A stretch of DNA of 64,000 bases, taken from contig CM097885.1 of assembly GCA_044892525.1 (NCBI GenBank), forward strand, positions 184,636,001-184,700,000, read 5' to 3'. A model generated the notes under the pieces. It made no database searches and was not told the origin of the DNA. It was given only the letters and a program-made list of their open reading frames with translations. Shown here one piece after another: positions 1-64,000 of the stretch (within the stretch, counting starts at the first letter, position 1; every line of letters starts with the position of its first letter). Both the position numbers and the translations under genes were made by a program. The DNA is from Schmidtea polychroa (lineage: Eukaryota).

Positions 1-12600: not shown

Positions 12601-15600
12601 TTAAGCTATATGCGAGAAATTCTTTATAAACTTTCTATAATAGCTTGCTAATCCTAAGAATTGCCTCACATCATCCGCATTCTTTGGAATTGGATACACT
12701 TCCACCTTTTTAATGTTGTCAGGATTTGTTTGTAGACCTCGTCTTGATATTATATGACCAACATACACCACTTCGGATTTTCCCCATTCACACTTCGATG
12801 GTTTTATTTTCAATTTTGCTCCTTTTAGTCGTTTAAATACTGCCTCAACATCATCGAGATGTTCATCAAAGCTATTTGAAAATATAATAATATCATCAAT
12901 ATAAACTAACGCGTGTTTTAAGCCTCTTAATACAAAATTCATACCTCTTTGAAATGTAGCCGGGGCTCCCGTCAAACCGAACGGTAGAACATTGAACTCA
13001 TATAACCCTTTGCTATCTGAAAAGGCTGTCTTCTTTCTATCCTCTTCCTTGACTTTAAATTGATTATACCCTTTATTCAAATCAATCACAGTAAAATATT
13101 GAGCTTCTCCCATCTGATCGAACATTTCCTGGGGTACAGGAATTGGATATGTATCTTTTCTTGTTACCTGGTTCAGTTTTCTGTAATCCACACAAAATCG
13201 TAAATCTCCGTCTTTTTTCTTTACAATTACAATGGACGACGAAAACGGTGATGAGCTATCTCTGATTATTCCAAAATCTTTCATTGCCTGAATTTGTCGA
13301 TCACTTTCGGTTTGATGAATATATGGTATTCGGTACGGTTTTATTTTCACCGGGGTTTCATCCAACAACGGAATTTCATGTTCAATTATATTTGTTAACC
13401 CCAAGTCATATTCGTGTCTCGCAAAAATATCCCGGTATCTCCTCAATAATTCTGTAAACTTTTGCCTTTGCTCTTCGGTCAGATCAGTACTTACTACTTC
13501 AGGTTCTTTATAAATTTTTACGTTTCTAGGAATCTTCCTTTCCGCTTCTATCAACATATTAGACAATTTGCCTAGTTTCGTCTTTGGTTTTAGCCGAATT
13601 GGCTTGTCACCATAATTAGCTATTCGCACTGGTAATAATTGATTTTCCACTTTCACAATTTCGTCACACATCGGGGTCTCGTATTTTTCTATTAACGTTT
13701 GATTCGGTTCAAATATAAATTCGTCATTGTCTACGCCAGCAGCGTTCGCATAATATATTATTTCTGTTTGAGGTGGGATGGTTACCGATTGACTGAGAAA
13801 TACTTGTCCTAAATCATGAATGACTTCGCCACTTTTTCCCACGATTAAATTTCCAGTTTTAAAATCCAGTGAGATTCCGTCTAACTGCTCCAGTACATCC
13901 ATTCCAATCAAACACAATACAGGGCTTTTTTCCATAATCTGTACGTTATGTGTAATCTTTCTGTCACCAATTAGAAGTACCACTTCTATTTCTCCAATTA
14001 TTCTCAATACGTTTTTAGACAGTGATCTGATTATGCTATTTGATGGTTTTATTTGCCTTTTCTCCTTTGCCGACAATATCTCTTCTGATATAATTGTATG
14101 ACTTGATCCTGAATCCACAACAGCCTCCACTCTCTTTTTATTTAGTTGGATTAATATTCGTGGTTGTTTGCCAATTTTTGCTAACGTCATCAATACATAA
14201 TTTCCGGGTAAACCTAATCTGTTTCGTCTTTCGATTTCGGCACTTGTTGGTTCGATTCTCTCACATTGTAAAGCAATATTTTCGACTGGTTTCATTTCCC
14301 TCAATTTTTCGACTGGATACGCTGGTAGTGGTCGGATAAACGATTTTGGTATACACAATCTAGAAAAAGTATCCTGATTATCATTATTGGACAGCGATTC
14401 TTTTAGCAGTTGATAGTTTTTCAATGTGTTACTTTGCATTCGTTCCTCCGAATACAACGGGGCGGATTCATTGATATTTTCGTCATCATTTTTGTCATCG
14501 TTAGAAGTAGTAGTCAAATCGATATAACTTACCTTTTTCTTTTTCATCAGTCGTGTTTTCAAAGTTTCCATCTCTTTATACTGGTGATGTGTGATAAAAA
14601 ATCTGGCTAGCAATGGAACGCATCCCATGACTAATTTCCAAGACAATCCCGTAATAGTATACAATCTGTGTGTTGACAACACCTGCGAGATTATTACTTT
14701 AATCACGATTCCAATTACGTAGATTCCGATTAATCCAGCACAAGCTTGACCAATAAACATGAACTTTCCCCATATCTTTTTCATCGTATTATATGTTGCA
14801 CTTTTGTAATGATCAGGTGTTAACAAGTAGTCGTAATTTGCTTTCCCAGTTCCACTCGGGAGAATAGTGTCCACCATTTCCATAATCACCCTTTCTTTTT
14901 TTGATGGAAATAATAAATTTCTCCGGGCCGCTTCAATATCATCACTTGAATACATCCCACTTTGCGTCATACTATCTAGCGATGTAAAATTAATCAAATA
15001 CTCTAATTTGGTCAACTCCAATTTCTCTGGAACTTTCACTCCTCTGTGATCGGGTAGTGCAATCCATGATTCAGACGTCAAGCGATACAGTGGAGCCAAT
15101 AATCTATTACATTGCAATACTTTAGGCTTCACGTCCTCTTCCAGTAGAATGCGTCTCACCGGTTCCATGAATCGCAATTTCCCGTTAAAATTCACTGGCA
15201 ATTCATTTGTACATTGATCGAATTTCATCAATTTGATAGGTACAGCTTTGCATTTATAGCTATACAACGCTTCGCCAAAAATTCGAGCAAATACTCCGTT
15301 CTCTGATATTAGCATTGGACCAACTAAATTCGGATTTGTAATAGCCATCGCCATTCTGTTTCGCAAAATTTCCTTATTTAACTTGCAATTATTTAATATA
15401 ATTTCTCGATACACACTTTCGACCGTATCTTGGCTAAAATGAAACAGATAATCAATTTTGTTATTGAAATAATTCGTTAGTTTAATTTCCTCTGAATATA
15501 ACTTCGTTTGAGCTTCCTCGACAATTCTTTTTGATACATAAATTCCTTTATAATTTGTTTCATATACTGTTTGTCCACATTTGGTATTTATACCCTTTCT

Positions 15601-16448
15601 GAGAAATCTCATCCCATCATTCGGGGATATTGCCATTAATACCGTTGGAATATCTTTCATTCGCAAAGGCGTAATTCTAATCGTTGTATTCATCACTGGA
15701 TTTAGAATTGTACTTTCTGGTCTCTCTTGAATTTGCTCTCCTGTTATCTCTTTGAAAGGCATCGATTTTAAGTGCGCTAAGTTACACTTTTTCACATTCA
15801 CGTCGTACACCAAAATTGATTCACCTGTATTACAACTGGTTTCTCTCATATTGCAAAATGGATGCGTTTGTAATTTTCCCGTGTCATCATCGAACGATCC
15901 GTCAAAATATTTCAACTTTGATTCGTACTCTTCTATAACAACGACTTTGTCAATAACCTGTTCACCCACCTTGTGCGATTCACCTTCGCAATCACCATTT
16001 GCTTTGATCACCCCTTTTATTGCAATTGTTTCGCGAATTTTGTGATTCACTTTCGCTTTTAACTTAATTTCCGCATTTATTTTTAATTCTCCTGTTTGAA
16101 ACGCTGCCAAACAGTTTTCGCGAGTTATCTCAATTACTCTAGGGATTGAATGCATTTTTATTAACGACGAATGACTCCATTTGCCACAATAAAATGTAAA
16201 TGTGGTCCTTTTTGCCGTACATTCTCTCACTTTTACTCGTCTAAATCCTGATTCTTGATAAACATGATATTTCATCTCAATTGCTCATTTAAATTTCTCG
16301 GATATGCATCCAGACATTCAGCTACATCTACTAGCGAGTATACTTTTCCCATTTCTGTTTGAGAACAATCATAAGCTACCAATGACGTTGTAGTATTGAT
16401 AAATCCTAATATTATGATAATAAACATAGATACCCATGGAACTATCAT
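12601..16448 (-). CDS. env: Envelope glycoprotein (chuvirus-like) fused in frame to protease and reverse transcriptase; one frameshift near 16295
   Basis: Signal peptide MIVPWVSMFIIIILGF then AYDC; Cys-rich ectodomain; TM region WGKFMFIG..GLIGIYVIGIVIKVII (~14760-14690); then, with no stop, VVDSGS protease (~14110) and YIDD RT (~12895). Confidence 0.85.
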
Positions 16449-16533
16449 TTTCCCCTTTTTTGGCTCATACACCCTTTTCAAATTTTCCGGTTTTAGTGTC
16501 AACTTTTTCCATCCACCATTACACTTGATCCAA

Positions 16534-17367
16534 CTATTTACATACTGCTTGTTCAATCCACTTTTCCGATTCATCAGATTCCAGCCAACTGTAGATACCA
16601 ATTTCGAAAACAATATAAGCAAGGACTGATAATACCACATCTTTACTCAAACCGTTTTTAATTAGCTCTTTGATTACTGTTTCATCGCAAAATATGTCTT
16701 CTTTCCTAATTTTTTTAAGTGCTACAGGAAGTCGTCCTTTCAGTTCTCTGGCAAGTTGTTGTATGAATTCATCGTTACATATATTCTTTTCATCCAGTGC
16801 ATATAATTCCGATGCCAACCCTTTAAGAATTAATTTTGTTAGCTTTACATCATTTAAGTCCAATTTTCCCACATCACTGGACTCCGTTTTATCTAAATCG
16901 TTTCGTTCCTCTTTATTGTTTAACTTGTATTTTCTTCGCTTCCGGTTGTTCGATTGACCACCGTCTTCTGTTTCTACAAAATTCGATTCGCATTTCATTC
17001 TCTCTGCAATTAACATCTCTTCAGTTACATTGCTAATCTCTTGATTTACTACATAAGTTTTATCTGCTCCATTACTAATATTCTCGTTTTGCTCTTCACC
17101 CAAATCTATTTGTTTTGATTCGCACTCGTCACACTCGGCTTCTCTTGGTTCCTCCGTTAATTTACTTTTGTACTTTTCACACTCGTTTTCGTTCGGTTCC
17201 TCAGATAATTCAGTTTTGATCACAGTATTGTTATCATCTTCTTTTTCGATAAAGGGCCAATGAGTTCCATCCTCAGAAATATTCATCTGTGTTGTGGCAT
17301 AGATATTATTTATGTAGTTCGGGCTGCCTCCGCAATTGACAAAATATTCGTCATCGTCTAATTCCAC
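16534..17367 (-). CDS. Acidic ORF, probably the frameshifted C-terminal continuation of gag
   Basis: Its start ELDDDEYFVNCGGSPNY resembles QLVDEEFLVDCGLIPGY of the upstream ubiquitin-like repeat, so the frame change looks like a lesion. Confidence 0.65.
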   Translation of the reverse strand: MELDDDEYFVNCGGSPNYINNIYATTQMNISEDGTHWPFIEKEDDNNTVIKTELSEEPNENECEKYKSKLTEEPREAECDECESKQIDLGEEQNENISNGADKTYVVNQEISNVTEEMLIAERMKCESNFVETEDGGQSNNRKRRKYKLNNKEERNDLDKTESSDVGKLDLNDVKLTKLILKGLASELYALDEKNICNDEFIQQLARELKGRLPVALKKIRKEDIFCDETVIKELIKNGLSKDVVLSVLAYIVFEIGIYSWLESDESEKWIEQAVCK

Positions 17368-18859
17368 TCGGTGCCCAATGTTTCTGCCACTTTCCGTCGT
17401 AATTTCGCCACCTTTATGCTCCAGTGCTCTTGTAGGTATTCTACTTTTCCATTCATATTTAGAGCTATTACTAAGGATTTTGAAGTATGATCTGATACTC
17501 GGTAACCATGACCTAGCATTCGTATTACTTCCTTCAATTTAACTTGATAATTTGTTGTTTTATGAATATAAGGTAAAATATTTTCAAATAATTGTTCTTT
17601 TGATTTTTGATCCATTTCTGAATTCATTATATAATCAAGGCATTTATTAATTTCATCTTCATCTCCGACATACAGCATATCTCGCAAATCCTGTAATTTT
17701 TCCTCCCAACTTTTACCAGCTAAATTTGAATAATTAATGACATTTAAAATTTTTACCTCGTTTTTATATCCAGGAATTAAACCACAATCGACCAAGAATT
17801 CCTCATCCACTAATTGACCAATTTGACGTTGTATGAATTTTATTTGTACTTCATTTCCTTGGTATTTTGACATAATAAGCTTTTTCAAATCTTTTATCTG
17901 TCCATCTGGTTTAATAAAAATTTGAAATTTTACGTCATCTCCATTGGTGGTTTCTACCAAAATATCAGGCAGACCTTTTGTTAATCTCAAAGCTTTTCCA
18001 AATATTTTCATCAGTTTGGCAATTTCATCATCTTGAAATTTATTGTAGACCTTTGAACATAAATTTAAAATATTTTTCAACTTTCTTTGGCTGAGTTGCA
18101 TTTGAGATAGTTCACTAATCCACTCTTTCAATTTTGGATTATTTGTTTCCATTCTCGTATACCATCTTTCTATTTTATTTATCAATAATATAGCTTTTTC
18201 ATTTGACAAGTCATTTTTCGCTTTATCTCCAAGACTTTCTTTTTCATCGGTTTCTTTTTTGTACACCATACAAGAATCAATTTCCTCCTCTGATTCGAAT
18301 TTTGACATTAGTTTGTTTAATTTCTGTCTCATTTCCCGGAATTCATTTTCCATTTTCTCTTTGAACTCGTCCTTTTGAGCATAGGCTACATTAGCGTTGG
18401 ATGATTCATCCTGAAATCTAATAGATTTCTTCAGTATTGGTCTGCTGAATCTTTCTGCTTTCTTTGGGCATGATCGAGCCATGTGGCCATAACCTTTGCA
18501 TGAATGACATTGAATTTGTCCATTTGTATTTACTTTATCTCGTTGCGGTGACGGAGATGTTGATGGTGATCGATTTTTAGAAAAGCAATTTCTGCTAATG
18601 TGACCCGTTTTCCCACATCGATAACATTCCAAGTTGCTCTTGTTTGGTTTGTTTTCCACAAATATTCTTTTAGGACTACTATTTCTGCCATATTTGAACC
18701 AACATTGGTTTGAATAATGTCCGATTTTTTTGCAGTGCTCGCATACGACACTATTTGATCTCTCGGTTAGCTGGCTACCAAAAGCTGCTTTGTTAGTTTC
18801 TATCTTGGTACCTAATCTGGGAGAACTGATTGTTTGGATTGGTCTCTTGGATTCCCATT
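17358..18859 (-). CDS. gag: Gag 3' portion: three CCHC knuckles, coiled coil, ubiquitin-like repeats
   Basis: CEHCKKIGHYSNQC, CYRCGKTGHISRNC, CHSCKGYGHMARSC; resumes right after the poly(T) end of the inserted element. Confidence 0.9.
17695..18859. repeat. 1165-bp direct repeat of gag, copy 1
   Basis: Identical to 32199-33363 except one base (18787 vs 33291) in a line-by-line comparison. Confidence 0.95.
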
Positions 18860-20546
18860 AAAAAAAAAAAAAAAAATCAAGTTTTATTTTATAATACATA
18901 TGAAGGCCCTATGGCCTAGAAGGGGAGAGTGATTCTCGCCCTTATGAGGTCTGCAGCATTTATCCTTTTTGGTCGGTGTATACCAGAGTTAAAAACTCCA
19001 GTATCAAAACGTTGGTGGTCTATTGGTTGGAGTTGTCTTAATTGGAGTAAATTGGGATATTATTGATCATTAGGTGTTAGAGGTTTGGCGTAGCATTGAA
19101 GTTGAAGAGTCATCAGTAGAGTCATCGTTTGTCGGAATTCAGTATCTGAATGTGGAGAAGTCATCATAAGAGGAGTCATTGTTTGTTTGTGTTGATTGGG
19201 CTTTGAGCATTGTGAGGATCAGTCATTTGCGAGGAGGACATAGACGTAATATCTAAATAAAAATTGTTGGGGCAGGAAGGCTCCATTGCGAGGTTTGTAG
19301 CGGTAATAGTTACTTATTATAGTATTTATTGAAAGGAGTTGATGAAGGTTGGGATATGTATATTAATAGCTAATCGTAGTATTGATTATAATAGTAATAT
19401 TATAGTACTAATCATTATAGTATTAATAAGAACAACTAAAAAGACCACCAAATAGGCAGAACCCCTACAAGGATTCTTACAATAACCCATTCGGTGATTA
19501 ACCGGTAGTACAGTAATTATAAATGATGATATGTATAATAATAATAATAATAATAATAAAAATAGAGATAATAATAGTGATAATCACAATAATAACAGCA
19601 TCCATAACAATAATAATAACAAAAGTAATAACAGCAATATGAATGATAATAAAAACAAACAGTAGTAACTATTAGAAGGAGCCATAAGGGGGTGAAAGTA
19701 AGACAAGGGGAGGTTGAGAAAAGTTATCATGATAGAAGTGGCAATGAGAATATTAAGAGAATAAAACCCAATAANNNNNNNNNNNNNNNNNNNNNNNNNN
19801 NNNNNNNNNNNNNNNNNNNNNNNNNNNNNNNNNNNNNNNNNNNNNNNNNNNNNNNNNNNNNNNNNNNNNNNNNNNNNNNNNNNNNNNNNNNNNNNNNNNN
19901 NNNNNNNNNNNNNNNNNNNNNNNNNNNNNNNNNNNNNNNNNNNNNNNNNNNNNNNNNNNNNNNNNNNNNNNNNNNNNNNNNNNNNNNNNNNNNNNNNNNN
20001 NNNNNNNNNNNNNNNNNNNNNNNNNNNNNNNNNNNNNNNNNNNNNNNNNNNNNNNNNNNNNNNNNNNNNNNNNNNNNNNNNNNNNNNNNNNNNNNNNNNN
20101 NNNNNNNNNNNNNNNNNNNNNNNNNNNNNNNNNNNNNNNNNNNNNNNTACCCAGCATATTATTATAGTATAAGAGTTTTGAGTTTTATGTTGATTTTAGG
20201 ATAGGAAAATCACAGGTGAGATGGAATTTAAGTTAGAGATTCAATAATGTTATTGTAATTTTATTTTAGAGGTATATATTAAATTATCATTAGTTTATTT
20301 ATTTAATAATAGAGCCATAATGTACAATGATGTTATCATATAAATACTTTTAATAATAAGTTTCTAATAGTTTATAATGAAGGATGTAAATATATCAACG
20401 CCCAAGGAGGATTTTCTATGATTAAAGTTAATTAGTTATTTAGTGTATTACTTAGGAGGATAGTTTTGTATAAGTATAATATAGCCATAATGGACAATAT
20501 AGATAGTAATCAATGCTTTGAGTACAAATATGTATAAATAATAATA

Positions 20547-22754
20547 TCAGTCTTTGAGGGTGTGCTCTCTTAAGATATGGTAGCTACTTATGACGGCAGC
20601 CGTGCAGGCTTTCCGAGCTAGACCAATAATTTCTTGTTTCGTGAGGCCAATTTTTTTAAGTACCTGGTTATTGTTGCTATCCCAGGATCCGAGAGTACCG
20701 ATTACTAGGGCTGAGATAGTGGTTTTGGTTTTGTGGACTTTCTCAATATCTATGGCTAGTTTGGCGTATTTAATATAGTTATTTTTAACAGCGGTTTTAA
20801 AGTTTTCCTTTTGTTCGTAGGGGACTTTTATGTCAAGTATATGAATGTTCTTATTTCTAGAGGATTTTATGAGAAGATCGGGTTTAAGAGTTGAATTTAC
20901 ACCCTCAGGTGAAATTTCAATGTCAAAGTGAAAGTTATAATTAGATAGACATTCGCAGACCGCTTCAAGGACACGGGAGTGCTTATTTCTGCGCGCATTA
21001 ATTTTTGCAGGGCAATGGTTAAATATGTGGGCCTGAGTTTCGGGGTGTGAGTTGCATTGCCGACAGAGAATAGATTTTTTATTTTTAAGTCGATGAGGTG
21101 TGAAATTTAGTTTTAGCAGGTTGTTGCGAGCCCTAACAAGAAAGAAGAATTGGGCGTCGCTGAGTATATCAGATTTCAGGAGGAAGTCAGAAGTGCTACT
21201 GTCAGTAATGGATTTGGCAATATGGCCCTGGTAAGTTAGGATCGTCCATTTTTCTGCGTGTATAAAACCAATGATGCAGTGCAGTTCAGAGGAGATGTTC
21301 TTCATGTTTTGTTCATTAAAGTAATTAATTCTATCTTTATATTTGATTTCAAGTTGATAAAGGTCTTCCATCAGCACAATTTTAGCTTGTATGCCATATT
21401 TCCTACGAAGCAGATCAACAGATTTTTTGAATTTCGAGAAGATAGAATGAGTTGGGAAGGCTTTAGAGATGTTGCCATTAATCCAGGATATTGCGGCTTC
21501 AAGGTTACCTTGGCCACGTGCTAAAGCAAGTTCTGAGAGGACAAGATTACGAAAGGTGAGGTCAGATGAGTTTAGAGCACGCGATAGGTGTACAATGCTT
21601 TGTATTACATATTCGTCTATTGCAGCGGTAAGTCCAAGTCCGCCCATTTTTATAGAGGCGTATATGAAGTTGTTGTTAAATTGTAAGAGTTTATCCCCCA
21701 GAGAGGTTTTTATCATTTTTCTAATCTTATTGTCAAAACCCTTTTGGGGGACACGATCTTTTATGAAGGTATCTTTATGAGAGTCTAGTATTTTATGGAG
21801 AATTTCACAATTACGGAAGGGAAAGATCAATCGAGAGTGTATGAATATCTTGAAGGCATTAATCTTCTGAGATGGGTGAAGATGTGAGTTTAGGATTTTT
21901 TCGGTATCGTTAATAGCGAGTTCAAGTCTTTCATCAATATTGTGCCTTTTCTTATAAGCGAAGTCTACTCCCAGATATTTGTAGAAGTTCGAGTCGTCTA
22001 CTTTAGGAATAATCTCCTTATATAGTTTAATTGGCTGGTGGTTATTACTGTCATTTAAGTGGAAATAACCAGATTTCGAGGGTTTAAATTTTAGATTGGC
22101 TAGGGAGGCGAGACGAATAGTTTCAAGGAGAGCAGAGGTGATTGATGGGTAAGAGTCTGAGATCAATACGATGTCATCCGCGTATGCTAAAATACCAATA
22201 TTCATGTCACCAAACATGAAAGGATGGGAGAAAAGGATATTTTTTATAATATAGTCAATAGAGAGGCAGAAAAGGGTCATGGAGAGTGGGCATCCTTGTT
22301 TCACTCCCTTCAGGATGGGAACTGAGGGCGATTTTTCACCTTCGCAGTCAAAGATGGTCATGACATTGTCGTACATATTGTTTATCAGTCTAATGGTGTT
22401 AGGGTGTAAACCTATTGTAGAAAGAGTATGCCAGATGAGATCATGTGGTAGGGAGCCGAAGGCATCAGTGATATCCAGCCAGACAATATGAAGGTCAGAT
22501 TTGTTTCTTATGGAGGCGTCCTTAATGAGTTGAAGGATAAGATTATGTTCAGCGCATCCATCGGGAGTGCCGATTGCTTTCCGGTTTTTCGAGATAAGGT
22601 TACCCTCTTTGATCCATCCAAGAAGTCTGTTATTAAGAAGTGAGGAGAAAACGCGGTATGCTGTATTCATGATGGAGATCGGTCTCCATGAACTGGCTTC
22701 ATGGCTTATCTCGTTCTTACCGGCTTTGAGGATGAGTTTTGTCCGAAAGGTTTT
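20547..22754 (-). CDS. RT plus restriction-like endonuclease of element A
   Basis: WRPISIM, GVKQGCPLS, AYADD, YKYLG, CRQC..ETQAHIFNHC, KPDL..LDIKVP..KY. Confidence 0.95.
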   Translation of the reverse strand, partial: KTFRTKLILKAGKNEISHEASSWRPISIMNTAYRVFSSLLNNRLLGWIKEGNLISKNRKAIGTPDGCAEHNLILQLIKDASIRNKSDLHIVWLDITDAFGSLPHDLIWHTLSTIGLHPNTIRLINNMYDNVMTIFDCEGEKSPSVPILKGVKQGCPLSMTLFCLSIDYIIKNILFSHPFMFGDMNIGILAYADDIVLISDSYPSITSALLETIRLASLANLKFKPSKSGYFHLNDSNNHQPIKLYKEIIPKVDDSNFYKYLGVDFAYKKRHNIDERLELAINDTEKILNSHLHPSQKINAFKIFIHSRLIFPFRNCEILHKILDSHKDTFIKDRVPQKGFDNKIRKMIKTSLGDKLLQFNNNFIYASIKMGGLGLTAAIDEYVIQSIVHLSRALNSSDLTFRNLVLSELALARGQGNLEAAISWINGNISKAFPTHSIFSKFKKSVDLLRRKYGIQAKIVLMEDLYQLEIKYKDRINYFNEQNMKNISSELHCIIGFIHAEKWTILTYQGHIAKSITDSSTSDFLLKSDILSDAQFFFLVRARNNLLKLNFTPHRLKNKKSILCRQCNSHPETQAHIFNHCPAKINARRNKHSRVLEAVCECLSNYNFHFDIEISPEGVNSTLKPDLLIKSSRNKNIHILDIKVPYEQKENFKTAVKNNYIKYAKLAIDIEKVHKTKTTISALVIGTLGSWDSNNNQVLKKIGLTKQEIIGLARKACTAAVISSYHILREHTLKD

Positions 22755-23389
22755 CTAAGTAGATGGACAGAGGGAGTTCCTTTGGATGTTATTACATATA
22801 GAGAGAAGAAGTTCAAAATCTGGTGATATCTTTTTCCAATTGGCAAGTGTGATAAGATCTAATCCTGGGGCGGTATTGTCAAGATTGGAGACAATGTATT
22901 TGATCTCATCAATATCAAAGGGAGTAGAAGAGTAGTTTTCTGAGAAGGAGCAAAGGAGGTTAATAGAAGGCGGATTTGAGGTGATCAATTCTCCTGCGAA
23001 GAGTTTGAGAATATTGGTCATAGTGGGTTTTTGGAAGGTAAATTCATTGTTCAAGATCTTAGATATCTCCTCCTTGGGGTCAAATTTGTATCTGTTCCTT
23101 TTAATAATTAATAATTCTTTGTCTAGTTTTTTTGTCTTATGAATGATGTCAGCTGGTTTTTTATTAATGTATTTTAGGGCGTTAATATTTTCATTTATCT
23201 TTACAATTTCACCAAGGACTGTATCACAGTCAGTTGTATCAGTATTTAAGTTAATTATGAGGCTATTGATAAATGGTCGATATTTTCGCACATCATCATT
23301 AGCCATTCTGTTATTAATAATTTTTTTAATTATACTTTTTATCTTATCAGTCATACTCTGGATGTTTGGGGAGGTAATCCTATCATGTT

Positions 23390-23811
23390 TCATCAAGCAT
23401 TCAATCATATGGCATACAAAGAAAGCTGATTCATAAGGAAAGCTGCATCTGGGGTATTCAAGATACTGAAGGTTGATGTCTAAGGGAGAGACAATTTTTT
23501 GTAAGTCAAGAATGGTTTCAAGGATATTATAAGCAAGTATTTGATGGGTAGAGGGACATTCATCAGTGATAGGGTCAATAAGAGTTGCGAGTTTACGACG
23601 CTTGTCAAGAAAGAAGAAGAACCAATTGTCCTTGGAGTGGCACATTGGCATTATGATCTCATTCCAGTCAGCAAATTCTTTAAAGGGAAAGGATTCGAAG
23701 AAGGTTTTGAAGTTGTGCTGAATGAGGGCGTTTCCAATATAGGGGTCAATGAAGATAGAAGTAGGTCTTATGGCGAAAGAGAAGATGAAGGCCTTGATTG
23801 TATGCTGTGAC
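23390..23811 (-). CDS. Ulp1/C48 peptidase-like domain of element A, catalytic residues substituted
   Basis: IMPMCHSKDNWFFFFLD..LIDP and YPRCSFPYESAFFVC align by eye to the Ulp1 motifs IP.H..HW..D..DS and PQQ.NG.DCG.FV. Confidence 0.6.
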
Positions 23812-26800
23812 CATCATGCAGCTTCTTTATCAATATTGTTTGAGAAAAGGATATTATCAGGTAAGTCCCTGGTAATAATTTCATTATTTAGCGGAGATAG
23901 GATTGCCTCTTGGGTATCCAGGATGTCTGTAAAAACATTATTTATATTATTATTAGTTACCTTAGAAGAATTGATGGGAGTAATAGAATTGTTGTTTTCA
24001 GGGGTGGGGTGATTATTCTCTATATGATTTTTTGTATCAGCGTAATTTATCCACTCTCCACAGAAACAGTATATTCTACGATTAATGTCGAATTTGAGGT
24101 TTTTATGATTTTTAAAGATATGGGACATAATAGTATCTAGGGGAGTATCAATGTCAAATGAGTCAAAGCATTTGTTGCAGTTTTTGTTCCAGAATTGGCA
24201 AGCAAGGAGATTTGAGGGTATAATTTGAAGTGAGACAATTTTTAAGAAGTCCTTACTTACACTACAATGGTGTTGGAACTGAGAGTTGTGGTTAAGAAGG
24301 TTCCTAAGTGTGATAAGATTAAGTGTGGACCTGCTTCCCTCTCCTTTGGGTCTACATTGCAGGCAGTCAATAAGTGAGTCGTATGTGATGGTCATGTTAT
24401 GGGTGTCTTGTGCATGTGAGATGATTTTGTCATGGTCTATAGCAGATATAGTGCCGCAAAAATCCGTGTGATGAACACCGCGGCATTGTAGTTTGCTTCT
24501 CGAGTCAGAAAAGTAGAGTATGTCGTCATTTAAGCTATTTGTTTTAAGGTCTTTAGGGATTTTGGACTTTCTTGGTTTGATTAGATCGTTCGGGGGGACA
24601 TAAAGAGTAATCTTTTTGCCTGCTACTTCCAGGCCTTTCTGGAAATCACTGTCAGTTTTCTGTTGTAGAGGTGTAAATGTGGATGTGTAAATCGATTCCC
24701 CTTTATCAGATGGTAAGGTGTCGTTTTTACGCTTAAGATTAGGCAAGTCAGAATTTGCAAGAGGTATTGCTGGAGAACTGTCTAGGTCTACTTTTTCAGC
24801 TAAGGAGCTGTTTTCAGCTACCCTTTCTTTATTAGAATTGAGTAAGGTTGAGGAGTCATCAAGAGGTGAAGGTCTAAGTGAGAGGTTATAAATTTTGGAG
24901 TCGTCATTAGATTCAGTCAGAAGAGGGTTGTTTTGAGGGAAAGATGTTGGAAGAGGATTGAGGCTATCAGTTAGAGATACATATTCAGTGTTGATACGAG
25001 TAGGTCGAGTATTAAGAAGAGGAGTAGTAGGTTCATTAGTGCTGGAGCTGCTTGATAAGATGACGTCATCGCAGTCAGAGTTAAAGAGATCGCTTGGGTA
25101 TTCAGGAGGTCTTTCTGAGGTGTTAATAACTTCCTCACCATCCGACACAGGGGACTCGATTGTGTCATCAAAGTAACAGCTATAGTGGGATGTGTCGATA
25201 CTGATCTTCGAGTAGGAGGAGTCACTGTCAGGGTCATAAGATAGTTCAGATAAACTAGAGCATGATGGAGTATCTTCTGGGGTGTAGGGAGAGGAGGTAT
25301 TATTCATGTTATTAGATTTAAGATATCTAACCTTTTTAAGGAGTTTTTCATTGGGTCTGATAACCTTAGGACAGGAAAGATTCGGAATAGGTTTGGAGAA
25401 ATGTGGTCTACTACATGTGATTTGATTACGGTAGATTGGTTTTGGCATTTTAGTATCAGGGAGAGTGGACAGACTATCGATAGTTGCAGGACTACAGGTA
25501 AAATGTTTTTAGGAAGAGGGTTAGGGTTGGTGCTGGGTTTACTGGGGTGCTTTGGTCTGCTATTATTTTCCTTAGATACTAGGGATTTACTTGTGGTATA
25601 ATCAGGGTCCACGGTGTCCATAAGAGAGGCATATCTATTATTTGCCATATTATTGATAGTAGTTTTAGCTGGGAGAGTGGGTGAAATCCCGGATGGTGCA
25701 ATGCCTCCAGGTGATGTAGACCTCTCAGTAATAATGATATTGATTTCATTTGAGTCAAGACAATTTGTATTATTTTTGGATAAGTTTTCTGTATCTACAT
25801 CAACTGCAGGGGTCGCCTTCTCAAATAATACTGAGGTCAATTGCCGGTAATTAATATATAGTATATAGAACAAATTTCTAATAATAAAGGAGTTTACTTT
25901 TTTATTGTTATTTTTTAATTGGGTATGGATATCTTTAAAGAGGTATTTATTAAGGTTTATTAAAATGGAATTATAGTGATTAATGAAATACCTATTATTG
26001 TGGTAGGGTATAAGCCTCAGATCAAAAGGTGGTTTGTCGCTATTGGACGGTTCAAGGATATCTATCAGTTTACGGTAATTGCTATTAAGGTCTTTGAAGA
26101 AAGAGATATAGGTAGTGGTTAGCATTTGTGGGTTTGAGGAGTTCATATGGAGAAATTGTTTTTGAATTTCCCTAATGAAATTGGTTCCAATTTCAATAAT
26201 GTTATTAAGGTATTCGGGGTCAGAGTTCTTATGAGAGGCTGTAGGGTAATCATTAGTATTAAAATTTTCACTGAAGGATACAGACTTGTGATGGGCGAGT
26301 CGGCCGTAGGCCGGCGAGCTGCGTGTTTTCTCGTGTTCCTTCGAGATAAAGTGTTGAAAAATGAGTGATATTTAAACAACGAGAAATCTTTGTTTAATAT
26401 CGATAATTTATTTAAATTAATAAAATTGGATATATTTATAATAATAACATTAACTAGCTCACTAGAAAATCCATTAAAAGGGACTTCTGTAGAGTTTTTA
26501 AAATCTAAAATTAATTTTTTAATAATATATTTAATTTTATTTTTAAAAAATTTATCATATTTATTGTTATTTTGGTAGACAGAAGTATATTTGTCATTAG
26601 ATTTATTATTCAAATTATAATTAACATTATTGGATTCATAGTTATCATTATAAGTATACGTATAATTATTATTAATCGGGTTTTCATTATTTAAGTTAAA
26701 TTCAAAGCTATTTAAATTACAATTAGAATTATTTAATCTATAGTCATTATCATAAATTAATTTGCTATTCTTATTATTTAGATTAGAGATATTGCCACTT

Positions 26801-27457
26801 AAATTACAATTAGGGTTATTTAATATATAGTTACAATTTAAATTATAATCATCACTAGTTAAATTGCTATTCTCATTAATTAAATTAAAATCGTTGCAAT
26901 TTACTTTACAATTTGAATAATTTAAGTTATAATCGCTATAGAAATTTTGATTATAATTACCTTTATTTCTATTATTTAGAATGTGAATCCTACGAGCTGG
27001 GCAGAAGGATTTCCACGAGGCATTGAATAGGTCTTTGGGTGTTTCGTCTGTAGTCCTAGCTTCTTTATTTCCATTATTAAGAGTGTGAATCCTACGATCA
27101 GGGCATAAGGATTTCCACGAGGCTTTAGATAGGTCTTTGGATGTTTCGTCCGTAGTCTCAGCTTCACTGTAAAGAGGTCTGGCAGGATGGGCATTACTGT
27201 TCAGGTCCGAGGAAGCATTCGCATATTTGTTCGAGATCTTCCTAGCAGGACAAAGTCTGCTGTTCATCATTTCACGAGTATTCGGTGTCATGGTTTTAGG
27301 AGCGTTTCTTCCAAGTCCGTCAAGAGGAGCTGTAGTAGGATTATGGATTCCAGTTCTAGAAGGGAAATTAGATTTTGTAACATAAGGGTTTTTCTTATCA
27401 GTATCTCCAGGATTGGAGCTTCTTCCATCCATAGCTGCTTCATTGGTGTAGACGGCC

Positions 27458-30400
27458 AAAAAAAAAAAAAAAAAAAATCAAATTTTATTTTATTCAAATG
27501 TAAATAGCTGGCCACTTGGCCTAAGGAGAGATTGATTCTCATCCTTTGGATTCTGAGGCTTTTATTTCAATATTCTTGGGATGTCGGCATATGGATGCCC
27601 GCATCATTCACAAATGTGGTTTCAGGTGGATATGTTTTGAAATCTAAAGTCCTTGATCTATATGTCCTTGAAATTTAGGTTGTAGTAGAGATAAACTGAT
27701 TGTAAATAAGGTTATGCTTTGGTGTACATATATAGATATAGATATAGATATTCTGTAGCAGGTCTCAGGTGATGATAACGGGTTTGTAATAGAGTGGAGT
27801 AATTGGACCGGACTGTGGTGAGATTCTCAGGACTTTCATTTATCGCAAATCTTCTATTGTGGTTGGAGAGATCAGGTAGTAGTTGAGATCATTGTAGGAT
27901 GTAGTAGTTGAACCGGAGTGCGAAGAGATTCTCTGGATCTTTTTATATTGTATGGCAAATCTTCTTTGTGGTGGGAGAGATCGGGTATCTGTTGAGGTCA
28001 TGGGTTCCGAGGTTTGGTCGCAGGTTGTTCAATGATGTGGTAGATATTTGTGGATGTCAGCCATTTGCAGTGAGCATAGGATCGGTGGGGATATTAGTGT
28101 GTTCCGGAATTTGATCATAGGAGTGATTCAGTTGTGATTGGGTTACTAAAATGTAAAATGTTGGAGCAGGAAGGCTCCCTTGCGAGGTTTATAGCGATAA
28201 TAGCTACTTATTATAGTATACATTAAAAGGAGGTGGTGGAGGTTGGGGTAATAATAGTAATATTGGAATAATAGGAATAATAGTAATAATAGTAGCAATA
28301 ATAGTAGATCATAGTATAGTAATAATGATTATAATATTGATATGGACAACTAGAAAGATCACCAAATAGGCAGAACCCCTACAAGGGTTCCTACATTAAC
28401 CCATTCGGTGATTGACAATTACAATTAGTACCGTAGTGATAAATAATGATATATATAGTAATNNNNNNNNNNNNNNNNNNNNNNNNNNNNNNNNNNNNNN
28501 NNNNNNNNNNNNNNNNNNNNNNNNNNNNNNNNNNNNNNNNNNNNNNNNNNNNNNNNNNNNNNNNNNNNNNNNNNNNNNNNNNNNNNNNNNNNNNNNNNNN
28601 NNNNNNNNNNNNNNNNNNNNNNNNNNNNNNNNNNNNNNNNNNNNNNNNNNNNNNNNNNNNNNNNNNNNNNNNNNNNNNNNNNNNNNNNNNNNNNNNNNNN
28701 NNNNNNNNNNNNNNNNNNNNNNNNNNNNNNNNNNNNNNNNNNNNNNNNNNNNNNNNNNNNNNNNNNNNNNNNNNNNNNNNNNNNNNNNNNNNNNNNNNNN
28801 NNNNNNNNNNNNNNNNNNNNNNNNNNNNNNNNNNNNNNNNNNNNNNNNNNNNNNNNNNNNNNNNNNNNNNNNNNNNNNNNNNNNNNNNNNNNNNNNNNNN
28901 NNNNNNNNNNNNNNNNNNNNNNNNNNNNNGTAATAGGTAGTTAGTTATTTATTTATTAGTTGGCTATAGTAGGTTAGTTATTTGTAATTATTTAGTTATA
29001 GGTTTTGTAAGGTTAATCCAAAGGAGGTTAGGCTGCTTTAGTTGTGGATATAGTTATATAGTATTGTTTAGTAGTTTTACAAGACAGTTTATTTATGAGC
29101 TATTTATAGTATAACGATAATGTATAATATATAATATGGTAATGCTTTGTTTAGGTAGGTATATATAATAGTAAAGTATTAATCCTTAAGGGTATGTTCT
29201 CTAAGTATGTGGTAGCTACTCACCACTGCAGCTGTGCAGGCTTTCTGTGACAGTCCTTTAATTTCAGATTTAGAGAGTCCTATTTTTCTAAGTATCTGGT
29301 CATTGTTAGAGTCCCAGGAGCCAAGGGTGCCAATTACAAGTGCGGAGATGGTGGTTTTGACTTTATGTGCCTTTTCAATTTGAATAGCCAGGTTGGCATA
29401 TTTTGCATAGTTATCATTGGTCACCCTTTTAAAGTTTTCTCTCTGTTCATAGGGGACTTTGATATCTAGGATGTGGTTATTGTTGTTCCTCATGGATCTT
29501 ATAATGAGGTCGGGTTTGAGCAGAGTGGGTATGCCAAGAGGAGTTATTTCGATGTCTAAGTAGAAGTTGAGGTTAAGGAGGAATTCACTAACGGCATCTA
29601 AGACCCGGGAGTGTTTGTTTCTACGCGCGTTTATCTTTGCTGGACAGTGGTTAAAGATATGCGCTTGGGTTTCAGGGTGTGAGTTACATTGTCTACATTG
29701 TATAGATTTTTTGGATTTAAGTCTATGGGGCGTAAAGTTTAGTTCTAGAAGGTTGTTACGTGCTCTGATAAGGAAGAAGAATTGGGCATCGGTCAGAATA
29801 TCGGTTTTTATGAGGTAGTCAGCTGTGGTGCTATTACAAATTGATTTTGCAATATGGCCTTGGTACGTTAGGAGGGCCCATTTTTCAGTGTGTATGAGGC
29901 TAATGATGGAGTGAATTTCAGAGGAGATAGTGAGAATGTGAGGTATCTATACTAATTTTGGAGTGTTTCGAGGAGGAAGTGTCTATTTCAGAGTCATTGG
30001 GGATTGATGAGCTGTAGGTTGATGAGTTGTCCTCATCGATATTGGAAGAGACTGAATCGTACTTTGTGTTGAGAACTTTTGTTCTCTGTACTTTCTTGAG
30101 CAAGTTTTCATTAGGGCGAATTTCTTTTGGAGCAAATGGGTTTGGAATTGGTTTTGAGTAGTGTGGTCTATGCGAGGTGTTGATGTTAGTCTTTTTGCTA
30201 GTGGACTGAGTGTCAGGGTTGTAGCCTAGTTTTCTCGGTTGTCTTGGAAAATTGACAGATGTCTTAGGAGGTTCATTAATTTCATGACTATTGGTTTCAA
30301 TAAGGGCAGCACATCTATTATTTATTAGTCTATTATTCAGGTTTTTATTCTTCTTATGGGGGTAGGTGCTTTCAGGGAGAGTGGATACCATATCAGTGCT

Positions 30401-32198
30401 CAGGATGCATTCAGGGGGTTCATTTCTGACAACGTTCACATTGGTGTCATAAGTAATCTTTGAATTATCAAGCGTCCTTTCAACGTTGATATTTAGTGGG
30501 ATCTTGGGTAGTTCCCCCCGATTACTGTTATAAGCTTTATTTATTATATTATTATTAGATAAAATATTGGCAAATAGATATGGGGTAAATTGTTTGTAAT
30601 TTATTGATAAAATGTAAAAAAAATTTTTAACAATATAAAAATTATTATTTCTATTATTATTTTTTAAATGACAGTGTAAGTCCTTGAATAGGTTTCTAAT
30701 TAAATTTTTTAGGATGTCATATGAATTTTGATTTATTTTGGTTATCGTATTATATAGGTTGGGTATTAAGTTAATATTGAATGGCGCAGTTTCTTTAGTA
30801 TTATAGGTATTTAATATATCTATTAAAATGAGGTAATTCGTGTTGAGGTCAATAAAAATGGATCTATATATTTGCGGGAGCACTCTTATATTATCTTGTT
30901 TAAGGAATATGAATTGTTTAGTCAATTCTCTGAAAAAATTATCGCCTATATTTCCTAGGTATGTAAAGTTGACCTGAGTCCTGGTATTTGCTGGGTTTAG
31001 AAGGGGTTTATCGATGGGATGTGAAATAGGTTTAGAGCTAAGGCTGGTATTCTTATTAAGGTTTAAGATTTGGGCATACTTCATAGTTGGGACACGGTTG
31101 GGTGTACGTTTATATGGGTCAATAGTTGGTCTAGTATTAATATTCTCTGGGAGTCGGCCTCGGGCCGACGAGCTGCGTAGCGGCATACTTTCGTCCTCCG
31201 AAGGAGGACGAAAAATTTTTTTGCTTTCATAGTTTCTGGAATAATTTTGGTCTTTTTTAAACAAATCTTTTTTAATTAAATTATCGCCATTTTTAAATTT
31301 ATTTAATTTGGTATTTATATTAATATTATTTAAGTTACTTTTTTCATTTAAAAAATATGATTTTATGTTTACGGATTTATTTTTAAGGTTTTTCTTTACT
31401 GGGTTTTTATAATTATTATTCTTAATTTTATTTTGATTAAAAATTTTATCTTTATTAAATTTCACGTGTTTATTTCTATTATAATTTAAATAATTATGTT
31501 TATCAAATAGTTCGTTTTCATAAAATGGGGATTTATTTCTGCTTTTATTTCTATTATCATATACATTTAAATAGTTAATTCTTTTATTGGTATTATTTTC
31601 ATTAAATAAAGAGTTATAATTTTCATTAAAATTATCTTTACTATATATTACATTTTCATTAGTTCTTTTATTATTATGAATTTCATTTAAGTAATCATTA
31701 TTATAATGCATTATATTTTCATTAATTCTATTATTAGTATGAGATTCACTTAAATAATTATTTCTATTATACATTACATTACTATTGAAAATAAAGTTAG
31801 AATTGTAAAGATAATTCTGATCATTAGTTACCTTCTTTTCCCATGTGTCCTTTATTCGAAATAAGGTGTTTATGAATTTATTGTGTTCATTTTGGTTGAT
31901 AGGCATGCCTCTGCATTGGGGCATAACCAAGCAGTAGGCGTAATTGAATGCTTTCAGACTGGCCTGTTGAATCTTGTGTCCAATTCGGTTCCAGTATTCT
32001 AGTAGTGTATCGTCAGTTAGATATATCTTTCCTGAAAGATAGTTAACGAGTTGATTAAAAATAGTGAACTCATGGATTTCTGCCCAGTGCTATTAATGAT
32101 ATATAGCAGTATTTCTGCTAAGCACTGGGTAACGGCGGGTGACAAGTAATTGAAAGGATTTAGAGTTTGAAGATGCATTATAAAAATTTTCCTTCCTA
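27458..32198 (-). mobile_element. RLE-type non-LTR retrotransposon B, sister family of A, internally deleted (no RT)
   Basis: ORF1-like part (29929-32090) homologous to A is joined directly to ISSEIH..CCHC-RLE (29179-29928); 3' UTR shares conserved islands with A; T20 tail. Confidence 0.9.
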
Positions 32199-34006
32199 AA
32201 TTTTTCCTCCCAACTTTTACCAGCTAAATTTGAATAATTAATGACATTTAAAATTTTTACCTCGTTTTTATATCCAGGAATTAAACCACAATCGACCAAG
32301 AATTCCTCATCCACTAATTGACCAATTTGACGTTGTATGAATTTTATTTGTACTTCATTTCCTTGGTATTTTGACATAATAAGCTTTTTCAAATCTTTTA
32401 TCTGTCCATCTGGTTTAATAAAAATTTGAAATTTTACGTCATCTCCATTGGTGGTTTCTACCAAAATATCAGGCAGACCTTTTGTTAATCTCAAAGCTTT
32501 TCCAAATATTTTCATCAGTTTGGCAATTTCATCATCTTGAAATTTATTGTAGACCTTTGAACATAAATTTAAAATATTTTTCAACTTTCTTTGGCTGAGT
32601 TGCATTTGAGATAGTTCACTAATCCACTCTTTCAATTTTGGATTATTTGTTTCCATTCTCGTATACCATCTTTCTATTTTATTTATCAATAATATAGCTT
32701 TTTCATTTGACAAGTCATTTTTCGCTTTATCTCCAAGACTTTCTTTTTCATCGGTTTCTTTTTTGTACACCATACAAGAATCAATTTCCTCCTCTGATTC
32801 GAATTTTGACATTAGTTTGTTTAATTTCTGTCTCATTTCCCGGAATTCATTTTCCATTTTCTCTTTGAACTCGTCCTTTTGAGCATAGGCTACATTAGCG
32901 TTGGATGATTCATCCTGAAATCTAATAGATTTCTTCAGTATTGGTCTGCTGAATCTTTCTGCTTTCTTTGGGCATGATCGAGCCATGTGGCCATAACCTT
33001 TGCATGAATGACATTGAATTTGTCCATTTGTATTTACTTTATCTCGTTGCGGTGACGGAGATGTTGATGGTGATCGATTTTTAGAAAAGCAATTTCTGCT
33101 AATGTGACCCGTTTTCCCACATCGATAACATTCCAAGTTGCTCTTGTTTGGTTTGTTTTCCACAAATATTCTTTTAGGACTACTATTTCTGCCATATTTG
33201 AACCAACATTGGTTTGAATAATGTCCGATTTTTTTGCAGTGCTCGCATACGACACTATTTGATCTCTCGGTTAGCTGGCTACCAAAAGCTACTTTGTTAG
33301 TTTCTATCTTGGTACCTAATCTGGGAGAACTGATTGTTTGGATTGGTCTCTTGGATTCCCATTGATTTCTGACAGGTGTTATCGACCTTTCTCTCCTTTC
33401 AATATTTGCTGCGAATGCTTCAGATTTTCTGGTGCTTTTTAAATTCAGTTCTATTTTCATTGCTTTCTTCACAAGTTCATCAAAATTTGCAAAATCTACA
33501 TAACATAATGCCTTCTTTATTTCGGGATGAGCTCCAGTTATGAATTGATCTTGAAGCAGTTCTTTAACCTGCTTCACCATATCAACTTGCTCAGGCTTTG
33601 CTTCAAAGGCTTTATCTGCTAAAGTATTTAAATGGTATGCAAACTCACTTACCGATTCCGTTGGATTTTGAACTCTGTTATAAAATCTCTGTCGCATTAT
33701 CCTTTTGATATCTCCACCTACCAATTTCGTTGCCATTGCATCCTTCAATTTGGCCCAATCATTTCCAACTGTCCTTTTGTCCACTTGTTGCCAAGCTTCT
33801 CTTGCGACTCCCTTTAAATATAACGGAAATCTTTGTACCATTATCGCTTGTGACCATCCATAAGCTGAGGCATACATATAATAATCTCCCATGAAGTCTG
33901 CAAACTCAACCGGATCTCCCCCATACTGATTCACCGGTAATTTTTGACAAATTGCAAAATCAATCATCTCTCTATTGAGAGGCATAGCAGCATTATCATT
34001 TGCCAT
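32199..34006 (-). CDS. gag: Gag 5' portion (capsid-like domain, CCHC knuckles, first ubiquitin-like repeat); 32199-33363 is direct-repeat copy 2
   Basis: ATG at 34006 (MANDNAAM); YGGDPVEF..F, FPLYLKGVAREAW, RVQNPTESVSEFAYHL, DQFITG capsid-type motifs. Confidence 0.92.
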
Positions 34007-34196
34007 TTGTGTTTGTTTCAAACTTCTGAGGTTATATCGATTCACTTTGATCTAAACTTCAAAAAAAAACAAATTAAATTTACTTGTCCTCAGCCAAACT
34101 TTCTATTTTTACTCAACTTCAAATTTTCAATACTTCTCTGTCAATTTTATATCGTGTCGTAAATATCTATTTTCAACAGTCTTTCACCAACGTTAG

Positions 34197-34214
34197 ATCA
34201 CGTCGGGCTCACCA
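34197..34214 (-). promoter_or_regulatory. Primer binding site, tRNA-Trp
   Basis: TGGTGAGCCCGACGTGAT, 8 nt inside the 5' LTR; one mismatch to the canonical tRNA-Trp PBS TGGTGACCCCGACGTGAT. Confidence 0.85.
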
Positions 34215-34222
34215 AAAATATA

Positions 34223-35382
34223 TGTTGGGTTTTATAATAACAAAAGATTGATCGTTGGTTACTCTGACTCCTCGTGTTCAGACAAATCAATAAACTCCGA
34301 TTTCCCAACGTATATTTGTTATTACACTTTACAATTCTCAATCACAACAAATTTCACACAATAATTTAATAATCAAACTTTTTATCTATTCGATCAAGCC
34401 CCACCTCGGAAGTCTCGACCCTGTGCGATCTTGAAAGTAACTATCACCTTTTAATTCCTTTATTCGACTCCTTGTCTTTGATTCGATTTGTTTGACTGTT
34501 TTGAATTCAATTCACTCAACTCTTTGATTCACCCTTTAATTTCCTTGATCTGACTTCTTTGATTCCTTAATTTTCCACGTCTCTTCAATTTCACCCCTTC
34601 TAACAATCTCCAAAACCTATTGTCGATTTCTTCTTCCCTACCTAAGGCTAACGCCAAATTTTCTGAATTTGGAGTCTCCTTATATACTCCAATAATCATT
34701 TTGATTACCAGCGGCTTTCTTTGATATTATTATAAAATAACTGTAATTAATCACTTCTACCGTTCCTTCATGTTATTTCCGATCTTTTTTTATTTACCCT
34801 CACTTATCCTGTTGATTCCATAATAGTTCTCTAAAAGTTAAACTGTTTATTTTTCTCGATTGCCGCGCTCGGTTGTTAAGATAATGTCTCTCCAAAAGTC
34901 GTTTTGTTTGTTTTGATAATCGTTCTCCAACGTTCAGTTTGTTTATTTTCCCTAATAACCGTGCTCGAGGTTTCTTCATCTCTCGGGTTCTCCATTGGCT
35001 CGGACTTCCCATTAGCCCGGGTTTTCCATTAGCCAATTAATTAATGATTTCTGTTTTAACCTTTTTACCTATTTTCAACCCTTTCAAGACATTTTCTGAT
35101 AATTTCTTGCTCGCTATCTTCTTCGCCAATCCCTGATCTACACCTATTCCGTTTTCCAGCTTCGATTTTGATAACTTTTCAATTTATTCCAATTTCTCCG
35201 ATTTGCACTTTTTCTCCATTCCGTATCTGCTTACACCTTTTTCTCGTTCTGTTTTCCTTATGTCTTTCTTTAACTTCAATTCTCTGCTTGATTGCGATTC
35301 TCTTTCGTTCCACTTCAATGTTCTTTTGAATCAAATTAATTCTAATTTAATTTAAGATAATTTTAATTTGACAACCTTAACA
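34223..35382 (-). repeat. 5' LTR (1160 bp)
   Basis: TG..CA termini, followed by the PBS on the minus strand, TAAC TSD at 35383-35386. Confidence 0.95.
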
Positions 35383-35739
35383 TAACTCATTTTTTACTCT
35401 CTCTATTTTAACTTCGCAATTGATTAATTGATTGATTGATTGTACCATGCAAATTTTGCGACGGCAAATTAACCCGCTTCCTGTGATCAGATTAAGCTGA
35501 AAGTTTGCAAGTAGATTCATTGTAGGGAATATAAGATCAAAATATAAGATCGATCTGACCACGGAAAGTGGGTTAATTTTAAATAATATTGATTTGTCAA
35601 AGCTAGTGTCATTTTCTTATTTCAATATAAATTCTTATCTATTCATTGACTTCGGATTAAAGAGATAACGTAATTATATCTAAAATATTTTGAAATTAAG
35701 AAAGTGAAATATAAAGAGTTTCAAAACCATGTTTTTCAT

Positions 35740-36000
35740 GGTTGATTTTTTTATCTTTGTAACTAGCACCTTTCTGTGAATGAAGCAATGGATAGACTGA
35801 CATTTTGGAGCTACGACTTTTATTTTGGCAGTAATTCCTGAGTGTTTACCCGTCATGGCTGTTGCACCATCTGTGTATATAACGACATATTTGTTCAATC
35901 GATGTTGTTGGGTTATTGGGTTGGTGATAAAATTTAGTGTTACTCTGACTCCAAGCGAGTCTTTATATAATTCACAAATAACACTTGACAACAGAAATCT
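35740..36000 (-). pseudogene. Buster-type hAT transposase fragment (catalytic middle)
   Basis: YTDGATAMTGKHSGITAKIKVVAPKCQSIHCFIHR; in this family it directly precedes the fragment found at 7187. Confidence 0.75.
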
Positions 36001-36373
36001 TTGTTGATAATCACAAATAAACTTTCACTTGACACTGACAATAAATTCAACACTCTGCTTGGTGACTATACAATGCTTATTACAACACTCGGTGAGGAAT
36101 AGCACTTATGTATAACACCGGATTAAAAGATCACAAATTACTGATTGGTTTCTAAACTGGGATTCTGAGCTGGTTGTTTTCTTTGACTTTCTTCCAAACT
36201 TTATTCAAATAATCAAATAACTTCTTTTCGTTTTATTATTCAACTATTTCCTTTCTTCAACTCTTCTCCAATAATTATTTTCCACAATTAATTCCTTTAC
36301 AATTATTTTTGACAATTGTTTGTCCAACAACGTTTCGTCCAACGTCTAGTTTTCTCCAATAATTCTATTTCTT

Positions 36374-36532
36374 AAATCGTCTCTCAAATCGTCTCTCAAA
36401 TCGTATCTCAAATCGTCTTCCAAATCGTCTCTCAAATCGTCTCTCAACTCGTCTCTCAAATTGTCTCTCAAATTGTCTCTCAAATCGTCTCTCAAATTGT
36501 CTCTCAAATCATCTCTCAAATCATCTCTCAAA
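36374..36532. repeat. 12-bp minisatellite (AAATCGTCTCTC)n, ~13 units
   Basis: Direct reading of the tandem units. Confidence 0.95.
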
Positions 36533-37805
36533 TTAGTACTGACCTTGATTTTCCTTTTCCAGTTTGATTCCTTTTATTTCCTTTATCTTTCTCATTTTGA
36601 ATTTCTTTTAATTCCGTTTCCTTTTCTGAGTCTCTATAGATCGTCCCGTTTCTTTTTACTCGTGGATTTTTTATTTATTTATTAAAATTTTAAAATTTAA
36701 CAATCAATAATTTAATAAACCTACAGAATTTGTAATAATAATTAAAAGAATCTCCTGTTACAACTTATATCATAGTTTTTCGTTTTAATTTAGAATTTTA
36801 ATTATGATAGATTGGTAAATTTATGATAAATTAAGTGGATGCTAAACTTTTTTTAGTGTAAAATAATGTCAAAAAGAAAATTTGGTTTGCTTACAAAACA
36901 TTATTGTGGACTATCGACCTGAGTTTCTCGAACCACCACTTTAGGAAACACTGCCCTAATGTCTCTGATAGATTTTTCATCAGCTCTTTTCTAAACACTT
37001 TTATGACTATTTAACTTCTTATACATCGCAACAATCATATTGGTAGTGTACATAGTAACTGAAAATCAATGAGCAGGTGAGCTTTATTACTATAACTACT
37101 TGTCATTGGACTTTCACTGTCGGGTTCATGACATCCGATAGAATGTCTTTGGTCGCTTTATCATTCTATATTCATTTCTGGGATTATTAGTTCTTGGTGA
37201 TTCTTGTTTATTTGATCCTCTTCAGTCGATGTTGCGAATATTTTTCTTTCAACAACTAGATTATGGATCTACACTTATTTCATGTTTACAACTTATTCTT
37301 AGACTAATTTTCAGATTTTTGTGCTGTGTTCCTCCAGCTTTTACGGAAATTATTTAGTTGCTTACTTATCGGAACATTTATTCAATATGATTACTATCCT
37401 TTCAGTTATCAGTCAAAATTTTAATTTTCACTTGCAGATTTGGACTTCACTTTGGAGTGATTCACTGCTACCAGTTAAGGTATTACAATGGAGTTTACAT
37501 TCAAGATTTATACTAACTCCGAACGGTCATTATCATATATTTCGAACCTGACAAATAACAATATTTATTTCTTTTAACCCATGAATGCCCGTAATACAAA
37601 ATGTTTGAATTTTTTTCTGAAACTGAGATATTATATTTATTTGAGTATTATAAAGATAAATCAGCGGTTATTTAAAAATCAGGGTTTCCTATAATACATT
37701 CCGCGTATGATATTTCATACTGGGTATTAGCCACAGAGCTACGGGTATTAATAGAATCAGTAGTAGGATGTGTCACCACTGGTACATGTCACCTCTGGCA
37801 CACCC

Positions 37806-38700
37806 CCAAAAAATTAAAAAAGAAATATCGAAAATTGAATAGTAAGAAGTCATCGAATTAAAATTTGAAAACGGGTTAGATGTAAAGGAAATGATCGGAA
37901 AGATCATGGCGAGAACGCTTCCATCAGAAAATGTTCATAAAGGGTCGAAATGCTAGAAAGCGTACTAAAACAGAAAATCGTCAATTAATTAATTAAGGAA
38001 AACCTGAGTTAAGTAAACAGAAAAAAAGTAAGCAAAATGGATTTTGGAAAACCAATATCATGACAACATGAGTAATGCTAAAACGGGAAGATGATTAACA
38101 CAAGGGAGACGCACAGTGAGACAATTAATTATTTCTTTCGCAGGAGAAAAGATGAAAAAGCTGCAAGGTAAAGTTTATCAAGGGGACGATCTAGTCGAAA
38201 TGCTATTAATCAATTATATTCAATTTTTTAAGGAAGCTGAAACTCAGAAACAGTCGGCATTTTGCCTCAAGTAAGGACGAATAATTCGACAGTAGAATTA
38301 AAGCAAAAATTAAAGTCAGAAGATAGAATTAACGGAAAGGAAAATAAAAGAATCGAGATAGATCAAAGGAGTAATGAAAAGAGGTTATTATTGGTAGTGA
38401 ATATGCAGAACCAAACTGGTTACAACAAAGCATATTGAATAGCCAGAATAGGCATTTTATTGCGATATTCAGAGTTTTGTAAATTGTAGATTATACGAAT
38501 TCGAATACAAATATACGTTGAGTGTTTATCTAATTGTTTTTAGAGAACACGCGGAGTGAGAAACACCGACGTTAATATTTATCTAATTAAAAACTCAACA
38601 ATGGTATAAAAAGGAAAACAATGATTCATAAAGGGAGAATGAGACCAGGAGTCATCGAAATTTGAAAGAATATGCAAAGAAATTGAGAAACAAAAATTAG
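37806..38700 (+). mobile_element. Diverged LTR fragment related to the Gypsy LTR (mirror copy ~53870-54758)
   Basis: ATCAGAAAATGT..AAAGGGT.GAAA..AAAACAGAAA..AATTAATT..GGAAAACC matches the minus strand of the LTR around 8000-8130. Confidence 0.6.
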
Positions 38701-38816
38701 TGAACATCACTGGGATGTTCACTTTTTGTAAACTTACCCATATTTAATAAACTGTCGACATCAATTGTTAGTGTCATTGTATATATATTCTTATTGTTCT
38801 TACAATTGTATATATA

Positions 38817-39737
38817 CAGGGGGTGCTGGTAAATCCGTAACAACCGGCTCGCGCGAGTCGGAGCGAGCCGGCTCCAGCACACCACTGCCTGTTTCATAAT
38901 ATCCTGAATTTTCAAGTGTGCGTTAGATAAGGAATGTTCTTTAATTTTTTTGCGAAGAGAAGCCTGTCTACTATCTTTTTTAGTTCCATTTGGAGTTATG
39001 GAAAACGATATCTATTCCTTAGAAACATGTACTTTTTTCTGTCTCAGTTGCTAAACATTTAATTTGCGAACAATCTTTACATCCTAATTTGCCATCTTTT
39101 ATTATCAGCCATTTATATTGTTCTGTAAATAAACTTACTTGCTTTCATTCCAACAATCAGGCAATTGGGTATTAATATTTGAAAATAAATCTTCCTCGAT
39201 TTCTACAGTTACAACAGATGTTTCTTCAATATGTTCGTTAAAATCAGGTGTTATGATATTTGAGTTTATTTGTGTAACTGCAGAATTGTTTAATCTGTTG
39301 CCAATTGTTTTTTCAGTCATTGTAGGCTGCGGAGCAAAAAACGACAATAAATTTCCCTGTTTTCTCTTCATTTTGGGTAAATCACTATAATTTACATAAA
39401 ATTAGTATTCCTAATTTGTTTTAATATATTTTAATAATAATTATTACTTACCTATTAGAAATTGTAAATTTAGTTATAATATTTGTATATTAAACTAGCT
39501 AGCTATTAATTTTATTTTATTAAACTAAAACGTGTACACATTAATACATTCCAGCCTAATATGAAAGACTATGTAAATTGTAATAGCAATACAAAACTAT
39601 ATATAACACAAATTCCAATATCAAAGCCTACTACCATCAAAATAAGTAATTAACGGCTAGTTTTAAATTTTTGTTTGGCAATTTAATTAATTTAACAACC
39701 GGCGCGCGCGAGCCGGAGCGAGCCGACTCCAGCACAC

Positions 39738-39742
<5 letters not shown>
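38817..39742 (-). mobile_element. Non-autonomous hAT with KIAA1586-like transposase N-terminus (mirror copy to 53747)
   Basis: TIR-like ends (C)AGTGGTGTGCTGG / CCAGCACCCCCTG, TATATATA on both sides; coding relic [29 protein letters not shown]. Confidence 0.75.
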
Positions 39743-39774
<32 letters not shown>

Positions 39775-39775
<1 letters not shown>

Positions 39776-41390
39776 TGATACAGAACAGCTTGAATTTATC
39801 ATGCTTCCACCAAATAATAGTGAATATTCAGATAAAGATGATGCTGCAAGTGACGCTGAAGTCTTCATAAAATCTTTTAGACATATGTACATTCCGAAGG
39901 CGCAAAGGTTCAAGTTCTTACTAAAAATGATAGAAGAGATCTTGATCTAGACGCCGAAATCGTAGTAGGTTCCCATCAGTATTCAAAAACACAATGTATA
40001 CGGGAAAAGAAACACCACCATAAGTGGATTCCTAGAGTACTAAAAAAACAACATAAAGTTTGAATGTCTATCAAATAATGCAGTCTTCCATAATAACAAT
40101 TTTGAGGGACAGTAATAGTAAGCCCATTGATCTCTTCAAATCATTCTTTACTGAAGATATAATGAGTCACATATGTAAGGATTTAGTCAAATATGTCACC
40201 GAGAAAGGTGAGCCAACATTTACTTTATCAGTTGAAAATCTCTACAAATATTTTGGAGTCCTTCTTTTGTCAGGGTATAATAAACTACCATTCAGAAGAA
40301 TGTACTGGGAGACTCGGCCTGATGAGAATAACTATGTAGTTGGCCAAGCCATGAATAGAAATAGATTTGAAAAGATTCATCAAATTTTACTAATAAATGA
40401 TAACATGAAAATGAATGTTAGTGACAAACTTTATAATCTTAGGCCTCTATTAGGTCATCTGAATAACAAGTTTAGTGAATTCGTAGAGCCAAAAGGCAGC
40501 GTTCTCTCTATTGATGAAGCAATAGAACTTCATTATGGCCACGAAGCAATTTATAAGATGAAAGCCAATTCGCTACGGATTCAATCTATGGTGTCTTAAT
40601 ATAATTTAGTCAAATTTTATCCCTGTACCGGTGCAGGAGATAAGATCTAAGAGAAATAAAGACTTTGCATAAACTTTGTACCTCAGGGATCTTGTAGTTA
40701 TATGGATAACTACTTTACTTCCCTCTTATTGATGGAAACACTTCTGAGTTGTAATATATTTTGTATTGGAACCATTAGAAGTAATTGGATTGAGAAAGCT
40801 CCTTTACAAGATATAAGTAAAGCGGATCGAGGTGCTTATTGTGAAGTTTAAGAAAAAGAAAGTGGAATAACTCTTATTAGGTGGAATGATAATAATCAAG
40901 TAATCATGGTTACAAATATGAAAGAAGAATCAATTTTTGAAGTAGGAAACTGCAAGCGATGGAAGAAACCGGAATGAAAGCATAGAAATATACCATAACC
41001 CATTATTGTGAAGTTGTACAACAAATGAATAGGAGGGGCTGATTTTTTTTAAACAAATTGAGAGGCCTTTACCGAATTAGAATTAGGTCAAAGAAATGGT
41101 ATTGGCAATTGTTTCATTTTTCTTTCAATGGGTAAATCTTTGAAACTTGTATCGTTATTTGACAAGAATATTTCTCTCTTGAATTTTAACAGACACATGT
41201 GGAAAAGAAACGAGGAGTTCGCTCTAAAACGAAGAAACAAGTTCCGGAAGTGACCAGATTTGATGGCAAAGATCATCTTGTAGAAAAAAATGATACTCAA
41301 AGGCGATGTACTGCATGTGGAAAATGTGCTAAATTTGTGAGCCTCGATTGCAGTGTAATACCAATACAATAACCAAATTTAGTATTGTTA
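39775..41390 (+). pseudogene. piggyBac-family (PGBD-like) transposase relic (mirror copy ~51050-52646, minus)
   Basis: PIDLFKSFF, YFGVLLLSGY..RRMYW, AMNRNRFEKI, KLYNLRPL, LSIDEA, YRIRIRSKKWYW, C-terminal RRCTAC; frameshifted. Confidence 0.85.
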
Positions 41391-41619
41391 CATATTTTGT
41401 CAACACTAATTCCCAGTGTGAGGCGTTTTGTAATTTGTATTAAATAATGGGATGATGTTGTGCATGTTTGATTATATGCTGAAATCCTTACTTATACATT
41501 AATTATTATTTTTTAGGAGCTCCTCAAACAAATTAACGTTATAATTTGTTTTAATAATATTTTTATTATAATTATAACATTATTATAACTTTATAATTAT
41601 TATTTTATTATTTTCAAGC

Positions 41620-41975
41620 TCATATTATTATTTTTCAAAATATTATTTTTTTCAAGGTCATATTATTATTTTTCAAAATATTATTATTTTCAATATCATA
41701 TTATTATTTTTCAAAATATTATTATTTTCAATATCATATTATTATTTTTCAAAATAATATTATTATTTTTCAAAATATTATTATTTTCAAGGTCATATCA
41801 TTATTTTCAAACTATTATTGTTTTCAAGGTCATATTATTTTTTTCAAAATATTATTATTTTCAAGGTCATATTATTATTTTATCATTTTCAAGGTCATAT
41901 TATTATTTTTCAAAATATTATTGTTTTCAAGGTCATATTATTATTTTTCAAAATATTAATATTTTCAAGGTCATA
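41620..41975. repeat. Imperfect ~32-bp AT-rich tandem repeat (mirror ~50460-50825)
   Basis: Units like TTCAAGGTCATATTATTATTTTTCAAAATATTATTAT. Confidence 0.85.
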
Positions 41976-42087
41976 TAATTATTTGTTCCTTATGTTTGAA
42001 AAACTGTAGTAGAGTTGTCAGAGTTGTGGTGTCATAATCGATGAATCTCATTCAGTGTATTTTTGAAATAAATGTTGTAAAACTCCT

Positions 42088-42092
<5 letters not shown>

Positions 42093-42172
<80 letters not shown>

Positions 42173-42174
42173 GT
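42093..42174. repeat. (ATT)n microsatellite
   Basis: Direct reading; the mirror position is an N gap. Confidence 0.95.
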
Positions 42175-43419
42175 TAGGGATAGGCCTGGGGCCTTGACTG
42201 TAAAATAAATAAAGAATTACTATATTTAGAAATGGTATAAATAAAATAATAAAGAATTACCGAAAATAAAATATAGAGTTAAATAATTACTATAATTAGA
42301 ATTAAGTAGTATATAGTAATATTTGATATTGCTATTACTATATATAGTAATTATAAAATTGCCATTAATATAATAAATAATTAAAATATAATATAAATAC
42401 TGGTTCAAAACGAGAACCAAGGGACGATAAAACATTGAGACAATAATTTGGACGATCAATTGAGGTCGTTAAAATCGAAAAGAAGCACTTGCAAAATTAT
42501 TATCATTTTAAAGAAAACGTGATTAAAGAATCACTGTGTTTAGTATAATTGATTCAAGGAATTTGTCAACAGTTCAAATTAAATTTGAATATTTCATCGC
42601 ACCAGACGAAATTCCGATTCAAATTTAGGATCAATTTCAAAGTTGAAAAATTGTCTATAAATTGCCAAACAGAATAAACAAAAGTCAGTAAGAAAATCTC
42701 TAGAGAATAATTGGAACAGATTTGTGACAGAAAAAGAAGGAGCCATTAATTTAGAAAAGGTAATAAGAGTTCATTATTCGTGTTGTGTAAGGATAAATTA
42801 TTATCCTTGTGAAGTGAATTAAAAAAAGCGAACACAAAGCACAGATAGCGGCTTTCGTGTTACCTGGTAGCCCCAAAATCAGGCCTCTTACTTCACCATC
42901 ATCCTTCCAATTTATTTAGCGATCGTTGTGCTACACAGGAGCCATCGATCTCTTGCAGGCTGTGGTAAACAGTAGGGAATAATAAATCCGTTTGCTTGTA
43001 TTCTTTACACCTTAATTGTAAATAATTTTGTAAATTATTAAATACATTTTTGTAAAAAGAGAAAAGAGTTTGTTCTTAACTTATACGCGCAACCACATTA
43101 AATATAACATATTTATATTTATTTTTATTTATCTATTTATTTTTTTAAGTCATTTATTGGAGTCATTGTGTTGAGATCTGTAGTCTNNNNNNNNNNNNNN
43201 NNNNNNNNNNNNNNNNNNNNNNNNNNNNNNNNNNNNNNNNNNNNNNNNNNNNNNNNNNNNNNNNNNNNNNNNNNNNNNNNNNNNNNNNNNNNNNNNNNNN
43301 NNNNNNNNNNNNNNNNNNNNNNNNNNNNNNNNNNNNNNNNNNNNNNNNNNTTTAATTTAGAAGTTTCATTATTATTATTTACTTAAATATTCATAAAACT
43401 TAATTTCTACGTCAATTAC

Positions 43420-43790
43420 ATGATTTTCAACATTTTCATCATTTGCATGATTATTTTAATAATTTTTAACATTTTCATAATTTTCACGATTTTCAACATT
43501 TTCATGATTATTTCAGGAACTTTTCATCGAATATTTTTCAAAGTATTATTTTCAAAGTTTTTATCAATATTATTGTTATTATAATTATTACTATTATTAT
43601 TATTTTTTGCGAAATTTTTATTATTTTATTTTTGATGTTTTATTATTATTTACTTCATAATTCATAATTCATAATTTTTAACGTTTTCATCATTTTCATC
43701 ATTTTCAATATTTTCACGATTTTCAACATTTTCAGGAACATTTTCATAATTTTCACGATTTTCAATATTTTCATGATTATTTTCTTCAAA
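43420..43790. repeat. ~9-bp TTTTCA(N)3 tandem repeat (mirror ~48640-49030)
   Basis: Direct reading; the mirror has an extra 18-bp block. Confidence 0.8.
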
Positions 43791-43880
43791 ATTCTTATTT
43801 TATTTATAAAATAAATTTATTATCATTTTCAAAATTATTTTCAAATTTCTTATTATTTATTTTCAAAATATATTATTATT

Positions 43881-44131
43881 ATTATATATACTCCTAGTCT
43901 ATCCGACAAAATATTTTGTCCCCCTATGGGTACTGCTCACACTCAACAGGTTGCAAGGGTACTAGTTAAGCTTATTATTATTGTTATACAATATGATGTT
44001 ACTTAGACATTTGAAGGTTGAACCATGGTTACAATTTCTACATTTTTAAAACGCTAATTTGATTGGCTATTTAAAGTATTACCCATAGAGGGAGAAAATA
44101 TCTTGTCGGATAAACTCAGAGTATATATAAT
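43881..44131. mobile_element. ~250-bp MITE with ~55-bp imperfect TIRs
   Basis: TATATACTCCTAGTCTATCCGACAAAATATTTTGTCCCCCTATGGGTA versus TACCCATAGAGGGAGAAAATATCTTGTCGGATAAACTCAGAGTATATA. Confidence 0.7.
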
Positions 44132-45240
44132 AAAACGAATTAACAATAACTCCATCAAATTGAATCAGTCAAATTAACACAAATTTGATAAAAAATCTTA
44201 TTCTAAATGGTAAGAAGCGTAAAGTCGAAAGATAATTTTAATAACACCGAGATAAATTAACAATATTATTCTCAGATGGTAAGAATCTTCATTAAAGTGA
44301 GGAAATTATTCATTATTCTGTGATAAATTAATAATAAAATTCAAAATTGTTAAAATAAGTGTTAGAATTATTCATTATTGGATTATGGAAGGTCAATGAA
44401 AATATACTAAGAGGTGGCATGGATATATATTAATATTTTTTAAAATTATTTCATAAAATTCATAATTTTCATAAAAATTATTAAAAATGATCACTTTAAT
44501 AAAAGATATTTAATACAATTTAAAAAATATTTGTCGGGAGGATATAAGTGAAAATAATTAGTGGGAAATCGAGAACCGGCTGCTATAAGTGACGAGGATA
44601 TATAAATAAAATTATTTCTATTATATGAGTTACTAACTAATTAAAATATTTTAATAATGTGATAACTTTTATTTTGCAACTCCAAAAGTATTCATTCAGT
44701 GAATCGTTGTTTACCACTGTTTTTTCTAAATACATTAAATAACTTTAAAATGCATTTATCATAATTAAATAAATCAATCGAATATTGAATAGAGGAATGT
44801 TTAAAAATTTTTAAAATATTTATGATTTCCTTATCAGTGTAAGTATCATGATTATTTATAAAATCTTCAACTGTGCTGTTAAAAAATTTCAATGAACGCT
44901 TATCTTCGGAATAGGTTGGACTTAATTTTTCCATATTTCTAGTAGGACTTCTTTGCTATAAATGACATATATAAAAAAATATTGACAAAATAATAAAGTT
45001 ACTAAATGTGTTTTGTGATTTACACAATCATATTCATACTTGTAAAAATCAGTAATAAATAAATTTCTTAATGACTAAATTACTTTTGTTTTTACATTTA
45101 TAAAAATTGAGATAGCCAATCAAATTAGCGTTTTCAAAATGTAGAAATTGTAACCATGGTTCAACCTTCAAATGTCTAAGTAACATCATATTGTATAACA
45201 ATAATAATAAGCATGACTAGTACCCTTGCAACCTGTTGAG

Positions 45241-48200
45241 CAGGCCCGTACCGTCGGGGGGGCAGGAGGGCCCGGTCCCCCCAAACGCAAGTCTAGCCCC
45301 CCCCCCCAAATAAAAAAACGGACATGAATAAAAAATTACATTCAATATGTTTAATAAAAGAAAAATTGCTATCGTGCACACATGCATTGACGTGGGTGTG
45401 CATGAGTTGCACATGTAGAGGTTTATGTAGTGTGGACGGGGGTAGGATGTTCCATCTATCTGTTTCACTGGAAGAGACTGGCATGTGAAGTCAGTGGCGT
45501 GGGTAGGGTGCATGCTGTCTGTCTTTCCTGCCTCACAGGCAGTAACAACGCATGGAGGCATGATTGAGTGTCAGAGCACGGAGTGGGTGCATTGTGGTGT
45601 TTATACGATGGTAGAGAGATAGGCCAATGAGAGCACATCACATGTCATTATACTCAACTCACTCCTATGGCAGAGTGACATGTTAATTGATCATATTTTG
45701 TAACATTATTTTCATCGTATTAGAACATGTCGACACAAAAGAGTATCATGAATTTCTTCCAAGTCATTCCAAAGAATTCTGTGACTTCAGTCACTTCATC
45801 TAGTGATAGTATCTCTGCTACTATGTCCTCAACTTGTGCTAGTCCTTCATCTGTACCTGCTATTTCATGTATCGGTGACAGTGCAGTGATGTCCTCATCT
45901 TCTTGTGCACCTGCTAAGACTCTGTCATCTACTAAATGTGATCTGGGTGAAGAAATGCCACGCCAGCCAACTGATGTAAATTTCCCAAAGACTTCGTTTG
46001 GTTCAAGGGAACGCTCATTTTCGTCTGTGTGGTATAATGGAAGACCATATTTGGAGTACTCTATTGAGAAAGATGCAGTCTTCTGCTTTTGCTGTAGAAA
46101 ATTTTCATTGCCCGGCTCTGCTGGCGAAAGTGCTTTCAGAACAGGAGGATTCCGAAATTGGAAATCGGCTTTAGAAAAAGGAAAAGGTTTTCAAAAGCAT
46201 AAATCTTCTGCTGGTCACATCCATGCCATGGAACGCTGGAAAGAGAAACAGCTGAGATGTGAAAAAGGTGAGGAAGTTTGCACTTTGATTAATGAAACAC
46301 AGCTGAAGAACAACCGTTATTATGTCAACGAAATCGTTGACGTTGTAAAGTTTCTTGTGACAAATGAATTAGCCTTTCGTGGAGACAGTTTCAGTAGAGA
46401 TGATATTGATGAGGATGATAAGCTTCCGTGTGGTCTAGTTTTACGTCTCTTCGAATACACTGTTAAGAAAAATCCTGAGCTGGCTCGAATCATTAAAACG
46501 ATTCCCAAAATTGCCACGTACACATCACCTCGAATTCAAAATGAAATTATCGCGTTAATGGCATCAATAGTGCAAGAGTCAATTGTTAAGAAGTGCAAGT
46601 CTGCGGATGTTGAATATTTTACTCTGAAGGTGGATGGTACCAAAGATCGAACAGGGACTGAGAATGTGTCGATTGCCATAAGGTTTGTCTCAGCAGGACA
46701 ACCTCAGGAGCACTTAATCTGCATTTCCCGAACAATTGCTCTCAATGCAGAGGCCTTCACAGATGTAATTTTGACAACCTTGAAAGAGGCTCAGTTGGAT
46801 CCTAAAAATATAATTTCCCAATGCTATAATGGAGCCGCTGTTATGTCTGGACAGCATGGTGGGGTGCAGGCCTTGTTTCAGGAGCGTCTACAAAAAGAAA
46901 TTCCGTATGTCCATTGCTTCAACCACAAGTTGCATTTGGTTGTTGTGTGTGCCGTTTCTGAGTGCCAAAAACTGCGGGACTTCTTCGACATATGCAGAAA
47001 CTTATACACATTTTTGTCATATCCTAAGGTTGCGGCCATATATCAAGGCGATAAATTGACACGGCTCATGGAACATCGTTGGACAGGGCACTTGCAGACG
47101 ACTCAGGCAATAACAACTAATTATGATTCAATTGTGAATTTGCTTGAGATGTGTTCTAGTAGACATTCTCACTTTTCAATTGATATTCAATTGGAAGCTA
47201 CTGGACTCTTGCATCGAGTCAATGAAGTGGAGTTTCAGTTCATTGCACACATGGTGCTCTCATTGCTGACTATCCTTGAAACAGCCAACAATAGCTTGCA
47301 GGGTCAAGCAATGGACCTTTCTTCAGCATGTGATGTTATGGATGCCGTCATAGAGCGCATTCGCAGCCTACGCAATGAAGATGAATTCCAAGTTCTTTTT
47401 GGGAAATTCGAAGGTCAAATGGATATGGAACAGACATCAAAAAGAAGAAGAACTCAGATGAACTCAAAATTAGACAACTTCATCGTGTTCGGATCTGTGG
47501 GACAGCCAGAACACCAGGCCTTGCCTATCAGATGCGCATATCGCCAGATGTATTACGAAGTCGTTGATAGGACTCTGCAGGAACTAACAAAACGCTTCGG
47601 TGTCACCAACAGAAGCCTTTATAAGTCTCTTGCATGTTTGAAGACTGATCACGCAAACTTTTTGAATATTGAGGATCTAAAGACTTTAGCGACACTGTGT
47701 TGCGTGGACCTAAGCGAAACCCAACATTAATTTGAAACTGCAAAGGTTTTCCTATTGAAGAGAGCCAGTACTGTGACAAACGTTCATCAGTTAGTGCAAG
47801 AACTGTACTCATACCGAGATGCTTTTCCATCTGTCTATCGTCTTGCAGCTTCTGCACTGACAATCGGTGCTACAACTGCCACATGTGAGGCGACTTTCAG
47901 TACTTTATCTCGTGTCTTAACTCCCTTTCGTACGTCGATGATCCATTCTCGTAAAGCCAACCTTGTATTGCTCTCATTTGAAAGTGACATCAGTAATAAC
48001 ATCAAATCTGATGAGTTTCTTCGGCGGTTTCATGAAATGAAAAATCGTCGACTGCAGCTATTTTGAGTCATGTCGATATCTCACACACGTAATTTCTTTT
48101 TTCTGGATCTAATTCCTGTATAATTTCTATTGCACTCACCTTTAGTTTTCAAATCTGTGTGACTGTGTGTTCTGTCTTTGTATGTCCAATTGTCCGTCGT

Positions 48201-48475
48201 GCAAATACATGCAGCTATTTGTTTTTTGTGTTTGTTCCTAAAAAATGTGCGAAAATCATTTCCTATATACTAGTATATGCAATAATGTAGCAAAATAATG
48301 CTCAGACAAAATGTCGATTTTGCTTTCCTTTTTTTTAAATTGAACATTTCGGAGTGCAAAGTGTGAGTAGTGACTAGTCTGTTTTCATAAAATACTTAGT
48401 TTACACGAGAATTACTGGCCCCTTTAATGAGAGTCTGGGCCCCGCCCCGTCAAAAGGTGTCACGGTACGGGGCTG
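45241..48475 (+). mobile_element. Full-length hAT transposon (3235 bp)
   Basis: 14-bp TIRs CAGGCCCGTACCGT / ACGGTACGGGGCTG (1 mismatch); perfect 8-bp TSD CTGTTGAG; empty site at 43952-43959 in the other arm. Confidence 0.97.
45727..48066 (+). pseudogene. ZMYM1-like hAT transposase with one in-frame stop (47728) and a D-to-N catalytic change
   Basis: TTF-type Zn finger (LEYSIEKDAVFCFCC), YTSPRIQNEII, KVDGTKD, CYNGA (normally YDGA), HCFNHKL, RW, CEATFSTL dimerisation motif; 47755-48066 is in the same frame. Confidence 0.92.
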
Positions 48476-51400
48476 CTGTTGAGTGTGAGCAGTATCCATA
48501 GGGGGAAAAAATTTTTTGTCGGATAGACTAGGAGTATATATAATAATAATAATAATATATTTTGAAAATAAATAATAAGAAATTTGAAAATAATTTTGAA
48601 AATGATAATAAATTTATTTTATAAATAAAATAAGAATTTTGAAGAAAATAATCATGAAAATATTGAAAATCGTGAAAATTATGAAAATGTTCCTGAAAAT
48701 GTTGAAAATCGTGAAAATATTGAAAATGATGAAAATGTTGAAAATGATGAAAATGATGAAAACGTTAAAAATTATGAATTATGAATTATGAAGTAAATAA
48801 TAATAAAACATCAAAAATAAAATAATAAAAATTTCGCAAAAAATAATAATAATAGTAATAATTATAATAACAATAATATTGATAAAAAAACTTTGAAAAT
48901 AATACTTTGAAAAATATTCGATGAAAAGTTCCTGAAATAATCATGAAAATGTTGAAAATCGTGAAAATTATGAAAATGTTAAAAATTATTAAAATAATCA
49001 TGCAAATGATGAAAATGTTGAAAATCATGTAATTGACGTAGAAATTAGGTTTTATGAATATTTAAGTAAATAATAATAATGAAACTTCTAAATTAAANNN
49101 NNNNNNNNNNNNNNNNNNNNNNNNNNNNNNNNNNNNNNNNNNNNNNNNNNNNNNNNNNNNNNNNNNNNNNNNNNNNNNNNNNNNNNNNNNNNNNNNNNNN
49201 NNNNNNNNNNNNNNNNNNNNNNNNNNNNNNAGACTACAGATCTCAACACAATGACTCCAATAAATGACTTAAAAAAATAAATAGATAAATAAAAATAAAT
49301 ATAAATATGTTATATTTAATGTGGTTGCGCGTATAAGTTAAGAACAAACTCTTTTCTCTTTTTACAAAAATGTATTTAATAATTTACAAAATTATTTACA
49401 ATTAAGGTGTAAAGAATACAAGCAAACGGATTTATTATTCCCTACTGTTTACCACAGCCTGCAAGAGATCGATGGCTCCTGTGTAGCACAACGATCGCTA
49501 AATAAATTGGAAGGATGATGGTGAAGTAAGAGGCCTGATTTTGGGGCTACCAGGTAACACGAAAGCCGCTATCTGTGCTTTGTGTTCGCTTTTTTTAATT
49601 CACTTCACAAGGATAATAATTTATCCTTACACAACACGAATAATGAACTCTTATTACCTTTTCTAAATTAATGGCTCCTTCTTTTTCTGTCACAAATCTG
49701 TTCCAATTATTCTCTAGAGATTTTCTTACTGACTTTTGTTTATTCTGTTTGGCAATTTATAGACAATTTTTCAACTTTGAAATTGATCCTAAATTTGAAT
49801 CGGAATTTCGTCTGGTGCGATGAAATATTCAAATTTAATTTGAACTGTTGACAAATTCCTTGAATCAATTATACTAAACACAGTGATTCTTTAATCACGT
49901 TTTCTTTAAAATGATAATAATTTTGCAAGTGCTTCTTTTCGATTTTAACGACCTCAATTGATCGTCCAAATTATTGTCTCAATGTTTTATCGTCCCTTGG
50001 TTCTCGTTTTGAACCAGTATTTATATTATATTTTAATTATTTATTATATTAATGGCAATTTTATAATTACTATATATAGTAATAGCAATATCAAATATTA
50101 CTATATACTACTTAATTCTAATTATAGTAATTATTTAACTCTATATTTTATTTTCGGTAATTCTTTATTATTTTATTTATACCATTTCTAAATATAGTAA
50201 TTCTTTATTTATTTTACAGTCAAGGCNNNNNNNNNNNNNNNNNNNNNNNNNNNNNNNNNNNNNNNNNNNNNNNNNNNNNNNNNNNNNNNNNNNNNNNNNN
50301 NNNNNNNNNNNNNNNNNNNNNNNNNNNNNNNNNNNNNNNNNNNNNNNNNNNNNNNNNNNNNNNNNNTTATTTCAAAAATACACTGAATGAGATTCATCGA
50401 TTATGACACCACAACTCTGACAACTCTACTACAGTTTTTCAAACATAAGGAACAAATAATTATATGACCTTGAAAATATTAATATTTTGAAAAATAATAA
50501 TATGACCTTGAAAACAATAATATTTTGAAAAATAATAATATGACCTTGAAAATAATAAAATAATAATATGACCTTGAAAATAATAATATTTTGAAAAAAA
50601 TAATATGACCTTGAAAACAATAATAGTTTGAAAATAATGATATGACCTTGAAAATAATAATATTTTGAAAAATAATAATATTATTTTGAAAAATAATAAT
50701 ATGATATTGAAAATAATAATATTTTGAAAAATAATAATATGATATTGAAAATAATAATATTTTGAAAAATAATAATATGACCTTGAAAAAAATAATATTT
50801 TGAAAAATAATAATATGAGCTTGAAAATAATAAAATAATAATTATAAAGTTATAATAATGTTATAATTATAATAAAAATATTATTAAAACAAATTATAAC
50901 GTTAATTTGTTTGAGGAGCTCCTAAAAAATAATAATTAATGTATAAGTAAGGATTTCAGCATATAATCAAACATGCACAACATCATCCCATTATTTAATA
51001 CAAATTACAAAACGCCTCACACTGGGAATTAGTGTTGACAAAATATGTAACAATACTAAATTTGGTTATTGTATTGGTATTACACTGCAATCGAGGCTCA
51101 CAAATTTAGCACATTTTCCACATGCAGTACATCGCCTTTGAGTATCATTTTTTTCTACAAGATGATCTTTGCCATCAAATCTGGTCACTTCCGGAACTTG
51201 TTTCTTCGTTTTAGAGCGAACTCCTCGTTTCTTTTCCACATGTGTCTGTTAAAATTCAAGAGAGAAATATTCTTGTCAAATAACGATACAAGTTTCAAAG
51301 ATTTACCCATTGAAAGAAAAATGAAACAATTGCCAATACCATTTCTTTGACCTAATTCTAATTCGGTAAAGGCCTCTCAATTTGTTTAAAAAAAATCAGC

Positions 51401-54400
51401 CCCTCCTATTCATTTGTTGTACAACTTCACAATAATGGGTTATGGTATATTTCTATGCTTTCATTCCGGTTTCTTCCATCGCTTGCAGTTTCCTACTTCA
51501 AAAATTGATTCTTCTTTCATATTTGTAACCATGATTACTTGATTATTATCATTCCACCTAATAAGAGTTATTCCACTTTCTTTTTCTTAAACTTCACAAT
51601 AAGCACCTCGATCCGCTTTACTTATATCTTGTAAAGGAGCTTTCTCAATCCAATTACTTCTAATGGTTCCAATACAAAATATATTACAACTCAGAAGTGT
51701 TTCCATCAATAAGAGGGAAGTAAAGTAGTTATCCATATAACTACAAGATCCCTGAGGTACAAAGTTTATGCAAAGTCTTTATTTCTCTTAGATCTTATCT
51801 CCTGCACCGGTACAGGGATAAAATTTGACTAAATTATATTAAGACACCATAGATTGAATCCGTAGCGAATTGGCTTTCATCTTATAAATTGCTTCGTGGC
51901 CATAATGAAGTTCTATTGCTTCATCAATAGAGAGAACGCTGCCTTTTGGCTCTACGAATTCACTAAACTTGTTATTCAGATGACCTAATAGAGGCCTAAG
52001 ATTATAAAGTTTGTCACTAACATTCATTTTCATGTTATCATTTATTAGTAAAATTTGATGAATCTTTTCAAATCTATTTCTATTCATGGCTTGGCCAACT
52101 ACATAGTTATTCTCATCAGGCCGAGTCTCCCAGTACATTCTTCTGAATGGTAGTTTATTATACCCTGACAAAAGAAGGACTCCAAAATATTTGTAGAGAT
52201 TTTCAACTGATAAAGTAAATGTTGGCTCACCTTTCTCGGTGACATATTTGACTAAATCCTTACATATGTGACTCATTATATCTTCAGTAAAGAATGATTT
52301 GAAGAGATCAATGGGCTTACTATTACTGTCCCTCAAAATTGTTATTATGGAAGACTGCATTATTTGATAGACATTCAAACTTTATGTTGTTTTTTTAGTA
52401 CTCTAGGAATCCACTTATGGTGGTGTTTCTTTTCCCGTATACATTGTGTTTTTGAATACTGATGGGAACCTACTACGATTTCGGCGTCTAGATCAAGATC
52501 TCTTCTATCATTTTTAGTAAGAACTTGAACCTTTGCGCCTTCGGAATGTACATATGTCTAAAAGATTTTATGAAGACTTCAGCGTCACTTGCAGCATCAT
52601 CTTTATCTGAATATTCACTATTATTTGGTGGAAGCATGATAAATTCNNNNNNNNNNNNNNNNNNNNNNNNNNNNNNNNNNNNNNNNNNNNNNNNNNNNNN
52701 NNNNNNNNNNNNNNNNNNNNNNNNNNNNNNNNNNNNNNNNNNNNNNNNNNNNNNNNNNNNNNNNNNNNNNNNNNNNNNNNNNNNNNNNNNNNNNNNNNNN
52801 NNNNNNNNNNNNNNNNNNNNNNNNNNNNNNNNNNNNNNNNNNTCGCTCCGGCTCGCGCGCGCCGGTTGTTAAATTAATTAAATTGCCAAACAAAAATTTA
52901 AAACTAGCCGTTAATTACTTATTTTGATGGTAGTAGGCTTTGATATTGGAATTTGTGTTATATATAGTTTTGTATTGCTATTACAATTTACATAGTCTTT
53001 CATATTAGGCTGGAATGTATTAATGTGTACACGTTTTAGTTTAATAAAATAAAATTAATAGCTAGCTAGTTTAATATACAAATATTATAACTAAATTTAC
53101 AATTTCTAATAGGTAAGTAATAATTATTATTAAAATATATTAAAACAAATTAGGAATACTAATTTTATGTAAATTATAGTGATTTACCCAAAATGAAGAG
53201 AAAACAGGGAAATTTATTGTCGTTTTTTGCTCCGCAGCCTACAATGACTGAAAAAACAATTGGCAACAGATTAAACAATTCTGCAGTTACACAAATAAAC
53301 TCAAATATCATAACACCTGATTTTAACGAACATATTGAAGAAACATCTGTTGTAACTGTAGAAATCGAGGAAGATTTATTTTCAAATATTAATACCCAAT
53401 TGCCTGATTGTTGGAATGAAAGCAAGTAAGTTTATTTACAGAACAATATAAATGGCTGATAATAAAAGATGGCAAATTAGGATGTAAAGATTGTTCGCAA
53501 ATTAAATGTTTAGCAACTGAGACAGAAAAAAGTACATGTTTCTAAGGAATAGATTTCGTGTTCCATAACTCCAAATGGAACTAAAAAAGATAGTAGACAG
53601 GCTTCTCTTCGCAAAAAAATTAAAGAACATTCCTTATCTAACGCACACTTGAAAATTCAGGATATTATGAAACAGGCAGTGGTGTGCTGGAGCCGGCTCG
53701 CTCCGACTCGCGCGAGCCGGTTGTTACGGATTTACCAGCACCCCCTGTATATATACAATTGTAAGAACAATAAGAATATATATACAATGACACTAACAAT
53801 TGATGTCGACAGTTTATTAAATATGGGTAAGTTTACAAAAAGTGAACATCCCAGTGATGTTCACTAATTTTTGTTTCTCAATTTCTTTGCATATTCTTTC
53901 AAATTTCGATGACTCCTGGTCTCATTCTCCCTTTATGAATCATTGTTTTCCTTTTTATACCATTGTTGAGTTTTTAATTAGATAAATATTAACGTCGGTG
54001 TTTCTCACTCCGCGTGTTCTCTAAAAACAATTAGATAAACACTCAACGTATATTTGTATTCGAATTCGTATAATCTACAATTTACAAAACTCTGAATATC
54101 GCAATAAAATGCCTATTCTGGCTATTCAATATGCTTTGTTGTAACCAGTTTGGTTCTGCATATTCACTACCAATAATAACCTCTTTTCATTACTCCTTTG
54201 ATCTATCTCGATTCTTTTATTTTCCTTTCCGTTAATTCTATCTTCTGACTTTAATTTTTGCTTTAATTCTACTGTCGAATTATTCGTCCTTACTTGAGGC
54301 AAAATGCCGACTGTTTCTGAGTTTCAGCTTCCTTAAAAAATTGAATATAATTGATTAATAGCATTTCGACTAGATCGTCCCCTTGATAAACTTTACCTTG

Positions 54401-54979
54401 CAGCTTTTTCATCTTTTCTCCTGCGAAAGAAATAATTAATTGTCTCACTGTGCGTCTCCCTTGTGTTAATCATCTTCCCGTTTTAGCATTACTCATGTTG
54501 TCATGATATTGGTTTTCCAAAATCCATTTTGCTTACTTTTTTTCTGTTTACTTAACTCAGGTTTTCCTTAATTAATTAATTGACGATTTTCTGTTTTAGT
54601 ACGCTTTCTAGCATTTCGACCCTTTATGAACATTTTCTGATGGAAGCGTTCTCGCCATGATCTTTCCGATCATTTCCTTTACATCTAACCCGTTTTCAAA
54701 TTTTAATTCGATGACTTCTTACTATTCAATTTTCGATATTTCTTTTTTAATTATTTGGAAATTTTTAATTTAAGAACTCCAACACCATTATATGTGAAAC
54801 AATTGCGAACTAAATCCCACACTATTACGATAATAATCATTGGTAAATCATTGGAAATTATTTTTTATTAGTGACTTCCAAGACATCGTTAATTGTCGAT
54901 TAGAGGTACCTGAACTTTTAATAAAATATTATCCCTATTTGACCAACCACCACTGTTTTCGGCAATCTCGTTTTCGTTA

Positions 54980-55331
54980 GAAAAACAAAAATTATGTGAA
55001 AAACTTAAAAATTTCGTGACCTACATAAAAATACTATTATAATCATTTAATAATTATTTCATTTTCAGGAATCCTCAACAAATATAAAGTCGTAATCAAG
55101 TTTTTGAAATATTATAATAAAGATGACCTTATTATTTTATTAATGCAATTCTGTCAACCGAATTGGCTTGGTTGGCTTGTAAGAGCACTTAGAATTTATT
55201 TTCAATATTACTGCCACGCTCTATTGGTAGATAATAATTTTAGATAATAATAGTAAGTAATAATTTATTAATAGGCTTTTATCAAAATTATCATCAAAAT
55301 GGAATCCATTGATAGCGCTTTAAATCAAAAA
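54980..55331 (+). repeat. Inverted copy of the MFS upstream region and first ~11 codons
   Basis: Matches the reverse complement of ~56822-57180, including ATGGAATCCATTGATAGCG. Confidence 0.9.
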
Positions 55332-55458
55332 TGTTTACATTGAAAACTGATTGTAACTTTTATGCAATAATTTTATTACAAGATTTAAACAAAAGAAACT
55401 AATATGATTTATTGCAAATAAATTTTTATTAAAATTAAACTAAAAAGTAAAATTTGTT

Positions 55459-56853
55459 TTAACTTTTGGCGGTTTCATTTAAGTTTCTATCTTTGGTTTC
55501 ATATGGAAGCAGAAAGCTCACACAAAAGCATATAAAGTTAACTCCCAATATGATCATTAAACCGATTAACATTGAATACTTATAAATTACTATATTCACT
55601 ATAAATGGGGATAGGACCATACCAATCCTTCCAGCTGCGCTACAAATTCCCATTCCTAAGCACCGCACGGACGTAGGAAATATCTCAGATGCGTACATAA
55701 TGATTAGGTTGATATTCATACTAGCGATTCCTCTAATAATAAATAGCAAAATATTCAACTGCAAAGAATTTAAACAAAAATTCAAAAGAAAAATTCCAGT
55801 GGCAATGAGAAATAAAAAAATCGGAAGAGTTTTCTTTCGGCCAATAAAATTGATGAGAATTAAATAAAATGGAATGAAAATCATTTCCGCAGATGCTGAT
55901 ACGAGAATATTTTTATAGTTTTCAAAACTCAATTTCATGCAGCAAGAATCATCGATCGCAGTGCTATTTTGATGGCTTAGGACGGTGGAGAATTGATTCC
56001 AATTTTGTAGGCATCTGTGAGGAACATTGGCAATTATCGGAATTACTAGAATGACGCTGAAGTAAGTAAAGTAATTGACCAATGAAATTATGGAAACAAG
56101 AATTGTTGTTGAATAATAATTTGGATGTATTAAATCTTTGATATTGGATTTGGTGACTGGCGGTTCATGGATATCTTTGATCGTTTCGGCTCTGTTCCAT
56201 TCAGCAACAATGTTCATCACTCTCAAGCAATCTGATTTGCCTTTATTTAACATCAAATATCTCGGTGACTCAGGAACTGGAATTAGAAATCCGGTTAGGA
56301 TAATTATTATAATTGAGGGTATCAATACGAAAATCCTCCAACCGAATCTAGGAATGATAATGTACGCCAGCAAGGTTTCTATTTGGCAACCAAATCCAAT
56401 AATTACCACATTGACCGCAATAAAAATGACTCTATCTTTCATTGGAGACCATTCAAAAAAGAAGGCCAAAGCTGTTATTGGTAAACTTGCACAAAATATT
56501 CCAATAATGAATTGAAAAACTGTCAGCCAGTAAATATCCTGAGAAATAGCTGACAAAAATATGCAATAACAATATAAACAATTCGATAGAATCAACACAG
56601 TTTTTCTTCCATATTTATCACTAAATTTCCCGAGAGTTAAACTTCCTATTATCATTCCAGAAAAAATAATTGTGTTTAAAGTAAATACTTCTATCGCACT
56701 CATCTTCCAATAGCAACTGAGAACCGGACCGAGAAAAGTAAAAGTAACCAATTGAAAATCGAATATTCCCGAATGGCATGCCATTAGTATCGCTAAATAT
56801 ACATGGAACCTGCCAAATCCGATTTGATTTAAAACGCTATCAATGGATTCCAT
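55459..56853 (-). CDS. Major facilitator superfamily transporter, SV2/SVOP-like, intronless
   Basis: 464 aa, ~12 hydrophobic segments, GFGRFH, SDKYGRK, PESPRYL, GRK, EIFPTSVR..G, LPYETKDR. Confidence 0.92.
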   Translation of the reverse strand: MESIDSVLNQIGFGRFHVYLAILMACHSGIFDFQLVTFTFLGPVLSCYWKMSAIEVFTLNTIIFSGMIIGSLTLGKFSDKYGRKTVLILSNCLYCYCIFLSAISQDIYWLTVFQFIIGIFCASLPITALAFFFEWSPMKDRVIFIAVNVVIIGFGCQIETLLAYIIIPRFGWRIFVLIPSIIIIILTGFLIPVPESPRYLMLNKGKSDCLRVMNIVAEWNRAETIKDIHEPPVTKSNIKDLIHPNYYSTTILVSIISLVNYFTYFSVILVIPIIANVPHRCLQNWNQFSTVLSHQNSTAIDDSCCMKLSFENYKNILVSASAEMIFIPFYLILINFIGRKKTLPIFLFLIATGIFLLNFCLNSLQLNILLFIIRGIASMNINLIIMYASEIFPTSVRCLGMGICSAAGRIGMVLSPFIVNIVIYKYSMLIGLMIILGVNFICFCVSFLLPYETKDRNLNETAKS

Positions 56854-58450
56854 TTTGATGATAATTTTGATAAAAGCCTATTATTAAATTATTATTTACT
56901 ATTATTATCTACCAATAGAGTGTGGCAGTAATATTGAAAATAAATTCTAAGTGCTATTACAAGCCAACCAAGCCAATTCGGTTGACAGAATTGCATTCAT
57001 AAAATAATTAAGTCATCTTTATTATAATATTTCAAGAATTTGATTACGACTTTATATTTGTTGAGGATTCCTGAAAATGAAATAATAGTATTATATAATA
57101 GTAAATAATAGTAAAATGAAATTAATAGTATTTTTATGTAGGTCATGAAATTTTTAATTTTTTCAAAATATTTCTGTTTTTTCAAAGATTTTTTATGTAC
57201 TTTACGTCATATTGATCATATTTCAAGTAGGTCAAATCCTCGTAAAAACATAGTCCCCACTCGCACAATAAATATAAAATAAATTTTATTAAATAAATAA
57301 GTAGGTCATACAGTTTTAATAACTAAATAAAATTCATCTCCACTGGCACACTATTGAAATTATTCATGTCAAGACAATAAATAACATCTCTATATAAATA
57401 TCTACTTTAAAACATTTTCCTCTGGAACATTCTATATGTAATATGTAGGTCAAATCAATGAATAAAATCTTTTATTTAAATATTATTGGTTTTATATTGA
57501 GTGTTCCTGACACAGTATTTCAGCTATCAATGGCCCATTTCGAAGAGATTTTCTCAGAGTACCCGAATTTCTATTGTGATGATCCAAGGTATTACAGGGG
57601 TGTTAGTAGTGAATAGTAAGGACTCCAGGACACTTTCAAGGTCATCCCAATGTCCAGATCAAATATAGGTCAATCGAATCATTTTTTTTTAATTAACATT
57701 TTATTTAATTACTTCTTTTTAATTTTTTTTTTTTTTTTTTTTTTTTTTTCATTTTAATTTTATTAATTAATTATTTTATTATGTTTTATTTTAATTTATT
57801 ACATTTAATTAATTTATTAGTTTATTAATATTTTATNNNNNNNNNNNNNNNNNNNNNNNNNNNNNNNNNNNNNNNNNNNNNNNNNNNNNNNNNNNNNNNN
57901 NNNNNNNNNNNNNNNNNNNNNNNNNNNNNNNNNNNNNNNNNNNNNNNNNNNNNNNNNNNNNNNNNNNNNNNNNNNNNNNNNTTNNNNNNNNNNNNNNNNN
58001 NNNNNNNNNNNNNNNNNNNNNNNNNNNNNNNNNNNNNNNNNNNNNNNNNNNNNNNNNNNNNNNNNNNNNNNNNNNNNNNNNNNNNNNNNNNNNNNNNNNN
58101 NNNNNNNNNNNNNNNNNNNNNNNNNNNNNNNACAAGAGGTAAATTATAACGATAATATTTCAATTTGAATAAAATTTTAATTAGTAATTATTCAATTTGA
58201 ATAAATTTTAATTAGAAATTATTTAATTTATTATAAAATAAAACGCTGAGTTAATTTTAGATAAACTGGATATTAATATTTCGGAAAAAATAAATAAATA
58301 AATAAAATAAACACAAAAATAATATTATTTACTTGAAACTAATTATCTAAATTAATTGGACAAATGAATAATTAAATGATAAAACACATTTTAATTAACT
58401 AAGTCAAACAATTCACAATATATATTTTATTATTCACATAAATTTAATTG

Positions 58451-61400
58451 TTAAAGTGCTTGTTTCGATTTGCATTCATTTCTAGACATAGCAGTTGCAA
58501 TATGCATTTGGCGAATCTTATAGTGACCGTAGGCATAACTTTCATTACAATTGTACCAATACCTTTTATCGTCCAAACATTGGAGAGCTCGTTTTTCTGT
58601 CATGAAAGTATACAACTGATGATTGACACTTCCTATTCTTTTTTGTGGGATGCTCACTGTTCCACCATCAGTATACACTTTTTTATAGGCTTCATGTGTA
58701 AGATTAGAGTTTGTAAGTCTTATTCCTTTGGCTTTTAGAGTGTTTTTATCGCCTTGGAGTGAGTAGCACTTGGGTCGAAGAAACACCCATTCTTTATATT
58801 GATTTCCTTTATTCTCATCCTTGAATTTCCCGATTACCGAACAAATTTTATCTGAGAACAATGGATCAGTCACTGGATAATTTGAAGTATCTAGGAGCCC
58901 ATCGGCAATCATTTTTGGATATAGTTGTAAGCGTAAATCTACATTTTTACACTCTAAAAAGAAGGAATCTGTGTCACCGGCTACGATATTAATTTGACAA
59001 TTGAATTCTTCTCTATAACTCTGTAGTTCTTTATATTGAAACTGGTACATGCGAAGTTTGGATAAATCAAGTACGGTTTGTCCAATATACATTGGTCTAT
59101 CTAAACACACAATTTCCTTATTGAGTATAACAGCAATGAGATCATCCGCAATCTTGATGCTACGACGAAACATAGGATTACTACAATAAGTTATCAATCT
59201 TTTGCTTTTGCTGCATAATCTCAAATTTATACGTTTCTTCAAGTTTTCCACAGTTTTACCGTATAAACTGTTGTTCTTTAACTTATAATAATCTCGCTGA
59301 AACGAATCTGTACTAGCTGCTCTCATTTTGGTATTGTAATCAATATAACCTTTGAAAATAGCCACTTGCTTGAATTCTACAGCACGATTAACTTTTGTGA
59401 CTTTTGCGCCGTAACTCAACCACTCTGTCAAAACTCTACCATTAACTACATAGTTTTTCTTAGGCTCATGAGTTAACAACAGCTTTTCAACTTTACTACC
59501 AGGTGGATAACAAAGCTCAGGAGCTATAGGTAAATCATCTAGTTTATCTTGTATACTATCAGGAATGACGATGTCAACCTCTAGAACATATCCAAGATCT
59601 CCATCAAACTTATCCCCATTTGCACATCTTTCAACAATACCATTCATTTCAGTCTGATCATTTATCCATCTAAATTCACCAACAGGAAGTTTTTGCGACA
59701 GCGCCCATCCATATAAATTATTAACATCTAGGTATGACATTTGTGTTGATTCATCAGCTTCAACATGATGTTTGTTGATAAATGTCATTCCACCACGAAT
59801 ACCAGCTTCAAATAAACGGTAAAGCTCTGGATCTTGAATAAGTTCTACTGGTTCAGGTAACTGTTTAATAGCTGATGCCCAACTTAATCCGGGTATGGAA
59901 ACAAACGATAGAGCCTCAAGTCCATCTTCGTCAAATGTTTTTTCTCTGAAAGCTTCAAAAACATCGGCCAACAGAAAAACATCCAACTTGAGATATACTA
60001 GCATGTAATCTAGCAGTGTCTCACAGTTGTATTGTCGCCAGATTCGATTTGCATGTATATAATCTTCTTGACTAACTCCCTCCCAAATCGGTGGTAATTC
60101 TGTTATTGACTGTAAAACATCCATTGATGTAGCCATATCATAAGGAAATATGCCTTTACCAGTTATTAAATGCGAATTGAAAATCTTTGAAGTAAGTGGA
60201 AGACGTGGCAAGTTTTTTGATAAATTTGCCAAGCTGCTATTTAAAAATTGTAAAGAATCAATGAATCTAATTCTTCTGCCTTTCGATGTCGCTGTAAGTG
60301 TGAGAAACTTTTCTGTTGATTGAGGAATAACAATTAAATTCCAATCGGGGAATTTTCCAATTGCATATTTTAATATATGATGAATGTCATATCCACGAAG
60401 ATTATGAAATACAACAGGTAAAGACGGATTGATTCTTCTAGCCAAATTACAATCTTGACACGCTGCTCCGAGATATTGACCGGTAAAATGATCATGATCC
60501 CGAACAGGTATATTGATAATTTTTTTACAAAGGTAGCAATGAGTTTGATTCGTAAATTCTTCCTGCTGTTCCCAAGTGAGTTCCATCATTTCCTTCGATC
60601 CATTAATTTTATACCACGGATAAACTATGTCTGTAGCTATATCATCCAATGCTTGTATAAACTGAATGATACAGTTTTTCCCAACAAATGTTTCATTTCG
60701 AATCGGACAACCTTGATGAAGAAGCACAAATTCAGATGCAATCGGCTCATGTTTTTGGAAGTGCTTGTCATCTAGAGGTAATATTGATTCAAAGTCCGCG
60801 TAGACAACAAACTGCTGTTTTATAGTTTTACTCCAGTCTTTAAATTCGATATATTTATTCTCTGGCATTGAGTATAGAGTCGTCCGCTCCACATTCTTCC
60901 TACAAAGACCTATATGTCTTTCAAAAGCAGGACGTTTTTGAAACCCATGAAGACACGTATGACACCAATGTGATTGGATTCTGACTCCTTCTACTCTATC
61001 TCTGTAATTGAGCAGTCGATCGAGATTAGTTACAGCCAAAAAATGATAATTTAATTCTAAAATTTAGTTAATATTTTTAATGATTAAAAGAAATATTACC
61101 TTCTTCAATCAATAAGAGATATAATTGACATCCCGTCGAAGTACTTCTATATACCAAGTCAACGAACGGATTCTTGAAAATATCATTAGTTTTTTGTTTA
61201 ATTGGATCTTTATTATATTTGAGAACATTGATCGCTAGATTAGGATTCATTGCCTCAAATTGGCAAATGTTAACCAACTTCATTGGAAACCAATCTGATT
61301 TCCATTTTAACTCTAAATATATATATTTTTAGAATGATATAAATATATATTACCACTTAAATTATATTTCATTACTCTTTCTCTGTGATGTTTTATGTCA

Positions 61401-62423
61401 TCATAATGTAATACGGCCAGTATGCTATATAAAAAGCAGAATTGATCATTATTTTGAACATTAACTAAAGCCTGGCAGTTTTTCAGGTAATTTGGCGTTT
61501 TAATGTAACTTGAACCTAAGTAAATATCTTGATTTATATATATAATAATGTAAATAAACTTACCAGATACATGTATTATGTCTGATAATTTAGTTAAAAT
61601 CATAGTAACTTCTAATATTTTATGAATTCTCCACCCACTACTTTGTTGAGTGTATTTCTCCAACTTTTCTTTTAATTTTTCAATTCCATCATTAATAAAT
61701 GAAGATGACATTGTAATTGCTTTATTCGACAAACACCATTTTTTAATTTCACCATCCTCTTTGATAAACTCTGCACAAAGTCCAAATTGGATTTTTACTG
61801 TACCCATTCGTTGAATATGATCTTCTATTTCTCTGATGAGACAATCTGGAACAACAATGTCAGGAGAATTAATTGCAGATACATCGCTTGTCAATTCAAC
61901 ACGAGAACCATTTAAGTCAGACTCCCGACGTGGACACAATTGTATGTTAGAGTCTCCATTTCCGTAAAATATTGACTTTCGTTTTGTGGTGCCAGAGTTT
62001 TGTCTAACTATATTTATAATTAATATTAAACAACTTAAATAACATAACTTGTAACATATTCTTTAATCTGCTTAGGATCGTATGATGTATTCATTTTCGG
62101 TTGTACTATAAAAAATTAATAATTGTTAATAGTAGAAAGAGTATTACTTTTAGTGATCATCCTGCTCTTCGTTTCTTCGAATCTTCTAAGATGGTGTCCG
62201 TGTTGTCGTACAAACATTAACCACCTACCTGGTGATATAATGAGACATTCCGGACATATGTAACCCGATAAGGTAGAGTCATTTATCTTGAAATATGATG
62301 TAACTGATTTACAGTTCTCCACATCTTCATGACTTTCGGCAATACAAAATTTATATAAACTGCATCCGTTCACTAAAAGAAAATAATCATTAATATTAGA
62401 TAGAGAATAAAAAATTATTCACT
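58451..62423 (-). CDS. Polinton/virus-type protein-primed DNA polymerase B with endonuclease VII-like insert; predicted 7 exons, 1235 aa
   Basis: VYADFES, FHNLRGYD, LDVFLL, DVNNLYG, KLKNNSLYGK, GDTDS, CYLC..RDHDHFTG..GAACQDCN all intact. Predicted GT-AG introns 62373-62422, 62106-62147, 62008-62048, 61516-61563, 61313-61353, 61057-61099 join the ORFs into one frame (3708 nt). Confidence 0.9.
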
Positions 62424-62495
62424 TATATAAGTTAAATTAAAAGTTTAAATGACAAACATTTGAAAAGTTACTGCTTATATATTACACATGATTAA

Positions 62496-62583
62496 ATTCT
62501 GACCAATCAAAATCAAGGAAGGGGTAGGAAAAATAAATATATTCTGACCAATCAAAATCAAGGAAGGGGTAGGAAAAATAAAT
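62496..62583. repeat. Two identical 43-bp direct repeats (period 45) with a CCAAT box
   Basis: ATTCTGACCAATCAAAATCAAGGAAGGGGTAGGAAAAATAAAT x2, ~75 bp upstream of the predicted PolB start. Confidence 0.9.
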
Positions 62584-62739
62584 GTGTTACAGTATTTTAA
62601 AAGTTCAATATATTTTAAAACACATTTTGATGCTAAAGTTGACTTATTTAACATTTTCATAATAATTTAATAAAAATAATGTGATGAACCCACAAAGTAA
62701 TATCATTTTTCATCAAATTGCAAAACAGTAATAACGTTT

Positions 62740-63140
62740 TCATAAAATTGTAACAAAATAATAACATATTTCAGATAAATTTTCAACAGTTGTAAAATAT
62801 TTAAACAAATTGTAACAAGATTAGAAAATATTACAACAAAGTAGTAACATATTTCAGAAAATTTCAACAAAGTTGTAAAATATTTATCAAATTGTAACTA
62901 AAATAATAAAAATATTGCAACAAAGTAATAAAATAATGATGTTAATTGGGACAAATCAATACATTATTTCGAAGACGGACAACAAATTAAAAAGAATATT
63001 GTAATAAATTGTGAAGTCTTTCAGTAAATTACAACAAAGTAATAACATATTTCGGAAATATTTCACCAGATGTAAAATATTTAAGCAAAATGTTATAAGA
63101 TTATAAAAATATTGCAACAAAGTAATAAAATAATACAACA
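62740..63140. repeat. Degenerate 60-80-bp tandem repeat
   Basis: Recurring AAATTGTAAC..AACATATTTC..TTGTAAAATATTTA. Confidence 0.6.
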
Positions 63141-63154
63141 TTTTAAACTCTAGA

Positions 63155-64000
63155 TCAATCCATTTTATAGAAAATTAAATTTTATCTCTATAATATATGA
63201 ATAAATATACAAGGAAATTACGTTAACTGTATGAAAAATACAAATTTATCGTAAAAAACATGTGTGTATTACACACAACATACAAGACATAATTTTTAAT
63301 CAAGCTATTTTATAGAAAATTAAATTTTATCTATATAATATATGAATAAATATTCAAGGAAATTACGTTAACGTATAATAAATACAAATTTATCATAAAA
63401 ACATGTGTGTATTACACACAACATACAAGACATAATTTTTAATCAAGCTATTTTATAGAAAATTAAATTTTATCTATATAATATATGAATAAATATTCAA
63501 GGAAATTACGTTAACGTATAATAAATACAAATTTATCATAAAAACATGTGTGTATTACACAAAAAAAAAACAAGATACATAATTTCTAATCAATCCATTT
63601 TATAGAAAATTAAATTTTATCTATATATTATATGAATAAAATCCTAAGAAAATTACGTTAACTGTATGAAAAATACAAATTTATCTTAAAAACATGTGTG
63701 TATTACACACAGAACAAGATACATAATTTCTAATCAATCCATTTTATAGAAAATTAAATTTTATCTATATATTATATGAATAAAATCCTAAGAAAATTAC
63801 GTTAACTGTATGAAAAATACAAATTTATCGTAAAAACATGTGTGTATTACACACAAAGCGACAAACTAAAATTGTAATTGAGCCATTTTATAGAAAATTA
63901 AATTTTATCTATATAATATATGAATAAAAATCCAAGAAAATTACGTTAACCGCGCGAAAAATACAAATTTATCGTAAAAACATGTGTGTATTACACACAA
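63155..64000. repeat. ~144-bp tandem array, about 6 units, runs off the window
   Basis: ATTTTATAGAAAATTAAATTTTATCT anchors at ~63161, 63306, 63449, 63596, 63740, 63884. Confidence 0.95.

What the first reader, a model, noticed from the sequence alone, without database searches (positions are those of the whole stretch)
12601..16448. Gypsy element with an envelope glycoprotein placed before, and fused to, Pol
Seen: signal peptide, AYDC motif, Cys-rich ectodomain and TM segment continue with no stop through a ~170-aa linker into protease and RT; RH-IN follow in the same frame. Known: retroviruses and errantiviruses use gag-pol-env with env separate and 3'; chuvirus-type glycoproteins have been captured by BEL/Pao elements. 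From memory, the AYDC start and the W..F..IG...GLIG.Y.I..IK..I...L....G.S C-terminus match that glycoprotein family. Inference: an Env-Pol polyprotein in which PR-RT-RH-IN form the cytoplasmic tail of a membrane protein, so Pol would be packaged through the envelope instead of via Gag-Pol. I know of no described element with this layout. Best candidate for a new system. This copy is inactive (frameshift ~16295, stop 12601).
Basis: partly seen in the sequence, partly recalled or inferred. Interest (0 to 1): 0.92.

Follow-up and report, generated by a model that had tools for sequence, protein, structure and literature searches.

The report
Retroelement with envelope fused before polymerase
A decayed copy of a Gypsy-type retrovirus-like element carries a chuvirus-like membrane-fusion glycoprotein between gag and pol, in one reading frame with protease and reverse transcriptase; distant relatives keep the same fusion, but the gag-env-pol gene order is already published.

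Summary
On the minus strand, a signal-peptide-like segment and a glycoprotein of Pfam family PF24664 (E=6e-78) with one strong membrane anchor run without a stop into protease and reverse transcriptase. RNase H and integrase follow in the same frame.

The predicted fold matches chu-like virus glycoproteins (E about 1e-29) and herpesvirus gB, a class III fusogen. LTRs, a polypurine tract, a primer-binding site and gag place it in a Ty3/Gypsy LTR element.

The fusion is not a one-off. 16 of the 21 glycoprotein-bearing relatives in hand (33-44% identical) continue uninterrupted into protease or RT. Two are single Gag-Env-Pol reading frames.

The linker is stop-free in frame (0 of 5000 shuffles) and is predicted to be a disordered tether.

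The novelty claim fails. The GAG-ENV-POL order with gB-type env is published (Sacco 2022, cited but not readable here; Chary and Hayashi 2023/2026). Atlas virus already shows Env inside a retroelement polyprotein.

The papers I could read do not discuss the in-frame Env-Pol continuity or its consequence, Pol tethered to the cytosolic tail of Env.

This copy is dead. The env-pol gene has one frameshift and one in-frame stop, and a LINE-like block splits the element.

The parts
7192..8351 (-). 3' LTR (1160 nt, TG...CA)
   Evidence: 99.2% identical (9 mismatches, no gaps) to 34223-35382. The ends were read.
8354..8364 (-). Polypurine tract just upstream of the 3' LTR
   Evidence: Read directly.
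10501..16448 (-). env-pol gene, given as one part: signal peptide, glycoprotein, anchor, linker, PR, RT, RH, IN. It is broken by 1 frameshift and 1 in-frame stop.
   Evidence: Relatives hold the same order in uninterrupted frames.
16374..16448 (-). Signal-peptide-like segment ending just before the AYDC motif
   Evidence: Hydropathy 2.14. Relatives have the equivalent hydrophobic segment directly before the glycoprotein domain. About 50 codons upstream of it are also conserved in relatives.
14476..16373 (-). Glycoprotein domain (PF24664 Monjiviricetes_fusion; class III fold), including its own tail
   Evidence: Pfam E=6e-78. AlphaFold2 model, then Foldseek: chu-like virus glycoproteins E=1.6e-29 to 5.7e-28; herpesvirus gB E=2e-10 and GP64.
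14689..14745 (-). Transmembrane anchor (residues 511-529 of the long frame)
   Evidence: Hydropathy 2.51. Predicted helix with pLDDT 80-87. Conserved in relatives.
14245..14529 (-). Variable tether between the glycoprotein tail and the protease, predicted disordered
   Evidence: pLDDT about 30. Low conservation and occupancy. Stop-free in frame with 0 of 5000 shuffles stop-free.
13879..14169 (-). Retropepsin (protease), DSG active site
   Evidence: RVP E=1.5e-6. Folded, pLDDT 83-91. Motif present.
12748..13224 (-). Reverse transcriptase (RVT_1), YIDD motif
   Evidence: E=1.4e-33. Motif present.
12172..12561 (-). RNase H (Ty3/Gypsy type)
   Evidence: RT_RNaseH E=8e-37 and RT_RNaseH_2 E=4e-34.
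11335..11853 (-). Integrase (H2C2 zinc finger plus catalytic core)
   Evidence: Integrase_H2C2 E=1.4e-19 and rve E=4e-11.
16449..17357 (-). Region between the gag stop and the signal-peptide Met. It holds an acidic 277-codon open frame with no homologue and a conserved pre-signal segment. The frame changes twice across this region; these may be separate overlapping ORFs or breaks.
   Evidence: No canonical slippery heptamer was seen at the gag end.
17358..18859 (-). gag, C-terminal part, in the 3' fragment of the element (two CCHC knuckles)
   Evidence: zf-CCHC E=2e-10. 17695-18859 repeats 32199-33363 with 1 mismatch.
18860..32198 (-). Intervening block that splits the element: two diverged LINE-like copies and two N runs
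   Evidence: RVT_1 in 20547-22670. Repeats 19260-19542 / 28155-28462 and 20475-21296 / 29105-29928.
32199..34045 (-). gag, N-terminal and central part, in the 5' fragment (capsid-like domain plus CCHC)
   Evidence: Retrotrans_gag E=1.3e-9 and zf-CCHC E=2.9e-12. Homologous to the N-terminal parts of P0010, P0002, P0128 and P0286.
34196..34214 (-). Putative primer-binding site (begins TGG), 8 nt after the 5' LTR
   Evidence: Read. The primer tRNA was not identified: there is no tRNA gene in the window.
34223..35382 (-). 5' LTR
35383..35386 (-). GTTA flank, identical to the flank at 7188-7191. This may be a 4-bp target-site duplication tying both fragments to one insertion.
   Evidence: The chance of such a match is about 1 in 256. 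It is ambiguous because the 2 bases before both LTRs also match.

Best explanation
The locus is an inactive copy of a Ty3/Gypsy (Metaviridae-type) LTR retroelement of an unidentified, AT-rich animal genome.

Shown:
- The lineage carries a class III fusion glycoprotein of the chuvirus/Monjiviricetes family between gag and pol.
- Its reading frame runs on into protease, RT, RNase H and integrase.
- Distant relatives keep this continuity, and some also have Gag in the same frame.

Inferred mechanism:
- The genomic RNA is translated into an Env-Pol polyprotein, or in some lineages a Gag-Env-Pol polyprotein.
- The internal signal sequence sends the nascent chain to the ER, as internal signal sequences do in flavivirus and alphavirus polyproteins (established knowledge).
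- The ectodomain enters the lumen and the single anchor stops transfer.
- The glycoprotein tail, a roughly 100-residue disordered tether and Pol stay on the cytosolic face.
- Signal peptidase and the element's own protease would then separate the parts.
- Pol would therefore be delivered to the assembly site tethered to the membrane at the envelope protein.
For: - Domains and order in the window.
- LTR, PPT, PBS and gag.
- Glycoprotein family and fold.
- Conservation of the fusion: 16 of 21 Env-bearing relatives in hand continue into PR or RT in one predicted protein.
  - Env through IN: P0121, P0122, P0125, P0260, P0284.
  - Gag-Env-PR-RT-RH-IN in a single frame: P0128 (2146 aa), P0286 (3735 aa).
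- HMMER gives single continuous alignments from the ectodomain through to the protease for P0126, P0129 and P0165.
- Linker stop-free in frame in the window and in 4 relatives; 0 of 5000 shuffles stop-free.
- One strong anchor per protein, and a hydrophobic segment directly before each glycoprotein domain.
- The second hydrophobic stretch is modelled as only a 9-residue helix, followed by a disordered tether and a well-folded protease.
Against: - There are no RNA or protein data, so translation across the junction is inferred from open frames alone.
- One relative (L005) has Env and protease in separate adjacent frames.
- A conserved, moderately hydrophobic second stretch follows the anchor (19-residue hydropathy 1.0-1.7). 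A hairpin that puts Pol in the lumen is not excluded, and the charge counts were not decisive.
- The model confidences are moderate (mean pLDDT 64.7 and 57.0).
- Most relatives come from one metagenome sample (ERZ25039515) of unknown host.
- In the window the frames of gag, the spacer ORF and env differ, so this family's own gag-to-env coupling cannot be read from this one copy.
Confidence: 0.7

Rival explanations
1. Env and Pol are made separately. Env comes from a spliced subgenomic RNA, and Gag-Pol comes from an RNA in which env is spliced out. The shared frame would then carry no Env-Pol protein of functional importance.
For: Retroviruses and errantiviruses make Env from spliced RNA (established knowledge). 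L005 has Env and PR in different frames. A 1:1:1 ratio of Gag, Env and Pol is unusual.
Against: If env were always spliced out or terminated, nothing would keep 90-626 codons between anchor and protease stop-free and in frame in 16 diverged proteins. P0128 and P0286 have no stop from Gag to IN. Atlas virus shows a retroelement polyprotein that includes Env.
Confidence: 0.2
2. The polyprotein is made, but the anchor and the second hydrophobic stretch form a hairpin. Everything downstream would then start on the lumenal side, or the stretch is re-entrant and topology differs between lineages.
For: A conserved hydrophobic stretch with invariant G, W and P lies 25-40 residues after the anchor. It reaches hydropathy 1.71 in P0165.
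Against: In the model it is a 9-residue helix broken by proline, which is too short to span a membrane. A protease, RT and integrase sealed in the lumen could not reach Gag or the RNA. The stretch lies inside the PF24664 model, so it is part of the viral glycoprotein's own tail.
Confidence: 0.08
3. A one-off chimera: either a chuvirus-derived endogenous fragment or an assembly artefact landed inside an ordinary Gypsy copy.
For: The assembly around the element has N runs and an internal 1165-nt duplication. Chuvirus glycoprotein fragments flanked by Gypsy pieces are common in arthropod genomes (PMC10084718).
Against: The same order and frame continuity recur in relatives only 33-44% identical, on independent contigs. 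The junction lies inside one uninterrupted 1224-codon frame far from any N run.
Confidence: 0.02

Closest known systems
Non-canonical GAG-ENV-POL Ty3/gypsy 'errantiviruses' / nematode ERVs (Sacco et al. 2022, J Gen Virol 103:1739, cited but not readable here; Chary and Hayashi, eLife 2026, PMC13524379)
   Same: A Ty3/gypsy Pol, an env placed between gag and pol, and an env of the gB-like class III kind said to derive from an RNA-virus glycoprotein. An ectodomain flanked 'by two transmembrane domains' is noted there, which fits an internal signal sequence.
   Different: The readable paper treats GAG, ENV and POL as three ORFs. It never mentions frame continuity, a polyprotein or topology (0 hits for fused, polyprotein, frameshift). 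The host here is unidentified. Placement in their POL tree was not tested.
Atlas virus and related nematode belpaoviruses (PMC9094657)
   Same: A single stop-free retroelement polyprotein that includes the envelope protein, so it needs internal membrane-targeting signals.
   Different: Belpaoviridae, not Ty3/gypsy. The order is Gag-Pol-Env. The Env is a phlebovirus-like GN-GC pair with a class II fusogen. Env sits at the C-terminus, so Pol is not its cytoplasmic tail.
Anakin (mosquito BEL/Pao elements with a chuvirus glycoprotein; PMC7642597)
   Same: A glycoprotein of the same chuvirus-like kind captured by an LTR retroelement.
   Different: The backbone is BEL/Pao. Known BEL/Pao env-like genes lie downstream of the polyprotein. 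Here the Pol is Ty3/gypsy-type and the glycoprotein lies upstream of the protease, in frame.
Insect errantiviruses (gypsy, ZAM, Idefix)
   Same: A Ty3/gypsy backbone with a captured viral fusogen.
   Different: The order is gag-pol-env. The env is F-type (class I-like, related to baculovirus F), forms a separate ORF and is made from spliced RNA.
Jingchuvirales / Monjiviricetes glycoproteins (Pfam PF24664)
   Same: Family membership by profile (E=6e-78). The best structural matches are chu-like virus glycoproteins. The layout is signal peptide, ectodomain, anchor, tail.
   Different: Only 17-20% identity in the structural alignments. No named viral glycoprotein came back from the word-based sequence search. 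Here the tail continues into a retroelement Pol.

Membership tests
Ty3/Gypsy (Metaviridae-type) LTR retroelement | Long terminal repeats with TG...CA ends | tested here: met
   1160-nt repeats, 99.2% identical; ends read directly.
Ty3/Gypsy (Metaviridae-type) LTR retroelement | Pol domain order PR-RT-RH-IN with Ty3/gypsy-type RNase H and an H2C2 integrase | tested here: met
   RVP, RVT_1, RT_RNaseH and RT_RNaseH_2, Integrase_H2C2, rve, in that order. No BEL/Pao-type family was among the hits.
Ty3/Gypsy (Metaviridae-type) LTR retroelement | Gag with a capsid-like domain and CCHC knuckle; PBS after the 5' LTR; PPT before the 3' LTR | tested here: met
   Retrotrans_gag and zf-CCHC. PBS-like TGG... 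8 nt after the LTR. PPT. The primer tRNA was not identified.
Ty3/Gypsy (Metaviridae-type) LTR retroelement | Short (4-6 bp) target-site duplication | tested here: inconclusive
   GTTA on both outer flanks. This holds only if the two fragments are one insertion, and the 2 bases before both LTRs also match.
Published GAG-ENV-POL Ty3/gypsy errantivirus-like elements | env between gag and pol on the same strand within one LTR pair | tested here: met
Published GAG-ENV-POL Ty3/gypsy errantivirus-like elements | ENV of the gB-like class III type | tested here: met
   Foldseek against PDB: herpesvirus gB on top, E=2e-10, probability 1.0; GP64 also hit.
Published GAG-ENV-POL Ty3/gypsy errantivirus-like elements | POL falls in the published 'ancient errantivirus' clades; host in Nematoda, Bryozoa or Platyhelminthes | not testable with these tools
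   Their sequences and supplements are not held. The host is unidentified: the best named hits of a neighbouring host-like gene are 28% identical barnacle and sea-slug proteins.
Monjiviricetes/Jingchuvirales fusion glycoprotein (PF24664) | Profile match above the curated cut-off | tested here: met
   262.8 bits against a cut-off of 27. The N-terminal piece alone is below the cut-off (17.5 bits).
Monjiviricetes/Jingchuvirales fusion glycoprotein (PF24664) | Signal peptide, Cys-rich ectodomain and a single C-terminal anchor | tested here: met
   12 Cys in the ectodomain piece, of which 8 are invariant across relatives.
Monjiviricetes/Jingchuvirales fusion glycoprotein (PF24664) | Structural likeness to glycoproteins of named chu-like viruses | tested here: met
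   BFVD top four hits E=1.6e-29 to 5.7e-28, TM-score (query) about 0.5. The model's N-terminal half is confident; its C-terminal half is poor.
Anakin (BEL/Pao plus chuvirus glycoprotein) | BEL/Pao-type Pol | tested here: not met
   The Pol domains and nearest relatives are Ty3/gypsy-type.
Atlas-type single-polyprotein endogenous viruses | One stop-free frame that holds Gag, Pol and Env | tested here: inconclusive
   Met in relatives P0128 and P0286, in the order Gag-Env-Pol. In the window the frames differ and the gene is broken. The backbone and Env class are different.

The most novel reading that the evidence does not exclude
In this lineage the native product is one polyprotein threaded through the ER membrane. 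Gag (where it is in frame) and Pol lie on the cytosolic face, on either side of a lumenal class III fusogen. Pol would then reach the budding site as the cleavable cytoplasmic tail of Env and not as a Gag-Pol fusion. That would be a flavivirus-style polyprotein strategy in a reverse-transcribing element, and the papers readable here do not discuss it.
Probability: 0.35. Interest if true: 0.8.

Novelty: new member of a known kind. Interest (0 to 1): 0.55.

Why it matters
- It shows that placing env before pol is a conserved translational fusion and not only a changed gene order. This raises a concrete question: how do such elements set the ratio of Gag, Env and Pol, and how does Pol get into particles?
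- It offers a simple reading of earlier surveys that found many chuvirus-like glycoprotein fragments flanked by Gypsy pieces but no clear capture (PMC10084718). Some of those fragments may be pieces of elements like this one.
- Public databases hold such fused proteins mislabelled as bacterial hypothetical proteins, for example P0122 under a Flavobacteriaceae bin.

Tried and rejected
I resent it trimmed to 1195 aa.
- A word-based search with the glycoprotein alone gave only 3 unnamed hits and no named viral glycoprotein.
- The PDB sequence search gave nothing meaningful; only the fold search did.
I dropped that row and sent it nowhere else.
- Sacco et al. 2022 is not held, and the eLife supplements are not held. 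I could not check whether frame continuity was described there.
- Host identification through a neighbouring MFS-transporter ORF was inconclusive.
- The window has no tRNA gene, so the primer tRNA is unidentified.
- No canonical slippery heptamer is visible at the end of gag, so I do not claim a programmed frameshift.
- The acidic 277-codon ORF between gag and env has no Pfam hit and no match among the relatives.
- The long post-integrase tails of relatives match nothing in the 2.1 kb between integrase and the 3' LTR of the window.
- Simple charge counts around the anchor did not settle the topology.
- No LTR pairs were found within the relatives' contigs.
- Rejected: nested or chimeric origin (contradicted by the relatives) and BEL/Pao membership (the Pol is Ty3/gypsy-type).
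Full report
**1. What is in the window.** The feature lies on the minus strand.

Reading 5' to 3', the translations and Pfam show:
- the C-terminal part of gag, with two CCHC knuckles;
- an acidic 277-codon open frame with no family match;
- a short piece with a hydrophobic signal-like segment followed by AYDC, which matches positions 6-46 of the 653-position PF24664 model (E=0.001);
- in another frame, a 1224-codon open frame.

The 1224-codon frame contains:
- residues 1 to about 600: PF24664, Monjiviricetes_fusion (E=6e-78);
- residues 511-529: the only strong hydrophobic anchor;
- residues 703-799: retropepsin;
- residues 1018-1176: RVT_1.

RNase H, the H2C2 finger and the integrase core follow in the same frame. 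The catalytic motifs of PR, RT and IN are present.

**2. It is a bona fide LTR element, and a broken one.**
- A 1160-nt repeat with TG...CA ends lies at 7192-8351 and again at 34223-35382. The two copies differ by 9 mismatches and no gaps.
- The lower copy is preceded by a polypurine tract.
- The upper copy is followed by a TGG-initiated primer-binding-like site and by a 650-codon gag frame with Retrotrans_gag and CCHC.
- The two fragments, 7192-18859 and 32199-35382, overlap by a 1165-nt internal duplicate with 1 mismatch.
- They are separated by two diverged LINE-like copies and two N runs.
- The outer flanks are both GTTA. This suggests one insertion that was later split, but the evidence is thin. 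I compared the fragments apart and did not close them.
- Break counts: the env-pol gene has one frameshift and one in-frame stop. The frame also changes twice between gag and the signal peptide. From one copy I cannot tell whether those two changes are breaks, overlapping ORFs or a programmed shift. No canonical slippery heptamer is visible.

**3. The glycoprotein.**
- An AlphaFold2 model of the ectodomain piece, taken from a single frame with 10 aligned natural sequences, has mean pLDDT 64.7. The first 280 residues score about 80-90.
- Foldseek against PDB puts herpesvirus gB first (E=2e-10, probability 1.0) and also finds baculovirus GP64.
- Foldseek against predicted viral structures puts glycoproteins of chu-like viruses first (E=1.6e-29 to 5.7e-28, TM-score about 0.5, 17-20% identity).
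- The sequence searches returned no named viral protein.
Close sequence kinship to any named virus is not shown.

**4. Is the fusion real or a one-off?** Searches with the window's own frame returned relatives 33-44% identical. Domain scans and mapping with the window's domains give these architectures:

| Architecture in one uninterrupted predicted protein | Relatives |
|---|---|
| Env-PR-RT-RH-IN | P0121, P0122, P0125, P0260, P0284 |
| Gag-Env-PR-RT-RH-IN | P0128 (2146 aa), P0286 (3735 aa) |
| Env followed by PR (partial) | P0001, P0002 (with Gag in front), P0003, P0124, P0126, P0129, P0165/P0262, P0282 |
| Gag-Env | P0010 |

- In all, 16 of the 21 Env-bearing proteins in hand continue into PR or RT.
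- HMMER aligned the ectodomain, anchor, linker and protease as one stretch for P0126, P0129 and P0165.
- Between anchor and protease there are 90-626 residues.
- In the window and in four relatives this stretch has no in-frame stop, while the other frames carry 6-67. None of 5000 shuffles was stop-free.
- One relative, L005, has Env and PR in separate adjacent frames.
- Most relatives come from one ENA sample of unknown host. One sits in NCBI under a Flavobacteriaceae bin.

**5. Topology.**
- Each relative has a hydrophobic segment directly before the glycoprotein domain and one strong anchor about 560 residues later.
- In most relatives the signal-like segment is internal, with 130 to about 1340 residues in front of it. 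In the window, similarity to relatives extends about 50 codons upstream of the signal-peptide Met.
- A second, weaker hydrophobic stretch follows the anchor. It is conserved, with invariant G, W and P.
- In the model of the anchor-to-protease piece, the anchor is a confident helix. The second stretch is only a 9-residue helix. A long helix follows, then about 95 residues of very low confidence, then a confidently folded protease.
- This favours a single-pass protein with Pol on the cytosolic side on a flexible tether. It does not prove it.

**6. Mechanism.** Steps that are shown: the order, the frame continuity and their conservation.

Steps that are inferred: translation of an Env-Pol or Gag-Env-Pol polyprotein; ER targeting by the internal signal sequence, as in flavivirus and alphavirus polyproteins (established knowledge); Pol left on the cytosolic face; and release by signal peptidase and the element's protease.

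The main rival is separate expression through splicing. That would leave the conserved stop-free tether unexplained.

**7. Comparison with what is known.**
- Chary and Hayashi (PMC13524379; preprint 2023) report Ty3/gypsy elements with gB-type ENV arranged GAG-ENV-POL in Nematoda, Bryozoa and Platyhelminthes. They cite Sacco et al. 2022 for nematode ERVs with env before pol, captured from an RNA virus.
- The same paper reports chuvirus-like glycoproteins next to gypsy POL in several arthropod groups.
- They note ectodomains flanked by two transmembrane domains. They do not discuss frame continuity, a polyprotein or topology.
- Atlas virus is a belpaovirus with a single Gag-Pol-Env polyprotein.
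- Anakin is a BEL/Pao element with a chuvirus glycoprotein.
- Dezordi et al. 2023 saw many such glycoproteins flanked by Gypsy fragments without recognising a capture.
- The layout is therefore not new. The window holds a decayed new member of a known kind. The conserved translational fusion is an aspect I did not find described.

**8. Limits and slips, declared.**
- My first notebook entry and my reasoning hold raw ORF bounds from the ORF listing that coincide with the breaks. This report gives counts only.
- I made five look-ups of relatives' contigs (L001-L005). I made no further look-ups or collection scans.
- I built no joined, repaired or consensus sequence. The N runs were left alone.

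Noticed in passing
window 17695-18859 and 32199-33363; block 18860-32198: The two fragments of the element share a 1165-nt direct duplicate with 1 mismatch, which flanks a 13-kb block of two LINE-like copies. The outer flanks of the LTRs are both GTTA. This may be one insertion later split with a very long target duplication, or an assembly artefact.
   Followed up: partly
window 19775-20147 and 28463-28929: Two N runs sit at the same relative place in two diverged (73-88% identical) LINE-like copies: after 19260-19542 / 28155-28462 and before 20475-21296 / 29105-29928.
   Followed up: no
window 20547-27459 and 29918-31930 (minus strand): LINE-like elements carry a chain of long ORFs. Only the last ORF has a Pfam match (RVT_1); four ORFs of 280-544 aa and one of 670 aa have none.
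   Followed up: no
window 37806-43949 versus 54758-48476: A large inverted duplication, 95.7-100% identical in pieces separated by N runs, encloses a hAT-like ORF (DUF4371, 45727-47730). Each arm holds a piggyBac-type transposase fragment (40060-40599, 51839-52378) and 38-nt-period tandem repeats.
   Followed up: no
window 58451-61039 (minus strand): An 862-aa ORF has a protein-primed type B DNA polymerase domain (DNA_pol_B_2, E=4e-31) and a weak Endonuclease_7 match. It looks like a Polinton/Maverick-like element.
   Followed up: no
window 55459-56853 (minus strand): An intronless 464-aa MFS/sugar-transporter ORF. Its best named relatives are only 28% identical (SVOP-like proteins of barnacles and a sea slug). 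The host is an animal lineage poorly represented among named proteins.
   Followed up: partly
window 63109-64000: A tandem satellite of about 143-145 nt units runs to the window end.
   Followed up: no
L003 9547-11622; L004 21702-22841 and 22895-23398; P0121, P0124, P0260: Relatives from sample ERZ25039515 are giant. They carry two to four protease-like domains, long post-integrase tails with further hydrophobic segments, ankyrin repeats, and downstream ORFs with RNase_T exonuclease and RING domains.
   Followed up: partly
P0122 (NCBI HBK71150.1): A complete Env-PR-RT-RH-IN fusion protein is filed in NCBI as a hypothetical protein of a Flavobacteriaceae metagenome bin. This is almost certainly a mis-binned eukaryotic or viral contig.
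   Followed up: no
window 10501-10650 (minus strand), C-terminal end of the integrase frame: The last ~50 residues of the integrase frame include a hydrophobic, signal-like segment. The 2.1 kb from there to the 3' LTR has no detectable coding similarity to the relatives' tails.
   Followed up: partly

Follow-up and report, generated by a model that had tools for sequence, protein, structure and literature searches.

The polymerase gene described here lies in a window of 64,000 nucleotides (the whole stretch of DNA analysed) and is one of two copies in a single mobile element. We consider it probable that this is a spliced-type, protein-primed polymerase gene carried in both arms of a 13-kb palindromic Polinton derivative without integrase or capsid genes, and that the element likely drives its own replication from the AGTAGT ends and likely takes its integrase from the full-length Polintons of the same genome.

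The polymerase gene is on the minus strand and is divided by six GT-AG introns, all phase 1 and all of 10-17% GC. Intron 1 (62373..62422; 50 nt, 47 nt in some copies) splits the start codon as A|TG, and an alternative upstream donor at 62471 yields the identical A|TG. Exon 2 (62148..62372; 225 nt) encodes a Cys/His zinc-finger-like N-terminus common to relatives. Intron 2 (62106..62147; 42 nt) contains an in-frame stop, exon 3 (62049..62105; 57 nt) is a linker without clear homology, and intron 3 (62008..62048; 41 nt) is required for the frame change and is constant in length in 36 arms. Exon 4 (61564..62007; 444 nt) encodes a terminal-protein-like domain, as judged from a folded stretch of a sister family, and intron 4 (61516..61563; 48 nt) falls at the boundary between this domain and a vOTU-like domain. 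The latter starts in exon 5 (61354..61515; 162 nt), which includes its Cys motif, and continues beyond intron 5 (61313..61353; 41 nt, ranging from 41 to 118 nt across copies) through exon 6 (61100..61312; 213 nt). After intron 6 (61057..61099; 43 nt), exon 7 (58451..61056) supplies the end of the vOTU-like domain with its His, an endonuclease-VII-like insert, the exonuclease and polymerase domains and the stop.

At every exon junction the codon is split after its first base, and the internal exons (225, 57, 444, 162 and 213 nt) are each open and a multiple of three in length. The exons sum to 3708 nt, or 1236 codons including the stop. The original prediction of six GT-AG introns of these sizes and phase, restoring a single frame of 1235 codons, was borne out in the sequence. 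Upstream, a candidate promoter (62474..62583, minus strand) combines a TATA-like box with two CCAAT-containing 40-bp units; comparable promoter-like boxes are seen ahead of the polymerase of a sister palindrome and of the metagenome locus L174.

Exon 7 matches the Pfam family DNA_pol_B_2 (PF03175; E 4e-31), and its match to Endonuclease_7 is weak. It contains motifs that we take to be Exo I-III, Pol A-C and a KxY-type motif; the exonuclease and polymerase motifs are present, as expected from the earlier report of intact catalytic motifs. The sister-family stretch equivalent to exons 4 to early 7 gave a predicted fold with a pLDDT of 92, which matches adintovirus and bidnavirus-type polymerases and, over ~119 columns, Y-family polymerases. 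Polinton terminal proteins are described as related to the Y-family polymerase fold and as followed by a vOTU protease (10.1101/2024.03.18.585575). On this fold, exon 4 makes up the first domain, the domain boundary coincides with intron 4, and introns 5 and 6 interrupt the second domain. The vOTU-like assignment of the second domain is based on the Cys motif in exon 5 and on the His at the start of exon 7, which is invariant in 68 aligned sequences; no OTU structure was matched directly among the PDB matches listed for the fold. Host splicing would yield a polyprotein of zinc finger, terminal protein, vOTU and polymerase.

Homology to uninterrupted proteins was examined with one alignment per exon against the 45 top-ranking uninterrupted relatives of at least 1130 residues. 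The exon ends flanking intron 4 are separated by exactly one codon in 40 of these relatives, as are those flanking intron 6 in 35; for intron 5, the spacing is one codon in 10 relatives and three in 27. Introns 2 and 3 sit in a variable linker, outside the reach of this alignment. In five relatives the exon 2 alignment begins at residue 2-3, which fits the split start codon.

Variation among copies also supports the introns. In the 18 copies compared, 16 of 21 indel events fall within the 265 intron bases, and 6 of 11 are intronic when microsatellite events are collapsed (p = 3e-5). The five exonic indels comprise two that preserve the frame and three that are each private to one copy. Intron lengths differ by non-multiples of three, and GT..AG is retained in 213 of 216 arm-introns. 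Among the indels listed for public contigs, 11 of 12 are intronic and the twelfth inserts three bases. All exons are open in 29 of 36 arms. Comparison of the subfamilies with each other gives a dN/dS of 0.26-0.29 over exons 2-6 and of 0.15-0.16 over exon 7. By these sequence measures, the spliced frame is under purifying selection.

Two metagenome loci, L173 and L174 (55-56% identity), carry GT-AG phase-1 introns at codons identical to those of introns 4 and 6 and have no intron at the position of intron 5. L174 is without the zinc-finger exon, yet its gene start passes through a phase-1 intron. The common positions indicate that introns 4 and 6 are old and were retained in distant relatives. 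Contigs from presumed RNA runs traverse introns 2 and 3 unspliced, and one public contig gives a weak hint of the joined form at intron 6. Taken together, homology, the indel pattern, selection on the spliced frame and conserved positions support the six introns predicted from the DNA.

The uniform phase had been assigned a probability of ~0.0007. The bias is real but weaker than this figure, which is valid only if phase 1 is named beforehand; the phase had been named afterwards. With an animal phase mix in which phase 1 would account for ~30% of introns, six introns of any single phase have a probability of 0.012. First codon positions hold 45% of the G's in the gene, and once the letters actually present at the junctions are taken into account, the probability of six of six is ~0.005. 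Phases in other element genes were surveyed with a strict filter on 7 full-length elements plus manual cases, and 11 of the 12 Polinton introns found in the genome are phase 1. Three phase-1 introns are present in the B' palindromes and three in family D (sister families; counted once). The strict scan added a phase-1 intron in an accessory gene, another in an integrase motif, and one phase-0 intron. When only plausibly independent introns are considered, 7 of 8 are phase 1 (p = 0.001 at 30% and 0.02 at 45%).

These counts leave the earlier proposal of a phase-biased mechanism of intron gain unsupported: the introns are non-independent draws, and the bias derives in part from base composition. 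The bias is lineage-wide, partly compositional and partly forced by mini-exon symmetry. Introns would arise at sites after G (or A), and in these AT-rich genes G is mostly at codon position 1; part of the bias would be forced because a mini-exon born within a phase-1 intron must be 1-1 symmetric. Most likely, the uniformity is an inherited trait of the Polinton clade. Whether such introns are already common in the family, a point on which the original prediction had staked itself, receives a divided answer: they are partly so in the present clade and not in Polintons as published descriptions present them.

Uniform phase 1 could also be a selected device, in which symmetric exons let modules such as the zinc finger or terminal protein be skipped or swapped without frameshift, giving polymerase forms with or without the primer domain. 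The 11 phase-1 introns among 12 fit this idea, as do the correspondence of exons 2 and 4 to one domain each, the location of intron 4 at the terminal-protein/vOTU boundary, and the start of L174, which lacks the zinc-finger exon, via a phase-1 intron. However, introns 5 and 6 lie within the vOTU domain, which would be destroyed if exons there were skipped, and the phase-1 introns in the integrase motif and accessory gene are the sole ones found there and bound no skippable exon. We consider such a device unlikely, and inheritance of the phase within the clade is the reading we retain.

The gene resides in an element of 13,386 bp (G000:C1:184693605-184706990) made of two ~6.54-kb arms, 99.7% identical, that flank ~300 unique bases. 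The left arm, a terminal inverted repeat (TIR), begins at 57605 with AGTAGT, occupies 57605..64000 of the window (plus strand) and ends 148 bases past it; the element ends in ACTACT. The left copy of the 6-bp target-site duplication, GGTGTT, is at 57599..57604, and the right copy directly follows G000:C1:184706990. An inner-arm array of ~144-bp repeats (63109..64000) runs to a 348-bp central unit (L012:125-472) just beyond the window. Arm length is ~6.0-6.7 kb in most copies measured, and each full copy checked (18 of 18) carries a 6-bp duplication.

Apart from the polymerase, with one copy per arm, the element has no sizeable gene. Integrase, capsid, packaging ATPase and protease were sought, and the left arm holds no ORF of at least 120 codons besides polymerase pieces; the right arm mirrors it and the centre is 300 bp. 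The capsid and ATPase matches listed all belong to other Polinton families. It had been reported that no integrase, capsid or TIR was visible in the window. Integrase and capsid are indeed absent, from the entire element, but the gene is inside a 6.5-kb terminal repeat, whose outer end and adjoining duplication had been overlooked within the window. Inspection beyond position 64000 located the second, mirror arm, again without integrase, capsid or ATPase. The palindromic polymerase-only architecture, the most unusual feature of the locus, had not been part of the original prediction. We classify the element as a Polinton derivative with Polinton ends and polymerase, not as an autonomous member, because integrase and capsid are absent and repeat length and introns depart from those of published Polintons. 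In function it would resemble a replicon built on Polinton ends.

The 781-Mb genome contains at least 104 gene copies at 99-100% protein identity, mostly arranged as divergent pairs 8-9 kb apart. The exact 22-nt end occurs 140 times in forward and 141 times in reverse orientation (control, 0), and the copy number of the element is about 140. The first 100 of the 281 ends gave 46 pairs with a median spacing of 13.1 kb, 39 of them at 11.5-14.1 kb, and 8 unpaired ends. No full-length parent was found at the eight odd or unpaired loci inspected, which were truncated or contained nested insertions. The near-identical copies with ends and target duplications, the positions of introns 4 and 6 in distant relatives and the phase-1 introns of sister families support the intron-rich mobile or viral lineage that had been offered as one explanation of the gene.

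The two arms of a copy are more alike than arms of different copies. Across the gene, arms differ by 0.039% on average within a copy (maximum 0.124%; 18 copies) and by 1.76% between copies (median 2.3%, minimum 0), a ~45-fold difference. Copy-private substitutions are found in both arms in 72 cases and in one arm in 25. The nearest arm is the sister arm for 30 of 36 arms, and the other six are closer to an arm of another copy. Stops or frameshifts are present in both arms in three of four damaged copies. The near-identity of arms within a copy suggests that copying passes through a strand paired with itself: following excision, the strand that is displaced would anneal along its own arms, and one arm would be copied from the other. 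Gene conversion after insertion, or assembly polishing, is a possible source of the same identity.

In the central unit, 281 bp from the start of a family-D Polinton end (89.6%) are closed by an inverted copy of the first 24 of these bases. In subfamily 2 the centre is a family-E-type end at the identical arm junction; the arms are shorter, the centre is longer and total length is equal. Family B' makes its own 17-kb palindrome, also with inward-facing ends at the centre. Inward-facing foreign Polinton ends may be the inverted repeats behind the first duplication of the terminal segment.

Full-length Polintons of several families are present in the same genome, with capsid (126 scored matches), ATPase and integrase genes, AGTAG ends and 6-bp duplications. 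The palindromic element is close to these putative helpers in length. Exon 7 has ~55% identity to the polymerases of families B, B', D and E, which are uninterrupted at the positions of introns 2-6. The pPolB phylogeny, proposed earlier as a check, was assessed with quick trees: the polymerase groups with metagenome proteins P0001 and P0002 (SH-aLRT 99), apart from the four helper families, and in a second tree the grouping extends to P0009 and P0014 (support 93). This position argues that the polymerase is a separate lineage and not a deletion product of a helper seen in the genome. Since the element is without integrase, its integration requires integrase in trans, and helper integrase would generate the 6-bp duplication.

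Tentatively, the element may be understood as a natural satellite of animal Polintons. It would be a palindromic replicon with the polymerase as its only gene, able to take up the terminal origin and packaging region of one helper or another at one fixed central junction. It would hold its length close to that of the helpers so as to travel in their capsids, and would come from a clade with old, conserved, almost exclusively phase-1 introns. We regard this fuller account as conceivable and, on balance, doubtful.

An alternative is a passive non-autonomous element that helpers move and copy entirely, with the polymerase a recent passenger and the arms equalised by chromosomal gene conversion or assembly polishing; we rate it as unlikely. 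Open frames would be expected in young copies even without selection, and arms from different copies are in some cases identical (minimum 0%). However, a passenger gene does not account for the dN/dS of 0.15-0.29 between subfamilies with its third-position excess, for frame-breaking indels that lie nearly all within introns, or for a polymerase that clusters with metagenome proteins and away from helper families. The arms also fall short of full identity, and some copies are asymmetric. Mirror-image chimeras can occur in long-read libraries, and the palindrome could in principle be an assembly artefact of fold-back reads. We find this very improbable: flanks are distinct and the 6-bp duplications on either side match in 18 of 18 copies, the unique asymmetric centre is subfamily-specific, and nested insertions and one-sided deletions are seen. 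A domesticated polymerase, put forward originally as a Polinton-derived host gene with introns gained after capture, is scarcely credible despite its short host-type introns, intact motifs and purifying selection, given at least 104 copies at 99-100% identity, ends and target duplications at unrelated sites, and tolerated damaged copies.

A self-replicating, integrase-borrowing Polinton derivative bears on how Polintons copy themselves, a process so far deduced mostly from gene content and analogy. A nearly all-TIR element with equalised arms and a foreign central end would be a natural record of strand-displacement, self-pairing replication. Surveys that demand polymerase and integrase together, such as that described in PMC10748475, would miss such elements, and ORF-based annotation truncates Polinton proteins that are split by introns in this way. 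Introns conserved in a Polinton polymerase, and also within an integrase motif, run counter to the intron-free picture of intact vertebrate elements.

Polintons are described with TIRs of 100-1,500 bp, integrase and capsid genes (PMC10748475), and intact vertebrate Mavericks with intronless ORFs, (AGT)2 ends and 6-bp duplications (PMC8097293). Like the Polintons/Mavericks (Eupolintoviridae, pPolB1 type), the present element encodes a protein-primed polymerase in which exonuclease and palm domains follow candidate terminal-protein and vOTU domains (10.1101/2024.03.18.585575). Its AGTAGT...ACTACT ends are of the (AGT)2 or (AG)3 type, its duplications (18 of 18) fall in the described range of 5-8 bp, typically 6 bp, and its 13,386 bp, with a median of 13.1 kb over 46 pairs, agree with the 13-25 kb given for Polintons (PMC10748475, PMC8097293). 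Unlike the Polintons described in these sources, it has TIRs of 6.5 kb and not of 100-1,500 bp, holds its polymerase within the repeats, and therefore twice, and carries no integrase, capsid, ATPase or protease; the six introns contrast with none in intact vertebrate Mavericks as reported (PMC8097293).

Dinoflagellate eupolintoviruses that bear introners likewise have spliceosomal-type introns inside Polinton-like elements, but these are presented as recent insertions of introner transposons (PMC12166617), whereas the present introns are all of one phase and two are common to distant relatives. By eye, the six introns have no evident mutual likeness, and short direct repeats were seen at introns 1-3 only. 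In adenovirus, a protein-primed linear replicon that resembles the present element in its internal inverted repeats, a non-terminal inverted repeat pair is reported to drive replication-induced rearrangement (Steinwaerder 1999, as cited in PMC2518115). Adenovirus genomes rearranged in such a manner would have both ends duplicated around the repeat-flanked insert. They are engineered and without viral genes, whereas the present element is natural and integrated, keeps its polymerase and has ~140 copies.

Polinton remnants in Caenorhabditis also have pPolB1 adjoining a TIR and no integrase, as described in 10.1101/2024.01.15.575659; they differ in that they number 10 loci, have 744-bp TIRs and are described there as remnants rather than as an amplifying family of palindromes. 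Linear plasmids with pPolB, cytoplasmic and mitochondrial, are likewise capsid-less and keep a protein-primed polymerase (10.1101/2024.03.18.585575). They are not integrated with Polinton target-site duplications, whereas the present element is nuclear, intron-bearing and nearly all inverted repeat. Literature searches, with Repbase, subscription papers and supplements outside their scope, gave no description of a palindrome with the polymerase in both arms. What the present analysis adds is that architecture with its counts, the equalisation of the arms, the exchangeable helper end at the centre and the conserved intron positions.

In each of the first three introns of the palindrome's polymerase gene (minus-strand phase-1 introns at 62422-62373, 62147-62106 and 62048-62008), donor and acceptor are spanned, with an offset, by a short direct repeat. 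These repeats measure 6, 4 and 5 nt, respectively, and all three begin with AGT. Clean removal of one repeat copy would cost the present reading frame. Short phase-1 introns were also found in the integrase genes of three other Polinton families of this genome, B, B' and E, where the QTDLG-KEF motif is interrupted by a GT-AG intron, 42-126 nt long. The split motif was seen in 8 of the 10 integrase copies found; examples are the loci L122 with L100, L054 and L160. In 2 family-D copies, the intron pattern search found no acceptor within 400 nt.

Palindromes and enlarged terminal repeats were observed in other families as well. A 17.0-kb family-B' palindrome (G000:C1:84521782-84538764, loci L083-L085) carries a polymerase with a three-exon phase-1 leader in each arm and has a target-site duplication; at its centre the ends of B' itself face inward. 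A recombinant palindrome was seen at L086-L087: its arms, with the B' polymerase, enclose inner repeats that match those of the window's family at 92-95% identity. The terminal repeats of a family-A Polinton (G000:C1:165718433-165735219, L051-L053) have grown to 3.2 kb, and the capsid gene is present twice, inside these repeats.

To the right of the window's palindrome lies a small gene that looks host-like and is interrupted by one short intron (L012:7200-7720). It has an NGGW motif, a candidate likeness to Bcl-2-family proteins. A stray inner-repeat piece and a segment resembling the central unit were noted at L012:8385-9120, 1.4 kb right of the element.

The window holds a second inverted repeat besides the Polinton palindrome, of about 17 kb (37806-54758), with arms near 100% complementary. 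Each arm contains a piece of a piggyBac-type transposase (40057-40599 and 51839-52381), and a DUF4371 (hAT-like) ORF occupies the middle (45724-47730). A brief look at this repeat revealed no matching Polinton ends or target-site duplication. An intronless MFS transporter ORF of 472 codons (55459-56877, minus strand) lies within 54974-57188, with inverted repeats of about 200-350 bp on both sides; it is possibly a mobile-element cargo gene.

A Gypsy-type element occupies 10501-18857 and 32093-34051. A second copy of gag is present in this region, with LINE pieces in between, and direct repeats occur at 7187 and 34218. The element, which suggests that the host is a planarian, encodes a mononegavirus-like fusion glycoprotein in frame with its protease and reverse transcriptase. 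Such an arrangement is reported for planarian Burro elements in an excerpt of PMC6431247, and in sharing this frame the window's element resembles Burro as described there.
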